Origin: a plasmid | Assembly: GCF_055900595.2 (NCBI RefSeq) | Contig: NZ_JBVWEU010000003.1 | Strand: one strand, 5' to 3' | Length of the DNA stretch: 64,000 nucleotides | Shown here: in pieces, positions 1 through 64,000 of the stretch | Layout: every line of letters begins with the position of its first letter | How positions within the stretch are numbered: position 1 is the first letter of the stretch | Program-made: the position numbers and the translations under genes | Notes under the pieces: generated by a model | Told to the model about the DNA's origin: nothing | What the model saw: the letters and a program-made list of their open reading frames with translations, nothing else | Databases searched by the model: none

Positions 1-75
1 GCTTTCGCTCCTCTGAAGGGGCACATGAACGTCCCGTCGCCGGTATCCGGTTTATCTCACATCTTTCAGTCAGGA
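1..75 (+). promoter_or_regulatory. 3' end of an ssi/Frpo-like single-strand promoter element, truncated by the window edge, immediately upstream of ssb
   Basis: Window starts with GCTTTCGCTCCTC..., resembling the GGAGCTTCGCTCCTCCGGG hairpin at the 3' end of the two full repeat copies (6350-6380, 9208-9230); lies just upstream of the ssb RBS. Confidence 0.35.
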
Positions 76-82
76 GGTTCTT

Positions 83-610
83 ATGAGTGCACGTGGTATC
101 AACAAGGTCATCCTCGTCGGGCGTCTGGGCAATGATCCGGAAGTCCGTTACATCCCCAACGGGGGTGCAGTGGCAAACCTGCAGGTGGCTACGTCAGAAA
201 GCTGGCGCGACAAACAGACGGGGGAGATGCGGGAGCAGACGGAATGGCACCGCGTGGTGCTGTTCGGCAAGCTCGCGGAAGTGGCAGGTGAATATCTGCG
301 CAAGGGCGCGCAGGTCTACATCGAGGGGCAACTCCGTACCCGTAGCTGGGAAGATAACGGTATCACCCGTTACGTCACTGAAATTCTTGTTAAGACCACG
401 GGCACCATGCAGATGCTGGGGAGTGCACCACAGCAGAACGCTCAGGCGCAACCGAAGCCTCAGCAGAATGGGCAGCCACAGAGTGCTGACGCGACGAAAA
501 AAGGTGGCGCGAAAACGAAAGGCCGTGGACGTAAGGCCGCGCAGCCCGAGTCTCAGCCGCAACCGCCGGAGGGGGAGGATTACGGGTTTTCAGACGATAT
601 CCCGTTCTGA
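83..610 (+). CDS. ssb: Plasmid single-stranded DNA-binding protein
   Basis: 175 aa; OB-fold N-terminus, Gln/Pro-rich linker and the acidic C-terminal tail ending DDIPF typical of SSB; AGGAGG RBS upstream. Confidence 0.95.
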
Positions 611-628
611 CTGGCCTGACTGTGATAA

Positions 629-901
<273 letters not shown>

Positions 902-964
902 GAGAGGTGCCGGACGGGAACGCGTCCGGCAGACATACAACCATCCCGGTCAAAGGAGAAATAT

Positions 965-2923
965 ATGTCAGTTACAGAGTCTAAGACAAAAACGGAGCGT
1001 AAATCCAGCCGTAAACCTGCAAAAACGCAGGAAACAGTCCTGTCTGCCCTGCTGGCGCAGACGGAGGAAGTGAGCGTGCCGCTGGCCTCACTGATTAAGT
1101 CACCGCTGAATGTGCGCACGGTGCCGTATTCTGCGGAGTCCGTCAGTGAACTGGCTGATTCCATTAAGGGGGTCGGCCTGCTGCAGAATCTGGTTGTTCA
1201 TGCCCTGCCAGGTGACCGCCACGGTGTCGCCGCAGGTGGTCGCCGACTGGCTGCACTCAATATGCTGGCAGAGCGTGGCATCATTCCGGCGGACTGGCCT
1301 GTCCGCGTGAAGGTTATTCCGCAGGAACTGGCGACGGCGGCATCAATGACTGAAAACGGTCATCGTCGGGATATGCACCCTGCTGAACAGATTGCCGGAT
1401 TCCGCGCAATGGCGCAGGAAGGCAAAACACCTGCACAAATCGGTGATTTGCTGGGCTATTCACCCCGCCATGTCCAGCGAATGCTGAAACTGGCTGACCT
1501 TGCGCCTGTCATCCTCGATGCGCTGGCAGAAGACCTCATCACCACCGAGCACTGTCAGGCGCTGGCGCTGGAGAACGACACCGCTCGTCAGGTGCAGGTG
1601 TTTGAAGCCGCCTGTCAGTCAGGATGGGGCGGTAAACCGGAAGTGCAGACCATTCGTCGTCTGGTGACCGAAAGTGAAGTGGCGGTGGCGGGGAACAGTA
1701 AATTCCGCTTCGTGGGGGCTGATGCCTTCTCGCCAGATGAACTGCGCACCGATTTGTTCAGCGATGACGGGGACGGTTATGTCGACCGCGTGGCGCTCGA
1801 TGCCGCCCTGCTGGAAAAACTCCAGGCTGTCGCTGAACACCTTCGGGAAGCCGAAGGCTGGGAATGGTGCGCCGGACGTATGGAGCCTGTCGGTTTCTGC
1901 CGTGAGGATGCCGGAACATACCGCAGTCTGCCGGAGCCGGAAGCTGTGCTGACGGAGGCGGAAGAAGAACGCCTGAACGAACTGATGGCACGTTACGACG
2001 CGCTGGAAAATCAGTGTGAGGAATCCGACCTGCTGGAAGCAGAAATGAAGCTGATGCGCTGCATGGCGAAGGTCAGGGCGTGGACGCCGGAGATGCGTGC
2101 CGGAAGTGGCGTGGTGGTGTCCTGGCGTTATGGAAACGTATGTGTCCAGCGTGGTGTGCAGTTGCGCAGTGAGGATGACGTGGCTGACGACGCTGGCCGC
2201 ACGGAACAGGTGCAGGAGAAAGCCTCCGTGGAGGGAATCAGTCTGCCGCTGCTGACGAAAATGTCTTCCGAACGCACGCTGGCAGTCCAGGCGGCACTGA
2301 TGCAGCAGCCGGACAAATCCCTGGCACTGCTGGCATGGACGCTCTGCCTGAATGTGTTTGGCAGCGGAGCGTACAGTAAACCAGCACAAATCAGCCTGGA
2401 ATGTAAACATTATTCGCTGACCAGCGATGCGCCATCGGGGAAGGAAGGTGCCGCGTTCATGGCGATGATGGCAGAAAAAGCCCGTCTTGCGGCCCTGTTA
2501 CCGGGGGGATGGTCACGGGACATGACGACGTTCCTTTCACTCAGTCAGGAGGTGCTGTTATCCCTGCTCAGTTTCTGCACCGCGTGCAGCATCCACGGCG
2601 TTCAGACCCGCGAGTGTGGTCACACGCCACGCAGCCCGCTGGACACGCTGGAGAGCGCCATCGGTTTTCACATGCGCGACTGGTGGCAGCCGACAAAAGC
2701 AAACTTCTTCGGACACCTGAAAAAGCCGCAGATTATCGCAGCCCTGAATGAGGCAGGACTGTCCGGTGCCGCACGGGACGCGGAGAAGATGAAGAAAGGC
2801 GATGCGGCTGAACATGCAGAGTTCCATATGAAAGACAACCGCTGGGTGCCTGGCTGGATGTGTGCACCACGTCCACAGACGGATACCACTGAACGCACTG
2901 ATAACCTGGCTGATGCCGCCTGA
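965..2923 (+). CDS. ParB-like nuclease domain protein of the leading region
   Basis: 652 aa; N-terminal ParB/Sulfiredoxin-like segment (LQNLVVHALPGD...GGRRLAAL) plus HTH-like segment (PAQIGDLLGYSPRHVQRMLKLA); conserved position upstream of psiB. Confidence 0.8.
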   Translation: MSVTESKTKTERKSSRKPAKTQETVLSALLAQTEEVSVPLASLIKSPLNVRTVPYSAESVSELADSIKGVGLLQNLVVHALPGDRHGVAAGGRRLAALNMLAERGIIPADWPVRVKVIPQELATAASMTENGHRRDMHPAEQIAGFRAMAQEGKTPAQIGDLLGYSPRHVQRMLKLADLAPVILDALAEDLITTEHCQALALENDTARQVQVFEAACQSGWGGKPEVQTIRRLVTESEVAVAGNSKFRFVGADAFSPDELRTDLFSDDGDGYVDRVALDAALLEKLQAVAEHLREAEGWEWCAGRMEPVGFCREDAGTYRSLPEPEAVLTEAEEERLNELMARYDALENQCEESDLLEAEMKLMRCMAKVRAWTPEMRAGSGVVVSWRYGNVCVQRGVQLRSEDDVADDAGRTEQVQEKASVEGISLPLLTKMSSERTLAVQAALMQQPDKSLALLAWTLCLNVFGSGAYSKPAQISLECKHYSLTSDAPSGKEGAAFMAMMAEKARLAALLPGGWSRDMTTFLSLSQEVLLSLLSFCTACSIHGVQTRECGHTPRSPLDTLESAIGFHMRDWWQPTKANFFGHLKKPQIIAALNEAGLSGAARDAEKMKKGDAAEHAEFHMKDNRWVPGWMCAPRPQTDTTERTDNLADAA

Positions 2924-2974
2924 TGAACAACCACACCGCCCCGCCGGAGACGGGGCGGCAGCAAGGGAGATACC

Positions 2975-3412
2975 GTGATGAAAACTGAACTGACCCTGAA
3001 TGTATTACAGACCATGAGTGCACAGGAATATGAAGATATCCGTGCTGCGGGAAGCGATATGCGCCGTAATCTCACTCACGAGGTGATGCGTGAAGTGGAC
3101 GCACCGGCTAACTGGATGATGAATGGCGAGTATGGCAGTGAGTTCGGGGGCTTTTTCCCCGTCCAGGTTCGTTTCACGCCAGCCCACGAACGTTTCCACC
3201 TGGTATTATGTTCGCCGGGAGAAGTCTCTCAGCTCTGGATGCTGGTTCTGGTGAATGGTGGTGGACAGCCTTTCGCCGTCGTTCAGGTGCAACATATCTT
3301 CACGCCTGTCGCGATCAGTCACACGCTGGCGCTCGCCGCGACACTTGATGCGCAGGGATACAGTGTTAACGACATCATTCATATTTTGATGGCAGAAGGA
3401 GGTCAGGCATGA
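2975..3412 (+). CDS. psiB: Plasmid SOS inhibition protein B
   Basis: 145 aa; near-identical over its length to PsiB as recalled ([13 protein letters not shown]...[13 protein letters not shown]). Confidence 0.95.
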
Positions 3413-4128
3413 GCGCACGTTCACGGGCACTGATCCCCCTCAGCGCAGAACAACAGGCCGCCATGCAGGCTGTGGCTGTCACCGAACAACGTCGTCGTCA
3501 GGGACGCACACTTTCAGCATGGCCTTATGCCAGCGCTTTCTTTCGCTGCCTGAATGGCAGTCGCCGGATTTCGCTGACCGATCTCCGCTTTTTTGCTCCT
3601 GCGCTGACGAAGGAGGAATTTCATGGCAACCGTCTCCTGTGGCTGGCTGCCGTGGATAAACTGATTGAAAGTTTTGGTGAAGTCTGTGTTCTTCCCCTGC
3701 CATCCGATGCGGGGCACCGTCTGTTCCCGTCCGTTCCTTTTCGTGAAGGTGAGCGTCGTCGTCAGAAAACCACGCTGACAGAGCAGAAATACAGCCGCCA
3801 GCGGGAACGTGAGGCAGAACGACGGGAACTGGAATACCAGACATGTTTTGCTCAGGCGCAGATTGACCTTGCGTTTCATACTCCCTCCACGGTCGGAAGC
3901 TGGTTGTCCCGCTGGTCTGGTGTTGTTGAGGAGCATGATCTGGAAACGATTTTCTGGGGGTGGTGCGGGCGTTTTCCGTCACTGTCATCATTTGACCGTT
4001 TTTTCTGGCAGGAGGAACCACTCTGGCGGCTGATTTTTGAAGCCGGTGAGGCCGGTCGTGGTGCACCGGTACAGGTACGTGCACTTGAGCAGTGGATGAT
4101 CCCGAACAAGCTGGAGAACGTAATATGA
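3409..4128 (+). CDS. psiA: Plasmid SOS inhibition protein A
   Basis: 239 aa; start overlaps the psiB stop (ATGA); matches PsiA N-terminus (MSARS.ALIPLS.EQQAA...[19 protein letters not shown]). Confidence 0.95.
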
Positions 4129-4721
4129 TGAAATCAGACGAAAAATACCAGGTTCCCGCGTGGATGCGACCTCTGTTGCCGTTGCTCTGCAACACCGGGG
4201 AGAACGATCCGGAAGAACTGCTGAATGATACAGAAACCACTGCCAGTGCGAATGTTGTCCGTTATGTACTGATAGTTGCAGTGCGGTCGCAGGTTGATCT
4301 GCTGCAGCTTCTGTACAGGAAAGGGCTGTTGCGCACAGAGATACCAGGTGGCTTTTCACCGGAAGAAGCGCAGGAACTCCTGGATAATCTGGTGCGCAGC
4401 CATATCAGCAGGGCGCTGTCGGGTGAGCGAATGGCAGCCCGTGACAGGAATGCCGATCTGGCCTGGATTCGACAGCAACTGGTCGATGCCGCCTGGTTTG
4501 TCCGTGCCACACTGGAAGCGCATGGGATGAGCGTCGGAAATGAGAGTCCCCCTGCTCAGCCGGAGACAATGCCGGACATACAGACACGGGAACTGGTGAT
4601 GTTGATCAAGCGACTGGCATCATCGCTGAAAGCGGTGAAACCGGACAGTTGTGTGGTGCGTGAAGCGCAGGACTGGCTGCGCGACAGAAAACTTGTGAGC
4701 ATCACGGATGTTCTTCGGTGA
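4125..4721 (+). CDS. Hypothetical leading-region protein
   Basis: ATG overlapping the psiA stop (TAATATGATG); about 199 aa, acidic, no recognisable motif. Confidence 0.5.
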   Translation: MMKSDEKYQVPAWMRPLLPLLCNTGENDPEELLNDTETTASANVVRYVLIVAVRSQVDLLQLLYRKGLLRTEIPGGFSPEEAQELLDNLVRSHISRALSGERMAARDRNADLAWIRQQLVDAAWFVRATLEAHGMSVGNESPPAQPETMPDIQTRELVMLIKRLASSLKAVKPDSCVVREAQDWLRDRKLVSITDVLR

Positions 4722-5185
4722 ACCAGTGGAGGTATGCTTGAGGGGCAGGGACATGCCGGTCATGATCGTTTCGTTCCAGGGGTGGTCTGGAGATCATGCG
4801 GCGTGTCCTCTGCACTCGCCGGAATAAGGACGTCGCCGCCGGCTCCGCTTTTACCCGGCCATGCGGGGCATGGCCTTGTGGGTTTTCAGTTATGTGGCCG
4901 CCGTGTCGTGTGCGGGCTGTGCCGTGCCTCCATCGTAGCCGGGCTTCTGCGGGCGGGATGCAAGGTAAGATGAACCGCTGCGGTCACCCGGTCCCTCCTT
5001 CCCGTCTGCCGTGATTTTCCGGTCGTTCACCCGCTCAGATTTCGCGGTCTCACCCTCCAACTCCCGTCAGCCGTGCGCGTCGGGCTGCGGCTTTCCTTGC
5101 GCCCTTGCATCCCTGCAGGCCCGGCAAAGATGGAGGCACGGCACCGCCCGGTGTCGCAGAACATGTGACTATGGAGGATTCGGGA

Positions 5186-5686
5186 ATGTCTGTTGTTGCA
5201 CCTGCTGTATACGTTGGAACCTGGCACAAATATAACTGCGGAAGCATCGCCGGCCGCTGGTTTGACCTGACCACGTTTGATGATGAACGCGATTTTTTCG
5301 CCGCCTGCCGTGCCCTTCACCAGGATGAAACCGATCCGGAACTGATGTTTCAGGATTATGAGGGTTTCCCGGGGAATATGGCCTCTGAATGTCATATCAA
5401 CTGGGCCTGGGTTGAAGGCTTCCGCCGGGCACGGGATGAAGGCTGCGAAGAGGCTTATCGTCTCTGGGTGGATGATACCGGTGAGACGGATTTTGACAGC
5501 TTCCGCGATGCCTGGTGGGGCGAGGCTGACAGTGAGGAGGCTTTTGCGGTTGAGTTCGTCAGTGATACCGGCCTGCTGGCTGACGTGCCGGAGACGGTGG
5601 CGCTCTATTTTGACTATGAGGCGTATGCGCGGGATTTATTCCTGGACTCCTTCACCTTTATTGACGGTCATGTGTTCCGTCGGTGA
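5186..5686 (+). CDS. ardA: Antirestriction protein ArdA (type I R-M inhibitor, DNA mimic)
   Basis: 166 aa from the in-frame ATG at 5186, preceded by GGAGG; highly acidic; matches ColIb-P9 ArdA as recalled (MSVVAPAVYVGTWHKYNCGSIAGRWFDL...IDGHVFRR). Confidence 0.9.
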   Translation: MSVVAPAVYVGTWHKYNCGSIAGRWFDLTTFDDERDFFAACRALHQDETDPELMFQDYEGFPGNMASECHINWAWVEGFRRARDEGCEEAYRLWVDDTGETDFDSFRDAWWGEADSEEAFAVEFVSDTGLLADVPETVALYFDYEAYARDLFLDSFTFIDGHVFRR

Positions 5687-6024
5687 TTTACTCCCCCGCT
5701 CCGGCGGGGGTATGGCCTGCCGGGCCGCCGGAAAACCCTGGCAGGCTTACGCCTGCCTGAAATGCAGGAGGGCCGCGCCTGCGGCGCTGCCCTTCCTGCC
5801 CGTCATGGTGTGAGGCATTTTTCTGTTATGTCGTTTCTGTTGTTCTGATTTCCGGAGGCGGGGACACCCTTCGGCTCCCGGCTGCCTGGCGGCATCCGGT
5901 CGTCAGGCCCGACTCCGACAGGCAGCTGCTGGCGCACCCGCCAGTCTCCGCCGAACCCGCTGGCGCGGTTTCGGGCTGCCGCTACGGTCCGATGTCTGAA
6001 AAACCAGGCCTGCAGCGACCGTTC

Positions 6025-6400
6025 CGGTCGCGCCGCCCCTGTCGCGCCGGAAACGGCGCTCCCTGCACACCTGACGGTGTGTAAGGCCACTGCGCCTGAT
6101 GGCGCAGTTGTCTGCCCTTCCGCCGCCACCCCTGCGGCCTGTTTCCCGCTGTGGACTTTCCGGGGGCTGAAGCGGCCACAACACGTTTCAGCCGTCCAGG
6201 GGAGAGATGTACCAGCCACAAAACTTTTTGCCGCAGGCGTCAAAAACTTTTGCGTCTGCCCCCGGACAACTGCCCCGTGCCGTGGCAGTCGCTGCCCCAT
6301 CGGAAAGGTCCACTGCGGGGAGAAACCCCGAAGAAGTGGACGGCAGAAGGGGCTTTCGCCCCTCCGGGGAATAACCGGTCGGCCCGGCGACCTGATTCAG
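6025..6400 (+). promoter_or_regulatory. ssi/Frpo-like single-strand promoter element (repeat copy B)
   Basis: About 370-bp GC-rich non-coding element, near-identical in blocks to 8895-9255; several short hairpins (ACACC-TGAC-GGTGT, CTGCGCC-TGAT-GGCGCAG, GGGGC-TTTC-GCCCC); directly upstream of a + strand gene block. Confidence 0.6.
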
Positions 6401-6417
6401 CAGAAGGAGACGTTTTC

Positions 6418-6852
6418 ATGACAGTCAGCAGCACGATTTCCGTTTTTTGCCGAGACGGGGTGTTCCGTACCGTTTACTGCCACCTGCACGGTGAGCCGAC
6501 CTGGAACGGTCGCATCCTGCATACCCACTATGCCACCGGTCAGCTGGCCGAAGCCCTGGTTGAACACGGAGATATCCGTTGCCTCGGTCCCCGTTGCGAC
6601 AAACCCGCCGGGCATACGCTTCAGAACCCGGTGGACGGTGTGACGGCTTATTACGGACGTGACAGTGGTTTCCGGATGGACAGTGAAGCGCGTGAGTACC
6701 GCTCTTTCAGGGAGGCTATTGCCACTGAAAGCACAGAAGAGGTGCGCTTCCATTATGTGTTCATCGACGGCTACTGGAAGGTGATGTACCGCACGCCGGA
6801 AGGCTGGAAGATGAAAGCGCTCGCGCTGGCACTGCGTCGCTGTCCGGAATGA
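6418..6852 (+). CDS. Hypothetical leading-region protein (first gene after ssi copy B)
   Basis: 144 aa from ATG 6418 with GGAGA RBS; Cys/His-rich N-terminus (CRDG...CHLHGE...C..PRC); no family recognised. Confidence 0.55.
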   Translation: MTVSSTISVFCRDGVFRTVYCHLHGEPTWNGRILHTHYATGQLAEALVEHGDIRCLGPRCDKPAGHTLQNPVDGVTAYYGRDSGFRMDSEAREYRSFREAIATESTEEVRFHYVFIDGYWKVMYRTPEGWKMKALALALRRCPE

Positions 6853-6944
6853 AAAAAAGCAGGGCGATAAACCCTGCCTTTCTCCGCCGGCGCTTCCCCG
6901 TACGGAAGTCCGGCATCTCATTCACTAACTATGGAGATTATGCT

Positions 6945-7211
6945 ATGAGGCCATCAATTATCTTCGCAACCGCCGAGTATGTAAAGCGTCTGCGTGAAGA
7001 GTGCCGGCGGGAGAACAAACCCCTGCACCGCCATACCCGCTTCAGACGCCAGGAACTGGCACCGGATGAGATTAACCCGGACGTCCTGGCGATGGGCGGT
7101 CATATCGCCAGACGCTGCAGTGAGCGGAAGCGGGTGCGTATCCCCGCCATGAAAGTCAGCGAATGGGGCCACCTGCTCCGCGCGCTTGAAATTGAGCGGG
7201 TCTGCCACTGA
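6945..7211 (+). CDS. Hypothetical small basic protein
   Basis: 88 aa from in-frame ATG 6945 with GGAG 8 nt upstream; Arg-rich. Confidence 0.4.
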   Translation: MRPSIIFATAEYVKRLREECRRENKPLHRHTRFRRQELAPDEINPDVLAMGGHIARRCSERKRVRIPAMKVSEWGHLLRALEIERVCH

Positions 7212-7275
7212 TTAACCCTTGCCGTCTGCCTGTGCAGGCGGCAGGATACGTTCAGACATCTCACCAGGAGGAACC

Positions 7276-8193
7276 GTGAGTAAGAAGAAAACCACCACGA
7301 CGCCCACGCCGCATGATGCCGCGTTCCGGTCGTTCCTGGCGAACCCCGACGTCGCCAGAGATTTTCTGGAACTGCATCTTCCGGCGGAGTACCGGCAGTT
7401 GTGCGACCTGTCCACGCTGAAGCTGGAACCCGCCACCTTTGTTGAGCCGGACCTGCATCAGTACGCCAGCGATATCCTCTGGAGTGTGAAAACCACCGGG
7501 GGTGAAGACGGCTATATTTATACGCTCATCGAGCACCAGAGCACCGAAAATCTGTACATGCCTTTCCGCATGTTACGTTACAGTGTGGCGGCGATGCAGA
7601 GACATCTGGAGCAGCACAAAACATTGCCACTGGTGATTCCGGTGCTGTTCTATCATGGTGAGCGCAGCCCGTACCCGTACAGCATGAACTGGCTGGACTG
7701 TTTTGAGGATCCGGCACTTGCGGCTAAAATATACACAAAGCCGTTTCCGCTGGTTGATATCACTGTCGTTGATGACAATGAAATCATGAACCATCGCCGG
7801 ATGGCCGCACTGACGCTGCTGATGAAGCATATCCGTCAGCGGGATATGCTGATGTGTCTGGACAACCTGGTCAGGGCACTGCAGGACATCCAGGATGAAG
7901 AGCAGATTACAGTTCTTTTCAACTATCTGCTTAATGGCAGCGAACATGTAACGGTTAAATTTTTGCAGACGCTGGCGCAGCGACTGCCGCAGCACGAGGA
8001 CAGCATTATGACACTGGCAGAACGTCTTAAGCAGGAAGGAATACAGCAGGGAATACAGCAGGGAATACAGAAAGGCCGCATGGAGGAGAAGCTGGATATT
8101 GCGCGTCAGCTTCAGAAAACGGGAATGTCATTTGCACAAATCTGTCAGATCACCGGACTTTCTGAAGCCGAACTGAAAAAAATCGCCCACTGA
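7276..8193 (+). CDS. Rpn-family recombination-promoting nuclease (YhgA-like, PD-(D/E)XK)
   Basis: GTG start at 7276 after AGGAGG; N-terminus MSKKKTTTTPTPHDAAFRSFL and core ...YIYTLIEHQS... typical of Rpn proteins; C-terminal GIQQGIQQGIQKG repeat and helical tail. Confidence 0.85.
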   Translation: MSKKKTTTTPTPHDAAFRSFLANPDVARDFLELHLPAEYRQLCDLSTLKLEPATFVEPDLHQYASDILWSVKTTGGEDGYIYTLIEHQSTENLYMPFRMLRYSVAAMQRHLEQHKTLPLVIPVLFYHGERSPYPYSMNWLDCFEDPALAAKIYTKPFPLVDITVVDDNEIMNHRRMAALTLLMKHIRQRDMLMCLDNLVRALQDIQDEEQITVLFNYLLNGSEHVTVKFLQTLAQRLPQHEDSIMTLAERLKQEGIQQGIQQGIQKGRMEEKLDIARQLQKTGMSFAQICQITGLSEAELKKIAH

Positions 8194-8205
8194 GTAAACA
8201 TCACA

Positions 8206-8231
8206 GCCCGGCAAAATGCCGGGCTTTTTTG
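8206..8231 (+). terminator. Rho-independent terminator after the rpn gene
   Basis: GCCCGGC-AAAAT-GCCGGGC stem-loop followed by TTTTTT. Confidence 0.7.
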
Positions 8232-8254
8232 TCAGCAGGAGCAGAGCAAACAGC

Positions 8255-8413
8255 ATGACGATTGCAGAACGTCTTATTCAAAAAGGCGCTCTTGAAGTGG
8301 CGCGGGAAATAGCCTGCCGGCTTCGGGATATGGGCTGGACGCCGGAACGGATTCAGGAGGCAACCGGACTTTCCGGTGAAGAACTGAAAAAACTGTTTCC
8401 TGATGAGCTGTAG
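8255..8413 (+). CDS. Free-standing Rpn C-terminal-domain-like small protein (RpnS-like)
   Basis: 52 aa (MTIAERLIQKGALEVAREIACRLRDMGWTPERIQEATGLSGEELKKLF) resembling the C-terminal tail of the upstream Rpn protein (AERLKQEG...IARQLQKTGMSFAQICQITGLSEAELKKI). Confidence 0.4.
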   Translation: MTIAERLIQKGALEVAREIACRLRDMGWTPERIQEATGLSGEELKKLFPDEL

Positions 8414-8443
8414 CCTGGCATTCTGCCAGGCTGTGAATCACGC

Positions 8444-8695
8444 TCACACATCCTCTGCCGTTTCCCCCAGTTCATTTTCCAGTCGCCTGATGATATCTGC
8501 CTTACGCATCCCCTGCATGTGAGGCAGCAGGTCACGGACTGAAAGAGCCTGGGTGGTCCTCCAGACGGTGACGTCCACCTGTTCCGCATTTTCCCAGGCG
8601 TGCCATGTTCTCTGCGTCACGCCAAATTCTCTGGCCGCTTTTTCGCGTGACCAGAGCATGCTTTTTCGCCAGATTCGCAGTTCCCAGCCGGTCAT
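8444..8695 (-). CDS. Small HTH DNA-binding protein (Cro/XRE-like), opposite strand to the leading-region genes
   Basis: 83 aa; LWSREKAAREFGVTQRTWHAWE helix-turn-helix-like segment; ATG at 8695-8693. Confidence 0.55.
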   Translation of the reverse strand: MTGWELRIWRKSMLWSREKAAREFGVTQRTWHAWENAEQVDVTVWRTTQALSVRDLLPHMQGMRKADIIRRLENELGETAEDV

Positions 8696-8710
8696 AAAAC
8701 ACCTTTGAAA

Positions 8711-8796
8711 AAGTGAAAAAACTTCACTTTATTTTATCATCATAATCATCAAATCAGCGCGATAAATAAGTGTGAAAAAGTGAAGAAATTTCACTT
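8711..8796. promoter_or_regulatory. Two identical palindromic operator-like sites AAGTGAA-N5-TTCACTT (8711-8729 and 8778-8796)
   Basis: Perfect 7-bp inverted half-sites with 5-bp spacers, twice, in an AT-rich stretch just upstream of the - strand HTH gene start. Confidence 0.55.
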
Positions 8797-8894
8797 TTTT
8801 TTGATTGTGGGTGTCGTGCTGTTTTCTCTGTTTTCACCTGTGCGGGAGTGGTGCGCCAGTGACCACAGCATGCCGTTGTTGTGCCGTCGGTTTT

Positions 8895-9255
8895 CTCCGG
8901 TCGCGCCGGATGCGGCGCTCCCTGCACACCTGACGGTGTGTAAGGCCACTGCGCCTGATGGCGCAGCTGTCTCTGCCTGTCTGCCGCCGCACTGCGGCCC
9001 GTTCTCCGCAGACGGACTTTCCGGGGGTACATACACGACCACATCCCGTTTCAGTCGTCCAGGGGAGAGATGTACCAGCCACAAAACTTTTTGCCGCAGG
9101 CGTCAAAAACTTTTGCGTCTGCCCCCGGACAACTGCCCCGTGACGTGGTGAGCGTCCCCCGTCGGAAAGGTCCACTGCGGGGAAATCCCCGAAGACCCGG
9201 ACGGCAGAAGGAGCTTCGCTCCTCCGGGAAATGACCTGGCTGACCCGGCAGTCGT
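8895..9255 (+). promoter_or_regulatory. ssi/Frpo-like single-strand promoter element (repeat copy C, oriT-proximal)
   Basis: Shares long near-identical blocks with 6025-6400 (for example GCGCTCCCTGCACACCTGACGGTGTGTAAGGCCACTGCGCCTGATGGCGCAG and CAGCCACAAAACTTTTTGCCGCAGGCGTCAAAAACTTTTGCGTCTGCCCCCGGACAACTGCCCCGTG). Confidence 0.6.
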
Positions 9256-9275
9256 GACGATGAGGAGACAATGTG

Positions 9276-10124
9276 ATGAATCAGACTTTACCCACTGCTG
9301 ACCTGAATACTGCCGGCACGACAGATGTTATTCCGTCTGTGGCTATCGACCGCATCATCGCGCAGCGTAACGAAGGTATTACACTGTTCATGCAGGCGAT
9401 GGAATGCCTGGCGACAGCGCGCAGGATTCTGCTCGATGCGTCAGGTGATATTTTTCTTTACGGGTTTGAAGACTGCGTGACTGATTCCGTTCGTCGCATG
9501 GATAAACCGGAAGAAGCGAAAAGGAATATCACCCGTCTTGCCGACCGGAAAATCTGGGACCGCCTGATGACAGATACGGGCATGTACACCTTCATGAGTT
9601 CATGCCAGCGTGATGAGTGGAACAGCCAGCTGATGAGCGACACCTGTCCTGAAATCACCCTGGACAATGTACTGGCAACATTCCGCCATCTGAATGCCAG
9701 CAAAATGCAGACATTTGAACAGGGACTGATTGATGTCTACCGGAAATTGTCATGGGATTACAGAACCAATAATCCCTGCCGTCTGGGCAAGAAAATCATT
9801 ATTGAAAACCTGCTGTACCGCTGGAGTAACGGGCGTGTGACGCTGGACTGCAGCGGACGGGAGGCACTGGATGACCTGGTACGTCCGTTTTATCTGCTGG
9901 AGGGGCGCAACGTTCCTGACTTCCGGAGCAGCATCGGGGCGCAGTATTGTGAATTTCTCGGGAACGGCGACAATATCGGTGAGTTGTTTGAAGGGGAATA
10001 TTTTACGGTGCGTGGCTACCAGAAAGGAACCGTACACATTGTCTTTAAGCGTTCTGACCTTGTTGAAAAACTGAATGATATTATTGCACGGCATTATCCT
10101 GGTGCATTGCCGCCACGAGTCTGA
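9276..10124 (+). CDS. Hypothetical protein, first gene downstream of the oriT-proximal ssi element
   Basis: 282 aa from ATG 9276 with GAGGAG RBS; no motif recognised with certainty; followed by a terminator. Confidence 0.6.
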   Translation: MNQTLPTADLNTAGTTDVIPSVAIDRIIAQRNEGITLFMQAMECLATARRILLDASGDIFLYGFEDCVTDSVRRMDKPEEAKRNITRLADRKIWDRLMTDTGMYTFMSSCQRDEWNSQLMSDTCPEITLDNVLATFRHLNASKMQTFEQGLIDVYRKLSWDYRTNNPCRLGKKIIIENLLYRWSNGRVTLDCSGREALDDLVRPFYLLEGRNVPDFRSSIGAQYCEFLGNGDNIGELFEGEYFTVRGYQKGTVHIVFKRSDLVEKLNDIIARHYPGALPPRV

Positions 10125-10132
10125 TTAAACAG

Positions 10133-10170
10133 AAAAGCCCTGGTATTTATGCCGGGGCTTTTTTTTCTGT
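10133..10170 (+). terminator. Probable rho-independent terminator
   Basis: Imperfect GC stem (AGCCCTGG...CCGGGGCT) followed by an 8-T run. Confidence 0.5.
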
Positions 10171-10209
10171 AATCATCATAATCTCAGAACACGATGTGAC
10201 ATTGTCACA

Positions 10210-10545
10210 TCAATTGTTGTTCATATCGATGCCATCTTTCCTGCCTGAATCTGTCTTTTTAGGTGCTGTTTTAGAGGAAGAACGGCGGGATGGTTTTTTC
10301 GATTCTGCTTCCCGAATAATGTCACGAAGTGCCTTCTCTCCTACTTCATACCCTGCATTTTTGAGCGTGTCACGAACATCTGCAAGTGTATAACCCTTTG
10401 TCCTTACCAGGACAATGATGTCATCACGAATGGCATCAAGAAAATCACGCAATGTTTTCCGTTGAGCGGTGAGGTCCGGCAATTCCGATAAGGCAGATTT
10501 TGCCAGCTGGATGTCATCATCTGAGTAAAATTTTTTAGAAGCCAT
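10210..10545 (-). CDS. Hypothetical small protein adjacent to oriT, divergent from nikA
   Basis: About 111 aa from ATG 10545 with GGAGAG RBS; charged and helical, Lys/Ser-rich basic C-terminal tail. Confidence 0.5.
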   Translation of the reverse strand: MASKKFYSDDDIQLAKSALSELPDLTAQRKTLRDFLDAIRDDIIVLVRTKGYTLADVRDTLKNAGYEVGEKALRDIIREAESKKPSRRSSSKTAPKKTDSGRKDGIDMNNN

Positions 10546-10599
10546 TGGCACTGTCTCTCCGTTTCATGTTGAAGCCTGATTTTATCATCAAAAACTGAC

Positions 10600-10777
10600 T
10601 CCTGGCAGGGCTGCGCCCTGCCTCTGCCGTCTGCATAAGACTATGATGCACAAAAATAACAGGCTATAATTGCATGAAAAACGGGACAGGATGTGGGAAT
10701 GTCGGACCGCGCACGCGCACTCAGACATTCCCCACCTGGTCAGGGCTTTGCCCCGACACCCCGGTAAGGAGCAGACC
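10600..10777 (-). other. oriT: Origin of transfer, R64-like; predicted nick in the - strand between + coordinates 10687 and 10686
   Basis: The - strand reads ...GGGGTGTCGGGGCAAAGCCCTGACCAGGTGGGGAATGTCTGAGTGCGCGTGCGCGGTCCGACATTCCCACATCCTGTCCCG...; inverted repeat GGGAATGTC/GACATTCCC (10695-10703 and 10724-10732) beside an ATCCTG motif; immediately upstream of nikA. Confidence 0.7.
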
Positions 10778-11110
10778 ATGAGTGAGAAGAAAACCCGAAC
10801 GGGCAGTGAGAACAGGAAGAGAATTGTAAAATTCACGGCGAGATTCACGGAGGATGAGGCTGAAATCGTAAGAGAAAAAGCGGAGTCAAGTGGACAGACG
10901 GTTTCAACATTTATACGAAGCTCTTCACTGGATAAGGTGGTTAACTGCCGTACTGACGACCGTATGATTGATGAGATTATGCGTCTTGGCCGCCTTCAGA
11001 AGCATCTGTTTGTGGAGGGAAAACGCACTGGTGATAAGGAGTATGCAGAGGTTCTTGTTGCCATTACTGAATATGTCAATGCTCTGCGAAGAGACTTAAT
11101 GGGACGCTGA
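10778..11110 (+). CDS. nikA: Relaxosome accessory protein NikA (ribbon-helix-helix)
   Basis: 110 aa from ATG 10778 with AAGGAG RBS; small basic RHH-like protein directly upstream of the relaxase. Confidence 0.85.
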   Translation: MSEKKTRTGSENRKRIVKFTARFTEDEAEIVREKAESSGQTVSTFIRSSSLDKVVNCRTDDRMIDEIMRLGRLQKHLFVEGKRTGDKEYAEVLVAITEYVNALRRDLMGR

Positions 11111-11121
11111 GATAACTGCTG

Positions 11122-13842
11122 ATGAATGCCATTATTCCGCACAAAAGACGTGACGGCAGGTCTTCCTTTGAAGACCTGATTGCGTACACGTCTGTGCGGG
11201 ATGATGTGCAGGAAAATGAGCTCACAGAAGACAGCGAAATCAAGAGTGATGTCCCTCACCGCAACCGTTTCAGACGGCTTGTTGATTATGCAACACGCCT
11301 GCGTAACGAAAAATTTGTCTCCCTGATTGATGTGATGAAAGACGGCAGTCAGTGGGTAAATTTCTATGGCGTAACCTGTTTCCATAACTGCAATTCACTG
11401 GAAACAGCTGCTGAAGAGATGCAGTACAAGGCGGACAAAGCTGTTTTTTCCCGTAATGATACAGACCCCGTTTTCCACTACATTCTTTCCTGGCCTGCGC
11501 ATGAAAGCCCGCGTCCTGAGCAGCTTTTTGACTGTGTGCGTCACACACTGAAATCTCTTGAACTCTCAAAACATCAGTACGTGGCTGCCGTTCATACGGA
11601 CACGGATAATCTGCATGTGCATGTTGCCGTGAATCGTGTACATCCTGAAACTGGTTATATTAACTGGCTTTCCTGGAGCCAGGAAAAACTCAGTCGTGCA
11701 TGCCGTGAACTTGAACTTAAGCACGGATTTGCGCCGGATAATGGCTGCTTTGTGCATGCACCCGGCAACCGTATTGTGCGCAAAACAGCGCTGGTACGTG
11801 AGCGCCGTAATGCCTGGCGACGCGGGAAAAAGCAGACGTTCAGGGAATATATTGCGCAGATGTCGATTGCCGGGCTGCGTGAAGAGCCCGCACAGGACTG
11901 GTTATCTTTGCATAAACGGCTGGCCAGTGATGGTCTGTATATCACGATGCAGGAAGGGGAACTGGTGGTGAAGGATGGCTGGGACAGAGCGCGGGAAGGT
12001 GTTGCACTCAGTTCGTTCGGACCGTCATGGACAGCTGAAAAACTGGGGCGGAAACTGGGGGAATATCAGCCTGTACCGACAGATATTTTCAGTCAGGTGG
12101 GGACACCCGGTCGTTATGATCCGGAAGCCATAAACGTGGATATCCGGCCGGAAAAAGTGGCAGAAACGGAGAGTCTGAAACAGTACGCCTGTCGTCACTT
12201 TGCTGAACGCTTACCGGAAATGGCGCGAAATGGTGAACTGAAAAGTTGCCTGGCTGTACACCGTACTCTGGCAGAGGCGGGATTATGGATGGGGATTCAG
12301 CACGGGCATCTGGTACTGCATGATGGATTTGATAAACAACAGACACCAGTACGTGCAGACAGTGTGTGGCCGTTAATGACGCTGGATTATATGCAGGATC
12401 TGGATGGTGGATGGCACTCTGTACCGAAGGATATTTTTACTCAGGTTATACCCGAAGAACGATTCCGGGGACACAGTATTGGCACTCAGGCTGTCAGCGA
12501 TTACGAATGGTATCGCATGAGGATGGGCACTGGTCCACAGGGTGCCATAAAGCGTGAACTGTTTTCCGATAAGGAAAGTCTGTGGGGATACGCTCTTATT
12601 CAGTGCAGGAGCCAGATTGAAGAGATGATAGCTGGCGGGGATTTCAGCTGGCAGGCATGTCATGAGATGTTTGCGCGTAAAGGGCTTATGCTGCAGAAAC
12701 AGCATCATGGTCTCGTGATTGTGGATGCGTTTAATCATGAACTGACACCGGTGAAGGCCAGCAGTATCCACCCGGATTTGACGTTATCCCGGGCCGAGCC
12801 TCAGGCCGGGCCATTTGAAATTGCGGCTGCAGATATTTTCGAACGGGTGAAGCCTGAATGTCGCTACAATCCGGAACTTGCTGCCAGTGATGAAGTGGAG
12901 CCCGGCTTCCGGCGCGATCCTGAGCTGCGTCGTGAGCGCCGTGAAGCCCGTGCAGCTGCGCGGGAAGATTTGCGTGCGCGTTATCTTGCATGGAAGGAAC
13001 ACTGGCGTAAACCCGATTTACGTTACGGCGAACGGTTGCGGGAAATTCATGCTGCCTGCCGTCGTCGCAAGGCTCATATCCGCGTGCAGTTCCGGGATCC
13101 ACAATTGCGTAAACTGCATTACCATATTGCAGAAGTGCAACGTATGCAGGCGCTGATCAGACTGAAGGAAAATGTCAGGGAAGAGCGACTGGCGCTGATG
13201 GCGGAGGGTAAGTGGTATCCGTTGTCCTACCGGCAGTGGGTGGAACAACAGGCGGCGCAAGGCGACAGAGCTGCAGTGTCACAGCTCCGAGGCTGGGATT
13301 ATCGCGATCGTCGCTCGCGTAATAAGGATAAAAGACGCACAACTAATGCTGATCGTTGTGTCGTTCTCTGCGAACCCGGAGGAACGCCACTTTTTAATAA
13401 TGTTGCAAAACTTGAAGCTCGTCTTCAGAAAAATGGAAGTGTTCATTTCAGGGATACGCGGACAGGAAAAAATGTCTGTACGGATTACGGAGATCGGGTT
13501 GTGTTCTACCATCACACGGACCGAAATGAACTGGCAGAGAAGCTTGATTTAATTGCGCCAGTTCTGTTCAGCCGCAACGGAAAGCTTGGTTTTGAGCCGG
13601 AAGGTTCATACCAGCAGTTTAATGATGTGTTTGCAGAAATGGTGGCCTGGCACAATGCAGCGGGAATAACCGGAAACGGACACTTCACCATTACTCGTCC
13701 GGACGTGGATTTGCACCGTCAACGCAGTGAGCAGTATTACCGGGAATATATCAGACAGCAGACCCGTTTATCGGAGAGCCATGATGATAATTATACGTTA
13801 CGGCAGGAGAAAACATGGGAGCCACCATCACCTGGAATGTAA
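11122..13842 (+). CDS. nikB: MOBP-family relaxase NikB
   Basis: 906 aa; His-rich relaxase motif HTDTDNLHVHVAVNRVHPETG; size and position match R64 NikB. Confidence 0.9.
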   Translation: MNAIIPHKRRDGRSSFEDLIAYTSVRDDVQENELTEDSEIKSDVPHRNRFRRLVDYATRLRNEKFVSLIDVMKDGSQWVNFYGVTCFHNCNSLETAAEEMQYKADKAVFSRNDTDPVFHYILSWPAHESPRPEQLFDCVRHTLKSLELSKHQYVAAVHTDTDNLHVHVAVNRVHPETGYINWLSWSQEKLSRACRELELKHGFAPDNGCFVHAPGNRIVRKTALVRERRNAWRRGKKQTFREYIAQMSIAGLREEPAQDWLSLHKRLASDGLYITMQEGELVVKDGWDRAREGVALSSFGPSWTAEKLGRKLGEYQPVPTDIFSQVGTPGRYDPEAINVDIRPEKVAETESLKQYACRHFAERLPEMARNGELKSCLAVHRTLAEAGLWMGIQHGHLVLHDGFDKQQTPVRADSVWPLMTLDYMQDLDGGWHSVPKDIFTQVIPEERFRGHSIGTQAVSDYEWYRMRMGTGPQGAIKRELFSDKESLWGYALIQCRSQIEEMIAGGDFSWQACHEMFARKGLMLQKQHHGLVIVDAFNHELTPVKASSIHPDLTLSRAEPQAGPFEIAAADIFERVKPECRYNPELAASDEVEPGFRRDPELRRERREARAAAREDLRARYLAWKEHWRKPDLRYGERLREIHAACRRRKAHIRVQFRDPQLRKLHYHIAEVQRMQALIRLKENVREERLALMAEGKWYPLSYRQWVEQQAAQGDRAAVSQLRGWDYRDRRSRNKDKRRTTNADRCVVLCEPGGTPLFNNVAKLEARLQKNGSVHFRDTRTGKNVCTDYGDRVVFYHHTDRNELAEKLDLIAPVLFSRNGKLGFEPEGSYQQFNDVFAEMVAWHNAAGITGNGHFTITRPDVDLHRQRSEQYYREYIRQQTRLSESHDDNYTLRQEKTWEPPSPGM

Positions 13843-14061
13843 GCCCGGATAAGTGATGGTGCAAAGATTCAGCCCAAAAACGGCAGGAACCTTCGTCAAT
13901 AAGGGCGGGAGTAGTCACTGAATTGAGTTTATACCCGGTTAACTCTGAATTAAGGGCCGTGTCTGCGGCCCTTATCCAGTGCGCCGTAAACCCCGGACTT
14001 AGTGAACAGGGTTTTACAGTCTGATTGACAGATATGGTCACCAGAAAATATTTGTATTCCT

Positions 14062-16362
14062 TCAGTATTTTTCGTCAGTTGTTGGTTGTGCTCCACATGA
14101 TTTCTGGGGATGATCATTATTTATTGTCTGCGATTTATTATTTTCAGCGACCGGTAACAGTATCTCCAGGGGGAGCAGGGTATTCAGAATCGCCTTCACT
14201 GAAGGTATATCTTCAGGACCGGAGTGTTCCTCTTCCGGACGATTCAGTGTGATATAACATACCCGGCGTTCTTCCCTGGTTGTGTTATTGATAGTGTGCA
14301 CAGCCTTTTTCCACAGTTCGTTTGCCCGGGATTCGATATCTGTATCATATTGCGGAAGCAGATCCAGTGATGTCTGCGCTGTTGCCAACCGGCGCTGGAA
14401 TGTATCAATGATACGGTAAGGCTCTGTACGGTTTTTACGACGTTTACGGGATGGTTTTGCTGTCAGTACACCAATAATGCTGCTGACATGCTCCGGTGTG
14501 GGAAAACGGCGCTGCACTGTCCTGGGGACAAGACGGCGGAGACGTTCCAGTCGGGGGGCTTCAACAGAGATATAACGGTTGATGACCACTGGATCACTGT
14601 CGCAACTTTTTTCGCTGTCCGGAATATACACAGAGGCTGACGGCACCACATCCCCCTGGAAAACGGTAAAGAATTCACCGGCATTCAGTTTGATTAAATC
14701 CTGCACGTTGATTTTGCTTTCCATCTGGATTGTGATCTGGTTACCGTCCACCCAGGACTCTCCCATCACACCATCGTGGCGCTGCAGGCTGCCCATTCTG
14801 GCGCGGGCCTCTTCACCGGCGGCATTTTTCACCGTCCTTGCTGTTTTGTCGTCACTGACAATGCGTCCGGCGAATTTGGTGCCGGCGTTCTGCATCAGCG
14901 TGGCGGTGTTGGTGGCAGAAGTCTGCCCTTCGATTCGCTCCTGATCCTGCGCCGTCATTATCAGGGAGAACTCCAGTGAACGTACCTGGGTGGCCTCCAC
15001 TGCAATGCGGTCCGTGTAGTAGGCACCGACTTCGTCAAGGATACAGATATAGGGGAAGCGGCCTTTGTATTTTTTGACTTCCAGGGTCTGTGCATCTGTG
15101 CCTTCCAGGCGGTAGCCCAGGTCACGGGCGAGGATCATGCTCTGCTGGGTGATGAACATACGACCGAGTGCCGACGTGGTATGGGCTGATGTGTCCAGTG
15201 CGGGGATCATCACAATCAGAATTCGGTCGCTGTGGATACTGTCGCGAATATCGATGTCGCCGGCATCTGCCGCAAAGACGTCCCCGAAGGTTTCGGCAAA
15301 GGTTGTGAACGTTTCCGAGAACTGACCGGAGAGATAAGCATGCTGTTTACGGGGCTCCTCAGTCCAGGCTGACGGCGTTCTCACCAGTGACATATCGAAT
15401 CCCGGGACATCCTGCAGGTAGTTTCGCAGTGGTGCGATAGCTTCTTCCGGCCACTGGTCATCAAGGCCACGGCAATAGAGTTTTGCCATCCCTTCCAGCG
15501 TCATATGTTCCCGTAACATATGCAGGGACATGGTTTTACCTTCCCGGACGCACCAGAATTTTGTGCCAAAGACCAGGGCCTTGTTCATGGCTATCGCCCG
15601 TGACTGCCATTCACCGCCCTGAACGTTCTGGGGCAGCATGGACTGCATGGTTTCGGCGGTGAAGGCTTCGGTGCTGAATGCGAACGGGTTCCAGGTGTTT
15701 GACTGTGGGCGGGATTTATCGCCACTCTGAATGACTTCACTGCGGGATTTTCCGCCGTTCATGAAGTTGATGACCTCGATATCATCCTCCCGGCCAAAAC
15801 GTCGGGAGAGATACCAGATTGTCCTCGTGGTATCGTTCTGTGCCTTTCCGTCAACAAAGGTAAAGCCTCTTCCCCAGCAGAGCGGGTTGAGCAGCCAGGC
15901 AAAGGTGGTTTCTGTTTTACCGCCACCGGTGGTGGAAAAAAATATGATATGCCGGGTGAGGTCATCCATGCTCAGCCAGAGCTCACGACCGATATCGTTG
16001 ATACGGCGGTAACCGACATAAAAAATCCCCCGTGCGGGGGATGTTTCATCTGCTTCATACTGAAACAGGGTAGGCCAGAAGCTGAAGAGGCTTCGCCTGA
16101 CCTTTCTGTCCTGGGAGGGGTCATCAAGGCTGAGCGTCATGGGCATACGCAGGGGGCATCGCCAGCGTTGCAGCGTGAATATCACGGAGGTGACCAGGGT
16201 GAACAGCAGACAGACAGGAAGGGCCAGTGGCCATATCAGGGCCGTAATGATACTGCCAGCCAGACACAGACCAATGATGTTCAGGTTGTGCAGTGCATTC
16301 CACAGCGGGTTTCCCCAGGCCGTGCGGTGTATGAGGTCAGGATTAACGTGATGCTGGCTCAT
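14062..16362 (-). CDS. trbC: Type IV coupling protein TrbC (DotL/IcmO-like ATPase)
   Basis: 766 aa; N-terminal TM helices; Walker A FFSTTGGGKTE; position next to nikB. Confidence 0.85.
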   Translation of the reverse strand: MSQHHVNPDLIHRTAWGNPLWNALHNLNIIGLCLAGSIITALIWPLALPVCLLFTLVTSVIFTLQRWRCPLRMPMTLSLDDPSQDRKVRRSLFSFWPTLFQYEADETSPARGIFYVGYRRINDIGRELWLSMDDLTRHIIFFSTTGGGKTETTFAWLLNPLCWGRGFTFVDGKAQNDTTRTIWYLSRRFGREDDIEVINFMNGGKSRSEVIQSGDKSRPQSNTWNPFAFSTEAFTAETMQSMLPQNVQGGEWQSRAIAMNKALVFGTKFWCVREGKTMSLHMLREHMTLEGMAKLYCRGLDDQWPEEAIAPLRNYLQDVPGFDMSLVRTPSAWTEEPRKQHAYLSGQFSETFTTFAETFGDVFAADAGDIDIRDSIHSDRILIVMIPALDTSAHTTSALGRMFITQQSMILARDLGYRLEGTDAQTLEVKKYKGRFPYICILDEVGAYYTDRIAVEATQVRSLEFSLIMTAQDQERIEGQTSATNTATLMQNAGTKFAGRIVSDDKTARTVKNAAGEEARARMGSLQRHDGVMGESWVDGNQITIQMESKINVQDLIKLNAGEFFTVFQGDVVPSASVYIPDSEKSCDSDPVVINRYISVEAPRLERLRRLVPRTVQRRFPTPEHVSSIIGVLTAKPSRKRRKNRTEPYRIIDTFQRRLATAQTSLDLLPQYDTDIESRANELWKKAVHTINNTTREERRVCYITLNRPEEEHSGPEDIPSVKAILNTLLPLEILLPVAENNKSQTINNDHPQKSCGAQPTTDEKY

Positions 16363-17467
16363 TGTGATTATCCTCGGTATCTGTGGCTTTCAGGAACAGG
16401 CTGACGGTAGTGGCGTCTTTCAGGATGCCGGACGGCAGGTGCCAGCCGGTATCGGATAACACCCATGGGGTACCGCCAAAACCGAACTGGCGGAAAGCCT
16501 GGTTATTGACATCGATGGCAGCACGAGCAGCGGTCAGACACTTTTCATCCGGTGCAGCCGGTGCATCGACGGTGGGTGCCATACCACCGTCTGCGGAATA
16601 CAGCTGATGCCATCCGGTCGCCCGTTTTTGTGCGTCCGGTTCACACAGCAGTGGCGCAGTCCGGTTTGTGCTGGCCTCTCCGCCGATTACGGAGACCGGA
16701 TAAATCACCACGCTGAATTCCCGGGCCAGTTGCTTAAGCGCGGGCTCCAGAAGACGGCAGTTGATGCATGCGGGGTCAAGGAAGGCGTAGAGTGTGCGTT
16801 CATGACCAGTGGAGAGATTAATGGTGAACATACCCCGGTCCGCGTTGCGTTTAAGTACTGTGGACAGATTACGGCGGGCCTCAGCGGCCTGAACGTGTTG
16901 TTCTTCCGTCACTGCCGTCGGGGCGGGGGCAGAAGAAGGTTCCTGCTGTGTGGGAGCCGGGCGGGCCGGGATGCTGTTAACATGATGTTCCGTATGTGGG
17001 CGTGGTGTCTCTGTGTCGGTTACTGGTTCAGCTCTCCATTCCTGAGATGTAGGGTAAGCCAGCGTGGAAGGGGGCTCTGCCTTCATCCAGTGGTAACCTG
17101 CAACTGTCGCCGGCAGAGCAATTCCGGCGATAAAGCCACACATCAGTGTCCGCCAGAAGCCATATTTCCGGGAGGGATGTTTTCCTTTTCCGGCATATTC
17201 GGCATCCAGGCAGGCATCAATCGCTGAGAGCATTCTGCCGATGTGATGTCCGGGACGTTCTGCATCAACGGTATCAACAAGCACCGTTTCGGTTATTTCG
17301 CGAAAAGGGGAACTGAAGGACAGGTGCATCAGCCTGTTATTACGGTTAATCAGTGCGCCCAGTTCTGTTACCGGCAGGATGGCAATCACCTCCCGATTAC
17401 CGTCAGGGTACAGGGCGGTCAGGGACAGGTGTTTATTATTCAGTGTTGCAGTGTAGTGGATGGTCAT
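16343..17467 (-). CDS. trbB: TrbB, thioredoxin-fold disulfide isomerase-like transfer protein
   Basis: 374 aa; CxxC motif (DPACINC) in the C-terminal domain; position between trbC and trbA. Confidence 0.8.
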   Translation of the reverse strand: MTIHYTATLNNKHLSLTALYPDGNREVIAILPVTELGALINRNNRLMHLSFSSPFREITETVLVDTVDAERPGHHIGRMLSAIDACLDAEYAGKGKHPSRKYGFWRTLMCGFIAGIALPATVAGYHWMKAEPPSTLAYPTSQEWRAEPVTDTETPRPHTEHHVNSIPARPAPTQQEPSSAPAPTAVTEEQHVQAAEARRNLSTVLKRNADRGMFTINLSTGHERTLYAFLDPACINCRLLEPALKQLAREFSVVIYPVSVIGGEASTNRTAPLLCEPDAQKRATGWHQLYSADGGMAPTVDAPAAPDEKCLTAARAAIDVNNQAFRQFGFGGTPWVLSDTGWHLPSGILKDATTVSLFLKATDTEDNHNEPASR

Positions 17468-18825
17468 TGTTCTTTTTCCTTGTCGGCGGGATCCTGTTTT
17501 TCGGTGGTTTCGGTGGTTTCGGTGGTTTCGGTGGTTTCGGTGGTTTCGGTGGTTTCGGTGGTTTCGGTGGTTTCGGTGGTTTCGGTGGTTTCGGTGGTTT
17601 CGGTGGTTTCACCAGTGTCAGTGTCTTCGTCGTTATCATGGCGGCGGGGTATCACGTCATCCGTGAGTGACCAGCGGGTCCTGATCTGACGTTTACGATC
17701 GCGATCTGGCTGAGGTTCGTCCCATATCAGGCCCAGCCCCAGCATGTCCCGTCGAAGCCCTTCAATGGCCTCTTCCACACAGGGTTCCGGGCAGGGGAGG
17801 CCGAGACGGCTGGCTTCATTTTCTGCCCGGGCAACGGCCACCACGCCGGCCCCTTCGATGAAGCCTTTTGTGGTGTTTGCCCGGTGAAGGGCATAGAAGA
17901 GCGTCCGGTCAACGCCCTTGAGCCACAGCCAGTTCGGAGGCGTCAGGCGCAAATCATGTGCGTAAAGCCAGACCAGACCGCTGCGAACGTAACGGTGCTG
18001 CCTGAGCCACTTTTGTGCGCCTTCTGTTTTGATGACCCGGATAAAGGCGTTTCTGGCCAGTGAATACACCGGCGTGCTGAAACGCCCCTGGTCCCGTTTA
18101 CTTTTGAGCCTGCAGGAGAGATTGAGGTTGTTCATCAGGGCTACCGCTGCTTTCCGGTCACCGAGGAAGAACTGCAGGCCAAAGATGGCAAAGAGCGCTT
18201 TTTCATGTGGGGCCATGTCTTTCCAGCTGGTCAGTGGTTGCCCCAGTTGCGCCATGAAGCACTGGCGTGTGGACGCAACATCGAGCTGCATGTTGCGGAT
18301 AAGGTTGTTCTGCTCCACAAAGGCTTCGGGGGTTAGTGCGACACGGCGCTCGGGACGTTTTTGTCCGTGGAAGAGTCTGTTGTTGTCTCCATCAGCCAGA
18401 ACGGGGGCGATCGCCGGTGACAGAGCTGAAAAAATATGGGGCAGTGTGTGGATATTCAGTGGCCTGCGGGTAAAACGGGGCTGGGCCGGATGGTGAAACC
18501 ACATCCACAGAAAGCCGAATGTCATGGGAAGCAGAATCAACCAGAGGATCCCCACTGTCCGGGACATAACATCCAGCCACTGGCTGAAAGTGATGGTTGC
18601 CGCGTTGTTAGCAGTGATGGCCAGCAGGTTGTAACGGGGGGCGGCAAAGTTGTGAAAGGGCCCCCAGTCAATCATGCCCCACAGTGTGTGCAGGATCAGG
18701 CAGGAGGCGAAGACGATTTCAGGTAAAAAGCGCCAGATGATAATCGCAAAGAGCAGGCATATGGCACCGACGATATACCATATAGCCATTGGATCTTCGG
18801 CGGCAGACGTCTGTTGGTAAGACAC
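17464..18825 (-). CDS. trbA: TrbA (DotM/IcmP-like inner-membrane transfer protein) with a C-terminal (TTE)n tract
   Basis: 453 aa; multiple TM helices at the N-terminus; C-terminal acidic tail containing TETTETTE... repeats. Confidence 0.8.
   Translation of the reverse strand: MSYQQTSAAEDPMAIWYIVGAICLLFAIIIWRFLPEIVFASCLILHTLWGMIDWGPFHNFAAPRYNLLAITANNAATITFSQWLDVMSRTVGILWLILLPMTFGFLWMWFHHPAQPRFTRRPLNIHTLPHIFSALSPAIAPVLADGDNNRLFHGQKRPERRVALTPEAFVEQNNLIRNMQLDVASTRQCFMAQLGQPLTSWKDMAPHEKALFAIFGLQFFLGDRKAAVALMNNLNLSCRLKSKRDQGRFSTPVYSLARNAFIRVIKTEGAQKWLRQHRYVRSGLVWLYAHDLRLTPPNWLWLKGVDRTLFYALHRANTTKGFIEGAGVVAVARAENEASRLGLPCPEPCVEEAIEGLRRDMLGLGLIWDEPQPDRDRKRQIRTRWSLTDDVIPRRHDNDEDTDTGETTETTETTETTETTETTETTETTETTETTETTETTEKQDPADKEKEQ
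17497..17613 (-). repeat. Perfect 9-bp tandem repeat (TTCGGTGGT on +, about 13 copies) encoding the (TTE)n tract of TrbA
   Basis: Directly visible: ggtggtttcggtggtttcggtggtttc... repeated without interruption. Confidence 0.9.
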
Positions 18826-18961
18826 GGGGATTCCTCCATAGATGAATGGATAAATTTCGGGATTAAGTCGGGTGGCATGAATGCGAATCAGCGCCGGTAA
18901 TAACCGGACAGGAATGAGTTCAACAGGACATTTTCACAGAGAAGAGCGTGGGAGACAGGTA

Positions 18962-18992
18962 CAAAAAAACCGACTGGTGAGGTCGGTTTTTT
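18962..18992. terminator. Bidirectional-looking terminator hairpin
   Basis: AAAAAAA-CCGACC-TCACCA-GGTCGG-TTTTTTT between the trbA start and the nuc end. Confidence 0.5.
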
Positions 18993-19482
18993 TGCTATTC
19001 CGGGGCGGAGTTGGTGACTCTGACCGAAAGGGAAATCACTCTACATCTAACACCATCATAGTAGGCTGCGCTTCTCTTTTTTGCAATCAGAAAAATGACT
19101 ATAATCGCTCCGTTAGCTCTGTCTGGTGATGCTTCTGCCCTTTAATAAAATATGCTCAGGTTAAAAATCGAAAACCTTCCTGCACTTCCTGTGCCTGTTC
19201 CCGTGAGTCAAACATGAGCCGGCTTTTACCCGGAACTCCCCAGGAAATATATTCTACATCCACCCACCATTTTCCGTATTCTTCATATGGTCCGGATATC
19301 ACTTTAGTGACAAATGCATCAACCAGGTTCATTTTTACACCTTTCTGTTATTCTGCTTATTACGACCAGCAGACAGCAAATATTAAAAATAACGCGGCGG
19401 TAAAAATGGCAATTTTTTCCCATACTGTATTTTTTCCATTTATTTGCTTTGAAATGTTTTTTTGCTTCATATCAGTAAATGA

Positions 19483-19950
19483 TTATTTTTTATTCTGTTT
19501 CCTCCAGGCCCATGGTGGCACCGGATTTTCATCTGCCCATAATCCCCGTTTAAGGGCACGGGCATCGCGCTGGAGAGCCGGGAGAGTATAGTCCTTGTTG
19601 TAGTCCGGGTATACCCAGGCCGCTCCCTTCCTGATTTGCTCACGATTCGCTTCAGTGCCGTCAGCGGTATAGACTCTGCCGAGAATACGGTTATATCTGT
19701 CGGTCTGTAAGTATTGTACGGTTACAGGCTTTCCGGCCACCAGGTCCTTCAGCTGAGTGGCTGACCAGCGTCCAAAGGGCTGTTTCTTTTCCGGTGCATC
19801 AATATTTGCCAGGCGGACCCTGACAGTTTTTTTATCCTGTAATATTTCCAGTGTATCACCATCAAGAACGCGGATAACGTTTCCCTGAATCTGTGCAGCG
19901 CAGAGGGAACCTGAAAAAATAATAGCGAGAGAGAACATATATTTTATCAT
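19483..19950 (-). CDS. nuc: Secreted thermonuclease (staphylococcal-nuclease-like)
   Basis: About 155 aa with a signal peptide (MIKYMFSLAIIFSGSLCAAQ); SNase fold motifs (VIRVLDGDT..., RLANIDAPE, RYNRILG). Confidence 0.85.
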   Translation of the reverse strand: MIKYMFSLAIIFSGSLCAAQIQGNVIRVLDGDTLEILQDKKTVRVRLANIDAPEKKQPFGRWSATQLKDLVAGKPVTVQYLQTDRYNRILGRVYTADGTEANREQIRKGAAWVYPDYNKDYTLPALQRDARALKRGLWADENPVPPWAWRKQNKK

Positions 19951-20071
19951 TTTATTACATCCTTTTTTATTCATGAAAAACAGGCGGCGTTTATATTACG
20001 GAATAATATCGTTAAGTTGAGTTTATGTTTCCGGTAATGTAATGCTTCACGCAGAGGGTAATGACTCCAAC

Positions 20072-20575
20072 TTACTGATAGTGTTTTATGTTCAGATAAT
20101 GCCCGATGACCTTGTCATGCAGCTCCACCGATTTTGAGAACGACAGTGACTTCCGTCCCAGCCTTGCCAGATGTTGTCTCAGATTCAGGTTATGTCGCTC
20201 AATGCGCTGAGTGTAACGCTTGCTGATAACGTGCAGCTTTCCCTTCAGGCGTGATTCATACAGCGGCCAGCCATCCGTCATCTATACCACGACCTCAAAG
20301 GCCGACAGCAGGCTCAGAAGACGCTCCAGTGTGGCCAGAGTGCGTTCACCGAAGACGTGCGCCACAACCGTCCTCCGTATCCTGTCATACGCGTAAAACA
20401 GCCAGCGCTGACGTGATTTAGCACCGACGTAGCCCCACTGTTCGTCCATTTCAGCGCAGACAATCACATCACTGCCCGGTTGTATGCGCGAGGTTACCGA
20501 CTGCGGCCTGAGTTTTTTAAGTGACGTAAAACCGTGTTGAGGCCAACGTCCATAATGCGTGCACTGGCGCGACAT
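20072..20575 (-). pseudogene. insB: IS1 insB interrupted by an in-frame stop
   Basis: InsB frame reads ...LSAFEVVV[14 protein letters not shown]... where canonical InsB, as recalled, has ...VVIWMTDGW...; an internal W to stop change splits the ORF into 20282-20575 and 20072-20281. Confidence 0.75.
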
Positions 20576-20769
20576 CCGACGCCATTCATGGCCATATCAA
20601 TGATTTTCTGGTGCTTACCGGGCTGAGAGGCGGTGTAAGTGAACTGTAGTTGCCATGTTTTACGGCAATGAGAGCAGAGATAGCGCTGATGTCCGGCAGT
20701 GCTTTTGCCGTTACGCACCACGCCTTCAGTAGCGGAGCAGGAAGGACATCTGATGGAAATGGAAGCCAC
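20494..20769 (-). CDS. insA: IS1 InsA
   Basis: 91 aa; [30 protein letters not shown]... zinc-finger-type InsA. Confidence 0.95.
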
Positions 20770-20830
20770 GCAAGCACCTTAAAATCACCATCATACACTA
20801 AATCAGTAAGTTGGCAGCATTACCTTTCAT

Positions 20831-22996
20831 TTATTGTTTTATTCCGTCTTTATCATCTCCATTAATATTTTTCAGTTTTTCTTCACGAACGCCAGGTGTT
20901 CTGCGCATATTGGTATTACCTCCGGCAATAATATCTTTGACTGAAGAAACCATATTCCCCAGCATATTAACGCCGTCACGTCCGCCCAGAAAATTAATTA
21001 CATGGTCAGGCAGATAAGCCTGAAGTGCAAAAACGGCGGCAACCAGCGTGGTACAGACGCGGGCATAAATCATCAAAAATCCTGCCATGCTGAACACGCC
21101 CGTCACAGAATTTATCTGGACATTCATCAGCGCGGCGGCAAACAGCGCATTCAGGATTGTGCCGCCGGCCACGATGGCGACCGATGCAAAAAAGAACCCG
21201 AATACCATCAGCAGCGGTCTGATCATGCTGTCTATCAGGTAGATGTAACCGTAAGCGGCCCGGCTTCCCCGGTCCTGGCTTGTTCCCAGATGGGTGGCCG
21301 CCCAGAGGGGGCCAGCAGCACATCCAATCAGTACGCTAACTATCCAGTTACCAATGCCGGTCATCCAGAAGATAAACGGAATAAACGGCAGGTAAATGGA
21401 TAACGAAAAGCCGGCACAGAACAGCAAAAACAGCAGGAAGTAGAGCGGTGGAGCGGCTGCTTCCAGAAAAGCCTTTGCGGCGTCAGATAATCCGCTGACG
21501 GCATTGACCAGTCGACCAAAAACGGAGTTGCTGCCGGCCGTGGAAAGTACCCTGACGGTGGTATAACCCGCCCAGATGGTTTCGGTTGTAACCATGGTGT
21601 AATCGCCAATGTTTTTCATTTTTATCAACGGATTTAGTTGATTAGTTGTGGTACCTGTACCGCTCAGATAAGTGGCTGTCCAGTTAGTCATTCTTGTTAG
21701 GTTAAACCCAATCAATTTTAAGATTGCTGATTGAGGGTCTTGAGTTTTAGATGCGTGGTATTCACTGGCAGAGGTGGCGGTTCCCAGTGCAGGAGTATAC
21801 GCTGAGTTCTGCAACTGTGCCTGGTAAGCTCCTCTGACTTCCTTCAGGAACTCCGTATCCCCGGCTTCGCCCAGTGACGAGACGCCACTCACAGTAGGAG
21901 CGCGGTTGGCCAGGTCTTCCAGTCGCTGGTTGGCGGTGGCAAAGGTCTGGTACCAGGCACCCAGGGCAACCCAGCCGTAGGTGGTCAGGTAGGATTTCAA
22001 CTGCTCCCTGCGCTCAGTTTCTGCGTTATCTGCCGGCAACGCCTTCTGCACCGTTTCTTCATACCGGTTGGCTGCCTTCTGAATACGGCTTTCAATATCC
22101 GGCAGGTTGCCGTTACCCGTGTCGCGTCGGGTCCGGTACGCTGACACAAATTCCTGTGCTGCGCTGTCCAGGTCACGGAGCATGGTATCCATGGCGGAGC
22201 GTTGTGCCGTCAGGACTCCCTGATACTCCGTTTCAATGAAGGGATTGAAAAAATGGGCCAGCGCGGACTGGTTGTTGCTGCCATTCCCTTTCACGGTGAG
22301 ACTCACACTCCCGCAGGTGGCACTGCCATTTGAAACGGTGACGGTATACCTGCCGTTCTCTGTCCGTGAGGATTCGCTCATGGGCGGCGTTGATGAACGT
22401 GCGGTACGGTTAAAGTCATCGAGGCCCGTATTCATGGCGTGTTTGCACAGCGCCATCTCCAGAATTCCCCGTGCTGCCGTGCGGGTGGAGACATGTACTG
22501 GCTGTACGGTCATTGAATAGCCTTCAGCGATGTTTTCTGCAGCAGTCTGAACCATGATATTGGCGGAACCGATGCCCATGATGGATGCGCCCCAGAGCAT
22601 GACCAGTTGTGCCAGGCTCCAGCCGGAAGCGGTGGGCACAATCATCATAAAACCGCTCACAATACTGAGCATTCCGACGACGTCCCGTCCGTTGTTAAAG
22701 ACATTGCCCTGGTGGCCGGTGCGGACAGCATGGCGGATTCCAATAAACAGGAACCAGACTATCCCCATAATGGCGATAATTGCGTTAAACACCATGAACA
22801 GGTTGCCGATAATGGTGTTGCTGCTGGCTGTCAGGGGATTTGTGACCACATCACCAAAAATGGTGACCAGTGCCTGGCGCGACAGGTCATCCGGATTGGT
22901 GGCGGCGCTCACAATGTCCTGATAGGTGACGAATGCCTGTGCAGGTACGGCAGCCAGCGCCAGACCCGCACTCAGTGCTCTGGGTATGATTTTCAC
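20831..22996 (-). CDS. traY: TraY (DotA-like integral membrane protein of the I-type T4SS)
   Basis: 721 aa; signal peptide and many TM helices; size and position as R64 TraY. Stop codon lies 6 bp from the IS1 end. Confidence 0.8.
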   Translation of the reverse strand: MKIIPRALSAGLALAAVPAQAFVTYQDIVSAATNPDDLSRQALVTIFGDVVTNPLTASSNTIIGNLFMVFNAIIAIMGIVWFLFIGIRHAVRTGHQGNVFNNGRDVVGMLSIVSGFMMIVPTASGWSLAQLVMLWGASIMGIGSANIMVQTAAENIAEGYSMTVQPVHVSTRTAARGILEMALCKHAMNTGLDDFNRTARSSTPPMSESSRTENGRYTVTVSNGSATCGSVSLTVKGNGSNNQSALAHFFNPFIETEYQGVLTAQRSAMDTMLRDLDSAAQEFVSAYRTRRDTGNGNLPDIESRIQKAANRYEETVQKALPADNAETERREQLKSYLTTYGWVALGAWYQTFATANQRLEDLANRAPTVSGVSSLGEAGDTEFLKEVRGAYQAQLQNSAYTPALGTATSASEYHASKTQDPQSAILKLIGFNLTRMTNWTATYLSGTGTTTNQLNPLIKMKNIGDYTMVTTETIWAGYTTVRVLSTAGSNSVFGRLVNAVSGLSDAAKAFLEAAAPPLYFLLFLLFCAGFSLSIYLPFIPFIFWMTGIGNWIVSVLIGCAAGPLWAATHLGTSQDRGSRAAYGYIYLIDSMIRPLLMVFGFFFASVAIVAGGTILNALFAAALMNVQINSVTGVFSMAGFLMIYARVCTTLVAAVFALQAYLPDHVINFLGGRDGVNMLGNMVSSVKDIIAGGNTNMRRTPGVREEKLKNINGDDKDGIKQ

Positions 22997-23068
22997 GATA
23001 ACTCCGGAACCGAAGGGATGCAGGGCATCAGCCTCCGGAATGAGGAAAAGGAATTGCAGACCGGACGG

Positions 23069-23638
23069 TCAGTACTGCCGGTGGGTAATGGCCAGCCATG
23101 TGGCCTGTTTCCAGCCGTGCCGGGCCTGCAGGTAATCGGGGAAGGTGCCCTGTTCGTCCTCGCTGACCCGCCGTTCATTCAGTTGCCAGAGGCGGTATGA
23201 CACAATCAGGGTTTTTGAGGCACACAGTGCTGCAATGGCACTCATCAGTAACAGGCAGGCCAGTATACGTATCAGGGTGATGGCCGGCAGCGCTGTGGCA
23301 GCAAGGGCCATGCCGCACAGCAGAAGTACCGGTATCATCATCAGCCAGAATCCTGTCCGCCAGAACATCCTGCGACGTCGCAGACGCCGATCCAGTTCGT
23401 TGACCGTAAGGCCGCTGGCCCTGACGGCTTCTTCCCAGGTCATACAGACCGGAATCTCCGGTTGCCGGTCGGGCATGAGGCGCTTCAGGCGCGTTTTATG
23501 CTGGCCCAGCATATGGCGGCAGCTGCGCAGCATCCACCGGGTTTCGGCCAGTGGTGCGAACAGGTTTATCCCGATGTCACCGATGCGGCGGAGACGGGGG
23601 GCCGGTTTTTTTTTGTCGGTGCTGTTGTCGTCTTTCAT
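23069..23638 (-). CDS. traX: TraX-position membrane protein
   Basis: 189 aa with two central TM helices; order traY-traX-traW as in R64. Confidence 0.55.
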   Translation of the reverse strand: MKDDNSTDKKKPAPRLRRIGDIGINLFAPLAETRWMLRSCRHMLGQHKTRLKRLMPDRQPEIPVCMTWEEAVRASGLTVNELDRRLRRRRMFWRTGFWLMMIPVLLLCGMALAATALPAITLIRILACLLLMSAIAALCASKTLIVSYRLWQLNERRVSEDEQGTFPDYLQARHGWKQATWLAITHRQY

Positions 23639-24840
23639 CTTACGCTCCCCTGGCTCATGGCCTGTGACAGTTCACCGAGACGCTGTCCGTAATACTGTCG
23701 TGCCGCCAGTGCCAGCTGCTGCCCGGCGATAACATTACCCTGGCGTATCTGCTCTTTCAGGTCGTTCATCTGCCAGTTCAGCAGGGCGGTAGTGCGCAGC
23801 AGTTCACGGAGAAGGTTATCGCCTTCCATGCCCTGCAGATCCTGCTGCCAGTCGGTGTTTGCATAGCGTCTGCCGGCTTCAAAGGCCTCAAACTCCCGCT
23901 GGCTCATGTGACCACGGGTGCGGGCCTCTGATGATGCGGTCCGGTCAAAATATGCCGCAGCGGATGGTGACTGCAGGGCTTCAGTCAGTGCTCCACGGGT
24001 GGCCTCATTAGGGGTACTGTCAGCTATCAGTGACAGTTGCGGATGAGAGGCGGCATCGATGATGCCGTTGTATTCATTCTGCAGGCCCACATACGTGCGC
24101 CCGGTCTGTGTTCCCACTTCACCTTTCCCCGGGGCACGACCCGCTGACGGTCTGGCGGTGTTTTTCATGTAAGCCGTGGCAGCATCAATCTGTTTCTGAT
24201 CCCAGGTGAGGGCGGCAGGGGTATCTGCTGTGCCTGCACCCTGATAGAGCGATCGCACCTGGCTGTCTCCGCCCGGCAGCTCGCCCACGGCAGGGCAGAC
24301 ATCGGTTCCGCCAAAGCGGGCATATTCAGCTTCCGTGCAGTAACCGGCATGAATGCCTGCACTGTCATATGCCTCGCGGGTTGGTGAGTCTGCTGCCCGG
24401 GAGAGACGTTCACGGATGGGTTTACTGCTGACGCCTCCTCCCTGACTCAGACGTGCAGCCGCAGACGCTGCTGCACGGCGACTTTCAGCTGCAACTCCGG
24501 AGGCGGATTCACTGCAGATGGAGTCCGGCACGCTGAAGCTCTTCCGGGCTTCCTCAAGCCGGCGGGTTTCATTACTGAATATCATCTGCTGACGGGTGGC
24601 CTGCCCATCCTGTGCGATGACAGAGGCCAGCTTCTCTGAACTCTGGTTGATGGCTGTGCCGGTGGCTGTCTGCATACGGACCATCTCTGCCATCACGCCC
24701 TGAATAGCGGCCAGCTCCGGCATGATTTGTGTGGTGACAGGCTGGCTGGCCACTACGGTCACAGAGTAGGCATGGGTGGCAGGAATAACCGCACAGCCTA
24801 TCAGGAGTGCAAGCAGTGTGGTTGCAGATTGTCTTTGCAT
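23635..24840 (-). CDS. traW: TraW (DotC-like periplasmic lipoprotein)
   Basis: Start chosen at MQRQSATTLLALLIGCAVIPATHA (signal peptide with GC lipobox); about 401 aa. Confidence 0.7.
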   Translation of the reverse strand: MQRQSATTLLALLIGCAVIPATHAYSVTVVASQPVTTQIMPELAAIQGVMAEMVRMQTATGTAINQSSEKLASVIAQDGQATRQQMIFSNETRRLEEARKSFSVPDSICSESASGVAAESRRAAASAAARLSQGGGVSSKPIRERLSRAADSPTREAYDSAGIHAGYCTEAEYARFGGTDVCPAVGELPGGDSQVRSLYQGAGTADTPAALTWDQKQIDAATAYMKNTARPSAGRAPGKGEVGTQTGRTYVGLQNEYNGIIDAASHPQLSLIADSTPNEATRGALTEALQSPSAAAYFDRTASSEARTRGHMSQREFEAFEAGRRYANTDWQQDLQGMEGDNLLRELLRTTALLNWQMNDLKEQIRQGNVIAGQQLALAARQYYGQRLGELSQAMSQGSVR

Positions 24841-25418
24841 TCTTTTTTCTCCGTTTTCGGGGGATACAGGATGTCTGGTACGCGATGACTGAGTGATTCC
24901 GGCAGCGGAGCCAGCGGGAAACACTGGAAGCGGCGCGTGATCCATCCCTGACGGTTACGGTTATCGATGAGCGTGAAGGTACGACGCTTCACGCGTTTCA
25001 GTGTCGGGGTGTCGCTTTCCATGACCGGCCAGTCTCCGGCTGTGAGTGCCGGTGTGCCGGGGACATCCGGCCACAGCCAGGTGTTGTCAGACATCAGCGC
25101 AGTGAGTGGTGCGGGCAGAAGCCAGTGAATGACATGCTGTATATCAAAAGGCGGTCGCTCCGGCACGTTAACCTGCCAGGTGGCCGTTGTAATCAGCGTG
25201 CCTGTCTCTCCGGGCAGGGCCAGGCGAATACCACTCATCTCCCCGTCAGCCCGTCTGTCACTGGCAAAAATGACCCGGGGATTGGGGGACGGTCGCAGTG
25301 TGAAGCAGGCGGACGGCAGGGTGAAGCTGAAACTGTCACCGTCCACGCGCAGCGTTTTCAGGAAGACCTGTCCCCGTGCAGGACGCCGGCAGCGGGGAGT
25401 GATGTGTATGCTGTACAT
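24801..25418 (-). CDS. traV: TraV-position protein
   Basis: 205 aa ORF between traW and traU; start coupled to the traU stop; assigned by position only. Confidence 0.5.
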   Translation of the reverse strand: MYSIHITPRCRRPARGQVFLKTLRVDGDSFSFTLPSACFTLRPSPNPRVIFASDRRADGEMSGIRLALPGETGTLITTATWQVNVPERPPFDIQHVIHWLLPAPLTALMSDNTWLWPDVPGTPALTAGDWPVMESDTPTLKRVKRRTFTLIDNRNRQGWITRRFQCFPLAPLPESLSHRVPDILYPPKTEKKECKDNLQPHCLHS

Positions 25419-28400
25419 CAGAGGTGATATCCCTGCTTACGGATGAGTTCCGCAGCCAGATCATGGATGACGTTTTCACTGTCATGTGTACGGGCGCGGT
25501 GTTCTATCAGTGAGGTGGCTGAACCACGGGGAAAGTTTTCTGCCAGGATCTGGCGTGCCCGCAGTGACCCGAGCTCCTGCGTCAGCGCACGTCTCAGGGC
25601 GCTGTCTTTGGGTGAGGAATTCAGTGCCCACAGCTCCAGTGGACCGAGAGTGAATTTCAGGATCCGGGCCAGCGTACCGTTTTTTACACGGAACACAGCC
25701 AGTACCGGGACACCGCTGCCATCCGGTGCAGCCCCTTCCGGCATTTTCAGGAAGCGCCGCAGGGTGACTTCAGGGACACCAAAATTATCCCGCAGAAACG
25801 GAATTTCGTCAGGGCGGTAACGCAGCAACCAGAGGGTGTTGGCGGATTTGAGAACTGCCGGTGGATAGTCCTGCAGTAGCTGGGTGCTCAGCACTGTGCG
25901 TATCCCGAACTTACGCTGCTCCAGCTCCTGGGTGTCCAGGGCTTCCCAGATGAAATTGATCCCTTTTGCATTGTGCAGTTCGTCATAGACTTTGGTCTTG
26001 ACCTCCTGATCAAGCTGTTCAATGCGGCGGAAAATCACCTCATGGTAGCGTGGGTCGAGATTTTTCCGTATTTCCTCCTGATACTGCGGCAGGACAAAAT
26101 CCCCGCCGGCGATTTGTCCTGCCAGCAGGTACATGATGCCGGTGCGCAGACGCCCGGCAGGTGTCTTGTCACCGGCCACATTGTTCAGATCAACGGCCAC
26201 AACGCGGGTGTCGGGGCTGAGCATAAACCGGGTACAGCCGGACATCATCGGGTAGTCACTGTGTCCCTGATCGAGGGCACGGCGGATGTAGTCCAGTAAC
26301 AATTCTGCTGAGTTATCGCGCTGAACTGTGCCGAACACATCCCGGATGGATGGCTGTCCCAGCAGGGCGGACATTTCAGCCAGCAGGGGCATGGCCTGGT
26401 AGTGTGCCCGCTGGGCTGCGGGGATATTGCCAGCCATATGCAGCATGTCCCTGATTTCAAACCAGGTGGCAGCATTCCACCATCCAGCGTCATGTTGTTC
26501 TGCGATGCCACTCTCTTCCAGGGCGAGATCCACAAGGGGCTCTGTTCCTGCACGGTACAGTCTGGGGTTGTTTTCGCCATACTCCCTGAAGGCCAGATCC
26601 ACCAGGTTGCTTATGATTTGCCGGGTGTCACCGGGATTACAGGGCTGACCGGTGCCGGTATCCACGCACAGTGCGCAGAGTACAGATACCATGAAGTTCT
26701 TTTCCGGGGTGGCGGGTTTTTTAGCACCGTACATCACATCAAACAGGTTACGGGTGTGTTCCGGATCATTGCTCAGAATGATCCCCACGGCTTCGTCCTT
26801 TCTCTGCTCCGGCAGGCTGTCACGGATAAGCTGTACCAGTCCCTGTGCACTGAATCCCTTGTCGATATAGGCAATGAAAGGCAGGTTCTTCTGGGCTGAG
26901 GCTATCTGGATCTCCGACAGTGCGTTGATGAGTACCGATTTGCCCAGACCGGGTGCGCCGGGCGTCAGTTCCGTGTGCTTGTTCTGTTGTGACGATGCCA
27001 GCGCGACCTCCCATGCAGAGCCGTCCTCGGTGTGCATCATCAGATTTCCCTGTCCCCGCCAGACAGAGCCGGCCCTGTTCAGGGGAAACAGGGAAAGGGC
27101 GTGTGAAAGGGGCGGGTAAAGGGGGACTGGACCGGAACCGTGGGAGGCCGCCAGAACCGTGTTCACCCAGGCACGTCTCGGATCACCGAAGGTGGTGGTG
27201 GTGCCGCATACCCCCCAGCCTTCCAGCGCAGATTTCAGGAGAGCCTGGTTACGGGTACAGACTTCCCGGCTGTTTCCCCATGTGGTGGCAACAATGGTCA
27301 TGATACAGACCGGATCATGTTTGTTGATGTCATTCAGCATCATCACCGAGTCATACATGGGCCGGAGAGGGGAAATAAAGCTGCTGTAGGTCAGCAGGGT
27401 TTTCTTGACCCCAAGCGCCTTCATGCCGCCGGGCATCAGATCCATCCGGATACGCCAGGGGATTGCGCGGGGCACATCCCTGACCAGCTGGTTGAATGTC
27501 CGCAGATTCTGGGGGGGCAGGGTAATGGCGACCATACCGTGCCAGAGGTCACCGGCCTTTATCAGGCTGCCGTGTGTTTCAGGCTGTGTGGTGAATAACT
27601 GCAGATTCAGCGACGGTGCGTGGAATACAGAGGTATCCTCGCCCTGTCGCCAGCCGGCAGGACGGGCATCTTCAGGCAGATGAGGCTGCCATACTGCAGG
27701 TGTGCTGTTGCGCTCCAGTTGACGGCGGATTTCCCGTCCCACTTCATGAATATCTATCAGGCGAACCAGCAGACCATCAGAATCATGTGTCAGGGCCTGC
27801 TCCAGCGTGTCCAGAAAGGCGTCATGCCGTATTTTGAGTGCGGAAAGTGTCCAGCGCCATGGATCCTGCGCAAATCGGGCTGGCGGAGCGTGTTCAGCGA
27901 GTTTCCTGATACGGGTCTGGTGGTCCTTGCGATCGGTCCGGCTCAGCAGTTCTTCAGAGCTCCAGACGGTCAGCCAGCAGCGTTCCCGGACAAGCCAGGG
28001 GGTGAGCGTGGTGACTTTTTCATCCAGAACGTCCTGAAGCAGGATCCCCGTACGTGCGATGGATTTTCGCTGGGGTAAGAGCATGGCTTCGATTTCATCC
28101 CTTCCACGCTCCGGATCGCGTTCGAAAACAAAACTGATTTTGTGACCGGTGTTTTTCCAGGCAGTGTTCATTCGCTCTGCCAGCGCTGTAATCAGTGATT
28201 CCAGTGTGCCGGGGGCTGTCAGGTCCGGGTTTTCATCCATTTCTTTCAGGGCACCGCTGATTTCAAAGACGGAAAGGTAATACCCCTGTTTGGTGGTGGC
28301 AATGTAGGGGGCTTTCAGCCAGGGGCGGCGTTCGCGGTCCTGCTGGTCCAGACCGATGACGGTGTGCAGATCACAGTAATCGGGGAAGAATGCGGAAACG

Positions 28401-28474
28401 GAATACCGTGACAGGGTACTGATACAGTCTTCAATGGCAAAAATAATGCGGTTGATATTCATGGCATGGAGCAC
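25418..28474 (-). CDS. traU: TraU (DotO/IcmB-like T4SS ATPase)
   Basis: 1018 aa; Walker A TPGAPGLGKS; size matches R64 TraU. Confidence 0.85.
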   Translation of the reverse strand: MLHAMNINRIIFAIEDCISTLSRYSVSAFFPDYCDLHTVIGLDQQDRERRPWLKAPYIATTKQGYYLSVFEISGALKEMDENPDLTAPGTLESLITALAERMNTAWKNTGHKISFVFERDPERGRDEIEAMLLPQRKSIARTGILLQDVLDEKVTTLTPWLVRERCWLTVWSSEELLSRTDRKDHQTRIRKLAEHAPPARFAQDPWRWTLSALKIRHDAFLDTLEQALTHDSDGLLVRLIDIHEVGREIRRQLERNSTPAVWQPHLPEDARPAGWRQGEDTSVFHAPSLNLQLFTTQPETHGSLIKAGDLWHGMVAITLPPQNLRTFNQLVRDVPRAIPWRIRMDLMPGGMKALGVKKTLLTYSSFISPLRPMYDSVMMLNDINKHDPVCIMTIVATTWGNSREVCTRNQALLKSALEGWGVCGTTTTFGDPRRAWVNTVLAASHGSGPVPLYPPLSHALSLFPLNRAGSVWRGQGNLMMHTEDGSAWEVALASSQQNKHTELTPGAPGLGKSVLINALSEIQIASAQKNLPFIAYIDKGFSAQGLVQLIRDSLPEQRKDEAVGIILSNDPEHTRNLFDVMYGAKKPATPEKNFMVSVLCALCVDTGTGQPCNPGDTRQIISNLVDLAFREYGENNPRLYRAGTEPLVDLALEESGIAEQHDAGWWNAATWFEIRDMLHMAGNIPAAQRAHYQAMPLLAEMSALLGQPSIRDVFGTVQRDNSAELLLDYIRRALDQGHSDYPMMSGCTRFMLSPDTRVVAVDLNNVAGDKTPAGRLRTGIMYLLAGQIAGGDFVLPQYQEEIRKNLDPRYHEVIFRRIEQLDQEVKTKVYDELHNAKGINFIWEALDTQELEQRKFGIRTVLSTQLLQDYPPAVLKSANTLWLLRYRPDEIPFLRDNFGVPEVTLRRFLKMPEGAAPDGSGVPVLAVFRVKNGTLARILKFTLGPLELWALNSSPKDSALRRALTQELGSLRARQILAENFPRGSATSLIEHRARTHDSENVIHDLAAELIRKQGYHL

Positions 28475-28637
28475 TCCGGTAAGGATGAATCATCACGGTC
28501 TGATATTTTTTGATGCCACAGCAGGGGATGTGGCATGAAAAAACAGCAGAGAAAATAAATAATCTGTTGAGGGGCAGGTGCGTATTTCTGTGTGATTACA
28601 GTAAATAATAAAAATGTAATAAGGTGGAAACACGCTG

Positions 28638-29021
28638 TCAGCGTAGTGAATTTACTGGCGGATAAGTGATTTTATTAATATGTACAACAATACATTTTCT
28701 TCTTTCATTTCGTATAAATACAGGGGGGATATAAAAGAAACGGAGACTGCAGAGACAGAGATGCAGTTGTTTTCCCCGTTTCCTTAATGAAAATTCAGTC
28801 AGGGGTGTGGCCGGATAATTATGCCGGGCGCTTAATTCCCTGTTGAACTGAAGTATTCCGGCAATATTCAGCAGTATGCCGGCCAGCCTGCCGTCATCAT
28901 CCCGAAGGAACCGACGGAGTAGCCGGTGCTCTTCTTTGGCGGTACTGTCAGCTTTTCCGGCCAGGTGTGCGAGGATGAGTGTTATAAGCGTCTCCGGGGA
29001 TATGCGGTGAATTTTCATCAT
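28638..29021 (-). CDS. Hypothetical small protein (traT/traS region); 3' end uncertain
   Basis: ORF runs into an AT-rich intergenic stretch; the C-terminal third looks non-coding-like, so a frameshift or earlier stop is possible. Confidence 0.35.
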   Translation of the reverse strand: MMKIHRISPETLITLILAHLAGKADSTAKEEHRLLRRFLRDDDGRLAGILLNIAGILQFNRELSARHNYPATPLTEFSLRKRGKQLHLCLCSLRFFYIPPVFIRNERRKCIVVHINKITYPPVNSLR

Positions 29022-29377
29022 TCTTCTCCTGATTTTGTCGGGGGTACACCCGGATAAATAAACTGCTGGCGGCGAATGAAAAAATCACAGAAGGGCATAT
29101 CCGGTAATTCCGGGAGACCGGACACGGCAATATCCATCCATGAGAGATAGTTATCGACGCTCACTGTGACGGTGATGCTGTTATGGGTACGGGATCTTTC
29201 ATGAATTTCTGCAGCCAGAAAGAGCAGCCAGCCGCCGTTAAATGCCGGGTGGCGGAGAATGAACCGGGCAATCTCTTTTTCATCTCCGTCAGGCGGAATA
29301 TCGTCAGTCAGCGTCCGGATAATAAAGCGCCGGAATGCATCTGCGGAAAACTGATATCCGGCAGTGAGGGTATCCAT
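29018..29377 (-). CDS. Hypothetical small acidic protein (traT/traS region)
   Basis: About 119 aa from ATG 29377 with GAGGA RBS; stop overlaps the next start. Confidence 0.5.
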   Translation of the reverse strand: MDTLTAGYQFSADAFRRFIIRTLTDDIPPDGDEKEIARFILRHPAFNGGWLLFLAAEIHERSRTHNSITVTVSVDNYLSWMDIAVSGLPELPDMPFCDFFIRRQQFIYPGVPPTKSGEE

Positions 29378-29431
29378 TTTTTGTTCCTCTGTCAGTTGGG
29401 GCCGGCAGAACGTCACCGGCAGCGGTGTGTG

Positions 29432-30250
29432 TCACATGACGTACTTTTTGTCAGGAAACGAATCCGGCAGCAGGATAAGCGCCACCCCGTCCATCTTCTC
29501 CCGCAGTGTTTTACGCTGTGCCGGCGGCCAGCGGCGCAGTGCATCAGCAAAATCCGCCGGACGCCAGGTGCGAAATTTCTCCTCAACGGCCAGACGGTTC
29601 TGTACCAGGGCATTCAGGACCGCCCGTCCCTGTCTGACACGCTTACGCTCATCGCTGAAAATTTCCTTCAGTGCCCGTGCATTGAGAGCAACTACCGAGG
29701 CCGGATGCAAATCAGGGAGCCAGACCATCACCCCCTGTGCGGCAGCGTAGCCGTTCAGGCAGTGCCAGGCGTGGCAGAAGGCACAGAGATGAAAGGGCGG
29801 GCCTTCCGGCTGCAGCAGTTCACTTTCATTTTCGCTGAGTGCATCTGTTGTGACGATTTGTGACTTTTCCACATGACGCAGGGCCAGTCGCCTGGCCGAC
29901 AGGCGGGCCTGTGCCAGGGACCGCTCCGCATCCTGCAGGGTTCGGGTGTGTTTCTTTTTTTCGTCAGCGTTTTCCGGTACCGGATGTTTTTTCAGGCGCA
30001 TCACCCGGGTGAGGTTTTTTTCCAGCAGGACGACCGTATCCCGGCAGGTGTCAGCCATCTGCTGTAATGGCAATGAATCCTCCAGAATGAAGCGGTGAGT
30101 GACGGTCCTGCGACAGCAGGGACAGCGTCCGGGTGTTGAGAGCACGGGTGGTGGCAGCAGGGATTCACCGCTGAATACCGTGTCCGGTTGCGGGAGCGGG
30201 AAAAGCCAGCGTTCCCGGGCCGGGGCGATGAGTGGCGGTGTTTTGTTCAT
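29432..30250 (-). CDS. Cys-rich (zinc-ribbon-like) transfer-region protein, possibly DotN/IcmJ-like
   Basis: 272 aa; CPCC and CAFCHAWHC motifs; assignment is positional and inferential. Confidence 0.45.
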   Translation of the reverse strand: MNKTPPLIAPARERWLFPLPQPDTVFSGESLLPPPVLSTPGRCPCCRRTVTHRFILEDSLPLQQMADTCRDTVVLLEKNLTRVMRLKKHPVPENADEKKKHTRTLQDAERSLAQARLSARRLALRHVEKSQIVTTDALSENESELLQPEGPPFHLCAFCHAWHCLNGYAAAQGVMVWLPDLHPASVVALNARALKEIFSDERKRVRQGRAVLNALVQNRLAVEEKFRTWRPADFADALRRWPPAQRKTLREKMDGVALILLPDSFPDKKYVM

Positions 30251-30472
30251 ACGTTTTTCTCTCTGTATACAGGGTGACGGCAGCCAGAATCAGTGCTGCG
30301 ATGGCGGTGGAATAACACTCTGCAAACACAAACTCCTGATTATCCCGGTTGTCGCGGGCAATCACGTTGCCGTGCTCTGTTCTGAGCAGGGTGAAAGGGG
30401 GCAGCTCACAGGACATGGTCTGGTCCTCTTCATTGTGTGAAGACGGCACCGGGAAACCGGTGCCGTTGTGGA

Positions 30473-30871
30473 TTAACTGATGGAGACCGGAGAAAGACCG
30501 AGCGTTTTCTGTCCACTGCTCATCATTTCCGGTACGACGGCAAGACAGGCACCGACCACAATGGACAGTATGCAGGCCAGCCCTGCTCCGGGTTTTTTAC
30601 CGATTTGTTTGAGGCCAAGCAGGCCGGCAATAAAGAGCACCAGGCCAATAACCTGAGCGATGGTCACAAATGAACTGCTGGAGCCTTTTGCACCATCGCC
30701 AACGGTTTTGATCATATCGAATAGGGTGTTTGCCATCGCTGTGTGGGGCAGCAGTATCACGGGAAGCAGAAGTAACAGGCGTATCAGCCGGTCACGGCAG
30801 GCCACCAGGCATAACTGAACATAAATAAATGCAGCGCACAGATGCGCCGCCATGGCACGGAATCGTGACAT
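30473..30871 (-). CDS. Small inner-membrane protein of the T4SS (traR position)
   Basis: 132 aa, three or four TM helices. Confidence 0.5.
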   Translation of the reverse strand: MSRFRAMAAHLCAAFIYVQLCLVACRDRLIRLLLLLPVILLPHTAMANTLFDMIKTVGDGAKGSSSSFVTIAQVIGLVLFIAGLLGLKQIGKKPGAGLACILSIVVGACLAVVPEMMSSGQKTLGLSPVSIS

Positions 30872-30917
30872 ATAGTCTCCTTAACTAACAGACTGAATTA
30901 CTGAAAATGAATGTGGA

Positions 30918-31448
30918 TCAGAAGGCGAGACCAAGACTCGCCAGAGAGGCATCGATGACGCGATCGATAAAAACCAGCAGAACGCCGGCAACAAACTTGA
31001 CGTTTCCTTTGCTGATGGACTCACTGCTGCTCAGGGCGGTATGCCCGTCCAGCAGGGATTTACGCCAGATGGAAATGCCGTTCATGGCAAATCCCACTCC
31101 GGCCAGTTTTACCAGTGAGAGCATGGCATTGGCGGCACCGGCAGCGGCACCAAAGGTGGTTGGTTGTACATAAGCGATAGGGCCGAAGGAATCTGCCCTG
31201 AATCCCATCTGGGTACCCCCGGCATTGATGAAGGATGGCAGGGCGACCAGCATGCCGCAGATGACGATACCGGCGATAAATTTTCCCGGTCCCATACTGC
31301 GACGTCCTTCTGCCCGGGCGCGCATCAGATGACCGATAAGGCCGATAATCCCCAGCAGCTCTCCCCAGGTAAAGAGAAACTCCATGCCTGCACTGAAAAT
31401 ACCGCTGGCAAAGTTCTCTATGGCTGTCAGGGCATCAATGCTCATCAT
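30918..31448 (-). CDS. traQ: Membrane protein of the T4SS (traQ position)
   Basis: 176 aa, multiple TM helices; positional assignment. Confidence 0.5.
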   Translation of the reverse strand: MMSIDALTAIENFASGIFSAGMEFLFTWGELLGIIGLIGHLMRARAEGRRSMGPGKFIAGIVICGMLVALPSFINAGGTQMGFRADSFGPIAYVQPTTFGAAAGAANAMLSLVKLAGVGFAMNGISIWRKSLLDGHTALSSSESISKGNVKFVAGVLLVFIDRVIDASLASLGLAF

Positions 31449-32158
31449 CGTAATGTACCGGCAGAGGTGATGACTGCCCGGCTGGACGGGTCAATCCGGG
31501 TGATGGTGATGTTTCCCAGACTGTCGCCTTCCCGTACTGCCCAGGCACTGCCCTGCCAGCGGATCCAGGCCATTCCTTTTTCCACCGACATGATTTGCAT
31601 GCCCTGCAGGCGGGAAGGCGGGGTTTTCGTTGACTGGCCGTTATTCCCGGTCGGGATTTGCAGTGGTCCCTGCATCTGCAGGGCATGCACCTGCTTACGG
31701 GTTTCATCAAGCAACTGACGGGTTTCCTGTGCCCAGGCCTCATCTTTCCGTATGGTGTCGCCAAGGGTTGTGATGCTCTCTTTCAGCATGGTCAGGGTAC
31801 GTCGGATTTCCTCATCCCGCCTGTCCAGCTCTGCTTTCAGGTCACGGGCAAGCTGCTGCATGTCTGCCTGTGGGGTGACAGGAGGCGCGGACATGGTGTT
31901 TCCGCTCCCGGTCTCCGTTATGGGCATGGGCTCTGCCCAGCTTTCGGCTGCGGGCGGTGTGACATCGAAGCCTGCATCTGCAGGGGGCTCTGAGGGTGTC
32001 CGCAGAAACTTGTACCAGATGGCGGCCAGGATGATGAGGGCACAGCCGGCCCAGACCGGCAGGCTGTATCCCATATACTGGCGTTTCAGGAAGGATTTGC
32101 CGGATGCCGGTGCCGGCGTTTCGCCAAAGCTGCCGGGATCTTCATGTTCGTTTTTCAT
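31445..32158 (-). CDS. traP: TraP-position bitopic membrane protein
   Basis: 237 aa; one TM helix and a coiled-coil region; positional assignment. Confidence 0.55.
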   Translation of the reverse strand: MKNEHEDPGSFGETPAPASGKSFLKRQYMGYSLPVWAGCALIILAAIWYKFLRTPSEPPADAGFDVTPPAAESWAEPMPITETGSGNTMSAPPVTPQADMQQLARDLKAELDRRDEEIRRTLTMLKESITTLGDTIRKDEAWAQETRQLLDETRKQVHALQMQGPLQIPTGNNGQSTKTPPSRLQGMQIMSVEKGMAWIRWQGSAWAVREGDSLGNITITRIDPSSRAVITSAGTLR

Positions 32159-33486
32159 GGATAACTTTCCTGTTGTATGCCGTAGCGTTGCCGCATTTCA
32201 TTCTGTTTACGGAGGACAGCTGCCTGGATTCTGTCAGAGGCCTGGTGCTCGGCCTCCGCCTGGGTGAGCGGACGTCCTGAGGATGGTGGCACTGAAGGGA
32301 TACTCCCGGAGGAGGTGGGACTGATATCGTTGCTCATGACCGGCTCAACAAACAGAATTGAGACGACCTCGCCCCGTGATACTGTCACCTGACGGTAAGG
32401 TTCGCTCTCTGCCTGGCGGGTCAGCAGCTCGCTGCCCCGTTCGGCCATGCCGCCTGCCATGACGCCGGCCAGCGCCCTGCCATCAGGCATTCCCACCCTG
32501 CCGGTAAGACTGCCGTAGTTTCCCTGAAGGATCTGTGTGTTGGCGTCTTTGTAAAGACTCCCTCCCTTTCCCGCACCGCCAAGTATGGACGGCAGAACAA
32601 TGTGCTTAAACCAGCGGTGGTTCACGTCGCTGGCCACGGTTGACATTCCTGTTCGTTCATTCAGGGCATATGCATTGACCTTCAGAAACATGCCCCGCCA
32701 CATCATCCGGTCAAAGTGGATATCCATTCCCTTGCCGGCGAGTCTGGCGTCCTGGCTGTAGAGAACGGCTCCGGCCCATGGCCCGGCAGGTACGGAGGCC
32801 ACCACGCGGGAGACCGCATTGTCAGAGTCCACTTCGGTGTCGATGTAAGCCGGTACGCGGGTCAGTGCCGGTATCAGCTGGATCCCCTGACGTGTAGCCG
32901 GTGTTGCCAGACTCGTCTCCTGCAGACGGGGATGCTGTGATGTAACGGTACCGGACGGTGACGCATGAGGGGCTGTCCCGGGCGCGCCGGTGGTGCTCCA
33001 CATGGCAGCTGCCACTACCGGTGGCCGGGCATCCTGATGCTGTGTGTTGATACGGGCAAGCAGTTTCTGTAATGCCTCACGCCGTTTTTCCCGGGCCGTC
33101 TGATCTTCCTGAGGAGGGGATGCGTTTTGCCCGGAAGTGCCTGACTGATCATCGGGGGGATTATCCCTTTTCTGATCGTTTCCGGTATCGGTATCCAGTC
33201 CCCGGGGCAGACTGGCGATAAACGTCTCGTTATTACGTAACGCTTCTGCAGCACCACGTTCATTGTCAGCCCGCAGTAAATCCCGGTAGTGCTGTGTCTC
33301 CATCACGTTCCGTCCGCCGCCGGACGTTGTGCTGTTGATATTGACTGACGAGAGCGATGCGCTGTTTTCGGGGGAAAGCCAGGTGAGCAGCAGGTATCCG
33401 CCCCCGATGATAATCACGCCCCCGAGAACCAGCAGGGCTGACAGTTTTTTGCCGGACTTTGCGGCTGTGTCCTGTTCTGCGCTCAT
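32155..33486 (-). CDS. traO: TraO (DotG/IcmE-, VirB10-like)
   Basis: 443 aa; N-terminal TM helix, Pro/Gln-rich linker, conserved C-terminal domain; size as R64 TraO. Confidence 0.75.
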   Translation of the reverse strand: MSAEQDTAAKSGKKLSALLVLGGVIIIGGGYLLLTWLSPENSASLSSVNINSTTSGGGRNVMETQHYRDLLRADNERGAAEALRNNETFIASLPRGLDTDTGNDQKRDNPPDDQSGTSGQNASPPQEDQTAREKRREALQKLLARINTQHQDARPPVVAAAMWSTTGAPGTAPHASPSGTVTSQHPRLQETSLATPATRQGIQLIPALTRVPAYIDTEVDSDNAVSRVVASVPAGPWAGAVLYSQDARLAGKGMDIHFDRMMWRGMFLKVNAYALNERTGMSTVASDVNHRWFKHIVLPSILGGAGKGGSLYKDANTQILQGNYGSLTGRVGMPDGRALAGVMAGGMAERGSELLTRQAESEPYRQVTVSRGEVVSILFVEPVMSNDISPTSSGSIPSVPPSSGRPLTQAEAEHQASDRIQAAVLRKQNEMRQRYGIQQESYP

Positions 33487-33489
33487 GAT

Positions 33490-34464
33490 TTACTCCAGTT
33501 CAGGGGTGACGTGAATGGACTGACCATTCACGGAGAAGGTGAGTAAGGGAGTCACCGGCAGTTTCCACAGACGCGTACCGTCAGCAGATGCCAGCGTCTG
33601 TTCAAATTCATCCCGCAGCATGGCCCGCGATCGCACGAGCAGATCATCGCCGTGCTGCCAGATGGTGGTGTCCGGAACATTTCCGGAGAATTTCAGCCGA
33701 CGCACGGTGGGATCATCGGGAGGAACACCGTCCAGAAAGGCCTGCAGGGTGGCATCATGCAGGGCAATCTTCTCTGATGGTACGGCTACCACAGGACTGG
33801 CAGGTCCCTGACGGGGAATGCGCAGATCCAGACGGCTGTCGATCTCCTGACTCAGGGTATTGGTGTCGGTTTCACCACTGGTGATATTCAGAATGACCGG
33901 TACAGACAGTCCTTTGAGGTAGACCGTTACATTCCCTGCAGCCCAGGCGCGCAGGGGGGTGACGGAGACCATATTGCCGTTGAACTGCACATCAAAGTGA
34001 CCGGGTGCCGCGTTATAAGGCGGATCCGACTGAGGCCACGGGGAGCCGTTGATGTCCGTGAACGTTACCACGCTGACGTTATGCAGTGCGGTTCGGACAA
34101 GCGGCAGACTGGCCCCGGGTGACAGATTTACCGTGAGGGAGCTGATACGGGGCACCACACTGGTGACAGGTGCGCTGATGGCCCGTTCGTTATCGGCCAT
34201 TCGTCCCCGCAGTTCCCGAATTTCACCTGCATTCAGGGGGGAATCCAGTGATGCGGCTTCCTGAACAAGAGGAGAGGCAGGTGGCGGCAGGGGGCCTGTG
34301 AGTTGTGTGGCTGGCGGGGGGCCGCCTGCGGGGGCGCTCCCGGGAGTCTGTCCTGTCTTTCCGCCAGCCTGTGGGGTTCGTGCGTTCTGCCAGCCCGGGT
34401 TATCTGCAGCCGTGACAGTGCCGCACACAATAAGCAGTGCGCCAAGAAGATGATGTATTTGCAT
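33490..34464 (-). CDS. traN: TraN (DotH/IcmK-like secreted protein)
   Basis: Start at MQIHHLLGALLIVCGTVTAA signal peptide (ATG 34464); about 324 aa. Confidence 0.7.
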   Translation of the reverse strand: MQIHHLLGALLIVCGTVTAADNPGWQNARTPQAGGKTGQTPGSAPAGGPPPATQLTGPLPPPASPLVQEAASLDSPLNAGEIRELRGRMADNERAISAPVTSVVPRISSLTVNLSPGASLPLVRTALHNVSVVTFTDINGSPWPQSDPPYNAAPGHFDVQFNGNMVSVTPLRAWAAGNVTVYLKGLSVPVILNITSGETDTNTLSQEIDSRLDLRIPRQGPASPVVAVPSEKIALHDATLQAFLDGVPPDDPTVRRLKFSGNVPDTTIWQHGDDLLVRSRAMLRDEFEQTLASADGTRLWKLPVTPLLTFSVNGQSIHVTPELE

Positions 34465-34474
34465 GATATGAGTC

Positions 34475-35170
34475 TCAGATTCCTGCTGCGGCGTTACGGG
34501 AAACCATCTGGCTGATTTCCATGCCGCCGGGTTTGATTCGTGGGTCCACGCGCCGGACAGTGATTTCAAAGGTGAAGGCCTGCTCGGGGCGGGTGCTGGT
34601 CTGACCGACCAGACGCATCCTGACCGGATACTGGAATTTCCAGAACCAGATGCCGTTTTCCATCTGGCCCTGATTCACCAGCGTGCCGGCCCCGATAGTG
34701 GTTGTGAGGTTAAATTTCTCCTTTTTAATGGTGTCCAGAATGTTGGAGGCCTGAAGAGCATTCACATAGCCGGCAAAACCGGCTTCGGAAAAGCGTGGAG
34801 CCAGTGTCGTGATTTGTTTCCTGTAGTGGACAAAATCCAGATTAAAAGCTTCGCTCAGCGTCATGCTGCCAAACGTCATGACGTCGCTCTGACTCCAGGC
34901 TGGCTGACTGGTGGGGGCCAGGCGGACCAGCCGGCCATTGTCGGTGGCAAAGTATTCGCGCGTCACGTCGGTGGCATGCCAGTACTGTATGATATTGCCG
35001 GTCAGACTGATGACGAGAGCTGCGCTGCTACACAGCAAGGCCCTGACCAGTCCGGGAACCAGTGCGGCCCGTTGTTCTGACTGTGCGATGGTTCTGAGCA
35101 CGGGGTTATAAATATCTCCGCTGTTATCCGCTTCCGGTGAGACAGGGGAGGTGGGTTGTGCTTCGCTCAT
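34475..35170 (-). CDS. traM: TraM (DotI/IcmL-like)
   Basis: 231 aa; one TM helix; size as R64 TraM. Confidence 0.7.
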   Translation of the reverse strand: MSEAQPTSPVSPEADNSGDIYNPVLRTIAQSEQRAALVPGLVRALLCSSAALVISLTGNIIQYWHATDVTREYFATDNGRLVRLAPTSQPAWSQSDVMTFGSMTLSEAFNLDFVHYRKQITTLAPRFSEAGFAGYVNALQASNILDTIKKEKFNLTTTIGAGTLVNQGQMENGIWFWKFQYPVRMRLVGQTSTRPEQAFTFEITVRRVDPRIKPGGMEISQMVSRNAAAGI

Positions 35171-35181
35171 GGTGCTCCTGT

Positions 35182-35532
35182 TCAGAGGTTATAGTCTTTC
35201 CAGGGGTCGATATTCCCCGGCAGATGTTCATTCACCCGATCCACGACGGCATCACAGACCTGGTTTTCCAGGTCGCGGAGGAGTTTGTCCAGGCTGGGGA
35301 ACTGCGGAAGAGTGATGCTGACGTCCTTGATGCGGGACAGGCAGGACTGCAGGGAAGAGGCGACGTCATTCTCCCGCTGTGACCATGCCTGGCTGGCTGT
35401 GCGCGCCCGCTCCCAGGCGGCTCTGCTGCCGGCTTCGGCAGCGGCCCCCGCCCGGCAGGTGGCGGCACCTGCCACCGGTGATGCCAGGGTGATGCCGGTC
35501 AGTATGACCAGCAGCGTTTTTTTCATGTTCAT
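35182..35532 (-). CDS. traL: TraL small secreted protein
   Basis: 116 aa from ATGAACATGAAAAAA; signal peptide MNMKKTLLVILTGITLASPVAGAA. Confidence 0.7.
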   Translation of the reverse strand: MNMKKTLLVILTGITLASPVAGAATCRAGAAAEAGSRAAWERARTASQAWSQRENDVASSLQSCLSRIKDVSITLPQFPSLDKLLRDLENQVCDAVVDRVNEHLPGNIDPWKDYNL

Positions 35533-35548
35533 GGTCGTCCTTACCGGC

Positions 35549-38500
35549 TCATCGGCCGGGGCTGTGAGATTGTGCCTGTTGCAGAGTTTTTTCCTGCCTG
35601 TCCTCCGCCTTTTGGCTGTCAGACCACTCTTTCCAGGTCTGCTCAAAACCCAGAGAGCGGAAAAGCTTGTCCGGCTGCTCTTCCGGTTTATGGATGGCGG
35701 CAAACAACGGCGTATCCTGTTGCTTCAGGTGAAACTGCATCATTTGTGGGGCCGGACGCTGATGAGTATTCTCATCGTGGTTGACAGCTTCACCGTAGCC
35801 GGCAAACTGCAGACCGTTATCCGTCAGTGCATTGATGACCAGCTGACGGTTGTTTGTTGTCGGGGTGGCCAGTGCCGGGTAGAGGGTGCCGTTCAGACGG
35901 ACCACTCCCTGCAGATGCTCATCTGCGCTGTGGACCAGCAGAAGATTCAACTGACGATTGTCCTTATCGGCGGAGGCGACGGCAGGAATCAGTTCATCGG
36001 GGGCTTTACCAGCGAGGGGGAGTCGCATTGATTGATCCTGAGGTTCTGATGCAGGTTGCCTGTCTTCACCAATGTACAGATTATTGGGAGGATTTTTGGG
36101 GGAACGAACTTCCTGCATTATCTGTGGCCAGTGTTGCTGCATTTGTGACATTACCTGACTGAATGTTTTCATCGGAAATTCCAGGATATGCTGACCAGCA
36201 TGAGGAAGGTCATTATCGACGGTAATGCCGTTACTGACAGGAGTCATGGCCCAGATATTTCGCACCCATTCCGGTTTGCCCGGTGATGAAGGTGATCTCT
36301 CCCGGGCCTGCAATGTCAGCGTGACGGGGTCGCCTTTCTGGTGGTTTTTGACCAGTTCTTCCAGGCCTTTTCCCCAGTATTCCCGTTTGCCACTGCGGTT
36401 GGTGAGCTCCACAAAAAAGCAGCGCCCTTTTCCGGGCGCATACTCTTTTTCTCCGTAGTTTGTCAGGACGGCAGTCACACTTTCACCGGGGCTGAGCTTG
36501 CCGGGCGGCTCTTCCTCCGGTGTGTCGGGTTGCTGCGGCTGTGCACTGACAGGGGCTTTTTCTGGCGCTGACGACGGGGCGGCTGGTTGTTCCGGTCTGT
36601 CGGCCCGGGGGGCTTCAGCTTTTGCCGTGACCGGCGCTTCCGGATGCGGTGTTTCAGCCGTACTGCCTGCTGTTTGTTCAGCCTCTGCCTTCGGTGACAC
36701 AGGGGGTTCCGGTTGTGCCATTGTTGTTTCTTCCGGTGACTGGCGGTTGAGTTCCGGCGTGGGTCTGTGGGTGACAATGGCATCATGCACCATCTCTTTT
36801 TCCTTGCGGAGTTTTTCCAGTGCTGCCCTCTGGGCCGGGAGTTTCATGCGAACCTTGATGTCGTATTCGACAATCAGCTGCATGGCTTTTTGTTTAAAGG
36901 CATCACTGCCGGTCAGCTCGATAACGCCGCCATAGAAGTTGGTGGCCACAGCAAGGGCAGCCAGAACCTTTTTGTCATCCGCGCTGGCACCATCCACCAT
37001 TTCGAGACAATAGAGTCTGTCCAGGAAGGCTGGTTCGCCGTCAACACGGAAGAGCGCTGTCCTGTCGGGAAACTCTTCGTGCTCAAGATTTTTAATAATC
37101 TCGTCCAGGTTGTGCCGCTGCGGACTGTCGGGACGGCGGGGCGCAAAGATAATCGTGTCCGGTTCCGCTGACGATGTGTCTTCCGGGCTGTTTTCCGGTG
37201 GTGATGGTGGTGCGACCTCCTCTGTTGCTGTTTCAGCCTCCGTGGGCTTTTTCTCCTGAATAACGGAAGGTTCTGAGGTGCGTGATTTCCCACCGGTCAG
37301 AAAACGGCGCAGACGGCTGAAAAGCGATGGCGTTTCAGGGGGGGCTGCTTCATTCGCTGTGCTGGTCTCAGTGGCGGACACAAGACGCTCTTCCTGCAGT
37401 TTATCTTCAGCCGTCGGTTCAGCGGTGGCCTGCCGGACTGGCTGAGTTTCTGCTGGTTCAGAAGGTGAGGCTGTTTCTGCTGTGCCGGTGTTGTGAACAG
37501 TGGCAGCAACCGTGGCATCGGCATTGAGCTCCTCAGGCGGTGCGTCACGGTTGTTATCGGGGACGGCAGAGGCACTCTTTTCACTGGTATCCGTTGCAGA
37601 CAGAACATCCTCTTCCTGCGGTTTATTTTCTGCCGTTGCTTCAGGGGTTGCCTGCTGAACAGGCTCAGTCCCGGCAGGTTCAGAAGGTGAGGCTGTTTCT
37701 GTTGTATCGGTGTGGTGAGCCGTGGTCATCACAGTGGCATCAGCGTTGAGGTCTTCCGCAAATGCGCTCCAGTCGTCAGCGCTGGCCATGGAGACCTGCA
37801 GTTGTTCTTCAGTCTGCGTTGTGGTGGTGTGCTGTGTCCCGGTCGCGTCGGAGACGGAGGTTTCCGGTGTGTCGTCACCTGGGGAGAGCTCTTCTGCCTG
37901 TACGCTCTGGTTGTCAGCGGTGGTGGCAGAGGCATTTTTTTCACCGGTATCAGCGGCAGGTATAACGCTCTCCTGAGGTTTGTCTTCTGCTGTTGGTTCA
38001 GGGGAGGACTTCTGAACAGGCTGAATCTCTGCAGGTTCAGGAAGCGTTCCTGTTTCTGCTGTGTTGGTGTTGTGAGCGGTGTCTGTACCTGTGGCGTCTG
38101 TATTGAGGTCTTCCTGGTCGCCAGCGGTAGCCGCAGAGGTATTCTCTGTGCCGGTATCAGCGGCAGACGCAATATTCTCCAGTGGTTTATCCGGGGATAA
38201 CGTCTCCGTAGTTACTGACTGCAGGGATGCATAGGCGGCATAGTCATCTTCATATGCCTGGTTTTCTGTCTCTTCAGTGTGGATGTCATAAGGCGTATCC
38301 GGTGTCGCCAGCACCGTTTCCGGGGCTGTGCTCTGTTTGTTTTCAGGGGACATTTGTGGCTTCTCATCTTTTACCGGTGTGAATATCAGGTTGCCGATCA
38401 CGACAGCCTCACGGTGGTCGGCAGTGTCACTGTTGGGTGTGGGGATACCGATATGTTTTAACTGTGCGTTCATGACATGCTGAAAGTCGTCCCGTCCCCG

Positions 38501-39580
38501 GCTGGCGTCCAGGTCATTGAAATCGGTCAGTCCCTGTGCTTTTTCCTCCTCCGTAAAGGCCGGAATAATGACTTCGCCATTCGTGACTTCTGCGGCTTTT
38601 GTTGCACTAAAAACCCCCTTGTTAATTTCCCGTTGATGATCGTTGTCGGCACAGAAGACAAAGGGGCTGTCAGTCCAGATTTGGCGGGCATTTTCTGCCA
38701 CGGCAATCATATTGCCGGCATCAACTGTCATCAGAACCGGAAGGCCGGTGGCTTCGTGCAGGGAGGCGGCAGTAGCGTAACCTTCCGCAAATAACAGGGG
38801 ACGGCCATTTTCCGGGGTTCCGAAGGTGAACCAGTTGCCGGTTTTCTCGGAGTCTTTCAGAATGCGGGCATCCTTCCCGCCGGTGACCGGAATACGCTGG
38901 TACGAACGTATTTCCCCCCGGCCGTTGCTGAAGGGAATAACCAGCTCATTTTTATTGTTCAGCCGCACGCCAGGCGCGGCCCGGATGCCCTTGCGCGTCA
39001 GGTATTCATGTGCTGTTGCCTGTGGCAACCCGTTAATATAGGAGCGGGCATACCGGGCCTGTTTGTTGTACTGTTGCTGCAGTTTACGTGCGTTATCATC
39101 GCGCTGTTGCTGAGCGAATGCCCGCAGATGCAGTCTGGCCAGAGGATCGTGTTGTTCTCCGCCGGAAAATACCCAGTTTGTGGGACTGTCATCGGCGCTC
39201 CGGTAGTCGCGGTACCAGCCAGCGGGGCGCCCATCAAGATAGGCTTTGTATGCGCCACTTTTGGCCCCTTTTTTGTCATCCCGGGTGGCGACTCTGTGTA
39301 TGGCGCCATCCATCTGTGGCAATCCCTGAATAACCAGCCCGGCGTTTTCCAGGACCTGAGCAAATTCGGTGACCGGATCGCCGGCATCCATCGACAGTTC
39401 CTGCGGCCGGGGTAACCAGCGCTCCAGCAGAGAAAGTTCGGTACCTGCCCGGGCATACCAGAGTTTTTTTTCTGGATCCCATGCGACAGCTTTGCGGCCA
39501 TTTAACGGGGGTACTGCATTTTTTACGGCTTCTGTCTCCTCAGGCGGGACAGCAAGCCAGGTACGATATCTGGACTTCAT
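35549..39580 (-). CDS. sog: Sog DNA primase (TOPRIM primase transferred to the recipient), with an internal low-complexity repeat linker
   Basis: 1343 aa; N-terminal primase/TOPRIM-like region (LLFAEGYATAASL...FCADNDHQ); position between traL and traK as in R64. Confidence 0.85.
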   Translation of the reverse strand: MKSRYRTWLAVPPEETEAVKNAVPPLNGRKAVAWDPEKKLWYARAGTELSLLERWLPRPQELSMDAGDPVTEFAQVLENAGLVIQGLPQMDGAIHRVATRDDKKGAKSGAYKAYLDGRPAGWYRDYRSADDSPTNWVFSGGEQHDPLARLHLRAFAQQQRDDNARKLQQQYNKQARYARSYINGLPQATAHEYLTRKGIRAAPGVRLNNKNELVIPFSNGRGEIRSYQRIPVTGGKDARILKDSEKTGNWFTFGTPENGRPLLFAEGYATAASLHEATGLPVLMTVDAGNMIAVAENARQIWTDSPFVFCADNDHQREINKGVFSATKAAEVTNGEVIIPAFTEEEKAQGLTDFNDLDASRGRDDFQHVMNAQLKHIGIPTPNSDTADHREAVVIGNLIFTPVKDEKPQMSPENKQSTAPETVLATPDTPYDIHTEETENQAYEDDYAAYASLQSVTTETLSPDKPLENIASAADTGTENTSAATAGDQEDLNTDATGTDTAHNTNTAETGTLPEPAEIQPVQKSSPEPTAEDKPQESVIPAADTGEKNASATTADNQSVQAEELSPGDDTPETSVSDATGTQHTTTTQTEEQLQVSMASADDWSAFAEDLNADATVMTTAHHTDTTETASPSEPAGTEPVQQATPEATAENKPQEEDVLSATDTSEKSASAVPDNNRDAPPEELNADATVAATVHNTGTAETASPSEPAETQPVRQATAEPTAEDKLQEERLVSATETSTANEAAPPETPSLFSRLRRFLTGGKSRTSEPSVIQEKKPTEAETATEEVAPPSPPENSPEDTSSAEPDTIIFAPRRPDSPQRHNLDEIIKNLEHEEFPDRTALFRVDGEPAFLDRLYCLEMVDGASADDKKVLAALAVATNFYGGVIELTGSDAFKQKAMQLIVEYDIKVRMKLPAQRAALEKLRKEKEMVHDAIVTHRPTPELNRQSPEETTMAQPEPPVSPKAEAEQTAGSTAETPHPEAPVTAKAEAPRADRPEQPAAPSSAPEKAPVSAQPQQPDTPEEEPPGKLSPGESVTAVLTNYGEKEYAPGKGRCFFVELTNRSGKREYWGKGLEELVKNHQKGDPVTLTLQARERSPSSPGKPEWVRNIWAMTPVSNGITVDNDLPHAGQHILEFPMKTFSQVMSQMQQHWPQIMQEVRSPKNPPNNLYIGEDRQPASEPQDQSMRLPLAGKAPDELIPAVASADKDNRQLNLLLVHSADEHLQGVVRLNGTLYPALATPTTNNRQLVINALTDNGLQFAGYGEAVNHDENTHQRPAPQMMQFHLKQQDTPLFAAIHKPEEQPDKLFRSLGFEQTWKEWSDSQKAEDRQEKTLQQAQSHSPGR
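37330..38190 (-). repeat. Three tandem copies of a roughly 225-bp unit inside sog, encoding a Thr/Ala/Glu/Pro-rich linker
   Basis: Protein repeats of the form LNADATV.TAH.T.TAETASPSEPA.T.PV.QAT.E.TAE.K.QEE; the many overlapping antisense ORFs in the track here are repeat artefacts. Confidence 0.7.
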
Positions 39581-39643
39581 GTCGTTCTCCGGGGATTAAA
39601 GATGAGGGCGTTGTGATACGCCGGGATGATGGACAAAAGAGGG

Positions 39644-39934
39644 CTATTCTGGTCCGTGCCATTCACGGGGTAATTCTGTGCGGTGTCGGTACCACCAGGG
39701 ACGTCCTGATGCCTGCTTACCCTGAAGCAGGCTGTACAGACGTATACAGAGGGTGCGGACTGTCCAGCCGGAATATCCCAGGAGCATAAAAAACAGCAGA
39801 ATGCCGCTGCACACCCAGAATGTTGTTTTTGACGGATACGGAAACAACAGCAGGTAAATCATGGTAAACGGCAGGGGGACACCATAAATGTTGAGCGGTG
39901 GAGTTACATCCCGCCAGAAGCCTTCGCGTTTCAT
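39644..39934 (-). CDS. traK: TraK (IcmT-like small membrane protein)
   Basis: 96 aa, two TM helices; start overlaps the traJ stop. Confidence 0.7.
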   Translation of the reverse strand: MKREGFWRDVTPPLNIYGVPLPFTMIYLLLFPYPSKTTFWVCSGILLFFMLLGYSGWTVRTLCIRLYSLLQGKQASGRPWWYRHRTELPREWHGPE

Positions 39935-41142
39935 CGGGGGAACTCTCCGGCCGGGATGAAGAGCGCTGCTTCTGATTTCTCAATGCGGTCGTTCTGATAC
40001 ATGGTCAGAACCTGATCCCTTATCCGCCGTTTTTCCTGACGAATGATTTCGTCAATGTAATGTCCCCATGTTGCATGGGATTGTCCGGAGAGCGTATTGC
40101 GCAGTTCGTCAGTCATGACGATGTATTCCCGGACAGCCTGCCTGCCGCCGTCATTTGTTCTGACCAGTACCTGCACCAGAATGAACTGTACGAGGGAAAG
40201 CGTGGCTGCAGCCATCGAATCCCTGATTTCAGGAGGAAACAATCCCAGCAGGCGGGCAAAGGTTTCTCCGGGTGATTTTGTGTGCATGGTGCCGATACAA
40301 AAGTGTCCGGTATTACCCGCCTGGACTGCGGCATCTGCTGTTTCATAATCCCTGATTTCACCGATACCAATGATGTCCGGATTACGGCGAACGGCAGAGC
40401 GAAGTCCTGCAGCAAAACTTTCCACATCGCGCCCGATTTCGGCCTGATGGGGAGGCAGAAGGTCATTCTCTCCGCCCAGAATGTATTCCACCGGATCTTC
40501 ATAGGTCACTATTTTGCGATCGGGGAAATTTTTCAGAATGTGGCGATACAGTGCCGCCGCCAGTGTGGATTTCCCGGAGCCGGTTTCTCCGCAGATGAAG
40601 CCCAGGCCGGTTTTTCTGAGCATGGCATCCAGCAGATCCGGTTCAATATTCATAGTGAGGATGTCCGGAATATCTGACGGGATCACCCGCATGGTGACGG
40701 AAATGGCTTTTTCTTCTGTTGCCGATGTTCCCTGTATCAGGTGGCAGCGCAGGCGAACACGCTGACCTCGTTGCAGGCCATAGCGACCGGAGGCATCTCC
40801 GCTGACCTGAATGGTACGATCCACGGGATGACCTGACAGAACCCGGGGAAGAACCTCCCGCCCAAACAGCTCATCACTCAGTGCCATCATGATGGAGGAC
40901 GGAAGGGGATTTACGGATGAGCGAACCCGCCGTCCAAAGCGACTGACGGATACCGGTGAACCGCCGGTCAGATCAATATCACTGACGCGGTGGCGGGCAC
41001 ACCAGGCAAAAAAATGGCGAAACTCTTCTGCCGTAAAACGGGAGAAGGGGAAGGTACCGAAGTCATCTGGTGATATCATTTTTCTCTCCTTCGGTGCTGA
41101 CAAGAGGGCGCCAGCGCGATTTCTGCAGCGTAAATTCAGCAT
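39931..41142 (-). CDS. traJ: TraJ (DotB/VirB11-like secretion ATPase)
   Basis: 403 aa (true start may be the internal Met at about 41079); Walker A GETGSGKST. Confidence 0.85.
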   Translation of the reverse strand: MLNLRCRNRAGALLSAPKERKMISPDDFGTFPFSRFTAEEFRHFFAWCARHRVSDIDLTGGSPVSVSRFGRRVRSSVNPLPSSIMMALSDELFGREVLPRVLSGHPVDRTIQVSGDASGRYGLQRGQRVRLRCHLIQGTSATEEKAISVTMRVIPSDIPDILTMNIEPDLLDAMLRKTGLGFICGETGSGKSTLAAALYRHILKNFPDRKIVTYEDPVEYILGGENDLLPPHQAEIGRDVESFAAGLRSAVRRNPDIIGIGEIRDYETADAAVQAGNTGHFCIGTMHTKSPGETFARLLGLFPPEIRDSMAAATLSLVQFILVQVLVRTNDGGRQAVREYIVMTDELRNTLSGQSHATWGHYIDEIIRQEKRRIRDQVLTMYQNDRIEKSEAALFIPAGEFPR

Positions 41143-41899
41143 GTGTTTTCAGGCGGCGGACGCGATCGCCAGTGATGAGTTTTTGCCCGTTGCCGGTAAC
41201 CGTCTGCATCTGCTCTGTGACATCTGGACGTGTGATCATGCCCTGACGCCACAGAAGGGCGTAAAGCATCATGCCCCGGTAATCACGGGTCAGGCGCTTC
41301 TGATTAGCTTCCAGTGTGAGATCTGCGTTGAGGCGCCCTTCCTGCCATCCCTGACGTAAGGCGTTTTCCCATAGTCTGCGTTGTGCCCGGTCTTCCGGCA
41401 CAACCCGGCCTTCAGTGCCTGGTGTGGCGGTGGTTGAGAGTCCTTTCAGCAGCCAGTCACGCCATCCAGGTGGATTACTGACAAAGCGTTCCGGGCGGAG
41501 GATGGTCCAGACACGGGAGGCTGTTCTTATCTGGTCCGGTCTGATGTGTGCAACATCCTGCGCTTCATCGATAACAGGAGGCAGCCAGCCTTCCTTGCTG
41601 ATGAGAGGCCGGAAATCATACAGGGCATTCAGGGTACTTTCCCGGGCATTCAGTGCCTGAATCAGTTCCCATGAGCGCTGTGCTTTTCCACCACGGAATC
41701 CCAGCGTTCTGCCGGCATCCGTGAGCATCTGACGACGGGTATCTGAAATACCATCATCCTGGTTGCCGGAGGGCGTCAGCCATGCACGGATATCCGGGGG
41801 CGGTGCGTTTTCTGTCATGACGGCAGAAGAACGGTGATGCTGTCCGGCACAGCCTGTAAGCAGGAGAGCAGACAGCAGGAGACACAGGTGTGTTTTCAT
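41063..41899 (-). CDS. traI: TraI (DotD-like lipoprotein)
   Basis: 278 aa; lipoprotein signal MKTHLCLLLSALLLTGCAG. Confidence 0.75.
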   Translation of the reverse strand: MKTHLCLLLSALLLTGCAGQHHRSSAVMTENAPPPDIRAWLTPSGNQDDGISDTRRQMLTDAGRTLGFRGGKAQRSWELIQALNARESTLNALYDFRPLISKEGWLPPVIDEAQDVAHIRPDQIRTASRVWTILRPERFVSNPPGWRDWLLKGLSTTATPGTEGRVVPEDRAQRRLWENALRQGWQEGRLNADLTLEANQKRLTRDYRGMMLYALLWRQGMITRPDVTEQMQTVTGNGQKLITGDRVRRLKTHAEFTLQKSRWRPLVSTEGEKNDITR

Positions 41900-42348
41900 T
41901 TTTTCTCCGGCGTCATAAAAGACAGATGTAAACGCCCGGCTGACTGCGAGAGTGTTGCCCGCCAGGCAGTCTGGGCTTCAGTGAGACGAAGGACATCAGC
42001 AAAGGTCATGTCGCGGACGTGCAGTGAGACGGGTAAGGGGAGACGGACGCCGCTGTAGCTGAACTGCTGGCCGCGCAGACGGGCCAGTTCGTTGAGCAAT
42101 TCCAGGGCATCGCCTTCCCAGTCAAAGGAAACACGGTCGCTGTGAGCCTTCAGACTGCCGCCGGACTGACGCTCCGGAAGGGCTGCAGAGTAAATTCCCT
42201 GCCCCCATAGCTGATACTGCGCATGCCGGGCGACGGCGACATCAGAGGCAGCACCATACTTTCTGGTCGGAGCTGTATTATCCGGGGGGAGATGGCAGCC
42301 GTTCAGGCAGAGTACGGCGAGACATCCCGCAGGTATCATACGGTTCAT
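41896..42348 (-). CDS. traH: TraH lipoprotein
   Basis: 150 aa; signal MNRMIPAGCLAVLCLNGCH; start coupled to the traI stop. Confidence 0.7.
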   Translation of the reverse strand: MNRMIPAGCLAVLCLNGCHLPPDNTAPTRKYGAASDVAVARHAQYQLWGQGIYSAALPERQSGGSLKAHSDRVSFDWEGDALELLNELARLRGQQFSYSGVRLPLPVSLHVRDMTFADVLRLTEAQTAWRATLSQSAGRLHLSFMTPEKK

Positions 42349-42396
42349 GGTGTATTTTTCCTGAGCAGTGAAAGAAGAAAGCGTTGTGGGGAGGAT

Positions 42397-42579
42397 TTAC
42401 TGGTTCGTGTTTTTGCTGAATGGCTGGAACACCTCAGAGGGTGACAGTGCTACCCGGATACAAATATCGTTTGCTATCACGATATTACATTCGTTAGCTG
42501 TCGGATCCCGGAACGGTTCCACCATAAAGGCTTTGTTTTCGATATGCGTTTTATTTTTGTTAAACATGCATTTCCTCAT
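42397..42579 (-). CDS. Small ORF at the traG position
   Basis: 60 aa, no motif; positional only. Confidence 0.3.
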   Translation of the reverse strand: MRKCMFNKNKTHIENKAFMVEPFRDPTANECNIVIANDICIRVALSPSEVFQPFSKNTNQ

Positions 42580-42706
42580 GCGAAAATGATATGTCAGATA
42601 ACAGCCAGATCAGAGGCAGCACTACAGGTCTGGCTGTGTCGTTTGATGGTCGGAAAACGCGAGGATGCAGGTCTGGATACCCCGGTCAGTACCGGGGCAG
42701 AGATGA

Positions 42707-43909
42707 TCAGAATGTGAACTGCAGTTGTGCAACGGCACCGTAGTTGTTGTCTGTGCCTGCTATACCCGCCACATCAATATGGACGACATCAAATGGTGAG
42801 ATACCCAGCCCGGCGGTGAACGCACTGCCATCATTGCTGGCCAGATTCTGGCGGTAGCCTGCACGTAACTGTGCCCATTTCCAGGCATTAAATTCAGCAC
42901 CAATGGCAGCAAACTGACGTTTACTGTCTGATGTGAAGCCACTGGCCGGGGTCAGGTCAACATCCAGTGCTGTAGTGAACATGTCGTTGTGCCAGGAGAC
43001 ACCGGCAGTCACCTGCGGGCGGATCCTGAAAGTTTCAGTGACACCATGTACCTCTTTGGTCTCAATGCTGCGTGGGATCAGGTTTTGTGCGACCAGACCC
43101 AGCGTCCAGTTGTCATCCAGGTCCATGCTGGCACCGATATCAGCGTTAATACCGTTTTGGGTGTTGTGGTAACGGTTACCTTTGAATGCGCTGCTGTCAT
43201 AGTTTTTGATCAGCGTATTGTAGTTAAACAGGTCAACACGCTGGAATTTTGGTGTGAAGCCCAGTGACCATTTTTGTCCGGCCGTTTCCAGTTCAGTGGC
43301 CAGCGCAACGCCCACATCGGTGATCAGTGCGGCACGGGCAAAAGCCTGTGAGGTCAGTCTGTTTTTATCCACATCCTGGCTGCCACTGTCTGCAATGCTT
43401 TCCAGATAGTTCAGGTCGGCATCGCTGACTTTACCGTCGACGCTGACAGTCCCGAACGTTTTCAGCATCAGTGCAGCAGCGAGGGTATCACCGGGAAGGG
43501 CCGCCACAGCAGATACCCCGGCCTGTGCGCTGGCATGGGTGTTCCGGAAGTCCTGCAGTCTCTCTTTCAGGCGGGCCGCTGTCTGCGGTACCCCGGAGTG
43601 GCTGTCGACGGCACGGTCGAAGGCTTTCCAGTCATCGCTGATTTTGTCGGCGTTGTCGGCGATATTACCCGGATCGGACAGCTGCGCACCCACGGACGGA
43701 AGCAGAAGACTGAAGTCATCTTTTGCACCGGATTTTGTCAGCAGTGCCGGGTTTGCCAGTGGGGCCACACCATAGTGAGAGGAGGCTACCCCGGTTCCCC
43801 CCATTGCATCATTGCGGGCTTCAAAATATGAAGTTGCGGCTGTTGAATTAAAGGAAAATAAAACAGCAGATGCGATGAGAGTTCGGGTAATGTGCATATT
43901 CATCATCAT
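42707..43909 (-). CDS. traF: TraF-like outer-membrane beta-barrel protein
   Basis: About 400 aa from the Met cluster MMMNMHIT; signal peptide; C-terminal ...AQLQFTF ending in Phe, typical of OM beta-barrels. Confidence 0.65.
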   Translation of the reverse strand: MMMNMHITRTLIASAVLFSFNSTAATSYFEARNDAMGGTGVASSHYGVAPLANPALLTKSGAKDDFSLLLPSVGAQLSDPGNIADNADKISDDWKAFDRAVDSHSGVPQTAARLKERLQDFRNTHASAQAGVSAVAALPGDTLAAALMLKTFGTVSVDGKVSDADLNYLESIADSGSQDVDKNRLTSQAFARAALITDVGVALATELETAGQKWSLGFTPKFQRVDLFNYNTLIKNYDSSAFKGNRYHNTQNGINADIGASMDLDDNWTLGLVAQNLIPRSIETKEVHGVTETFRIRPQVTAGVSWHNDMFTTALDVDLTPASGFTSDSKRQFAAIGAEFNAWKWAQLRAGYRQNLASNDGSAFTAGLGISPFDVVHIDVAGIAGTDNNYGAVAQLQFTF

Positions 43910-43998
43910 TTCAGTTTCCTGGTTTGAGGTGTTTTGGGTACAGCAACGGTATGACACGACTGTGCCATTAAAAATTTACTGGTTTTTTCTCTGCGTTA

Positions 43999-44820
43999 TT
44001 ACCAGGGTAATAACGGTATACTGAATAACTCAGCAGGTAATATTTTTCCTGTCATCAGATATTCTGCCTGTGCCGGACGAAGCGTTACGGTCCGGACGGA
44101 TGTCTTTGCATATAAATTGCGGGCAGTGTGAAACCAGTTTTCTTTTTCCTTATTCATTCTTACAGGTGATAAAGAAAGTACAGGATAAATGATGGCTTTA
44201 TTAATTTCTTTTTTCTTGCGGAACAGTACACCGCAATATTCCTGTGAATGAACACCGGCAAAAGGAAAACTGTGCCAGATAATAATATCCACATTATCGC
44301 TGGCTGAAATAAGCTGGCAGAACGCATCCTGTGTTGCTGGCCACTCACCGGCACGGCTTAAAGGATAACGTACCCTGCCGTTCAGCCATTCCGGGTTGAG
44401 ATAAAACCAGTCAGCCAGAGCAGTCAGAATCTCTCCTGTCAGATAATCTGCGAGTTTGTCCGGGTCACGGAAAACGGCAGGACGGATATTCCAGGGAGCC
44501 AGTAACGTTGTCATCGTTGTTACGCAGACATCATGTGCCTGCATGATGTGTTCTGTCCGGCAGATAAGACGGTGAACGATGTTTTCAGCCGGGAGAAACA
44601 TTTCAGTTAATGCATCTTCGACCAGGATACGCGTCAGGTCGGATACAGAAAGGGAGAGTTGCTCGCTCATTATTCCGAGTGCTTCTCTGACGCCCTGCGG
44701 ATAACGGATCTGCAGGGGAGTGGACTGCAACTGGCGGTTATTGAGCAGAGCTTCGCTAATCCGGGCCCTGTCAATGGAGAGCATCATGCGGGCAGCAATG
44801 CCTGTGCTGTTGGGTTTCAT
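43999..44820 (-). CDS. traE: TraE-position protein
   Basis: 273 aa; last tra gene before the rci/shufflon/pil block; positional assignment. Confidence 0.55.
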   Translation of the reverse strand: MKPNSTGIAARMMLSIDRARISEALLNNRQLQSTPLQIRYPQGVREALGIMSEQLSLSVSDLTRILVEDALTEMFLPAENIVHRLICRTEHIMQAHDVCVTTMTTLLAPWNIRPAVFRDPDKLADYLTGEILTALADWFYLNPEWLNGRVRYPLSRAGEWPATQDAFCQLISASDNVDIIIWHSFPFAGVHSQEYCGVLFRKKKEINKAIIYPVLSLSPVRMNKEKENWFHTARNLYAKTSVRTVTLRPAQAEYLMTGKILPAELFSIPLLPW

Positions 44821-45070
44821 TTCACCTCCGTGCGGTTCATATGTTAAGTCTAAAGAGCGTGTTTACTGAACGGAAACGAGTTATTTCGATCGTTATGATC
44901 GAGTGTGTTTCAAGAGTGCTTTTAACTCTGTTTTAAGCGTGAATGAAAAGGATTCGGACAGGACGTGATTTAGCATGCCGCTGGTCTGGCATTATGCTGC
45001 AGAGCAGACGGAGTCAGGAGATTGAAGGGCGGTACAGTCTGCGAAGACTGGACACGGGGTGTGTCGGGAA

Positions 45071-45616
45071 TTAACGCACGTGAGGCGTAATGAGAACGAC
45101 GCGTTTTTCGCTAGCTCCACCTCCGGCGAATCCATTCATGACAAGGGACTGTTCCGGTCTGAGAGAAATGCTCTGCTCAACAGTCTGGTTTCGTTTCTGG
45201 TCTGTGGTCGAGAGTCGCAGAGTGATATTGCCCCCCTTAATATCCGGCGATATCTGCATTCTGACATCGGGGGATACATCAGCAGTAAAGGCATCCGGAC
45301 CTACGGATGTTACCTGTGATTCAACACAGGACGTATTCTGCATCATCCCGTGGAGCGTTTCAGGTGTCAGCGTCAGGCTGTCATTAAAAAAAGCACTGTG
45401 TGAAATGACCCCCTGAGCATCGGCAAACAGGTCCGGATGGCGCTCATTAAGAAGGCTTCCGTATTTTTCCGCCAGGCAGATTGGGTTGCTGGCCGTTGTG
45501 TCTGTTCGCACGGTATCGACCGTGAATGTCACCTGCGGGTGATGTTCCCTGTGGCCTGTGCAGCCGGACAGCAGTGCGGCGGCTATCGTCATCCAGAGTA
45601 GTGGTTGTTTTTTCAT
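45071..45616 (-). CDS. Hypothetical lipoprotein
   Basis: 181 aa; signal peptide with lipobox (MKKQPLLWMTIAAALLSGC). Confidence 0.6.
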   Translation of the reverse strand: MKKQPLLWMTIAAALLSGCTGHREHHPQVTFTVDTVRTDTTASNPICLAEKYGSLLNERHPDLFADAQGVISHSAFFNDSLTLTPETLHGMMQNTSCVESQVTSVGPDAFTADVSPDVRMQISPDIKGGNITLRLSTTDQKRNQTVEQSISLRPEQSLVMNGFAGGGASEKRVVLITPHVR

Positions 45617-45734
45617 GCTGTTAATTTCCTCTCAGGGTAAAAAGAAAGACTCGCACCGTCATGTCAATGGTAAGCGTACAGCCTGAACCGTCTGGTCAGA
45701 ATCTGACGAATTAGACATAGGGGCAAATCCATGT

Positions 45735-46046
45735 TTATTTTGCATCCATCATCTCGCCCATCAGCAGTCGGATACGCTGCCAGGTGTCATGATCCAGTAC
45801 AGGTGATGGTATTACCATGCAACCACTGTGCCCGGTAGCGGCGGCAGAAAGCATGGCTTTAACTTCGTAGGCATTGCCAGTAAGGATAACCCTCCCCGTC
45901 AACCCCAACACTGAGTTGGCGTGAATTGGTGGTGTGAATTCGATTTCGTTAATGTCCCGGCCAGTTAGGATGCGATTATTATCCGCATTGGCAGCACGGG
46001 AGGATACGTGTTTCATAAAGAACCTCATTGCGTTAATTTTGAACAA
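45735..46046 (-). CDS. Hypothetical small protein
   Basis: About 93-103 aa; no family recognised. Confidence 0.45.
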   Translation of the reverse strand: MFKINAMRFFMKHVSSRAANADNNRILTGRDINEIEFTPPIHANSVLGLTGRVILTGNAYEVKAMLSAAATGHSGCMVIPSPVLDHDTWQRIRLLMGEMMDAK

Positions 46047-46056
46047 AATTGTTTGC

Positions 46057-47226
46057 TCAGCAAGGGGATGTGAGAATAGTGGTTGATTTTGTCATAAGCT
46101 GGTCGTTTGTTAACGGACAAATCATTACCCGTTCATCAATGTTTGTAGGAAGTTCGCCAGGAGTTGGGACACGCTCTCCTCGCTGGGCGGCTTGTGCCAG
46201 TGTTCGTAGCAGCAACACGCTGGCATGAAATATGGCCTGTTCTTTTGTGGCTGCGCTTGTTTCCAGGTCGAAATCACTCAGAGTCACAACGACTTGCCCG
46301 TTTCTGTTCTCGACCGTTGCCGGGTAGGGAACAAAATAGGGAGCGATTTTGCTGGTTTGCTTGCGTCGGGCATCGAGTTTACTGACAAGTTGATAAGCCC
46401 GAAGGTGTGTGTATCGTTTCAACATGTTCAGGGAGCGATGGCCTGAAATAGCGGCAACTTCAATGACATTCAATGTACCAAGTTCGAAAAATCGGCTGAT
46501 AGCCTCATGACGGAGGTCATGAAAATGCAAGTTTTCTATATTCAGTTCCTGAAGTGCTGTTCGCCAGGCACTTTTGAATCCCGAAGATGTATAAGAAAAA
46601 ATATTACCGTTAAGCTGTATTGGCAGCATTTGCAGGTAACTACGGGCTTTCCTGGATAGCGGAACATCGCGTGGAGCACCATTTTTGGTTGTTGGAAGAT
46701 GAGCTACCCCATGTTGCAGATCGACGTGTTCCCAACGCAATGACAAGATTTCACCTTGTCGCATTGCTGTTTCCAGCGCCAGATTAAAAATGACGTAAAG
46801 AGCCTGGTTTTTTTCTTTGAAGTACCGGGAAAGTCGGCGTTCTTCTCCTGAAGTCAGGCGACGATCGCGCCCGCTACTGATTTTGGGTTTTCGGACCAGT
46901 TCAACAGGATTCATACGGCATGTTCCCCATTCCACACGGGCGATATTGAATAATGATGATAAAAGGGCAAGTTCAAGACGGACGGTATTTCCGGTGATTT
47001 GACGCCCTGTTCGTGGGTTAATTTGAGCTAAACGCTGATCCCGGTAACCGGCGATATCAATGGTAGTGATTTCATCCATGTAGCGCTCGGCTATAGGGTG
47101 ACGTTTAATCACATTGACGCGATAAAACTCCTGTAGATGACCTTTTTTGTGGATGGATACTGTCTTCAGGTATTTGTCCAGCGCCCGGTTGAGAGTCATT
47201 TTGCGAATTTTTATTTTTCGAAACAT
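46057..47226 (-). CDS. rci: Shufflon-specific tyrosine recombinase Rci
   Basis: About 389 aa from [23 protein letters not shown]; tyrosine recombinase core ([11 protein letters not shown]...GH...LKRYTHL); matches R64 Rci as recalled; abuts the first sfx repeat. Confidence 0.9.
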
Positions 47227-47288
47227 ATCTGCCTTCCACGATAAATCCGAGGAAGGTAGGAATACTGAATCAGAAATGCAATGTCTCT

Positions 47289-48612
47289 GTGCCAATCCGG
47301 TTCGTGGAAAAATGCAGGAAAAGGCGATATTGAAATCGTCAAAGTAACAGCATCAAAATTCCGCTGGCCTGGTGCTACTGCCACCTGCCCAATGGGTAAG
47401 AAGGTGATCGGGGGTGGTGCAGAATGCAGCTCTGGAATTGGCTTTATCTGGCTTGTCCGTTCAATACCTGTAAACAATAATGCCTGGTATGGCTATTGCG
47501 ATACGACAGAACACATCATTGGAAAAATAACTGTACATGCCATTTGCCAATGACAAAGTGATTTACTGGCAAACCACAATGTAACTACATTTCCCCGTCA
47601 GGTCGTTCCTGTTTGTACCGCCGTGAAAATTGTATTCATCGTAGTAACCACACTTCACAATCCTGTTCGAATCATATGTCGCAACAGAACCTGCGAAGTA
47701 ATTTGGCTTCCAGCCATGCGGGTTTTCAGCATTGCTGACGCTCCAGGTACACTGGCTGGCAGAAAAACCAGACGGCAAAGGTAGTCGTTCTCCATTTGCG
47801 ATTTTTCCTGTCAGAACAGTGCTACCTGATACCCTAATCCACGAACCGGATTGGCACTGGCCTCCGTGCCAATCCGGTGTGTGGGTTGGCTTTGAATCCT
47901 ACCCTGTGGGAAGCCCTATCCCGTGGCCATCTGCCACTCCTCCACAAGGCTATCTGTTGATGAACGGCCAGTCGTTTTCCTGTTCCCGGTATCCTCAGCT
48001 TGCCCGTGCTTATCCTGGCTGTAAATTGCCCGATCTGCGCGGTGTTTTTATCCGTGGCTGGGATAACGGGAAGGGACTTGATGGTGATCGGAACAGACAA
48101 CTCCTGAGTTATCAGGCCGATCAATCAGGCGTCTATCACGAACGTGGCGGATGGCTGAAAGGGCATCATAGTGGTATGCCATACTGGGCACAGGGGAGTA
48201 CCACAGAAATGCGTCCCAAAAATATTGCATTCAACTACATTGTTAAAGCCAGCTAGGGACTCACATCTGATAGGCATACACAGAGAAAACACCGTTACCA
48301 CAGGCGTAATTTTGTGTTGGTCTGGAGATGATTTGATATGACGCTCCCACTGGCACGGCAAATGAAATAAATGCTGTCTTTCCGTAGGAGGGGTTATTGC
48401 TGGCATTCATACCAATGAAAGCGCCGTTCACATAGCCCTGAAGATTTGATGTGTTGGCGCAATCACCGCCACCGGCACCATTTCCACCGGAAGCGTACAC
48501 AAACAAAGTTCCTCTGCCGTTATTTCTCCCGTTAAATGTTCCCCGGTGAGAACCCAGATTGCTGTAACTTCCGTCAGGTGCACCAATCGTTCGCCACACA
48601 CCGGATTGGCAC
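47289..48612. other. Shufflon: two invertible segments bounded by four 19-bp sfx repeats
   Basis: sfx repeats GTGCCAATCCGGTTCGTGG at 47289-47307 (+) and 47839-47857 (inverted), GTGCCAATCCGGTGTGTGG at 47866-47884 (+) and 48594-48612 (inverted); alternative PilV C-terminal ORFs on both strands (47281-47553 +, 47563-47778 -, 47732-48256 +). Confidence 0.85.
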
Positions 48613-49595
48613 GAAAGTATTGCCCCTTTACTGTCGCGGCCTACAAGTCCGTCCGGTGAGCAGGAAGTACCTGCGGTGGCTGTTTTATCCAGCTGTAAAT
48701 ACTCACCCGTGGAAAGACGCCCCTCAGACCGGACAGTTCCACCACTGACTTTTCCTCCTTTGAGCTCTCCTTCGGTTGTGATCCCTTTGTTGTTAACAGC
48801 ACGTATCCATTGGCTGTCCGTCATGGTGAAACCGCCTCCGTGCGTCGTGTTCATCCACCCCTTGTTGTTTCTGGTGATAAGCCAGCCGTCTTCGCTGGTT
48901 ATATCGCCTTTCACCGTGGCTTTCTGACCATTGAGGTTACCGGCGTTATTGATGTCATTTCCGCCCATGTTGATAGCTGTGTGCATCTGGTTCAGCTCTG
49001 ATCTCCCCGGGACCTGGAAACGATACAACCTGTCGCTTTCCTGCAGATCATCACCCGTCATGACGACGGCAATGTGACCTGCCGAACAGGTGAGTCCGTA
49101 ATCCCCCGGTTTGTCTGTCCAGGCGCCGAATGCGCCGGTTGCTGTTCCGTTTTTACCAATATAACCACCCAGCCCGGGAAGCTGTCCTGCCACACTGCGC
49201 AGACCATCTTCTTTGATATTCTGCCCCCCTGTTGAGCAGGTCAGGGCTTCAAGACGTCCTGTAGTCTGGTTACGGCGGATACCCGTGATATAACTCTGCC
49301 CAAACGGAGAATGATTAAATCCCTGTTTCAGGTATCCCTTGCGAATCAAATCATCGGCTGTAAAGTTTGCCGGAAGGCTGCCGTTGTGCAGAGTGGCATT
49401 GTTATCGGCAATGTAATTTCTGGCTGCGGTATTGTAGGCATCTGCATGAGAAGCAGCACTCTGGTAAAGCTGTTCATTCAGCCAGTTTTCTATTTCGGAA
49501 TAAATCAGCGGCGTGGCGATACCAATCACTATCAGTCCCGCCAGTATTTCAAGCAGAATAAAACCTTTGTCGTCATCGTGTCTGAACTTTTTCAC
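48261..49595 (-). CDS. pilV: PilV thin-pilus adhesin (minor type IV pilin) with shufflon-encoded C-terminus
   Basis: 444 aa; prepilin-like N-terminus GFILLEILAGLIVIG; ORF crosses the sfx at 48594-48612 into the current segment B. Confidence 0.9.
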   Translation of the reverse strand: MKKFRHDDDKGFILLEILAGLIVIGIATPLIYSEIENWLNEQLYQSAASHADAYNTAARNYIADNNATLHNGSLPANFTADDLIRKGYLKQGFNHSPFGQSYITGIRRNQTTGRLEALTCSTGGQNIKEDGLRSVAGQLPGLGGYIGKNGTATGAFGAWTDKPGDYGLTCSAGHIAVVMTGDDLQESDRLYRFQVPGRSELNQMHTAINMGGNDINNAGNLNGQKATVKGDITSEDGWLITRNNKGWMNTTHGGGFTMTDSQWIRAVNNKGITTEGELKGGKVSGGTVRSEGRLSTGEYLQLDKTATAGTSCSPDGLVGRDSKGAILSCQSGVWRTIGAPDGSYSNLGSHRGTFNGRNNGRGTLFVYASGGNGAGGGDCANTSNLQGYVNGAFIGMNASNNPSYGKTAFISFAVPVGASYQIISRPTQNYACGNGVFSVYAYQM

Positions 49596-50299
49596 GTGAA
49601 TATCTCCGAAGTGCGGAAAACGGAATCAGGGAGGAGGGTTAGTGCATACAGTGATGCGCAGAGAAACGGGGCGAACGGCAGTGCCTGCTGACGTCTGCGA
49701 CGGCAGAAGAGGAGGATAAACAGAAATGCCCCGGAAGCTGCGGCGGTGATGAGCAGCGGCGTGTGTTGTGGCTGTGTCCACATTGCAATTCCTGCTATCA
49801 GGAATACATCACCAAGGCCGAGTGCTTCTGTTCCTTTTGCCGTTATGAAAAACTGCCGTAGCAGGTATGTCATGCCGAACCAGAGTGATGCGTTGAGGAG
49901 GCTGTATGTGAGCTCCTCCAGGCTGTACCTGAACGCTGCCCCCAGAACAATCAGTGAAAGCGTGAATATCCGGGGAAGCCGACAGACGGCGATGTCCGTC
50001 AGCGTCATTACAGTTAATAATCCCGTCAGAATGGAAAGGAATAACAGCCCCGTGGCTTCAACACCATATGCGCCGTTGAGGCTGACACTCACTATGGCCA
50101 GAAGGCAACACACGTACACCACCGGCCTGGGCGGCCGGGTGTCGTGTACTGCTGACAGGTAGAGAGCGGCGGTGATGTATGCAAGATAAAGAATAACCGC
50201 CAGGATGATGATTATTATTGTCATGCTCAGTAATGCGCTCACCGTCACCTCGTATTTATTAATATTGTCTGAAATACCGGTTGTGGATTTTTCGGGCAT
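49592..50299 (-). CDS. pilU: PilU prepilin peptidase (A24 family)
   Basis: 235 aa polytopic membrane protein; position after pilT. Confidence 0.75.
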   Translation of the reverse strand: MPEKSTTGISDNINKYEVTVSALLSMTIIIIILAVILYLAYITAALYLSAVHDTRPPRPVVYVCCLLAIVSVSLNGAYGVEATGLLFLSILTGLLTVMTLTDIAVCRLPRIFTLSLIVLGAAFRYSLEELTYSLLNASLWFGMTYLLRQFFITAKGTEALGLGDVFLIAGIAMWTQPQHTPLLITAAASGAFLFILLFCRRRRQQALPFAPFLCASLYALTLLPDSVFRTSEIFT

Positions 50300-50735
50300 A
50301 TATCATGCGCCGGGCTGTGTTATTTTTGCTGAAACCGGCGTTATAGCTGCCCAGGCATTCCCAGTTAACGCCGCAGCGTTGAAAATGGCGGGCCAGTATC
50401 CAGGCACCGGTATGAATATTCAGGCAGGGCTTTTTAAGCAGTTCATCCTTGTTTTTAATGACGCCCAGTTTTTTCAGTTCAGGAATATGCACTGAATTAA
50501 TCTGCATTATTCCGTAATCCGTACTGATGATTTTTCCGGATTTGTTTTTATTGTGATTTATCGCAGTGGCGACCAGGCCGCTTTCCTGCTGTGCAATGGT
50601 TTTCAGAAGCTCAGGGGCAATCAGGTAACGTTTTCCGGCCTGAATAAAACAGGAATCGAGATGATTATTATTCATCACAGATGCGATTGATGTGTTACTG
50701 AATAAAAGCAGGACAGAGAGATATAACCATTTCAT
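50259..50735 (-). CDS. pilT: PilT lytic transglycosylase
   Basis: 158 aa; signal peptide; SLT motif ESGL...DYGIMQINS. Confidence 0.8.
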   Translation of the reverse strand: MKWLYLSVLLLFSNTSIASVMNNNHLDSCFIQAGKRYLIAPELLKTIAQQESGLVATAINHNKNKSGKIISTDYGIMQINSVHIPELKKLGVIKNKDELLKKPCLNIHTGAWILARHFQRCGVNWECLGSYNAGFSKNNTARRMIYARKIHNRYFRQY

Positions 50736-50793
50736 TATGATAATCCCGGCAGTGACAGCATCCTCTGGTATTTAAGGATGCTGTCCGGAAACA

Positions 50794-51330
50794 TTAGCTG
50801 TTTGTTTCAAGGGTGATGTTATTTTTGTCGTTACTACATACTGTTACGGGATCCACAGTAGCCGGGGCGGTATTCATGATTTTGGTAAACATGGATGAAC
50901 TGCGCAGGCTGTTAATGAGTTCCACGCAATTTTCTTTCGGTACATTATTGCTGGTAATCGTATAACCATACTTGTCTGCCGTTGCCTTAATGGTGACATC
51001 ACCGCCCCAGGCATTTTTGGCCTTGTTACCACCGGCGATCATATCAGCCGGCAGGGAACCACTCTGCGTCAGCGTTTTGATATAATCACTGCTGGTATAT
51101 TGTCCCTGGAACTTGTACTGCTTCATTTTGGTTGCAATGGTCTGCAGGTTTTTCACTTCGCGCTGGTTATCACTGGATGACATGGTACTGGACATCTGAC
51201 TCATTGCGAGAACAACCACAATACCGATAATAATCAGTGCGCCGGCAACTTCCAGTAAGGTTAAACCTTTATCCTCCTCTTTCTCTTTTTTTAAAGCAAA
51301 ATAAGAATAAAGACATGATCTGAAGTTCAT
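50794..51330 (-). CDS. pilS: PilS type IVB prepilin (major thin-pilus subunit)
   Basis: 178 aa; leader followed by GLTLLEVAGALIIIGIVVVL hydrophobic pilin helix. Confidence 0.8.
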   Translation of the reverse strand: MNFRSCLYSYFALKKEKEEDKGLTLLEVAGALIIIGIVVVLAMSQMSSTMSSSDNQREVKNLQTIATKMKQYKFQGQYTSSDYIKTLTQSGSLPADMIAGGNKAKNAWGGDVTIKATADKYGYTITSNNVPKENCVELINSLRSSSMFTKIMNTAPATVDPVTVCSNDKNNITLETNS

Positions 51331-51379
51331 ATATCACTCCTGGTTTATGGGATGTTTCAGAAATATTCTGTATGCGGGA

Positions 51380-52480
51380 TTATTGTTTCAGCATGTCGCT
51401 GATACTGTAGATGGCAGATATCATGTTAAGAATAAAAAAGAAGACAAAAACTCCTGATATACCGGTAATAATTAATCCAATTCGTTTTACCCGTTTTTTT
51501 GCTTCCTCCAGCCACTGATCGGCATAGAGTGCCATGGTTGCCACACTGTCCTCCCTTTCGGAGTTCAGGAGCAGTTTATTGATGCATATTCTGGACGGAA
51601 AATCGTAACCGGAATTTCGCATTGCTGTGGCCAGATTCTGACCGGATAATACATGTTTTCGTATTGCCTGAATTCTCTCCTTTAACCATTTATTCTTTTC
51701 TGCACCTTTTTCCATTCGGAGCAGCGCCTGCGAAAGAGGAATATTAATCTGCAGCATGGATGAAATACTGAACAGATAATTCACCCCGTGTAAGGTCTGA
51801 TACAGTGACCAGGGGGGAGCCTTGTCCAGCATCCTCCGGCCGGGGCCGGTATACCGGCTGAATGAAAAACGGATCAGAAGCGTCAGGGCGAAAATGGTCC
51901 CACAGAGCCAGAATCCGTACCCGATGAAAAATTCCGACATGCCGGCAAGCAATTTCATCTGGAATGACCATTTATCTTCTGAAGCAAACGCACTGACGAT
52001 GGGGATGATACGGGTATGGGCGTTGTACATATTCACCACACAGAGCGAAAGCAGCAGAAGGGGGTAGAGGCAGACGGCAATGAGGCTGGATGTCATTTCC
52101 CGCCGGGCTTTAACGGTTCTGGCCACCTGGAAAAGGGCGTCGGCAATATTCCCGCGCTCTTCCCCGTTTCTGATTAACGTGGCTTCCTCCGGTGGCACCC
52201 AGGTGAACAGGGCACCGGATAACATGCCGCTGGCTTTGATGGACGCGATGCATTCTTTTGCCAGAAAATACATGCCGGATGTGCCTTTCTTTTCACCAAA
52301 ATCGGTTTCGATCTCGCAGAGAAATTCGAGGGCACGCAGGGACGGCGTTCCGTCACGTATCATGCCGCCCAGGGCTTCGTAGAACTCCACCCGGTTCAGG
52401 GCAAAGGTTTTTCTGGCCATCCAGATGGTCAGCGCTGTCAGCTCAATGTCGGTGCTGTTGAGTTTTTCCAGAAATTTCAT
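51380..52480 (-). CDS. pilR: PilR inner-membrane platform protein (GspF-like)
   Basis: About 367 aa from the ATG at 52480, immediately after the pilQ stop; multiple TM helices. Confidence 0.75.
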   Translation of the reverse strand: MKFLEKLNSTDIELTALTIWMARKTFALNRVEFYEALGGMIRDGTPSLRALEFLCEIETDFGEKKGTSGMYFLAKECIASIKASGMLSGALFTWVPPEEATLIRNGEERGNIADALFQVARTVKARREMTSSLIAVCLYPLLLLSLCVVNMYNAHTRIIPIVSAFASEDKWSFQMKLLAGMSEFFIGYGFWLCGTIFALTLLIRFSFSRYTGPGRRMLDKAPPWSLYQTLHGVNYLFSISSMLQINIPLSQALLRMEKGAEKNKWLKERIQAIRKHVLSGQNLATAMRNSGYDFPSRICINKLLLNSEREDSVATMALYADQWLEEAKKRVKRIGLIITGISGVFVFFFILNMISAIYSISDMLKQ

Positions 52481-52481
52481 A

Positions 52482-53990
52482 TCAGTGCAGCAGCGTATAG
52501 CTGTCCTCATCGACGGGAGAGATGTAATGGGCCGCCAGCGGATCAACCTGTCCGCTGTTGATTTTTCCCAGCAGATGCTGATTACGGGTCATTCCGCCCA
52601 GTTCCCGGTGCCAGTAGGTTCTGGCCTCGATACGCCCCTTTTCCCGGTACAACTGGAAAAAACGCGCATCCGGGGAGATAACTTCTGCGATCACCGTTCG
52701 CCCCGTCACGCCACGCCAGCAGTGCGGGCAGCCGTCATGGTTTCGCAGATATACCTGGTCCGGGTTACAGACGCTTTCCACCAGGCGCCGTTCATCATCC
52801 GTGCGCTCGGTAGCCACCTCATGCCAGGGGCGACGGCAGTGCGGACATATCAGCTGAACCAGACGCTGGCTCAGCAGGCCAATGAACAGTTGCGGGTCGG
52901 CAATCATCCTGGCCTGTACCCCCTCCATCTCAAGACGTTCGAGGATGTTAATCGGGTCGTTCGCATGAATGGTGGTCAGCATCAGATGGCCGGTCATGGC
53001 GGCTTTTATTGCCGTAATGGCGGAATCGTGGTCGCGGATTTCACCGTTCAGGATCCCGTCGGGGTCAAGACGCAGTGCCGATTTGATGGAGTCCACCCAG
53101 CCCTGCGCGGTATCCATGACGGCGGTCTGAATGGCACCGGGTATACGGCCCTCTGGCGGGGATTCAATGGTGAACAGCCTGCGACGGGGCAGAAGAATAC
53201 CGCCGGTATTGTTGAAGCCGTACTGTTCAAGGTACGCCGCAGAGGCGGTTCTCAGCGTGGTGGATTTTCCTGAGCCGGTGGGGCCTGAGAGCGTGATAAT
53301 GCCTTCAGGGCGCTGCAGAATGCGGCGAAGAGTGCGCTCCTGGTCAGGGTGATAGCCCAGCATACTGAAGGTCGGGATTTGCTGACTGTCATCCTTGATC
53401 AGACGGAGCACAGCATAGAGGCCGCCCACACAGGGGTAGTGGGAGTAGCGTGCACCAAACAGACCGGCCAGTTTCAGATACTGCTCTGAAAGACGTGCAT
53501 CCTGAGGCACCCCGGGATCAAACTGTGTGCCCTTGATAACATCGGTCATGCCGGAATAGGTGGCCCCCAGTAATTCGAGGCCTTCTTCTTTCCGGAGGAT
53601 ATCGAGCACTTCCAGTTCGCCGTGAACCCGGGCTTCCACATAGGTGAAGTCCGTGTTGTCTCGTCCCGGGGTCATATGAAGGTCTGAGGCACCAAGAGAG
53701 GCAGAATGGCGGATATAGCCGAGCATTTTTTGCTGTACCGGGTTAATGACGCTTTCATCACCGGCGGTTGTGGTGTCCTGTCTGAGGCGGGCTATCACAT
53801 CCAGGGTGGTGAATTCAAAGTCTCCCACACGCCCCTGATGACGTGCGCGCAGGCGGGTCAGATATTCCTGGACGGCACGCAGATGTTTTTTTCCCTCCAC
53901 GACCCTGACCCGCAGATGACCGGTTTTATCTGTGTCGATAGCCACATAATCCAGAATGTCATCCGGTGGCAGGTCTGCAGGATCCAACAT
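52482..53990 (-). CDS. pilQ: PilQ pilus assembly ATPase (GspE-like)
   Basis: 502 aa; Walker A SGPTGSGKSTT; CxxC...CxxC tetracysteine motif. Confidence 0.9.
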   Translation of the reverse strand: MLDPADLPPDDILDYVAIDTDKTGHLRVRVVEGKKHLRAVQEYLTRLRARHQGRVGDFEFTTLDVIARLRQDTTTAGDESVINPVQQKMLGYIRHSASLGASDLHMTPGRDNTDFTYVEARVHGELEVLDILRKEEGLELLGATYSGMTDVIKGTQFDPGVPQDARLSEQYLKLAGLFGARYSHYPCVGGLYAVLRLIKDDSQQIPTFSMLGYHPDQERTLRRILQRPEGIITLSGPTGSGKSTTLRTASAAYLEQYGFNNTGGILLPRRRLFTIESPPEGRIPGAIQTAVMDTAQGWVDSIKSALRLDPDGILNGEIRDHDSAITAIKAAMTGHLMLTTIHANDPINILERLEMEGVQARMIADPQLFIGLLSQRLVQLICPHCRRPWHEVATERTDDERRLVESVCNPDQVYLRNHDGCPHCWRGVTGRTVIAEVISPDARFFQLYREKGRIEARTYWHRELGGMTRNQHLLGKINSGQVDPLAAHYISPVDEDSYTLLH

Positions 53991-54086
53991 AAGGCCTCCT
54001 TACGGGCAGCGGCGCCCGGAAAATATGTTTTCTGTTATTAAGCGAGGGAAATAATCAGTTCTTCTGCGGAGAGAATCTGGACATTT

Positions 54087-54761
54087 TCAGCACAGGCTTA
54101 ACAGTGTAAAAATGATTACGCCTCCAAAAGCGAATAACAGGGGAATGTTTTTCTCCGGCTGTGTTGATCTCAGCGTTAATACCGGTGTGGCGAGAGCGTA
54201 AAAAATAATACCTGCGGTATAAATAAAATAAGGTGTGATGCCGGACAGATTACATACACTGGCGAATATCATAAGCATGACGGCAACTACCGATAAAATA
54301 ATGGAAGTATTCTTCCATTCACCAGATGGTGTAAGTGAAATGATATCGCCATCCTGTTTATAGTTCGTGTTCAGCTTCAGGAAATGACGGATATCTTTCA
54401 GCGTGTTCAGTTTCTGCTGGATCTCTTCCACAAGTTCCTGTCTGTCGGTTTTTTCACGGAGCAGCTGGAATTTTGTCTCCCTCAGTACAGATATAATACG
54501 GTCCACCTGGCCGGGGGAGGGATAGTAATGATGTTCGAGCATCCACCGGATATCGGCGATTAACCGGTCAGTTACCGGTGTATTACCGTTGTTAATGAGA
54601 GGTGTTTCGTGCATCCACTGAAATATGCGGTAGATATGTTGCTTAACAAAAATAAAATCATCGGTGGTTTTATTCTCCAGCATGAGATATATCCCGTCGA
54701 GTGTTAATAATAAAACGTCCCGGGTGTGAGGTGATTTGTGATGTATTGTACGGAATATCAT
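54087..54761 (-). CDS. Uncharacterised membrane-anchored protein inserted between pilP and pilQ (gene 2 of 2)
   Basis: 224 aa; soluble N-terminal domain of about 150 aa followed by three predicted TM helices; visibly AT-rich compared with the flanking pil genes. Confidence 0.55.
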   Translation of the reverse strand: MIFRTIHHKSPHTRDVLLLTLDGIYLMLENKTTDDFIFVKQHIYRIFQWMHETPLINNGNTPVTDRLIADIRWMLEHHYYPSPGQVDRIISVLRETKFQLLREKTDRQELVEEIQQKLNTLKDIRHFLKLNTNYKQDGDIISLTPSGEWKNTSIILSVVAVMLMIFASVCNLSGITPYFIYTAGIIFYALATPVLTLRSTQPEKNIPLLFAFGGVIIFTLLSLC

Positions 54762-54778
54762 TTCTGCACTGTAATCGT

Positions 54779-55333
54779 TTACGCAGGTGATATATCACAC
54801 CAGAGTAAATACAGCGGAATGAAGCTGTAGAGTGACCAGAAAAGCCCGACGGGATCTTTTGCCCACAGGCATAAGAATGTCAGTCCGGTGCACCATGCGC
54901 CGGCAAGTGCCGCGCATAATTCAGCGCCTCCGGAATTGCCGCTCTTCATCATATAACAGAGCGCGATCAGCAGTGGGATAATGAAGACGAGCGGCAGGAC
55001 AAAGGATTCGGCTGCGGATATCCATTCCCGGTAACGCCAGCGGTCGTTTAATCTGTCGGCATCATATTTCAGACAGTTGCTCAGGAACGCCAGATCGTTC
55101 ATGAGGGGGGCGTCCTGGCCATACTGCGCCGCGAGGCGCATTCTGGCACCCCACAACCGGGCACTCAGGGCACGGAGTTGTGCCGGGGTGACCTGTTTTC
55201 CCCGACAAAGTTGTACCTGTAATTGTGTTGCCTCGTGGACAATATCTGTGTGGTTCACCCCATATTCTGCAGCGGCTGTTTCCAGGTCACGGATGATCAG
55301 GCTGAGCCAGGATATCAGTTCACTGATGTTCAT
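54779..55333 (-). CDS. Uncharacterised membrane-anchored protein inserted between pilP and pilQ (gene 1 of 2)
   Basis: 184 aa; helical soluble N-terminal domain of about 110 aa followed by two or three TM helices. Confidence 0.55.
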   Translation of the reverse strand: MNISELISWLSLIIRDLETAAAEYGVNHTDIVHEATQLQVQLCRGKQVTPAQLRALSARLWGARMRLAAQYGQDAPLMNDLAFLSNCLKYDADRLNDRWRYREWISAAESFVLPLVFIIPLLIALCYMMKSGNSGGAELCAALAGAWCTGLTFLCLWAKDPVGLFWSLYSFIPLYLLWCDISPA

Positions 55334-55381
55334 TGTCGTTCATCCTTTTGTACGGACAGCCGCCTGTACTGGCGGCCGGTT

Positions 55382-55834
55382 TCATGGTCGCAGGGTTTTT
55401 CTGATGCCGGACTGCTCCAGTACCACACTGTCCGGTGTGATTTTCTCCACGAGATAAGGGGTTCCGGGGATGTTCTGGCCCGTCTTCACATCGGTGATGT
55501 GTCCACCCGGAAGTTCTATCCGGGCGCTCAGCTGAGGCTGTACACCAAATATTTCTGTCAGACGGGGGGATGTCGCCGTCGACGGGGCAGTCGGGATGGC
55601 GGACGTGCTTTCCTGCGGACGACCGGGCTCTGCGGGAATACCCTGCTCCAGCATGCGCAGTTCATGACGGATTTTCTCTCTCGCCAGCATGGCTTCATAC
55701 AGGGCTGTTTCGTCCTGTATCCGCTCAATCTGCAGTTGCCGGGGACTCTGTTCCTCTGCGTTTCCGGTTGTGGCCATTGCCGTTGCCGGTAACAGCAGCG
55801 CTGAAACCAGAAGGGCTTTTGTTTTAGCGTGCAT
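55382..55834 (-). CDS. pilP: PilP
   Basis: 150 aa; signal peptide MHAKTKALLVSALLLPATAMA; size and position as R64 PilP. Confidence 0.7.
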   Translation of the reverse strand: MHAKTKALLVSALLLPATAMATTGNAEEQSPRQLQIERIQDETALYEAMLAREKIRHELRMLEQGIPAEPGRPQESTSAIPTAPSTATSPRLTEIFGVQPQLSARIELPGGHITDVKTGQNIPGTPYLVEKITPDSVVLEQSGIRKTLRP

Positions 55835-57119
55835 AATATTTACCTGTAAATTGATAGTGGAAACGACCGTTCTCCAGTTGTCGTGTGACAGAGATAAAAC
55901 GGACAGAAGGCGCCTTCAGACGTTCAACCAGCTGGTATGCCGGGAGTAGCGTCTGTATCTGAAGGTCATACTCTTTCCACGGAGGCTGGATAATATTTCC
56001 GTTTTCATCGGTGACGCTGTTACTGACCTCCTGCCAGTCCAGCGTCAGTGGCATTGACTGAGCAAGCGTGGTCAGTTGTTCTTGCAGGACAGAGCTTTCC
56101 GGCAGAGCATCAACGTCGACGGGATGTTCAGGCAGGCGGAAGCTGACTGGCAGGCCAATGCCGCCGGTCTTTCCTTCCGGCATCACAATAAAGGGGCGGG
56201 TGCCCGTCATATCACTGATGCGCCGGATGAAGTCAGTCACTGTCGCGCCAGCTGTATTAGTGTACGAGGCGCGAAGATTGCCGCTGCCGCCGTCAGTTGA
56301 ACATTCAGCCAGCGAATAACGCCATCCGGCGGCAGACAATGGCAGTGACGTCCATATGTCAGCACATCCCTGGATAAAGGCGTCGGTTTCGGGGAGTCCG
56401 GGCCAGGGGGGACTGATTCGTTCCTCTGTGGCCTGTCGGGCAGCTGCTGCCTGCGCGGCTTGTTCAGTCTTCCACCGTTCATAATACTGCCAGCCGTACC
56501 ATGCAGCGCCGAGAAGGGCGATGATCAGCGAGACAGTGATGAACTGCGCTCCCCGGGATACCGGATTCAGGCGCGCGGCAGCCGGATGTTTACCAGAGCC
56601 GGTCAGGGTGGACAGCGGCAGGGCCTGATTCTGATCGCCTGCTGAAAATGCCACCGGTTCATAGCGTGTCCAGCCCTGCTCCGGTTCGGTGTTGATGGAA
56701 AGAAAGGTATCCCGGGCTTCCCGAACCTCTTCCCCGCTTCCCACCAGGTCACTGACGAGAACACCGTCGACAACGGAAACAAAGCTGTAGCGCGGTGTTT
56801 CTCCGGGTAACGTCAGTTCCGTGATGGCATAGCCGCCATGTTCAAGTAGTGGCAGGATCAGCAGGGCGAGGGAGAAGCACTGACGGGGTTTTCCGGGCAG
56901 TATGCGGCGACTGACAGTGGCCACCATGGTGTGGGTATCGGCATCTTCATTACTGAGATACTGACAGGCCAGGAAAAGGTCGGCTTTCTGTGCCCGGGCA
57001 AAGTCGCGGGCATGCCGGTACTGTGAGGGCAGTGTTTTCCATTCCAGACCGGCCAGAAACATATTCCGTCCTGCCGTCAGCGGAAATACCTGCCGCTCTG
57101 TCGGTGAAATATCCGTCAC
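55824..57119 (-). CDS. pilO: PilO
   Basis: 431 aa; size and position as R64 PilO. Confidence 0.7.
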   Translation of the reverse strand: MTDISPTERQVFPLTAGRNMFLAGLEWKTLPSQYRHARDFARAQKADLFLACQYLSNEDADTHTMVATVSRRILPGKPRQCFSLALLILPLLEHGGYAITELTLPGETPRYSFVSVVDGVLVSDLVGSGEEVREARDTFLSINTEPEQGWTRYEPVAFSAGDQNQALPLSTLTGSGKHPAAARLNPVSRGAQFITVSLIIALLGAAWYGWQYYERWKTEQAAQAAAARQATEERISPPWPGLPETDAFIQGCADIWTSLPLSAAGWRYSLAECSTDGGSGNLRASYTNTAGATVTDFIRRISDMTGTRPFIVMPEGKTGGIGLPVSFRLPEHPVDVDALPESSVLQEQLTTLAQSMPLTLDWQEVSNSVTDENGNIIQPPWKEYDLQIQTLLPAYQLVERLKAPSVRFISVTRQLENGRFHYQFTGKYYAR

Positions 57120-57139
57120 GATCGTCCTCCTTGTGAAAA

Positions 57140-58759
57140 TCAGATGATATTGGGCGTGATCAGCACCACGAGAATGGTGTCGTCGTTTTCACTGTTGATC
57201 CCACCGCCAAGACCGAAGAATCCCGGCGTGCCTACACCCTGTTTTCCGCTGCGACGTCCTGACTGCTGGAAGCCACTGATAATGACCGTCTGCCCGGATT
57301 TCAGATCCACGGTCTGATTGATGGTTTTCAGATCCACATTCGGCAGCTGGGCTTTACTTCCACCGCTTTCATAATTCTCAATAACCGGTTTGTCGGAGAG
57401 ACTCATGGAATAGAGCAACTGCAGTGTCTGTGAGTCCGGGAGAATGAACGGCAGAAGGGTCATGTTAAAACCGGTGGTGATGGTGGCCGCATTCAGGGAG
57501 GTGGATGAGCCGACATTGGCAGTGGTATCCGTCGTCACACTCTCGATGTAACTCTGCTGATTGGCGATCTGCATTGGCACCGGCGTCAGGTTTTTGGTGA
57601 CGGCAGAGTGCTGGGTCACCACACTGACAACCCCCTGGGAAGACAATGCTTTCAGGAAGGCTTTTGAACCGGTGAGTTTACCGTCCACAATGGAAACACC
57701 ACCTGTGATGGCATCACTGGCTGCACTGGTGAATGTGCTGCCGAGACTCAGTCCCAGCGTTCTGTCGCTGAAGACTGCGTTCCAGTCGATACCGGCCTGC
57801 TCATTGCGGGTTTTCCGGATACTCAGAATTTCCACATTCAGCACCACCTGACGTTTCATCTCTTCATTGCGTTTTTCAATGAATGCCCGGACCGTTTCCA
57901 GAACCTGTGGATTATCTGTGACGGTTATAAAGCCCGTGGACATGAACATGCGTCCGATACCCGGGGTCAGCATTGATGTGACCGCATTTTTCACATCCTG
58001 ATACAGCGCAGACTTCATATCCACGGTGGTGGTCTGGGTATTGCTGGCATCACCGGAAATGGCATCTGATGCACTGCCTCCTGATGAGCCGTTTGAGGAC
58101 ATGGTGCCGCTGACCACAGTGGCGTTATAGGTCACCTGACTGTCCATATAGGTGATGGGGAAGGTCTGTGTCTCGAGATAATAGAAGATGATATGCGAGC
58201 CGTCATAGCGCCAGGATATACCGAGACGGGAGGAGACCGCATTCAGCAGGGTCGTCAGGCCGGAGGCATTCAGTTCAGACAGTGCTGCGGTATTTCCCGG
58301 CAGACGGGATGATGGCGTGTCAGATGCGCCAATGGCGGCAAGGGGAACCATGCCGCTTGCATCCGGTGGGGGTAACGCGCCCTGGATTTGTTGTGTGCTG
58401 CCGGTTGTGGATGTATTCAGGTATGTCAGTACATCAGGTGTGATCCGTACAGGAATATGGCAGCTTTCCGTGATCCGCTGAACCACCTGCTGAAGGGTGA
58501 TGCTCTGACGGGTATGAATGACAATGGGACAACCGGGAACGGTTTTGCCGGTGTTTTTATCCATGACCGGACGGGGATTGATCCATTGTCGAGAGGATTC
58601 CTTAACAACCGGCGTCCGGGTTCGCAGATCAGACATCATTTCCCGTGCCCGTTGTTGTTCCGCAACGGCTTCCTTTCTTGTGCTCTCAAGCTGTCTGTAA
58701 CTGGCACAGCCCTGTAACAGAGCGGCGGCAATCATAATGGCAAGAATTTTTTTATTCAT
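57140..58759 (-). CDS. pilN: PilN secretin lipoprotein
   Basis: 539 aa; lipoprotein signal MNKKILAIMIAAALLQGCAS; secretin-like C-terminal domain. Confidence 0.85.
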   Translation of the reverse strand: MNKKILAIMIAAALLQGCASYRQLESTRKEAVAEQQRAREMMSDLRTRTPVVKESSRQWINPRPVMDKNTGKTVPGCPIVIHTRQSITLQQVVQRITESCHIPVRITPDVLTYLNTSTTGSTQQIQGALPPPDASGMVPLAAIGASDTPSSRLPGNTAALSELNASGLTTLLNAVSSRLGISWRYDGSHIIFYYLETQTFPITYMDSQVTYNATVVSGTMSSNGSSGGSASDAISGDASNTQTTTVDMKSALYQDVKNAVTSMLTPGIGRMFMSTGFITVTDNPQVLETVRAFIEKRNEEMKRQVVLNVEILSIRKTRNEQAGIDWNAVFSDRTLGLSLGSTFTSAASDAITGGVSIVDGKLTGSKAFLKALSSQGVVSVVTQHSAVTKNLTPVPMQIANQQSYIESVTTDTTANVGSSTSLNAATITTGFNMTLLPFILPDSQTLQLLYSMSLSDKPVIENYESGGSKAQLPNVDLKTINQTVDLKSGQTVIISGFQQSGRRSGKQGVGTPGFFGLGGGINSENDDTILVVLITPNII

Positions 58760-58789
58760 GGGAGATCCGTGAGTTATTCAGATTCGTGA

Positions 58790-59227
58790 CTAATTCATCC
58801 AGAGGATGACGTGATCGGGGATCACTGACGGAAGTGTGATGGAAAGCGCTCTGCCGGCAGTGTCCAGCAGCCGGCCGTTTTCCACCCTGCCGAGGAGGGC
58901 AGAGTCATGACTCTGTTCCCTGAGGGCGGCCATCAGGCCCGGGGTTTCTGTGGCCCAGACAAAAACACGTTGCTGGCTGATGATATGACTGACGGTATCC
59001 GTCCCGGGAAGCCCGAGCTGAGCGGATGTCAGCCGCCCTCCGGCTGTCCGTCGTTCCGGATTCTGATGCAGGTAATCATTGATGGCGTTCATATAACGAA
59101 TGAACGTTGCTGCCTGTTGTGTGTTTTCTGCGGCCTGATGACGGTGTTCGCTGCGGGAGAGCTGACTGGTGAACCAGAAATTGCCGGTGGTCGTGATGAC
59201 CATGATGAACACGATGAACCAGCCCAT
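58790..59227 (-). CDS. pilM: PilM
   Basis: 145 aa; N-terminal TM helix; size as R64 PilM. Confidence 0.7.
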   Translation of the reverse strand: MGWFIVFIMVITTTGNFWFTSQLSRSEHRHQAAENTQQAATFIRYMNAINDYLHQNPERRTAGGRLTSAQLGLPGTDTVSHIISQQRVFVWATETPGLMAALREQSHDSALLGRVENGRLLDTAGRALSITLPSVIPDHVILWMN

Positions 59228-59231
59228 AAGG

Positions 59232-60302
59232 TTATTCCTGTGGACGATCTGTCACCCGCAGCAGACATTGTGCTGTGCTGGTCCGGGCATACAGCGGTTT
59301 TTCCACCGGGGTGTAGAGTGCAAATAGCTGTTCCAGCGCCTGGCGGAAACTGCCGGTGAAAACCAGAGGAGCATCGATGCTGTAGTTGACAGGTGTTTCC
59401 CAGCGCAGTGTCCATGTGCCGTGCGGGCATTTTTCGGATGATGTCCAGCGGGCCAGTCCGTCTTTCAGGGTGGTCCCCTTTTCCATTTTCCACTGCCGTG
59501 GCGGTATGACCTTCTGCGGTGGTGTCACTACCGGTTTCGTGGCCACCGGGGCTGGCGTGGTTGTTCTGCTCTCTGGTGTTCCGGATGTCCCGGTGGTGGT
59601 CTGAGCCCGGGATACGCTGACGGCAGGTGGTACCTGTGCCTGGTCTGCCGCTGTTCCGGTTGTGCTCCTGAACGGATTACGTGGTGTGTCCGCTGTTTTC
59701 TGTGAACCCTGCGGTGTCGTGACGTCGACCGGCGGTGTTGCAGAGGTCGTGACAGTCAGTATTTTCCTGTTCCAGTCCATATGTCCGTAAAGCTGCTGGC
59801 CGGCCAGCAGCGCATTCAGTGCCCGGTGCCACTGGTCATTAACGGACCAGGAAGGGAGGCGTTTGTTCAGTGCCGGTGTGGCGGCATTCTGCTGGCGGAA
59901 CTGCCAGCCGGTTGGCAGCAGCTGGCGTATCCAGTCACTGACGGTGCGCTGACGTGCTTCACGTAAATAAACGACGGATGAGGGACCGGGCTTACCGGTC
60001 ATAACCAGTGCAGACAGCGGTGTGGCCTGAAGAAGCGGGCGGGGAGGCAGTGCGGTACTCTGGCTGCTGACAGTGGTTGAGGGTGTCGCCGTTGTTGTCG
60101 GACGGGGCGGTGTCACAGGGCGGGTCACCGGTGGCGGAAGCAGACGTTTTTGCGTATGGGTGATAATGGCAGCACTTTCGCGAATTTGTCCGTCGACGAA
60201 CACCAGAGCCGGAGGCGTGGTATCCGGAACAGGCGTGGCATTAAATGCCGTACAGCCGCTGAGTAATGACGGCAGAAGGAGTGTCAGTGATTTCTTTTGC
60301 AT
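59232..60302 (-). CDS. pilL: PilL lipoprotein
   Basis: 356 aa; lipobox MQKKSLTLLLPSLLSGCTA; Pro/Thr-rich linker; size as R64 PilL. Confidence 0.8.
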   Translation of the reverse strand: MQKKSLTLLLPSLLSGCTAFNATPVPDTTPPALVFVDGQIRESAAIITHTQKRLLPPPVTRPVTPPRPTTTATPSTTVSSQSTALPPRPLLQATPLSALVMTGKPGPSSVVYLREARQRTVSDWIRQLLPTGWQFRQQNAATPALNKRLPSWSVNDQWHRALNALLAGQQLYGHMDWNRKILTVTTSATPPVDVTTPQGSQKTADTPRNPFRSTTGTAADQAQVPPAVSVSRAQTTTGTSGTPESRTTTPAPVATKPVVTPPQKVIPPRQWKMEKGTTLKDGLARWTSSEKCPHGTWTLRWETPVNYSIDAPLVFTGSFRQALEQLFALYTPVEKPLYARTSTAQCLLRVTDRPQE

Positions 60303-60423
60303 AGAATATAATCCGGTATATTACGGGTTACGGTATAAGACAGGTGGCGGGTAACTGGCCTTCAGATGAATATCATTTCATCGGGTTATTGATGATGAAC
60401 CTTAAAAATCACAGAGGTGATGC

Positions 60424-60819
60424 ATGATAAAGAAGATGTGGCGTTATTTACGGCAAATTGATAAGTATGAATTGCTGCAGCAGGTGATTTCAGTACATGA
60501 AGTGGAACTGCTCAGGAAAATGATGACAGATTCATTATTAGGGTGCTCAGTAGGATATGTGTTTTCGAAAATACTGAAGATATCCTTTCTGCGTTTTATT
60601 CAGTCTGAGGGGGGATGGGATATTATTACTTACTTTTTGTGGATGCTGGGAATACTTATTGTCATGGTCGCGCTGTTTATCTGGATGTGCGCCGCTGTAT
60701 GCTATGAGCTTCGGATGTATAAAATAAAAACAGGAAGGGAGAACGATATATTATTCTGGGTGTGGATTCTTCTTTTTGATGTCGCGGTTGTATTTTCGCT
60801 GGGTAATGTTATCTGGTGA
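60424..60819 (+). CDS. Small membrane protein on the + strand, convergent with the next ORF
   Basis: 131 aa; two C-terminal TM helices; long ORF in roughly 40 percent GC DNA, so unlikely to be chance; stop codon abuts the stop of the 60820-61251 ORF (TGATTA). Confidence 0.5.
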   Translation: MIKKMWRYLRQIDKYELLQQVISVHEVELLRKMMTDSLLGCSVGYVFSKILKISFLRFIQSEGGWDIITYFLWMLGILIVMVALFIWMCAAVCYELRMYKIKTGRENDILFWVWILLFDVAVVFSLGNVIW

Positions 60820-61251
60820 TTATGGGTTCAGTGACATATGGAAAAAGATAAGTGCGAACATTGATACTGAAGAATAATATATCCAGGAATAGAAAAACAT
60901 GAATTTCGGAGATGGTTTCTTCTGTCTCCTGTTTTTCAGGGGAGTCTGTGGGTCAAATGTTATCAGCGTCATTAAAGGATACCCTTTCATAAGAATAAAA
61001 ATATAGACGCATAAATGAGCGTAAAGAGGTAACCTGTCCTGCCAGAACAGAATCATCATGATGACGGCAAGATGAAATGTCGTTACATTGATATAATAAA
61101 ACCAGCTGTATTTACGCAGATACTGTTGGATATTCACGCTGTCAGCATGCGGTTCTGGTGAACAATTTATGCAAAAACAGAAGAAAGAAATGATGATGAA
61201 CACGGTCAGAGTGACCGGTAATACAGTCACAAGCAGAAAGAGTATGGACAT
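60820..61251 (-). CDS. Small polytopic membrane protein
   Basis: 143 aa, four predicted TM helices, AT-rich; occupies the pilK/pilJ position upstream of pilL, but homology is not recognisable. Confidence 0.5.
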   Translation of the reverse strand: MSILFLLVTVLPVTLTVFIIISFFCFCINCSPEPHADSVNIQQYLRKYSWFYYINVTTFHLAVIMMILFWQDRLPLYAHLCVYIFILMKGYPLMTLITFDPQTPLKNRRQKKPSPKFMFFYSWIYYSSVSMFALIFFHMSLNP

Positions 61252-61323
61252 AAAAATATCTCCGTCAGGATAGTGTGATTATTCCTTTATGGTTCCATAA
61301 CCCGGCGTAGCTCCGTCGACTGG

Positions 61324-61704
61324 TTATAATTTTATCCGGGACCTGGCTTTAAGGGGTAATGCCACCTCTTTCCATTCACTACAGCTTCCGGGAATACGTT
61401 CTGTGCGTCGTATTATTCGTGTGTTCTGGCATACAATAATCAGGGCATTGTCTGCCGTCTGAAAAGGCATAATCGCAATGTTAATATCTTCTGTTGCCGG
61501 GATACAGATGACTTTCTTTTCACATGTATTGGTGTATATGACAACTCTGAATTTTTCTGCGGACATTTTCAATCCTCTTTTAAACCAGAATATCCCGTGA
61601 GGGCATTCTTTGTGAAAAAGTTCTGTGGACTTCTCTATGACGGCAGGTAATGCATCCAGCAGGGCAAGACGGAAGCGGAGGCTGGTCTGCTCATCCGAAA
61701 GCAC
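61324..61704 (-). CDS. Hypothetical protein (pilI/traD position)
   Basis: 126 aa; no motif recognised. Confidence 0.45.
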   Translation of the reverse strand: MLSDEQTSLRFRLALLDALPAVIEKSTELFHKECPHGIFWFKRGLKMSAEKFRVVIYTNTCEKKVICIPATEDINIAIMPFQTADNALIIVCQNTRIIRRTERIPGSCSEWKEVALPLKARSRIKL

Positions 61705-61842
61705 GTTAATGGCATCGTTCAGTGCGCGCTGTGCTTCTGCTTCTGCCAGACCTTTCTGACGGGTGGCCTCCGCCAGTTCAATAATTGCTGCTGCCTGGAG
61801 AAGTCAGCGGAGAGTGGCTGCTGTTGTGGCTGTCCCGGTATT

Positions 61843-62508
61843 TCAGTGTAACAGGTGATTGCTGTGATCTATGCCCCATTCGGCTTTCGGTAAACCTGAA
61901 TGCCCCACATGAAGAATGCGTGACAGCATGTTTCTGCCGCTGCCGTTCAGGCTGCATTCGCGTCCGTGCGCGAGTATAAAACCTTCATCCCGGAATATCT
62001 CTTCCACTTCTGAAGATTCGAGGGATGCCGGATGAATTAATGAAAATGCCACCGGTCTGAGCATTCTGCCCGTGGTGGAAAAGGTGTCTCTGGTACTGTT
62101 CAGCTGCAGGATATGACGTTTACCTGTTTGCGCACGGGAAAGTGTCTCACTCAGCAGCTGGTCGTTCCATGCGCACGTGCCAATCTGCCATCCCAGACTT
62201 CGGCACGCGGAAAGAGCCGAGCGGAAGCGGTACAGGTCGTATAATGCTGCGTTATTGCCACTTTCCAGCAGTGATTTCAGCGTATTTGCTACCGGTATGT
62301 CCGTATTAGTGGCCAGCAGTTTTCGCAGAGTCGTAAACTCTTCTGCCATTCCTCTGAACTCGCGCATCTGACGGGCAGTGTCAAGCCAGTTCAGCAGGTA
62401 ACGCCGGCGACGCCGTTCGTTGTTTATGTTGTCCGGGGCGGTGGAGAGTGCTTCGAGCATATTCTCCAGTAACAGAATGACAGGGTTTTCCTGGGATAGA
62501 ATGGTCAT
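61843..62508 (-). CDS. traC: TraC-position transfer regulator
   Basis: 221 aa; immediately downstream of the NusG-like traB; positional assignment. Confidence 0.5.
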   Translation of the reverse strand: MTILSQENPVILLLENMLEALSTAPDNINNERRRRRYLLNWLDTARQMREFRGMAEEFTTLRKLLATNTDIPVANTLKSLLESGNNAALYDLYRFRSALSACRSLGWQIGTCAWNDQLLSETLSRAQTGKRHILQLNSTRDTFSTTGRMLRPVAFSLIHPASLESSEVEEIFRDEGFILAHGRECSLNGSGRNMLSRILHVGHSGLPKAEWGIDHSNHLLH

Positions 62509-62648
62509 AAAGGCGTCCTGAAAAAATGCCCGACAGCCGCTCTCCGTACACCCTCAGGTGTCACCGGTGCCGGGCATTGTGGAAACAGAAGGGAAAAAAA
62601 TCCCGGCCATAAAGGCCGGGAAAAGTCGTCAAATTAAGACAGCAATTT

Positions 62649-63290
62649 TCATGTCAACGCTCCGTCATCAGATACCAGGTGCAGGAGCAGGGCGATCCTC
62701 GACTCCGGCAGAGGCTGTGCATCAAGCCGGAGGAGGTACTGGTAACGCGCTTTTGTCAGCCAGAGGGTGGAGGCAGCATCCAGCTCCTCCCTGGCTGCCG
62801 GATTGAGCGCAGGATCCGGGTACACTTTCATTAAAGACTGAACGATATCCTCCCTGACGGTTTTGATTTCACCGGCCATTTTCACGAAGCCCAGAAAGGC
62901 ACTGTGACGGCGCAGGTGAGTGAAAGCGTGGCGTTCGGGGTCTGCTTTCAGGAAGAAGTAACCGGGAAACACGGCGTGTATATGTCGACGGTAACCACAG
63001 ACTTTATCCGTGCGGCGGACTTTTTTCAGTATCAGGGGTGTCCAGGGAAGGACGTGTTGTTCGGAAAGCCAGGAAAAGAGATGTTCGCGGTTTTTGCCGG
63101 CAGGGATGTACTGAGCCAGATACCAGTTGCGTTGATGTAATTCACTGATATTCAAAATCCGGAACGCTCCGCGAAAATCGATCCCCGCAGGGGGGCTTCG
63201 ATGTTGTTGTGAACGGCGAATACATAAAGCATGTGTCGGAAACAGCGGCTGACCCACGTTCAGCCCGGCCTGCAGTTCTGACAGGCACAT
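62649..63290 (-). CDS. traB: TraB, NusG/RfaH-like transcription antiterminator
   Basis: NGN-domain motifs (WYLAQYIPAGKNREHL..., HAVFPGYFFLKA); first gene of the - strand transfer regulon in this window. Confidence 0.7.
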   Translation of the reverse strand: MCLSELQAGLNVGQPLFPTHALCIRRSQQHRSPPAGIDFRGAFRILNISELHQRNWYLAQYIPAGKNREHLFSWLSEQHVLPWTPLILKKVRRTDKVCGYRRHIHAVFPGYFFLKADPERHAFTHLRRHSAFLGFVKMAGEIKTVREDIVQSLMKVYPDPALNPAAREELDAASTLWLTKARYQYLLRLDAQPLPESRIALLLHLVSDDGALT

Positions 63291-64000
63291 GATTTACGCA
63301 CTCTTGTAAGCCTTGTGGACGGTTTCGAGGCGGGCGAAAACCGACAACTCCTGCAAACAGGATTAATGGCTGGAAAATATATTACATAAGGATGTATCTG
63401 TGGCAAGAGTTAATATAAGTAGTTGAATAGATCGTTATATTTGATAAATCAGCATATCATGCTGATTTGTGTGCAGTGTCTGGAGGATTAGATCGTTTAA
63501 AAATTTTAGGCGATCTCTTCTACTAAAAATGATGAAAAATACAGCATAAAAGATCGTTTGTGAAATTGTTCATTTTTTGACACAGTTCAAAAAAACGACG
63601 CTTTTTCGGGGAGTTAAAGAGGGCCACTGTAACCCTGAGAAATCATGTCGGCTTTTCAAAGCGGTGGAAAAGGGGTATATTGCGGATCGTTATGCAGTGG
63701 CTTTTGGGATCGTCAGGATCCGGGAAGTCAGAAAACGGCAGGATGCGCCATAAGGCATTCAGGACGTATGGCAGAAACGACGGCAGTTTGCCGGTGCCGG
63801 AAGGCTGAAAAAAGTTTCAGAAGGCCATAAAGGAAAACCCCCACTATCTTTCGTCGAACTTTGGCGGGATCGTGAAAGATAGTGGGGGCCTCACAGAATA
63901 CGGGATAAGTATATATGAAACCGTGTCAGAGATTCAACCCTTTGCAGTGCATTAACGCACGGCAATTTGTTCCCGCCATAAGCGACAGCTTGTGGCGGCC

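Follow-up and report, generated by a model that had tools for sequence, protein, structure and literature searches.

A hairpin upstream of ardA in a plasmid leading region is very probably a class 2 single-stranded DNA promoter

Class 1 single-stranded DNA (ssDNA) promoters, exemplified by Frpo1 and Frpo2 (ssiD) of F and by ssi1-3 of ColIb-P9, are hairpins of the transferred strand in the leading region, which rebuild a −35 and a −10 element, point toward oriT, and are active only while single-stranded (Masai & Arai 1997; Bates et al. 1999; Nasim et al. 2004; Couturier et al. 2023). They drive ssb/psiB-type operons. A second class was described on pESBL. In that report (Wen et al., Nucleic Acids Res 2025, PMC12672017), ardA and klcA each head one of six operons whose expression had risen strongly by 15 min after transfer, and the large hairpins upstream of both genes were named class 2 ssDNA promoters. 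The authors state that their start sites, determined by 5′ RACE, fit the ssDNA-promoter prediction, and that induction was prolonged in a uvrD-deleted recipient. The F copy was found independently and named Frpo3 (bioRxiv 10.1101/2025.04.03.647016). At this copy, also called ssp2, complementary-strand synthesis stalls at the stem edge until UvrD clears it, and the stall prolongs expression from single-stranded promoters (bioRxiv 10.64898/2026.01.09.698686). A homologous sequence appeared as the candidate "Frpo' 4" in Supplementary Table 2 of Samuel et al. 2024 (Nature). The ardA-upstream element is thus already in print as a class 2 ssDNA promoter, Frpo3 or ssp2, and zygotic induction, a 5′ RACE start site and a roadblock have been demonstrated by others for close homologues of the copy analysed here. 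As near-identical copies were accounted for in this way in 2025-2026, the present copy is a further member of the class and not a discovery.

The DNA under study (the window) is a stretch of 64,000 nucleotides from a plasmid, and covers the leading region. On the plus strand lie, in this order, psiB (2975-3412), psiA (3409-4128), an ORF of 209 amino acids (orf209, 4092-4721) for which a Pfam search returned zero matches, a gap, ardA (5186-5686, 166 amino acids; PF07275, E = 5e-30, residues 8-161), two repeats of Frpo/ssi type, the oriT gap, nikA, and nikB. The region is 100% identical to the IncK2/Z plasmid pEGY2 (NZ_CP023144). In the oriT gap upstream of nikA, the minus strand carries the motif CATCCTG|T (10686-10693), preceded by the inverted repeat GGAATGTC...GACATTCC. 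The nick consensus of MOBP relaxases is YATCCTG|Y. Since the nick motif is on the minus strand, this is the transferred strand, and it is the template of psiB, psiA, orf209, ardA, nikA, and nikB. The element upstream of ardA sits about 5.5 kb into the leading region, counted from the nick. Location in the leading region and a downstream gene templated by the transferred strand are two of the features by which class 2 promoters are recognized, and both were found here.

The gap between the stop codon of the 209-aa ORF and the ATG of ardA at 5186 comprises 464 bp (4722-5185). At 63.8% GC it exceeds the window average of 53.7% and ranks at the 99th percentile among segments of 464 nt. The first-pass annotation, made from the letters alone, had described it as a long, GC-rich, non-coding leader, and the description held: a check for coding homology found no Pfam match in any of its four internal ORFs, and the frames of ORFs in the gap are disrupted in close homologues by indels of 4 nt and 1 nt. 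That annotation had also seen no extended identity to the two other repeats, which are the class 1 copies of the window at 6039-6366 and 8900-9226. Blastn, ssi queries, and the class 2 family profile agreed with it. When the ColIb-P9 ssi1-3 and F ssiD sequences of Supplementary Table 2 in Samuel et al. 2024 were used as queries, ssi1-3 matched the two class 1 copies at 82-99% (99% at 8900-9226, 89% at 6039-6366), and ssiD matched the class 1 copies at 74% over a partial stretch. In 4722-5186 all of these queries gave only chance matches (E > 0.2). A profile of the class 2 family found no match at 6039-6366 or 8900-9226. Class 1 hairpins differ also in having an A/T-rich tip (AAAAGTTTTTG...CAAAAAGTTTTG), which is missing from the window element, whose GC content is higher. 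A blastn search of the region against the window at word size 7 and a direct-repeat search recovered only the region itself and its own arms, and no second copy; the sister copy upstream of klcA sits outside the window.

The relationship to class 2 is direct. The gap is 89.3% identical over 450 bp to the ardA-upstream region of pESBL (E = 2e-172), with the same order of psiA, ORF, element, and ardA and with 89% identity extending over the whole intergenic region, and it is 89.2% identical over 360 bp to the klcA-upstream region of F (ssp2/Frpo3). The class 2 family profile matched the minus strand at 4909-5154 (E = 7e-47). At least 5000 plasmid records match the gap; the matches listed in a search for distant relatives were all copies of 88% identity or more, and among the matches listed about 970 are at least 95% identical to it. 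In I-complex plasmids the gap precedes ardA. Its inner 353 bp (4826-5178, minus strand; query positions 105-457 in the klcA contexts), delimited by megablast and blastn searches against plasmids, are common to ardA-upstream and klcA-upstream copies and precede a 141-aa "antirestriction protein" (klcA/ardB, PF03230) in IncF and IncI plasmids. We conclude that 4826-5185 is very probably (probability about 0.88) a class 2 ssDNA promoter of the ssp2/Frpo3 type that drives ardA. The assignment rests on sequence homology, on a covarying structure with a strand bias, on the geometry of the promoter boxes, and on genomic context; by analogy with the tested homologues, we infer promoter activity, the exact start site, and a roadblock for the window copy. 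The idea of a divergent single-strand promoter, raised in the first-pass annotation, was therefore well founded, in that the element is a hairpin promoter of a sequence family other than Frpo/ssi. The restriction of this promoter to ardA was not: the 353-bp module also precedes klcA/ardB in IncF and IncI plasmids, and its relatives precede N6/N4 methyltransferase genes.

Repeat searches and folding resolved the gap into one large imperfect hairpin with a branched interior and a small terminator-like hairpin. Where many short inverted repeats had been noted, strong structure was confirmed on both strands, and its source turned out to be one long imperfect hairpin instead of many short ones. Its arms are an inverted repeat of 4913-4965 against 5103-5150, with a 32-nt core that is 91% complementary. 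Folded as DNA, the minus strand of the gap reached −112.3 kcal/mol, where shuffled sequences averaged −88.6 (z = −5.1; none of 100 shuffles equalled it), and the plus strand gave z = −4.1. The promoter hairpin by itself (246 nt) folded at −72.7 kcal/mol, compared with −72.4 for the pESBL copy and −80.2 for F ssp2.

The first structure in the gap is an imperfect hairpin at 4744-4815, in the 3′ flank of the upstream ORF, which was seen in the repeat search and the folds and is confined to the ardA-context copies (window and pESBL). Copies in the klcA context lack it and have a canonical GGCGGGG...CCCCGCC-TTTTT terminator in its place. The 353-bp module that follows contains the small hairpin, the promoter hairpin, and most of the 5′ untranslated region. 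The small hairpin, GGCCATGC-GGG-GCATGGCC and then TTGTGGGTTTT (4857-4886, plus strand), has an 8-bp stem at 4857-4875 and a T-rich tail, and a terminator scan reported a terminator-like site with tail at 4862-4880. It looks like an intrinsic terminator of the psiB-psiA-orf209 transcript, and its stem is retained through compensatory changes in the Frpo' 4 homologue (GGCCCG/CGGGCC). On the transferred strand, the promoter hairpin begins with its 5′ arm (5103-5150), the template strand of the promoter. It continues through an interior of sub-hairpins around a three-way junction (4966-5102; sub-hairpins at about 4968-4998, 5003-5073, and 5075-5102), and ends with its 3′ arm (4913-4965), which would serve as the non-template strand once the promoter is rebuilt. 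About 55 nt of this interior is missing from the short relatives, among them the probable class 3 element.

Putative promoter boxes lie on the minus-strand 3′ arm, the arm and orientation expected for transcription toward ardA, with the −35 element TTGCAT at 4963-4958, a spacer of 20 nt (4957-4938), and the −10 element TACGAT at 4937-4932. The template arm faces the −35 at 5105-5110 and the −10 at 5126-5131, with mismatches at 5126/4937 and 5128/4935, so that T-12 and C-10 are mismatched and A-11 is left as an isolated pair between them. Against the 20 nt of spacer on the non-template arm, the template arm has 15 nt. Neither is the textbook 17 bp, the −35 agrees at three of six positions, and a search of this copy for another −35 placement with a 17-nt spacer found none. 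The pESBL and F copies have in common with the window copy the hairpin, its invariant blocks GCCGTG/CACGGC and GCCGGGC/GCCCGGC, the TTGCAT, a TAnnnT −10 with internal mismatches, and an equal distance to the ribosome-binding site. The window copy differs from both in a spacer that is re-modelled on both arms (variant A; 20/15 nt against 15/19 nt), and from pESBL in its −10, which is TACGAT with −12 and −10 mismatched where pESBL has TAAGAT with −11 to −9 unpaired. Frpo' 4, from the insect-gut metagenome OFEI01000013.1, is homologous over the hairpin and the small upstream hairpin at 72% identity and has the same boxes, arranged as TTGCAT-N15-TAAGAT. Unlike the window element, it precedes a KlcA-like gene and not ardA, and in its source paper it is a bioinformatic candidate only. 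We recovered an element identical to it in Candidatus Erwinia dacicola.

Box geometry predicts transcription to start at A5138, give or take 2 nt, which is 7 nt after the −10 and within the family-invariant CACGGC. The predicted 5′ untranslated region of ardA (5139-5185) would give a leader of 47-48 nt, and contains the Shine-Dalgarno sequence GGAGGA (5173-5178), 7 nt before the ATG at 5186. This ATG is the RefSeq start of ArdA in the identical plasmid pEGY2, and the Pfam ArdA domain begins at residue 8 of the 166-aa protein. The suspicion that the N-terminal extension of the ardA ORF from 5105 is not translated is thereby upheld. The TTG at 5105 falls within the template arm, ahead of the predicted start near 5138, and the extension is therefore an artefact of the ORF call; 5105-5185 is very unlikely to be translated and lies outside the ardA gene.

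For a comparison across relatives, we scanned genome contigs with a degenerate pattern of the non-template arm. The scan gave 91 loci, about one third of which were chance matches in unrelated high-GC genomes and were removed by requiring a complementary partner arm. The true elements, about 60, belong to Enterobacterales genomes, among them Enterobacter, Klebsiella, Salmonella, Yersinia, Cedecea, Buttiauxella, Pantoea, Erwinia, Rahnella, Kosakonia, Siccibacter, and Izhakiella. From these and the known copies, 32 non-redundant sequences were aligned in transferred-strand orientation. RNAalifold on the 32 relatives recovered the main stem. Stem cells were paired in 96.6% of cases, against 34-45% with slid partners, and compensatory changes were seen at 10 pairs in 77 cells, counts that are inflated by kinship among the aligned sequences; none of 500 shuffles attained the observed covariation score. 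A large, stable stem-loop on the transferred strand, kept by selection, is a further mark of class 2, and is what this alignment contains. The transferred-strand fold was more stable than its complement in all 32 relatives, by 8.4 kcal/mol on average.

Within this stem, TTG of the −35 is retained in 30 of the 32 relatives. At the −10, position −12 is paired in 30, mismatches occur at −11 in 29, at −10 in 29, and at −9 in 25, and −8 and −7 are mostly paired. Since 29 of the aligned sequences came through a search pattern that imposed TAnnnT, its conservation in them is not independent evidence, and is independent only in an alignment of nine sequences. The non-template spacer is 15 nt in 28 relatives, including the tested pESBL and F copies, and the template arm has about four extra bases, or about 19 nt, by hand counts in the copies that were checked. 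Across the family the start codon follows 29-44 nt after the hairpin, and each gene is preceded by a Shine-Dalgarno sequence. The downstream genes encode ArdA, KlcA/ArdB-like proteins (PF03230), or N6/N4 methyltransferases, and some relatives front orphan methyltransferase genes of the latter kind. Since the gene behind the element is one of these three, the family is a promoter module for anti-restriction genes generally, as distinct from the class 1 promoters and their ssb/psiB-type operons.

On this basis we propose the following course of events. The minus strand would enter the recipient 5′-first, from about 10687 toward lower coordinates, and ardA would therefore arrive first and the element after it. 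Single-stranded 5150-4913 would then fold on itself to form a stem of about 44 bp, with the branched interior as its cap. This stem would mimic a duplex promoter, its 3′ arm serving as the non-template strand with TTGCAT as −35 and TACGAT as −10, and the mismatches beside A-11 would keep the −10 partly melted. Host σ70 RNA polymerase would bind, start near A5138, and run out of the stem at its base, reading the transferred strand past GGAGGA and into ardA. With ardA transcribed from the single strand, ArdA would be made before restriction-sensitive duplex DNA exists. Complementary-strand synthesis would afterwards iron out the hairpin, and expression should shut off because TTGCAT-N15-AAAGAT, as the duplex reads, makes a poor promoter. 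If the hairpin behaves like F ssp2, as is probable, it also halts the synthesis of the complementary strand that comes in from the psiA side, until UvrD opens it. With such a stall, ardA and the two class 1 promoters on its oriT side would stay single-stranded for longer.

The stall raises the question of whether the main role is DNA processing, as a priming site for the complementary strand, a roadblock, or both, with promoter activity secondary. In vitro, DNA synthesis is primed by Frpo transcripts, and in vivo the early conversion events seen at class 1 sites disappear with rifampicin. In F, ssp2, which is 89% identical to the window element, stalls the 3′ end at the stem edge and shifts conversion of downstream loci from about 94-108 s to about 155-162 s, and ssp3 put in place of ssp2 fails to restore transfer into an EcoKI recipient (bioRxiv 10.64898/2026.01.09.698686). 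The window hairpin equals the pESBL copy in stability (−72.7 against −72.4 kcal/mol). All of this is compatible with promoter function, however, and the published work shows both activities for ssp2; a roadblock alone would hardly account for the conserved bubble at −10, for the TTG, or for the constant spacing to the ribosome-binding site. Processing as the main role is therefore improbable, and from the analogy with ssp2, priming or a roadblock is probably a function that the element has in addition to that of a promoter.

The same region could also be a structured mRNA leader (an attenuator, riboswitch, or thermosensor) on a transcript from farther upstream, controlling translation or termination of ardA. 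The plus strand does fold well (z = −4.1), and read-through from psiB-psiA-orf209 would include the whole hairpin. However, in all 32 relatives the transferred strand folds more stably than the sense strand, and G-T wobbles on the transferred strand, present in 23 of 32 at one pair, become A-C mismatches in RNA. Most of the structure lies upstream of the predicted start, the terminator-like hairpin at 4857-4886 intervenes between the upstream gene and the big stem, and the same module fronts unrelated downstream genes. An Rfam scan of positions 1-20000 of the window at E ≤ 1 found nothing in the gap, with unrelated matches elsewhere. The start of the pESBL homologue, too, was mapped and reported as fitting the ssDNA-promoter prediction (PMC12672017). 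A structured regulatory leader, offered as the alternative in the first-pass annotation, is accordingly very improbable. An ordinary duplex promoter next to a terminator of the upstream operon, with the inverted repeat as an incidental recombination scar or degenerate mobile repeat, is hardly credible: a terminator-like hairpin is present, and plasmids carry the module more than once, with recombination between the copies, but a consensus scan of 4500-5400 found no duplex σ70 promoter, TTGCAT-N15-AAAGAT is weak as a duplex, the stem is upheld by compensatory changes across genera, and in all cases examined the element keeps one orientation relative to oriT and the downstream gene.

For a class 2 ssDNA promoter in this position, the main consequence concerns timing. 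The element explains how ardA can be expressed within minutes of plasmid entry, ahead of restriction of the new duplex, and this early expression is a step governing the spread of resistance plasmids. To the published account, the present analysis adds comparative evidence from about 30 diverse Enterobacterales elements (covariation, strand bias, and the −10 bubble), the recurrence of the element before three kinds of anti-restriction gene, and the finding that class 3 looks like a shortened relative of class 2.

The last point came from the class 2 profile, which also matched pESBL at 3268-3448 (E = 1e-15) and F at 7653-7833 (E = 6e-15), both directly upstream of the DUF1281-...-methylase (M.EcoGIX) operon. 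From their position only, we infer that these matches are the published class 3 element, ssp3. In Wen et al. 2025 (PMC12672017), class 3 is described as unlike all other hairpins, and ssp3 is reported by Fraikin et al. to be without roadblock activity (bioRxiv 10.64898/2026.01.09.698686). The matched elements nevertheless have in common with class 2 the blocks GCCGTGCC, CCGGGC, AAGCCGCAG, GACCGGGTGAGGA, and TTGCAT-N15-TAACGT-...-GCACGGC. They differ in being about 65 nt shorter, without the long middle sub-hairpin, and in being less stable (−50 kcal/mol, against −72 to −80 for class 2). The interior module missing from class 3 is a candidate for the roadblock determinant.

Tentatively, and at somewhat less than even odds for the two proposals together, class 2 and class 3 may form one Enterobacterales-wide family of anti-restriction promoters, and I-complex plasmids may carry two roadblocks. 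If so, the common core of the family would consist of the GCCGTG/CACGGC clamp around the start site, a pre-melted bubble at −11 to −9, the GCCGGGC/GCCCGGC clamp, an asymmetric spacer loop, and the TTG, and the interior of about 55-65 nt that only the long form has would be what makes ssp2 a roadblock. The roadblock upstream of ardA would then separately keep the last 5.5 kb before oriT single-stranded, including ardA and the two class 1 operons.

Lastly, the spacer type of the window copy is not confined to it. The 20/15-nt type is common to the window, the klcA-upstream copy of pEGY2, and many klcA-upstream copies of IncF plasmids, and these klcA-upstream copies are 97-99% identical to the window copy (97-98% over the hairpin). 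The variant is widespread, with about 970 plasmid records at 95% identity or better. In this variant both arms changed together, with the interior conserved at about 95%. Tests of activity were made on copies with the 15-nt spacer (pESBL and F), and activity of the variant is expected by extrapolation from them. As a natural variant (20 against 15 nt on the non-template arm), it may serve as a probe of how RNA polymerase reads a hairpin promoter. Copies within one plasmid are 97-99% identical to each other over the hairpin, against 88% for same-context copies of different plasmids. This pattern of identities points to gene conversion (concerted evolution) between the copies. One plasmid carries a duplication that runs from one copy context to the other.

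A search with the profile built from the class 2 (ssp2 / Frpo3) family, to which the ssDNA promoter hairpin upstream of ardA belongs, matched the minus strand of two plasmids, pESBL (NC_018659, 3268-3448, E = 1e-15) and F (NC_002483, 7653-7833, E = 6e-15). The operon running from DUF1281 to the M.EcoGIX methylase gene lies directly downstream of both matches. They have in common with the class 2 family the blocks GCCGTGCC, CCGGGC, AAGCCGCAG and GACCGGGTGAGGA, as well as TTGCAT-N15-TAACGT-GCACGGC. In all probability the two regions correspond to the 'class 3' (ssp3) promoter already in the literature, whose hairpin Wen et al. (2025, PMC12672017) set apart from every other. By our comparison, this ssp3 candidate resembles a class 2 element in shortened form and appears to be related to that class.

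Class 2 copies were compared within and between plasmids. The ardA-upstream hairpin of the window (4909-5154), which pEGY2 carries unchanged, is 97.2% identical to the klcA-upstream hairpin of pEGY2, and the corresponding pair in pESBL (14040-14286 and 7093-7339) is 99.2% identical, while hairpins in the same gene context share only 88% identity between pEGY2 and pESBL. Judged from these sequence identities, the hairpins that precede ardA and klcA within a single plasmid appear to be in concerted evolution. A rearranged locus was found in pN17S166 (CP082669, 1494-16031), where the block from klcA to psiA-orf occurs in two copies that flank ardA and the class 2 element belonging to it; the record has four matching places. 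The doubling looks like the product of recombination between the klcA-upstream and ardA-upstream class 2 copies.

Just 3' of the ORF upstream of the ardA element, an imperfect 20-nt inverted repeat, GGGACATGCCGGTCATGATC ... GATCATGCGGCGTGTCC, occupies 4744-4815. It is kept in the ardA-upstream copy of pESBL, and in its place the klcA-upstream copies carry a canonical intrinsic terminator.

The -10 mismatch bubble is present in 29 of the 32 non-redundant aligned relatives. The ardA-upstream relative of Erwinia sp. OLFS4 (2342-2593) has 24-nt arm cores that are perfectly complementary, with TACAGT on each arm, and therefore lacks this bubble. Enterobacterial plasmid leading-region sequence was also found in contigs filed under Streptomyces morookaense DSM 40503 (L014/L015) and in Oscillibacter, Oscillospiraceae and Collinsella MAG contigs (L016, L019, L020, L035). 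These contigs, filed as Gram-positive genomes or MAGs, contain a class 2 hairpin together with klcA, ardA or a methylase gene, and in their arm cores they do not differ from copies on E. coli-type plasmids, such as the window's own. Assembly contamination or mis-binning is the probable source of these elements.

Two class 1 ssDNA promoters lie on the minus strand of the window, at 6039-6366 (89% identity to ColIb-P9 'Frpo2', ssi2) and 8900-9226 (99% identity to ColIb-P9 'Frpo1', ssi1), and both resemble F ssiD less than the ColIb-P9 ssi sequences. In the gap upstream of nikA, a MOBP-type nick motif, CATCCTG|T (10686-10693, minus strand), comes after an inverted repeat, GGAATGTC...GACATTCC, and is likely the oriT nick site. 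About 13 perfect tandem copies of the 9-nt unit TTTCGGTGG span 17499-17615, which, if coding, would give a 3-residue repeat in the protein. An Rfam scan placed an AgrB match (RF02891) at 18961-19050 on the minus strand (50.4 bits; gathering score 40). This family comprises antisense RNAs from type I toxin-antitoxin loci of the dinQ type, and a DinQ-like toxin, DqlB, is annotated in the flank of the pESBL transfer region.

Follow-up and report, generated by a model that had tools for sequence, protein, structure and literature searches.

The window analysed here, a 64,000-nt stretch of plasmid DNA, carries in its leading region a complete Rpn-family nuclease gene and, directly 3' of it on the same strand, a small gene for a stand-alone Rpn C-terminal domain (hereafter the mini-gene). 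The features that matter for what follows are listed in window coordinates.

5960–6300, minus strand: Frpo/ssi-like element, candidate single-strand promoter, upstream of orf144-ygdA-rpn
7276–8193, plus strand: rpn (ygdB in IncI nomenclature), encoding RpnL, 305 aa, with PF04754 and TIGR01784 matches
7996–8010, plus strand: putative internal translation start of RpnS (GAGGA at 7996–8000, a 7-nt spacer and ATG 8008, i.e. Met245)
8008–8193, plus strand: RpnS, 61 aa, in frame in rpn, with the C-terminal HTH_Rpn_C three-helix domain; putative cognate antitoxin
8038–8073, plus strand: four-residue repeats GIQQ GIQQ GIQK in helix 1 of the tail (residues 255–266)
8205–8231, plus strand: hairpin and T-run of the intrinsic terminator that separates rpn from the mini-gene
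8237–8241, plus strand: AGGAG, possible long-spaced Shine-Dalgarno sequence, 13 nt 5' of ATG 8255
8255–8413, plus strand: mini-gene, encoding a stand-alone Rpn C-terminal domain of the rpnSs type (52 aa, 0 repeats here)
8412–8432, no strand assigned: second hairpin, AGCCTGGCA-TTC-TGCCAGGCT, which closes the mini-gene unit; a near-copy of the 8205–8225 hairpin, without a T-run

The rpn open reading frame runs from GTG 7276, preceded by AGGAGG at 7267–7272, to a stop codon at 8191–8193. A Pfam scan of its product returns PF04754 (Transposase_31/YhgA-like) with E = 1.9e-78 over residues 11–209, and the NCBIfam model TIGR01784 ("Rpn family") scores 187 bits (cut-off 52), which bears out the full Rpn nuclease gene proposed in a preliminary description of this DNA. 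PADLOC 2.0 has no Rpn model, and matched the protein only to "C3a178 putative invertase". Over its full length, RpnL is 45–52% identical to RpnA–E of K-12.

We find that the locus is almost certainly RpnP2 plus a separate rpnSs gene. RpnP2 comes from a plasmid of Escherichia coli ECOR13 (Zhong et al. 2023, PNAS 120:e2307382120) and is a toxin active against phages, with RpnS, its antitoxin, made from an internal start; RpnP2-L is strongly toxic without RpnS, and at alkaline pH the L/S pair confers protection from T-even phages (Zhong et al. 2023, PMC10400941). Primer AO739 has a 40-nt arm that matches window positions 7236–7275 exactly, and the RpnP2 gBlocks AO714 and AO591 are identical to the window at 381/391 and 387/399 positions, respectively, i.e. 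97–98% outside the designed changes. By these matches, the window rpn is an allele of the RpnP2 of Zhong et al. (2023). That the RpnP2 primers had been drawn from another gene was also considered, and is excluded by the same primer and gBlock matches. RpnL retains D14, D66, E86, and Q88, the positions changed in the inactive RpnP2 gBlock AO730. Both RpnP2 and RpnA have published DNA endonuclease activity and toxicity (Zhong et al. 2023, PMC10400941), and near-identity to RpnP2 suggests that RpnL is likewise a PD-(D/E)XK DNA endonuclease that is toxic when alone. The published properties of RpnP2—i.e. a toxic RpnL, a neutralising RpnS, and protection against T-even phages—should carry over to the window locus. 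The two loci have the gene, the internal start site, and the four active-site residues in common, but differ in the tail allele (GIQQ x3 ... KKIAH in the window, ...LKNITH as implied by the RpnP2 primers) and in the mini-gene, which has 0 repeats in the window and GFDE-type repeats in the ECOR13 plasmid (primer AO738). The published RpnP2 work left out the downstream mini-gene and did not consider the position in the leading region.

The internal start in the window is the very site that was destroyed to obtain the toxic RpnP2-L* (GAGGACAGCATTATG changed to TCTGACACCATTTTA), and it is kept in 22/22 sequences (21 plasmid loci and the window). By analogy with Zhong et al. (2023), the 61-aa RpnS read from position 8008 would be the working antitoxin of RpnL, and the internally translated C-terminal antitoxin that the preliminary description mentions for Rpn genes is indeed what that study reports (PMC10400941). 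RpnL ends in a domain identical to RpnS; pairing of this domain with the long first helix of RpnS would, in the published model, block the nuclease. The RpnS tail aligns with the tails of K-12 RpnA–E and with the mini-gene protein, and PF27070 (HTH_Rpn_C) is recorded on rpn orthologues and on relatives of the mini-gene, assignments that rest on the precomputed annotation of these orthologues and relatives. Among plasmids, the number of repeats in the Rpn tail ranges from 0 to 6, and three types of tail allele are found in rpn, on an N-domain that is 95–99% identical. RpnS action is specific to the paralogue, RpnB not being blocked by RpnA-S, and one additional repeat abolishes neutralisation, an effect shown only for RpnC (Zhong et al. 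2023, PMC10400941); this one-extra-repeat rule may not hold for the window locus.

The mini-gene runs from ATG 8255 to TAG 8411–8413. Longer forms, namely the 65-aa form with the PGAP start at ATG 8216 and forms of 73–89 aa, were rejected because the terminator loop contains ATG 8216 and because the extension varies among plasmids in both start and frame. A BLASTP comparison of the mini-gene protein with its own Rpn (E = 2e-7, 39% identity) aligns its Met1 with Rpn Met245 and has one gap, whose 12 residues are the three GIQQ repeats of the tail. TIGR01784 also matches the mini-gene protein, at profile positions 232–273 of 273 (E = 1.7e-4), and its similarity to the Rpn tail far exceeds chance. 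Identity to the K-12 RpnA–E tails is 35–48%. The nearest full-length tails come from the same plasmid family (56% identity overall, ~68% over the core). In sister plasmids, the tail unit and the mini-gene unit share 71% DNA identity, with leader and terminal hairpin included.

By sequence, the mini-gene protein matches the RpnA-S structure 7TH0 end to end (E = 0.015). Its AlphaFold2 model, a prediction with RpnA-S present in the input alignment, has helices at residues 3–25, 30–37, and 41–47 (pLDDT 78.6), and the top Foldseek match of this model is again RpnA-S (7TH0; TM 0.86, rmsd 1.0 A, probability 1.00, E-value 0.17). The isolated Rpn C-terminal domain anticipated from the letters alone is thus recovered by BLASTP, by the end of the TIGR01784 profile, and by the three-helix model, and the mini-gene is likely translated and folded. 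When the 65-aa annotated form was scanned against Pfam, only noise came back, without DUF4351 (PF14261), the domain that Zhong et al. (2023, PMC10400941) cite for separate RpnS genes "in some species". The description of separate RpnS genes in that study does not require DUF4351.

The fold also bears on whether the mini-gene product could be a small regulator of the locus that binds DNA through a helix-turn-helix, instead of a protein-binding antitoxin. The matches below RpnA-S are DNA-binding domains of TetR, DeoR, and Hin, with weak scores, and HHpred relates the Rpn C-terminal domain to helix-turn-helix motifs (Zhong et al. 2023, PMC10400941). However, RpnA-S is the only strong structural match, and a first helix of variable length better suits dimerisation than the reading of DNA; we regard a regulator as highly improbable.

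Between rpn and the mini-gene lies the clean terminator that had been noticed at the outset, with a 9-bp stem at 8205–8225 (7 G-C pairs) followed by TTTTTT. It is conserved at every locus examined, and in some plasmids a two-sided change from A:T to G:C at the base of the stem leaves the stem intact. The distance from the rpn stop codon to ATG 8255 is 61 nt, and this spacer measures 61–62 nt across plasmids, with 1-nt indels. AGGAG is kept in 17/18 distinct leaders, and an AGAG lies 8 nt 5' of the ATG. A search for a sigma-70-like promoter of the mini-gene found none between rpn and the mini-gene, the sole candidate being a weak, internal one at 7703–7730. The strong upstream terminator, the 13 nt that separate AGGAG from the ATG, and the lack of an intervening promoter all speak against the explanation that we favour below. 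When the RNA of 8185–8440 is folded, both flanking hairpins pair with each other (z = -5.3). A reading of the paired hairpins as a mobile cassette or riboregulator was set aside, as a duplication of the unit of tail plus hairpin accounts for the pairing.

The rpn N-domain is present in 2,019/72,556 PLSDB records (~2.8%), and the mini-gene accompanies rpn in ~2,000 plasmids of the I-complex (2,003 PLSDB records with the mini-gene vs 2,019 with the N-domain); it never occurs in PLSDB at appreciable frequency without rpn. We sampled 41 loci of these ~2,000 plasmids, and all have the same layout, with the mini-gene adjoining rpn on its 3' side and on the same strand. The start codon is conserved across loci, and the gene is intact in 42/42 sequences (the 41 loci and the window), which comprise 19 core alleles with no stop codon or frameshift. 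Repeats of the form GF(D/K)(E/K/Q) begin at residue 11 and number 0–6, giving lengths of 52–76 aa; this start falls within the span of 8–20 residues past the Met that is typical of RpnS-type proteins. Among the variants, 12/26 are synonymous, compared with 24% expected (P = 0.011), and indels occur only in units of 12 nt, whereas 1-nt indels are found in the adjacent spacer. Purifying selection on the mini-gene is only moderate, with a pN/pS of 0.33 vs 0.04 for the nuclease domain. Overall, the mini-gene looks maintained as a gene.

This pattern of conservation has to be weighed against the reading of the mini-gene as a relic or spare cassette without protein function, left behind by exchange of Rpn tails at the MTIAERL-coding segment, and persisting by tight linkage and sometimes serving as a recombination substrate. 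Several observations fit such a history. Two plasmids (L011 and L030) carry two tandem mini-genes, the first of which is a tail-type domain behind a mini-type leader, and P0141 is a tail-type core at the mini-gene position. The three tail types on a near-identical N-domain agree with tail exchange, as does the published report that rpnSs genes can be lost and can be fused to the N-domain (Zhong et al. 2023, PMC10400941). The upstream terminator, the missing promoter, and the fact that the published RpnP2 clones work without an intact mini-gene point in the same direction. However, a relic accords poorly with a reading frame that is intact throughout the sample, with the synonymous excess and the lack of the 1-nt indels that the spacer has, and with the conservation of start codon and AGGAG. 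Moreover, YpaA, the chromosomal counterpart, has been detected as a protein by tagging (Zhong et al. 2023, PMC10400941). No full-length Rpn with a mini-type tail (core ALEVAREIACRLRDMGW) is present among 27 distinct plasmid combinations of tail and mini-gene, and neither a protein search with the 52-aa query nor one of representatives found any; the mini-gene is therefore not seen to donate a tail. A chimeric query, made of the end of the N-domain and the mini-gene, likewise retrieved no mini-tailed Rpn, with returned sequences all ≤228 aa, so that absence is unproven. On balance, we consider a relic unlikely.

We then asked how the mini-gene relates to the Rpn beside it. Repeat numbers of tail and mini-gene are equal in 2/27 distinct combinations, with ~3.4 expected by chance, and the two numbers do not correlate significantly (Spearman -0.20, P = 0.32). 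In the window, the mini-gene has 0 repeats vs 3 in the neighbouring tail. A single mini-gene type adjoins all three tail types and, for example, one and the same mini-gene allele is found with tails of 1, 4, and 5 repeats (L036, L037, and L035, respectively). Action on Rpn tails should give co-variation with tail type, and none is seen. The published RpnP2-LS clones end 101 bp past rpn, inside the mini-gene and after 13 of its codons; these clones grow like the vector control and still confer protection from T-even phages (Zhong et al. 2023, PMC10400941). The mini-gene is thus probably not its neighbour's antitoxin, and that it is the main one is very hard to credit. The suggestion that it serves to restrain its own Rpn is accordingly disfavoured, given the RpnS start that rpn has at 8008, the low identity of mini-gene and tail, the rarity of repeat matches, and the absence of toxicity, with protection retained, in clones with a cut mini-gene.

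In a weaker form of that suggestion, RpnL would have the product of the adjacent mini-gene as a second antitoxin, expressed separately from RpnS, which would give extra cover at the onset of leading-region transcription in a naive cell. The mini-gene always adjoins rpn, the hydrophobic positions of helix 1 are common to it and the commonest tail type, and RpnP2-L is strongly toxic without RpnS. Nevertheless, repeats are mismatched in 25/27 combinations without co-variation with tail type, identity to this plasmid's own tail is low, and RpnP2-LS grows normally without the mini-gene. We see little chance that this second-antitoxin role is the right one.

The genes for SSB (83–610), PsiB (2975–3412), PsiA (3409–4128), and ArdA (5105–5686) lie upstream of rpn, and nikA/nikB follow downstream from ~10.7 kb, all on the plus strand, so that the placement in the leading region proposed earlier holds. 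The Frpo-like element upstream of orf144-ygdA-rpn has a second copy at ~8820–9160, and the two share direct repeats (6038–6113/8897–8972, 95%; 6173–6285/9036–9148, 96%). Its minus strand, i.e. the transferred-template strand, folds as single-stranded DNA with -100.7 kcal/mol (z = -6.9), and from the work of Bates (1999) and Samuel (2024) we infer that the element could act as a single-strand promoter.

Orphan antitoxins are enriched in leading regions, and a role directed at the recipient has been proposed for them (Samuel et al. 2024, Nature 635:186). By extension, the mini-gene would be an orphan antitoxin delivered early in conjugation as a decoy against Rpn proteins of the recipient chromosome or of resident plasmids. 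Such a role fits its location, which is in the leading region and in the same direction as ssb, psiB, and ardA, and a repeat number that is independent of the neighbour suits an external target. The window locus resembles the systems of Samuel et al. (2024) in lying near oriT among ssb, psiB, psiA, and ardA, and in an orientation that permits transcription from the transferred strand, with Frpo-like elements nearby. Their main text does not mention Rpn, and an anti-defence role for the window mini-gene is unsupported. The claim that it could neutralise recipient Rpn nucleases also lacks support because the mini-gene product is at most 48% identical to the K-12 Rpn tails, and the claim has to contend with the paralogue specificity of RpnS, the loss of blocking through an extra repeat, and the failure to find a full-length mini-tailed Rpn in the combinations or protein searches. 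In addition, the terminator would insulate the mini-gene from an Frpo-driven transcript, and the mini-gene is never appreciably frequent without rpn. We hold delivery as a decoy to be quite improbable. Only slightly less so is the broader notion that the mini-gene is kept beside rpnP2 for an action on targets other than the adjacent Rpn, either by disarming the Rpn-type nucleases of recipients or rival elements, which would make it an anti-defence gene brought in with the leading region, or as a tail-swap cassette. In the latter form, the cassette could let the nuclease exchange its antitoxin-binding tail and escape inhibitors. Under either form, the repeat length of the mini-gene would diversify on its own arms-race schedule, independently of the adjacent toxin.

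The preliminary description took the arrangement not to be a known one, which is wrong: Zhong et al. (2023, PMC10400941) report rpnSs as a separate gene 3' of rpn, both on chromosomes and on plasmids, and the nuclease is their RpnP2. As the rpnSs-type arrangement has been published for Rpn genes, the finding is largely ordinary. A literature search on Rpn together with the leading region, ygdB, or RpnS/RpnL after 2023 returned nothing beyond Zhong et al. and commentary. In the E. coli pairs rpnE-ypaA (rpnESs) and rpnC-rpnCSs, as in the window, a stand-alone gene for the C-terminal domain lies directly 3' on the same strand, starts at the Met of MTIAERL, originates from the upstream tail, and varies in four-residue repeats. 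K-12 ypaA has one extra KLEG compared with the rpnE tail, and a mismatch with the upstream tail is also seen in the window. By contrast, the window mini-gene is plasmid-borne in a conjugative leading region, is separated from rpn by 61 nt with a terminator rather than the 12 nt of K-12, and has diverged much further from the tail beside it. The plasmid mini-genes further differ in forming one type across three tail types, and in the occurrence of tandem pairs.

Taken together, the locus is best explained, with a probability of roughly 0.6, as an RpnP2-type module of I-complex (IncI1/Igamma/K/B/O/Z) conjugative plasmids with a tandem-duplicated antitoxin unit. The mini-gene would be an rpnSs gene that originated when the whole S unit, i.e. 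leader, three-helix domain, and terminal hairpin, was duplicated, and that then diverged, with 12-nt repeats probably gained and lost independently. It would be translated at a low level into a dimerising three-helix protein, and any action on Rpn proteins would presumably take place by helix-1 pairing, with the length of the helix determining which partners match. That it modulates some Rpn protein in this manner is a serious possibility, at a little under even odds. The mini-gene is unmatched to its neighbour here, as in most plasmids, and would therefore be an accessory or orphan paralogue, presumably dispensable for self-immunity and phage defence.

The main value of these findings is one of clarification: a seemingly new locus is the characterised anti-phage RpnP2 together with an rpnSs gene of a published type. 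Beyond what we could find in print, a toxic "defence" nuclease sits among anti-defence genes in the region that enters first, in ~2.8% of catalogued plasmids, and the published RpnP2 constructs cut the mini-gene. Beside this nuclease, a spare antitoxin-like gene is almost always kept, with a helix length and a sequence type that do not follow the adjacent toxin. A gene that is kept and yet uncoupled sharpens the question of what rpnSs genes do, which was left open by Zhong et al. (2023). If the spare copy does act on non-self Rpn proteins, antitoxin decoys would join the mechanisms by which plasmids become established.

Rpn genes are toxin-antitoxin systems in which full-length RpnL is a toxic nuclease that cuts DNA, while RpnS, the antitoxin made from an internal start, binds and blocks RpnL via the C-terminal domain that both share, with helix-1 repeats of four residues as the determinant of specificity (Zhong et al. 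2023, PMC10400941). The internally translated C-terminal antitoxin mentioned in the preliminary description matches this published RpnS. The window carries a full nuclease gene (rpn) followed by a stand-alone gene for a C-terminal domain (mini-gene).

Features of the leading region and the rpn locus (window positions, strand, description)
83-610, +, SSB
965-2923, +, ParB-like protein
2975-3412, +, PsiB
3409-4128, +, PsiA
5105-5686, +, ArdA
6418-6852 and 6945-7211, two small ORFs
7276-8413, +, rpn then mini-gene
7276-8193, +, rpn ORF, 305 aa, GTG start behind AGGAGG
8205-8231, terminator hairpin between rpn and mini-gene, 9-bp stem (7 G-C pairs) and T-run
8255-8413, +, mini-gene ORF, 52 aa, ATG 8255
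8444-8695, -, HTH gene (ygeA), 83 aa, convergent with the mini-gene
9273-10124, +, DUF4942 protein
from ~10.7 kb, +, nikA/nikB

The positions first read from the sequence for rpn, terminator, and mini-gene are exact, and the + strand neighbours ssb, psiB, psiA, ardA, and nikA/nikB bear out a leading-region location. The ygeA gene is present in every locus compared; its product matches phrog_6962 (E = 2e-13) and, very weakly, the PADLOC mad1 model. The DUF4942 protein, which adjoins oriT, matches phrog_6263, a family of phage DNA methyltransferases (E = 9e-18), in keeping with the reported enrichment of leading regions in methyltransferase-like genes.

The window Rpn matches PF04754 (Transposase_31, YhgA-like; Pfam; E = 1.9e-78) and TIGR01784, "Rpn family recombination-promoting nuclease" (NCBIfam; 187 bits vs a cut-off of 52), and its full-length identity to K-12 RpnA-E is 45-52%. 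By sequence, it is an allele of RpnP2, a plasmid Rpn that is toxic without its RpnS and protects against T-even phages (Zhong et al. 2023, PMC10400941), because the 40-nt homology arm of primer AO739 (rpnP2 deletion, ECOR13) is exactly window 7236-7275, gBlocks AO714 and AO591 are identical to window 7647-8037 and 6976-7374 at 381/391 and 387/399 positions, respectively (Dataset S2, Zhong et al. 2023), and the residues altered in the inactive RpnP2 mutant AO730 (D14, D66, E86, and Q88; Zhong et al. 2023, PMC10400941) are all retained. The changes designed into AO714, GAGGACAGCATTATG to TCTGACACCATTTTA (Zhong et al. 2023, PMC10400941), amount in window coordinates to loss of the Shine-Dalgarno at 7996-8000 and of ATG 8008; active site and internal start are both kept in the window gene. 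The arrangement, for which the preliminary description knew of no precedent, is already covered by the literature, in which separate small RpnS genes downstream of rpn are reported on both chromosomes and plasmids (Zhong et al. 2023, PMC10400941).

In many plasmids, the rpn query is matched only to position 590-593 (~ window 7866), and the allele-specific part therefore begins ~140 nt before the internal start. By its sequence pattern, rpn is a mosaic of an N-domain conserved at 95-99% and a swapped C-terminal third. The tail also matches phrog_5416 (PHROG), a 66-residue phage family of unassigned function (E = 1.3e-7; window 8008-8193, residues 247-303); the mini-gene product has no match to it at E < 0.01. 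Phages, too, therefore have genes for free-standing proteins similar to the Rpn C-terminal domain, and such proteins could be anti-Rpn factors. PADLOC-DB 2.0 contains no Rpn model, the window Rpn matching only its "C3a178 putative invertase" (residues 212-278), so the locus would be missed by standard defence finders of that date.

Aligned with its own Rpn by BLASTP, the 52-aa protein shows 39% identity (E = 2e-7), with Met1 opposite Met245 and a sole gap of 12 residues that corresponds to the tail's three GIQQ repeats. It also matches TIGR01784 at profile positions 232-273 of 273 (E = 1.7e-4) and, end to end by sequence, the RpnA-S crystal structure entry 7TH0 (E = 0.015). The same entry is the top PDB fold match (TM 0.86, rmsd 1.0 A) of its AlphaFold2 model, which has three predicted helices (3-25, 30-37, and 41-47; pLDDT 78.6), and PF27070 (HTH_Rpn_C in precomputed Pfam tables) is recorded on its relatives. 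The alignment proposed at the outset thus upholds an isolated Rpn C-terminal domain.

Across 41 plasmid loci, the order is invariably rpn, stop, conserved hairpin, CAGCAGGAGCAGAGCAAACAGC, and the mini-gene ATG (41/41), while mini-gene length ranges from 52 to 76 aa, i.e. 0-6 GF(D/K)(E/K/Q) repeats inserted after MTIAERLIQK. The full-length tails closest to the mini-gene product are the plasmid family's own GRME type (56% overall, ~68% over the core), and in GRME-type plasmids tail and mini-gene units share 71% DNA identity from leader through terminal hairpin; on these grounds, the mini-gene arose by tandem duplication of the unit encoding S and has since diverged. The palindromes flanking it (8205-8225 and 8412-8432; arms AGCCCGGCA / AGCCTGGCA) are near-identical, probably through duplication of a tail-plus-hairpin unit, and in the RNA fold of 8185-8440 the two hairpins pair with each other (z = -5.3).

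Two loci carry tandem mini-genes after rpn (L011, 1264-1743; L030, 1281-1695), each with its own hairpin: in the first copy, a mini-type leader precedes a 53-aa domain of the GRQE tail type, and the second copy has the ordinary GFxE form. Another protein, P0141, is a further tail-type core at the mini-gene position. Unequal recombination at the MTIAERL-coding segment common to tails and mini-genes explains all of these, and the tandem copies suggest cassette stacking by this route.

A relic or recombination cassette is the main rival to reading the mini-gene as an accessory or orphan paralogue. In favour of a real gene, no stops or frameshifts occur among 42 sequences (the 41 loci and the window; 19 core alleles), synonymous variant sites are in excess (12/26 vs 24% expected; binomial p = 0.011), pairwise pN/pS is near that of the tail core (0.33 and 0.40; nuclease domain 0.04), and indels come in 12-nt units only, while the 61-62-nt spacer carries 1-nt indels. 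Against a real gene stand the strong upstream terminator, the lack of any promoter-like site between rpn and the mini-gene, and an AGGAG lying 13 nt from the ATG. On balance, these sequence patterns indicate that the mini-gene is probably translated.

The protein would form three helices and dimerise via helix 1, and any pairing could involve only Rpn tails whose helix length is compatible. That it restrains its own Rpn, as once suggested, is unlikely. One extra repeat in RpnC-S abolishes neutralisation (Zhong et al. 2023, PMC10400941), and in the window plasmid the mini-gene has 0 repeats vs 3 in the tail, at 39% identity. Tails fall into three allele types with 0-6 repeats of their own (GRQE/GRME or GIQQ), and repeat numbers of tail and mini-gene are uncoupled: they are equal in 2/27 distinct combinations (the two distributions would give ~3.4 by chance; Spearman -0.20, p = 0.32), and one mini-gene allele occurs with tails of 1, 4, and 5 repeats (L036, L037, and L035, respectively). 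Nor does the mini-gene co-vary with tail type, a single core type being common to all three.

It is also dispensable in published clones. In the RpnP2 gBlock, the gene comes with "300 bp upstream and 101 downstream" (Zhong et al. 2023, PMC10400941), and reverse primers AO619 and AO738 end at CTTATACAGAAAGGTTTCGACG, mini-gene codons 7-13 in ECOR13-type plasmids; the mini-gene is therefore truncated in RpnP2-LS (toxin plus internal antitoxin), yet this construct is non-toxic and protective. In the ECOR13 rpnP2 deletion, the mini-gene stays in place. A repeat mismatch between a separate small RpnS gene (rpnSs) and the neighbouring tail also occurs in K-12, where ypaA has one repeat (KLEG) more than the rpnE tail, and is thus not unique to the plasmid. 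RefSeq flags ypaA as a pseudogene (K-12 rpnE-ypaA locus L042, 4905-6002), despite which YpaA protein was detected (Zhong et al. 2023, PMC10400941). Accessory or orphan rpnSs paralogue is the best label for the mini-gene.

The preliminary description, sound on nuclease, isolated domain, and leading region, had also proposed a decoy that neutralises Rpn nucleases of the recipient. There is a precedent in the orphan antitoxins of leading regions, for which inhibition of toxin-antitoxin systems of the host or of rivals has been suggested (Samuel et al. 2024). However, the mini-gene product is only 35-48% identical to K-12 RpnA-E tails, RpnS action is paralogue- and repeat-specific (Zhong et al. 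2023, PMC10400941), no full-length Rpn with a mini-type tail was found among the 27 combinations and in protein searches, and the terminator insulates the mini-gene from the early transcript, leaving this role improbable.

Single-strand promoters (Frpo/ssi) of IncI1 leading regions are cited by Samuel et al. (2024). Repeat blocks at ~6038-6285 / 8897-9148 (6038-6113/8897-8972, 95%; 6173-6285/9036-9148, 96%) are consistent with a candidate element of this kind: the first copy (5960-6300) has a strong minus-strand ssDNA fold (z = -6.9) and precedes orf144-ygdA-rpn, and the second (~8820-9160) precedes the DUF4942 gene. The closest PLSDB plasmid, NZ_MW800640 (IncK2/Z; L001), is 99.3% identical over window 7200-8450. 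An IS421 copy separates ardA from orf144 in that plasmid (L001 6868-7980) and is absent from the window (~5700-6400).

PLSDB contains 2,019 plasmids with the rpn N-domain, 95-99% identical in 1,999 of them, and 2,003 with the mini-gene region; carriers are nearly all conjugative MOBP/MPF_I plasmids of Escherichia, Salmonella, and Shigella, typed as IncI1, I-gamma, K, B/O, or Z. A toxic anti-phage nuclease thus sits in the leading region of ~2.8% of catalogued plasmids, beside a spare antitoxin-like gene whose retention is near-universal though it is unmatched to its neighbour.

Follow-up and report, generated by a model that had tools for sequence, protein, structure and literature searches.

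A small HTH regulator encoded against the leading region of I-complex plasmids: a probable autorepressor with paired palindromic operators

Introduction

Many characterised members of one class of small helix-turn-helix (HTH) regulators are dimeric autorepressors that act on palindromes (PMC6765145). Aca2 of phage ZF40, from the YdiL/SO3848 group, autorepresses as a dimer, through two TTCG-core inverted repeats that it binds within the acrIF8-aca2 promoter (PMC6765145). The controller (C) proteins of restriction-modification (R-M) systems, such as C.AhdI, C.BclI and C.Esp1396I, are also of the HTH kind. They are dimers of about 80 aa, have a pair of palindromic operators before their own gene, and provide delay or feedback once a new cell has been entered. 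ArdK, KorA and StbA of the IncW plasmid R388 are negative-feedback repressors associated with a transcriptional overshoot on plasmid entry, and their operators lie before several leading or maintenance operons.

Entry itself has a transcriptional programme of its own. Hairpins of the Frpo/ssi type are promoters on the incoming single strand (PMC9849209; PMC12672017). In F and in the IncI1 plasmid pESBL such ssDNA promoters drive an early burst of leading-gene expression, and their activity fades with conversion to double-stranded DNA, without a repressor (PMC12672017; PMC9849209). One catalogue of leading-region genes includes a family encoded in the other direction. This is gene family 22, labelled 'HTH transcriptional regulator; aca6', which comprises 2,333 members on strand -1, their median position from oriT being 2 (Samuel and Burstein, 2024, PMC11541004). 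In rank it stands between DUF4942/YdiA (position 1) and the Rpn families (positions 3 and 4). Such families are flagged there only as not transcribable from the leading single strand, and operators, autoregulation or an Aca2-type relationship are not described there for family 22 (PMC11541004).

The HTH gene and its surroundings

The window, meaning the whole 64,000-nucleotide stretch of plasmid DNA that was analysed, is the leading and transfer region of an IncK2/Z-type plasmid of the I-complex. Its gene order is ssb, parB-like, psiB, psiA, ardA, two small ORFs and an Rpn nuclease gene, then a 65-aa ORF, the HTH gene, a structured region, DUF4942, a MobC-like gene, oriT, nikA and nikB. The segment at 8200-9300 is present in 2,048 plasmid records of PLSDB, chiefly from Escherichia, Salmonella and Shigella, with up to 98% identity. 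A 391-bp core (8440-8830) is 100% identical to plasmid NZ_MG825371.1. The HTH gene (8444-8695, minus strand, 83 aa) is recognised from its ORF, its annotation, its homologues and a five-helix model. A Shine-Dalgarno-like AAAGGTG, conserved in the I-complex alignment, stands 4 nt before its ATG (8700-8706, minus strand).

The succession of DUF4942, HTH gene (minus strand), 65-aa Rpn_C ORF and Rpn in the window is that of families 24, 22, 20 and 18 in the catalogue. Because order, position and strand in that table match the window, the HTH gene almost certainly belongs to family 22. The family itself had thus been catalogued, uncharacterised; newly described here are the operator motif AAGTG-N9-CACTT, a predicted promoter and a prediction about timing. 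In the searched literature the operators and any function of the HTH protein are undescribed, and a TraDIS study of an I-complex plasmid does not mention the gene.

The leading genes of the window lie on the plus strand and are directed toward oriT and nikAB. The transferred strand is the template for these genes, and therefore mRNA of the HTH gene can come only from the complement. In other words, the transferred strand has the sense sequence of the HTH gene, whose transcription has to wait for synthesis of the complementary strand. A first-pass annotation of the sequence had said as much, and strand geometry together with established knowledge bears it out. The same annotation took the gene to be the only minus-strand gene among the leading genes. 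It does oppose the leading genes, but the MobC-like gene that adjoins oriT (10210-10551, 113 aa; ORF, annotation and synteny) is also on the minus strand. At least 15 loci, drawn from different genera, keep this second gene in synteny with the HTH gene (37-67% identity).

The opposed orientation is seen in every homologue locus in which nikA, nikB, psiA, psiB or DUF4942 could be placed. The conserved layout runs from nikB and nikA through oriT and the MobC-like gene, which shares the strand of the HTH gene, to one or a few leading genes, a structured element of 400-500 nt, the operators and the HTH gene. Beyond the HTH gene come further leading genes (an orf120 homologue, psiA, psiB, parB-like and ardA).

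In the window the structured element is Frpo/ssi-like. It occupies 8797-9272 (plus strand) with its hairpin on the transferred, minus strand, and lies upstream of the DUF4942 gene (9273-10124, plus strand; Pfam DUF4942, E 1.9e-50), which is the first leading gene beside oriT and is divergent from the HTH gene. Folded as ssDNA, the 573 nt from 8700 to 9272, which include the operator region, reach -134.9 kcal/mol (z -8.6 against shuffled controls). The stretch at 8897-9148 repeats 6038-6285, which makes two Frpo/ssi-like copies of 95-96% identity, each before a plus-strand leading block. By analogy with the described hairpins, the element at 8797-9272 would act as an ssDNA promoter for the DUF4942 gene, putatively of class 1 (PMC12672017; PMC9849209).

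Across the loci the structured element falls into two unrelated sequence classes. The Frpo/ssi-like class is found in the window, L005 and L036. The second class is about 500 nt long and is found in L004 (4098-4640), L006, L007, L009, L010, L012, L013, L016, L018, L019, L022 and L038. It is flanked by the HTH operators and the first leading gene, folds as ssDNA with a z of -4.9, and may be another class of ssDNA promoter.

The HTH protein and its relatives

The first-pass annotation also called the 83-aa protein Cro/XRE-like. As far as the fold goes this stands: the AlphaFold2 model has five helices (mean pLDDT 88), a helical fold like that of solved repressors of the XRE type. The Pfam matches, in contrast, fall short of the gathering scores (HTH_31, E 7e-5, 23.5 bits against a cutoff of 27; HTH_3, E 7e-3, 16.8 bits against 23). 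The closest solved relatives are HTH domains of the Aca2 type. By fold or sequence the nearest relatives are Aca2, Aca10, YdiL, HipB, HigA and the C proteins, which is the class of small HTH regulators introduced above.

Names offer little more. Beyond the sub-threshold HTH matches, Pfam, NCBIfam and PHROGs return only PHROG 6962 (unknown function), and a Pfam search of the neighbouring small proteins at other loci gave nothing informative. RefSeq uses 'helix-turn-helix transcriptional regulator' (WP_000148285.1), and some source annotations use 'YgeA'. The latter is a label of those annotations, unrelated to ygeA of the F plasmid. Identity with F ygeA was considered and rejected, as that gene, downstream of Frpo1, is expressed from ssDNA and efficient transfer requires it. 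The HTH-like protein AcrIE9/10a was also rejected, because it has a beta-sheet insert and binds DNA non-specifically, whereas the 83-aa protein is all-helical (PMC12248084).

How close is the likeness to Aca2? The N-terminal HTH domains are homologous and the general logic is common to both. However, Aca2 has about 116-125 aa and a C-terminal alpha/beta dimerisation domain, whereas the HTH protein is shorter and all-helical, lacks such a domain, and aligns with Aca2 only to about residue 54. Pfam DUF1870, the Aca2 family, has no match in the 83-aa protein at E <= 0.1. The operators differ as well, TTCG-N6/8-CGAA for Aca2 against AAGTG-N9-CACTT here (PMC6765145). Finally, the aca2 gene lies downstream of an acr gene, whereas the HTH gene is monocistronic and divergent, without an acr gene upstream.

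The C proteins share the HTH, the size and the paired palindromic operators before the regulator's own gene, and the HTH protein can be likened to them as a delay or feedback device after entry. However, C-boxes are adjacent, within about 35 bp, whereas the HTH operators are 45-67 bp and up to about 1.1 kb apart. C proteins also control a co-transcribed endonuclease, and there is no endonuclease gene at the HTH locus. Repressors of the ArdK/KorA type are likewise plasmid-encoded and shut down following a burst in the new host, as the HTH protein would. They have operators at several operons, whereas here the sites are found only at the regulator's own gene, on a strand that cannot be read from ssDNA. 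By analogy, the HTH protein may work like an autorepressor of the Aca2 or C-protein type, although it is placed in neither family.

The operators

Two identical palindromes lie upstream of the HTH gene, as the first-pass annotation had reported and as the sequence confirms. The proximal operator O1 (predicted; 8711-8729, AAGTGAAAAAACTTCACTT) starts 34 nt upstream of the ATG, and the distal operator O2 (predicted; 8778-8796, AAGTGAAGAAATTTCACTT) lies 67 bp away, measured from start to start. Each is a perfect 19-bp palindrome of the form 7-N5-7 with identical arms, AAGTGAA-N5-TTCACTT. With up to two mismatches allowed, this pattern has 2 matches in the 64 kb against 0.19 expected, a number reached in 1 of 100 shuffles. 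Among all perfect 7-N5-7 palindromes of the window, 12 in number, no arm other than AAGTGAA recurs.

Homologues of the HTH protein put these sites in perspective. A word-indexed search returned only near-identical I-complex proteins, whereas a full HMMER scan of 1.8 billion representatives revealed a small family that extends to about 30% identity. Thirty-five loci were compared (29 from species-representative genomes, 5 from other sources and the window), and the 34 homologues outside the window have 30-99% identity and come from many genera of Enterobacterales. A 19-bp palindrome of the form AAGTG-N9-CACTT stands before the homologue gene in 27 of the 35 loci; in the other 8 a recognisable site is absent. 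The genera with a site include Escherichia, Salmonella, Pectobacterium, Erwinia, Yersinia, Citrobacter, Rahnella, Buttiauxella, Hafnia, Providencia and Pantoea. Its start is mostly 31-35 nt before the start codon, and 43 or 63-65 nt before it in a few loci. The upstream windows, 4,950 bp in sum, contain 29 exact core sites, whereas the remaining 200 kb of those loci contain 4; this is an enrichment of about 260-fold, and the 4 outside are displaced distal operators (see below).

The palindrome also changes together with the protein. Bases 6-7 of the half-site vary by clade in step with the predicted recognition helix. AAGTG(A/T)A pairs with RTWHAWE (I-complex), AAGTGCA with RTWHDWE or RTYKxYE, and AAGTG(A/T)C with RTYKRYE in Hafnia, Providencia and Symbiopectobacterium, while Gilliamella has the helix RTYQNYE and a different palindrome. 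Variation within the I-complex is equally telling. Between variants of 84% protein identity both operators, the -10 element and the Shine-Dalgarno sequence are kept, whereas the 48-bp spacer between the operators has diverged past recognition. The first-pass annotation had read the palindromes as a repressor operator pair. The conserved position and core, the co-variation with the helix, the abutting -10 element and the survival of the sites as islands in a diverged spacer agree with this, and the prediction that they are operators of the HTH protein is strongly supported.

Does the protein have other targets? The window holds no copy of the operator besides O1 and O2. A search of a full plasmid, which the first-pass annotation had proposed, was run on the complete related plasmid NZ_MG825371.1 (92 kb) and gave two sites, both at the HTH gene, and no third. 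The next-best candidates there have 2-3 mismatches and, in most cases, a different spacer length. Because there is no other site on NZ_MG825371.1, the direct plasmid targets of the HTH protein appear to be confined to the intergenic region upstream of its gene. Phage and viral contigs were also scanned for the commonest form of the operator, AAAGTGCA-N5-TGCACTTT. None of the 76 matches has a second site, and a weak family ORF is nearby in only 2, which is the chance level. Therefore, the AAGTG palindrome is not a generic sequence of mobile elements.

A promoter that abuts the proximal operator

On the strand of the gene, 23 of 27 loci have a -10-like hexamer whose end is no more than 2 nt from the proximal operator (examples are TAAAAT, TAGAAT, CATAAT and TAAATT); the corresponding rate at background positions is 8%. 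In the window this is an extended -10-like element, TGATAAAAT (8731-8739, minus strand), which ends 1 nt before O1 and is conserved between I-complex variants; the -35 is poor. The predicted promoter of the HTH gene is placed from the -10 element alone, and by the usual 6-8 nt rule transcription would start inside the left half of O1. A start site inside an operator is a classic arrangement for steric autorepression. Thus among the homologues a conserved palindrome overlaps the predicted promoter of the regulator's own gene, as in the class of autoregulated repressors.

On this evidence the 83-aa protein is probably a dimeric HTH repressor that binds both 19-bp operators and represses its own promoter. 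RNA polymerase would be blocked by repressor bound at O1, within which the start site would lie, and O2, at nearly a whole number of turns of about 11 bp from O1, would help through cooperative binding or looping. The HTH gene would be silent as long as the plasmid is single-stranded. Once the complement has been made the gene would fire and then damp itself, giving a burst followed by a low steady level.

The distal operator

A distal site is present in about 13 loci from roughly seven lineages. The start-to-start distance is 67 bp in the I-complex, 45 bp in Pectobacterium, 64 bp in Hafnia and 55-57 bp in Citrobacter, Buttiauxella and others, and Buttiauxella has three sites, 55-56 bp apart. 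At about 11 bp per turn, distances of 45, 55-57, 64 and 67 bp correspond to about 4.1, 5.0-5.2, 5.8 and 6.1 turns. This is suggestive of operators on the same face of the helix and of cooperative binding, an argument about phase that draws on about six lineages and to which 64 bp is the exception.

A clade from Yersinia, Rahnella and Enterobacter departs from this short spacing. Here toxin-antitoxin-like cassettes are found between the two operators, and therefore the spacer between the operators accepts cargo; it looks like an insertion spot. The displaced distal operators are at 3157-3175 in L008, 3156-3174 in L011, 2050-2068 in L028, 2880-2898 in L029 and 914-932 in L023. They are intact 845-1121 bp upstream of the HTH gene, and therefore the distal site is under selection in its own right. 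Beside it stand the structured element and a terminator-like hairpin; its flanks on the cargo side are unrelated between sub-lineages. A distal operator kept 0.85-1.1 kb away suggests a role beyond short-range help to O1.

The cargo brings palindromes of its own. In L008 (3880-3935), and also in L011 and L028, the inserted operon for a RelE/HigB-like toxin and an HTH antitoxin is preceded by two perfect palindromes, TTCGTAC-N3-GTACGAA, spaced 29 bp apart. These are probably the operators of the inserted antitoxin, and they resemble Aca2 sites in their TTCG core.

What else might the repressor do?

A regulator that targets only itself is an incomplete explanation. The two operators flank an AT-rich spacer beside the putative ssDNA-promoter element. 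What if repressor bound at both of them also shuts down double-strand promoters of either direction, or stops read-through into the segment of ssi, DUF4942 and oriT in the established plasmid? This idea extends the autorepressor reading and does not exclude it. It is tentative, with perhaps a modest chance of being right. A promoter scan finds a single plus-strand promoter-like match in the window, GTGAAA-16-TATCAT (8713-8740), with its -35 in O1 and a predicted transcript across O2. However, the match is weak (9/12) and, while retained in an IncI1-type variant, it reads TATCAC and is lost in L005, the variant closest to the window. Nor is a mirrored -10 element at the distal operator, in the direction of the leading genes, conserved outside the I-complex; in those clades no -10 hexamer with an invariant final T lies beside it in that direction. 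The position of the distal operator is more favourable, as it is always at the edge of the structured element, even with 845-1121 bp of cargo in between. However, in that same clade no transcript would pass the terminator-like hairpin beyond the distal operator. A need for silencing can at least be argued, since over-expression of leading genes of the I-complex is harmful (PMC10286972).

A local role as a loop or insulator is worth keeping in view, because the module stays at the first ssDNA promoter and the distal site at the edge of the element. A broader form of the idea is that operators and HTH gene, readable only as duplex and welded to the first-entering ssDNA promoter, mark the transition from single to double strand. 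From phased sites as much as about 1 kb apart, the bound repressor would loop or insulate the segment proximal to oriT and so close the early programme, and the spacer would serve as a protected landing pad for cargo. This is enticing, but as a whole it is rather unlikely.

Another possibility, raised by the first-pass annotation, is a late switch: a protein made only once the second strand exists, which silences the adjacent ssi-driven block. The reverse orientation is conserved, and the HTH gene adjoins a structured element whichever of the two unrelated classes that element belongs to; both points speak for such a switch. The placement of the operators does not fit. They lie outside the Frpo/ssi-like element, on its upstream side, none is found inside it, and its transcription runs away from them. 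The 92-kb plasmid offers no further operator through which the block might be reached. Moreover, ssDNA promoters lose activity on duplex conversion without a repressor, and it is this conversion itself that has been credited with the shut-off (PMC12672017; PMC9849209). The proposed shut-off is not supported, and a switch of this kind is improbable.

Equally improbable is that the HTH protein is a brake of the Aca type, repressing an anti-defence operon after the burst as Aca2 does acrIF8. The leading region is rich in anti-defence genes, and 3 of the 2,333 members of family 22 are tagged aca6 (PMC11541004). However, the HTH gene is monocistronic and convergent with its neighbours, and none of the operators has an anti-defence gene downstream. 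The AAGTG core in place of the TTCG of Aca2 (PMC6765145) and the missing DUF1870 match also speak against it.

That the protein is the antitoxin of a toxin-antitoxin pair or an R-M controller protein is highly improbable and effectively refuted by gene context: despite a weak structural and sequence likeness to HipB, HigA, MqsA and C.AhdI/C.BclI, a toxin or nuclease gene is absent from the HTH transcription unit in the window and the other loci examined, there is no co-directional neighbour in the window, L004, L036 or L038, and the L008-type cassette has its own HTH antitoxin with its own operator motif.

The autorepressor reading is left as the probable one. If the HTH protein regulates only itself, then it is another small autorepressor. 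Its setting gives it a wider interest. The gene is carried by more than 2,000 sequenced resistance plasmids of the IncI1, IncK and IncB-O-Z groups, and in the contigs examined its relatives from many genera of Enterobacterales are likewise placed near a NikB-type (MOBP) relaxase and oriT. At the very start of the leading region, no other well-populated family is encoded against the transferred strand. Motif, predicted promoter and timing prediction together make the protein an easy tool for experiments on how the ssDNA-driven early programme gives way to the established plasmid.

Other features of the region

Several smaller observations concern the genes and elements around the HTH gene. Between the convergent stops of the 65-aa ORF and the HTH gene is a perfect 7-N5-7 stem-loop, GCCTGGC-N5-GCCAGGC (8413-8431). 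A U-tract is absent on both sides of it, and it could be a bidirectional RNA end or a stabiliser.

The 65-aa ORF (8216-8413, plus strand), just after the Rpn gene, is a free-standing copy of the C-terminal domain of Rpn. It has 39-56% identity to Rpn residues 264-322, weak matches to HTH_Rpn_C and to the C-terminal end of TIGR01784, and is kept in related plasmids. It may encode a small protein that modulates Rpn. RefSeq records of related plasmids also annotate a 65-aa 'hypothetical protein' at about 8729-8926 (minus strand), overlapping the operators and the structured element, which is probably not a real gene.

Finally, a gene at 6418-6852 (plus strand, 144 aa, no Pfam match) is the first past ardA and the first Frpo-like element. 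By its position it may correspond to '810' of pMS7163B, a gene whose over-expression severely impairs growth (PMC10286972).

What the first reader, a model, noticed from the sequence alone, without database searches (positions are those of the whole stretch)
8895..10124. oriT-proximal ssi-like element driving an uncharacterised 282-aa gene, the first gene to become expressible in a recipient
The predicted nick (10686/10687, - strand) implies the - strand enters the recipient 5' first, oriT-proximal sequence first. All leading-region genes lie on the + strand, so the incoming single strand is their template. The element at 8895-9255 is a hairpin-rich repeat of the kind that acts as a single-strand promoter, and the 9276-10124 ORF is its immediate downstream gene and the closest to oriT. 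That position is where early-expressed anti-defence functions are typically found, yet the protein has no motif I can assign, which makes it a strong candidate for an undescribed anti-defence or establishment factor.
Basis: partly seen in the sequence, partly recalled or inferred. Interest (0 to 1): 0.72.

Follow-up and report, generated by a model that had tools for sequence, protein, structure and literature searches.

The report
Known ssi1 promoter driving ygfB (DUF4942)
This is the already catalogued single-strand promoter ssi1 of IncI-type conjugative plasmids with its one downstream gene, ygfB, a widespread DUF4942 protein that is switched on as the plasmid enters a new cell but whose function is still unknown.

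Summary
Window 8900-9226 (- strand) is 99.1% identical to the catalogued ColIb-P9 ssi1/'Frpo1' element. It is 98.5% identical to the copy directly upstream of Hp22 in pESBL, where ssi1-3 were shown by RNA-seq and 5' RACE to be the strongest single-strand promoters in fresh transconjugants. The transferred strand folds far better than shuffles (z = -7), and 16 of 62 pairs show compensatory changes across seven copies.

The ORF at 9276-10124 is ygfB (Hp22). It matches Pfam DUF4942 (E = 2.6e-50) and evolves under purifying selection (dN/dS about 0.16-0.18). A strong terminator follows it.

Samuel & Burstein (2024) already list this family as leading-region enriched, on the T-strand, at median position 1 from oriT.

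- yggA (- strand), not ygfB, is the gene nearest oriT.
- Not all leading genes are on the + strand.
- The protein does have an assignable family.

It is not a methyltransferase. It has no SAM-binding fold or motifs and no relative among solved structures. The module is, however, often fused to small SAM-dependent methyltransferase domains elsewhere. Tn-seq in pESBL classed the gene as non-essential for laboratory transfer. An anti-defence role remains plausible but untested.

The parts
8900..9226 (-). ssi1 (ColIb-P9 'Frpo1'), a class 1 single-strand DNA promoter, read on the transferred (-) strand. The main imperfect hairpin spans about 9002-9184 with its loop near 9097-9100. Three short hairpins lie at about 8902-8968.
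   Evidence: 99.1% identical over 327 nt to AJ238399.1:1459-1787 as listed in PMC11541004 supplementary file 4. 98.5% identical to the pESBL copy upstream of Hp22. The core 9021-9131 is 74-78% identical to both F Frpo copies. Fold z = -7. Hairpin ladder. Covariation.
9263..9267 (+). Shine-Dalgarno AGGAG, 8 nt before the ATG of ygfB
   Evidence: Read directly from the sequence.
9276..10124 (+). ygfB (Hp22 of pESBL), 282 aa, stand-alone DUF4942 protein
   Evidence: Pfam DUF4942 at E = 2.6e-50 over residues 90-275. Gene names. dN/dS is 0.16 against pESBL and 0.18 against pS12-1. AlphaFold2 model with mean pLDDT 81.6.
10136..10168 (+). Intrinsic terminator between the convergent genes ygfB and yggA (GC-rich hairpin followed by a T run)
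   Evidence: RNA fold of 10118-10180 gives -25.9 kcal/mol, z = -6.0. Sequence.
10210..10551 (-). yggA, the gene actually nearest oriT. It lies on the strand that cannot be transcribed from the incoming single strand.
   Evidence: ORF. Named yggA in pS12-1 and pESBL. [quoted passage not shown] No Pfam or NCBIfam family found.
10686..10732 (-). oriT nick region: CATCCTG|T (nick between 10687 and 10686 on the - strand) and an 18-nt inverted repeat at 10695-10732
   Evidence: nikA and nikB follow at 10779 and 11122. The exact nick position is inferred from the MOBP consensus, which I recalled rather than tested.
6038..6388 (-). Second copy of the same promoter class (ssi2 homologue). It lies upstream of the Hp16 homologue, whose coding stretch at about 6417-6851 I placed by coordinate offset from pESBL and did not check.
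   Evidence: 86% identical to the 8897 copy. 88.8% identical to ColIb-P9 'Frpo2'. 90.6% identical to the pESBL copy upstream of Hp16.

Best explanation
The window is an IncI-complex conjugative plasmid. The finding is its oriT-proximal early unit, made of ssi1, ygfB and a terminator.

Shown or taken from close homologues: NikB nicks the - strand at oriT, so that strand enters the recipient 5' end first. About 1.4-1.8 kb behind the nick, the entering strand folds into the long imperfect ssi1 hairpin. This is a Frpo-type class 1 single-strand promoter. Host RNA polymerase uses it to transcribe towards oriT with the incoming strand as template. The product is a monocistronic ygfB mRNA that ends at the terminator at 10136-10168. 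Once the complementary strand is made, the hairpin no longer exists and the promoter shuts off. The transcript may also prime complementary-strand synthesis.

Inferred: YgfB is a stand-alone copy of DUF4942. In many other proteins this module is fused, in either order, to a small SAM-dependent methyltransferase domain. YgfB lacks that catalytic domain. It cannot be a methyltransferase by itself, and it is not an acidic DNA mimic. Its many strongly conserved polar and aromatic residues suggest a conserved ligand- or nucleic-acid-binding or catalytic site.

My best guess, at a probability of about 0.35, is that it acts in the first minutes in the recipient on DNA modification or restriction. It might shield or mark the incoming DNA, or it might engage a modification or restriction enzyme. 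The confidence given below covers identity and early expression, not this function.
For: Identity of the plasmid and gene order:
- 99% identity to IncK2/Z and IncI-gamma plasmids.

Element:
- 99.1% identical to the catalogued ColIb-P9 ssi1/'Frpo1'.
- 98.5% identical to the pESBL copy next to Hp22.
- Homologous to both F Frpo copies.
- Fold z = -7.
- 16 of 62 pairs show compensatory change, beyond all shuffles and slid controls.

Function of the class:
- Six ssDNA promoters were mapped in pESBL. ssi1-3 form class 1, gave the highest transcription and have 5' RACE start sites (PMC12672017).
- Frpo deletions abolish early expression in F (PMC9849209).
- IncI leading regions have three operons transcribed by ssi3-1, and ssi3 drives the ssb operon, so the oriT-proximal copy is ssi1 (PMC10104558).

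Gene:
- DUF4942, under purifying selection, followed by a terminator.
- The family has 3132 clusters at 50% identity. Of the 150 best, nearly all complete members are stand-alone proteins of about 255-300 aa.
- Fusions to MTS-type methyltransferase domains with motif I and an NPPF motif are common (phrog_6263).
- 34 positions are at least 85% conserved over 129 diverse members.
- Family contexts are plasmid leading-type gene arrays and phage-like early-gene arrays.
- The family is enriched in leading regions, on the T-strand, at median position 1.
Against: - I could not locate convincing -35 and -10 hexamers in the hairpin by consensus scanning. The mapped start sites are in a supplementary figure I could not read.
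- The text I could read does not name Hp22 as induced. I inferred this because Hp22 is the only gene between ssi1 and the terminator.
- Tn-seq classed Hp22 as non-essential for pESBL transfer.
- No homologue of the fused methyltransferase domain lies in the 64-kb window or in the fetched leading regions, so there is no obvious partner enzyme in cis.
- No structural or sequence relative of known function was found.
- DUF4942 genes on two MOBH plasmids have no structured upstream region (z about 0). Early single-strand expression is therefore not a family-wide trait.
Confidence: 0.85

Rival explanations
1. YgfB works mainly in the established plasmid or in the donor, not as an early recipient factor. 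It might act as a regulator or accessory factor near oriT. In this reading it is expressed from a conventional double-strand promoter controlled by the divergently encoded HTH protein, and ssi1 serves chiefly to prime complementary-strand synthesis.
For: Two near-palindromic sites (8708-8730 and 8777-8799) and a promoter-like GTGAAA-16-TATCAT at 8713-8740 lie between the HTH gene (8444-8695, - strand) and ssi1. Frpo-type transcripts can prime DNA synthesis. Hp22 is dispensable for laboratory transfer. The neighbouring yggA family (orf35 of pCTX-M3) affects mobilisation.
Against: In pESBL, class 1 promoters gave the highest transcription in transconjugants, and leading genes are strongly induced there relative to donors. 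ygfB is oriented so that the transferred strand is its template, as is the whole family in Samuel & Burstein's table. The candidate double-strand promoter is a weak consensus match, and such matches are not more frequent here than in shuffles (3 found against 1.7 +/- 1.3).
Confidence: 0.15
2. YgfB is a DNA methyltransferase, as many database records call it. It would protect the incoming plasmid by methylating it.
For: Legacy names such as 'Methyltransferase' and 'Methyltransferase domain protein' for family members. Orphan methyltransferases are common in leading regions.
Confidence: 0.03
3. YgfB is a non-catalytic subunit or adaptor that recruits a methyltransferase encoded elsewhere, either host Dam, Dcm or HsdM or another plasmid enzyme such as the M.EcoGIX homologue, to the entering DNA.
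For: The DUF4942 module is repeatedly fused to methyltransferase domains in either order. This is a Rosetta-stone type of link. M.EcoGIX-type single-strand methyltransferases act early on IncI plasmids (PMC7736820).
Against: No homologue of the fused catalytic domain is present in the window or the fetched leading regions. No methyltransferase gene is adjacent in any stand-alone context examined. No interaction data exist.
Confidence: 0.15

Closest known systems
ColIb-P9 ssi1 ('Frpo1', AJ238399.1:1459-1787) and the pESBL ssi copy upstream of Hp22, both class 1 single-strand DNA promoters
   Same: Essentially the same sequence (99.1% and 98.5% identity). It has the same position between the HTH gene and ygfB, about 1.4-1.8 kb from the nick. 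It has the same strand and the same downstream gene.
   Different: Nothing of substance. A few base substitutions. This plasmid types as IncK2/Z or IncI-gamma-like rather than IncI1.
F plasmid Frpo1 with ygeA and ygeB (orf273, DUF932), the oriT-proximal early unit of F
   Same: A homologous promoter core (74-78% identity). It is likewise the last single-strand promoter before oriT, transcribes towards oriT, and is separated from oriT by an oppositely oriented gene (ygfA in F, yggA here).
   Different: The cargo is unrelated. F carries ygeA plus a DUF932 protein and has no DUF4942 gene in its leading region. In F the Frpo1 unit clearly matters for conjugation efficiency. In pESBL, Hp22 was non-essential.
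DUF4942-methyltransferase fusion proteins (for example P0250 at 559 aa, P0160 at 467 aa, and phrog_6263 'DNA methyltransferase')
   Same: They share the whole YgfB-like module, including the N-terminal helix outside the Pfam model and the conserved S, R, D..W, N.P, DL.R, PD.R and G..H positions.
   Different: They carry an additional SAM-dependent methyltransferase domain (motif I and NPPF) that YgfB lacks.
Known leading-region anti-restriction proteins (ArdA, ArdB/KlcA)
   Same: Same neighbourhood, same strand and the same kind of early single-strand promoter control.
   Different: No sequence or profile similarity. YgfB is not a strongly acidic DNA mimic: its pI is 5.6 and the family median is 7.7. 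No anti-restriction activity has been reported for it.

Membership tests
Frpo/ssi class 1 single-strand DNA promoters | Sequence homology to the experimentally studied Frpo and ssi elements | tested here: met
   99.1% to ColIb-P9 ssi1/'Frpo1'. 98.5% to the pESBL copy. The core is 74-78% identical to both F Frpo copies.
Frpo/ssi class 1 single-strand DNA promoters | Lies in the leading region, upstream of a gene whose template is the transferred strand | tested here: met
   The nick motif and inverted repeat are on the - strand at 10686-10732, with nikAB beyond them. ygfB is on the + strand downstream of the element.
Frpo/ssi class 1 single-strand DNA promoters | The transferred strand folds into a long, stable, imperfect stem-loop that evolution maintains | tested here: met
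   z = -7.0. 93.5% of cells pair, and 16 pairs show compensatory change against 7.5 +/- 1.6 in shuffles.
Frpo/ssi class 1 single-strand DNA promoters | The stem reconstitutes sigma-70 -35 and -10 boxes | tested here: inconclusive
   There is no match of 9 of 12 or better in the element on either strand. A relaxed scan of seven copies gave no conserved candidate. The published assignments are in figures that are not held as text.
Frpo/ssi class 1 single-strand DNA promoters | Transcription starts on single-stranded DNA in the recipient and stops after conversion to double strand | not testable with these tools
   Reported for ssi1-3 of pESBL by RNA-seq and 5' RACE (PMC12672017) and for Frpo in F (PMC9849209). 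It has not been measured for this plasmid.
Pfam DUF4942 (PF13708) | Significant match to the family HMM over its full length | tested here: met
   E = 2.6e-50, score 171.2, model positions 5-189 of 190.
SAM-dependent DNA methyltransferases | Rossmann-type SAM-binding domain with motif I and a catalytic (D/N)PP(Y/F) motif | tested here: not met
   No methyltransferase family matched. No solved methyltransferase matched by sequence, profile or fold. The motifs are present only in the extra domain of fused relatives.
Known anti-restriction or anti-defence proteins (ArdA, ArdB/KlcA and other DNA mimics) | Homology to a known family, or the strongly acidic DNA-mimic character | tested here: not met
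   No hits in Pfam, NCBIfam or PADLOC. pI is 5.6 and the family median is 7.7. PADLOC models defence systems rather than anti-defence proteins, and no dedicated anti-defence library was available.
Anti-defence or establishment factor (functional class) | Raises transfer or establishment in recipients that carry a defence system | not testable with these tools
   The only available data are Tn-seq results in laboratory E. coli, where the gene is non-essential for transfer (PMC4288162).

The most novel reading that the evidence does not exclude
Stand-alone DUF4942 proteins such as YgfB would be a new class of first-wave establishment factor. On this reading they are a conserved substrate-binding or catalytic module that lacks the methyltransferase domain found in fused relatives. 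It has a fold unlike any solved structure. It would be made within seconds of entry from ssi1 and would protect or mark incoming DNA, or disarm a modification-dependent or restriction system.
Probability: 0.3. Interest if true: 0.6.

Novelty: already known. Interest (0 to 1): 0.27.

Why it matters
The unit itself adds nothing new. The promoter is catalogued, its early activity has been measured on a 98.5% identical copy, and the gene family is already listed among leading-region families of unknown function.

What remains open is what DUF4942 does. It is one of the large leading-region families, with 2171 members in Samuel & Burstein's set and over 3000 clusters at 50% identity in the library searched here. 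It sits at the first transcribable position after oriT in IncI-type resistance plasmids. It also occurs in phage-like early-gene arrays, and it has no relative of known structure or function.

- The protein is not a methyltransferase.
- Its module is tied to methyltransferases by frequent domain fusion.
- It has an unusually conserved set of polar and aromatic residues.

Tried and rejected
- Rfam gave no family at gathering thresholds in 1-16000.
- NCBIfam and PADLOC gave nothing for YgfB or yggA. Pfam gave nothing significant for yggA.
- AFDB50 Foldseek returned only DUF4942 family members.
- I tried to place -35 and -10 hexamers in the hairpin for both possible template arms, by the consensus tool and by a relaxed scan of seven copies. 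Nothing conserved or convincing emerged.
- I first supposed that ygfB was the homologue of F orf273. This is rejected: orf273/ygeB is DUF932, and F has no DUF4942 in its leading region.
- I checked whether YfjB/HerB, recently characterised, was this gene. It is not. It is the ParB-like gene at 965-2923.
- I looked for a separately encoded partner methyltransferase homologous to the fused domain. None lies in the window or the fetched loci.
- I tested whether structured upstream regions are a family-wide trait. One IncL/M locus had z = -4.1, and two MOBH loci were near 0.
- The MMBR review of folded DNA (PMC2937521) was not held.

Full report
**What the window is.** The region 8700-10800 is 99% identical to many IncI-complex plasmids. 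The best matches type as IncK2/Z or IncI-gamma/K1, with a MOBP relaxase and MPF_I mating-pair formation. The gene order is:
- ssb (83-610)
- a DUF905 gene
- the ParB-like yfjB/yfhA gene (965-2923)
- psiB
- psiA
- ardA
- a block of small genes
- an HTH gene on the - strand (8444-8695)
- the element and ORF of the finding
- yggA on the - strand (10210-10551)
- oriT
- nikA (10779) and nikB (11122-13842)

The ORF runs from ATG 9276 to the stop at 10124, giving 282 aa, and is preceded by AGGAG at 9263-9267. The upstream stretch is a true repeat. A second copy lies at 6038-6388, and IncI plasmids carry three copies each.
- On the - strand, 8880-9275 folds at -110.6 kcal/mol against -77.6 +/- 4.7 for shuffles (z = -7.0).
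- The main feature is a long imperfect hairpin at about 9002-9184 with a conserved 10-nt bulge. Three short hairpins flank it at about 8902-8968.
- I aligned seven copies: two from the window, three from pESBL and two from F. In these, 93.5% of cells pair. Sixteen of 62 pairs carry compensatory changes, against 7.5 +/- 1.6 in column shuffles (0 of 500) and at most 6 when partners are slid.
- The structure is therefore maintained by selection, not by chance.

**The strand logic is sound.** CATCCTG|T lies on the - strand at 10693-10686. It sits eight bases from an 18-nt inverted repeat (10695-10732), between yggA and nikA. This is the layout I recall for MOBP origins such as R64 and RP4. The recollection is a lead rather than a test, and the 8-mer alone occurs 19 times in the window. 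With that nick, the - strand enters 5' end first and serves as the template for + strand genes.

**What the element is.** Samuel & Burstein's supplementary table of known Frpo and ssi sequences lists 'ColIb P-9 plasmid, Frpo1, AJ238399.1:1459-1787'.
- That 329-nt sequence matches window 9226-8900 at 99.1%.
- The window copy is 98.5% identical to the copy in pESBL that ends at the start codon of Hp22.
- Its core (9021-9131) matches both F Frpo copies, one upstream of ygeA and one upstream of ssb, at 74-78%.
- Benz and Hall describe the IncI leading region as three operons 'transcribed by ssi3-1', with ssi3 driving ssb-yfhA-psiB-psiA (PMC10104558). The oriT-proximal copy is therefore ssi1.
- Wen et al. 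(PMC12672017) ran RNA-seq on pESBL transconjugants after removing the donors. They found six induced operons, each with a hairpin-forming upstream region, and mapped all six start sites by 5' RACE. They classed ssi1-3 with Frpo as class 1, the class with the highest transcription.
- In F, deleting either Frpo abolishes early production of the downstream proteins (PMC9849209).
- The text I could read does not name Hp22 as induced. I infer it, because Hp22 is the only gene between ssi1 and the strong terminator at 10136-10168 (z = -6).

I could not place the -35 and -10 boxes myself. That one defining feature stays inconclusive here.

**What the gene is.** In R64-style naming it is ygfB, and in pESBL it is Hp22. 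It matches Pfam DUF4942 over the whole model (E = 2.6e-50). Against two other IncI copies, dN/dS is 0.16-0.18, so it is a real gene under constraint.
- The family is large. There are 3132 clusters at 50% identity with E of 0.001 or better. Among the 150 best, nearly all complete members are stand-alone proteins of about 255-300 aa.
- In the plasmid collection it appears on IncI, IncL/M, IncFIB(K)-type, MOBH and other conjugative plasmids.
- Elsewhere it sits in phage-like arrays of small genes.
- Samuel & Burstein's table already lists it as family 24: 2171 members, FDR p = 0 for leading-region enrichment, median position 1 from oriT, T-strand orientation, annotated 'Uncharacterized; DUF4942; Methyltransferase', with the names YdiA and YgfB.

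**It is not a methyltransferase.**
- No methyltransferase family matches it.
- No solved structure matches by sequence or profile.
- The AlphaFold2 model is confident (mean pLDDT 81.6). It shows a helical bundle (residues 21-158) followed by a small alpha/beta part.
- AFDB50 returns only family members.

The 'methyltransferase' label appears to come from association. Many relatives of 440-580 aa join the same module to an MTS-type SAM-dependent domain carrying motif I and NPPF. PHROG profiles place the module at either end of such proteins.

No homologue of that catalytic domain is present in the 64-kb window or the fetched leading regions. YgfB is not an acidic DNA mimic either: its pI is 5.6 and the family median is 7.7.

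Over 129 diverse members, 34 positions are at least 85% conserved. They include D90, W94, W160, Y162, N165, D200, R203, D215, R217, H254 and N267. That pattern fits a conserved binding or catalytic site better than a variable sequence-recognition domain.

**How it most likely works.**
- Shown by sequence: the layout of promoter, gene, terminator and origin, and the selected hairpin.
- Taken from close homologues: transcription from the folded incoming strand within seconds of entry, and shut-off after conversion to double strand. At about 46 kb/min, the 1.8 kb up to ssi1 enters in roughly 2-3 s. The next promoter copy follows a few seconds later, so the head start of being 'first' is small.
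- Inferred: the protein's role. I put about 0.35 on an activity connected with DNA modification or restriction in the new host. I put about 0.15 on a role mainly in the established plasmid or donor, and about 0.15 on an adaptor for a methyltransferase encoded elsewhere. I put about 0.03 on YgfB itself being a methyltransferase.
- Tn-seq classed Hp22 as non-essential for pESBL transfer between laboratory strains (Non-essential 1.00, Required for transfer 0.00; PMC4288162). This neither supports nor excludes a role against specific defences.

**Comparison with what is known.** The unit is the same thing as ColIb-P9 or pESBL ssi1 plus ygfB. It works like F's Frpo1-ygeA-ygeB unit. It has the same promoter class, the same place next to oriT, and an oppositely oriented gene between it and the origin (ygfA in F, yggA here). 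Its cargo is unrelated, since F has a DUF932 protein and no DUF4942 in its leading region.

- yggA, not ygfB, is nearest oriT.
- Two leading genes are on the - strand.
- The protein does have an assignable family.

**Verdict.** The finding is already known. The open residue is the unknown function of DUF4942, which the published screens have already flagged.

Noticed in passing
window 8697-8802: Two near-palindromic sites of the form AAAGTGAA-N4/5-TTCACTTT (8708-8730 and 8777-8799) lie between the divergent HTH gene (8444-8695, - strand) and ssi1. A promoter-like GTGAAA-16-TATCAT sits at 8713-8740 on the + strand. This looks like an operator pair for the HTH protein and could give ygfB a second, conventional promoter in the established plasmid.
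   Followed up: no
window 4826-5178: A 32-nt inverted repeat (4913-4944 and 5119-5150, 91% complementary, 174 nt apart) lies just upstream of ardA. I placed ardA at about 5186-5686 by coordinate offset from pESBL. The whole stretch is 87% identical to the region upstream of the klcA-like antirestriction gene in pESBL. This fits the 'class 2' single-strand promoters that Wen et al. describe upstream of ardA and klcA.
   Followed up: partly
window 6038-6388: A second class 1 ssi copy (ssi2 homologue) lies here. It is 88.8% identical to ColIb-P9 'Frpo2' and sits upstream of a block of small genes that includes an Rpn-family nuclease homologue.
   Followed up: partly
window 965-2923: This 652-aa ParB-like gene is the yfhA/yfjB homologue. 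A 2026 preprint characterises the F protein as HerB, a CTP-binding clamp that reprograms host transcription after transfer (PMC13370423). Loss-of-function mutations in the IncI gene raised transfer rate in one clinical host strain (PMC10104558).
   Followed up: no
window 10210-10551 (- strand): yggA, the gene nearest oriT, has no Pfam or NCBIfam family. Some records mislabel it 'molybdopterin-guanine dinucleotide biosynthesis protein MobC'. Knocking out its pCTX-M3 homologue orf35 raised mobilisation more than 200-fold (PMC6112013).
   Followed up: partly
window, whole: The MOBP nick-type octamer YATCCTGY occurs 19 times in the window against 9.3 +/- 2.9 in shuffles, with none of 100 shuffles reaching 19. 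Only the copy at 10686-10693 has the oriT context.
   Followed up: no
window about 8730-8927 (- strand): RefSeq annotates a 65-aa hypothetical protein here in pEGY2 and pESBL. I placed it in the window by coordinate offset. It overlaps the left end of ssi1 and its hairpins, so it is probably not a real gene.
   Followed up: no
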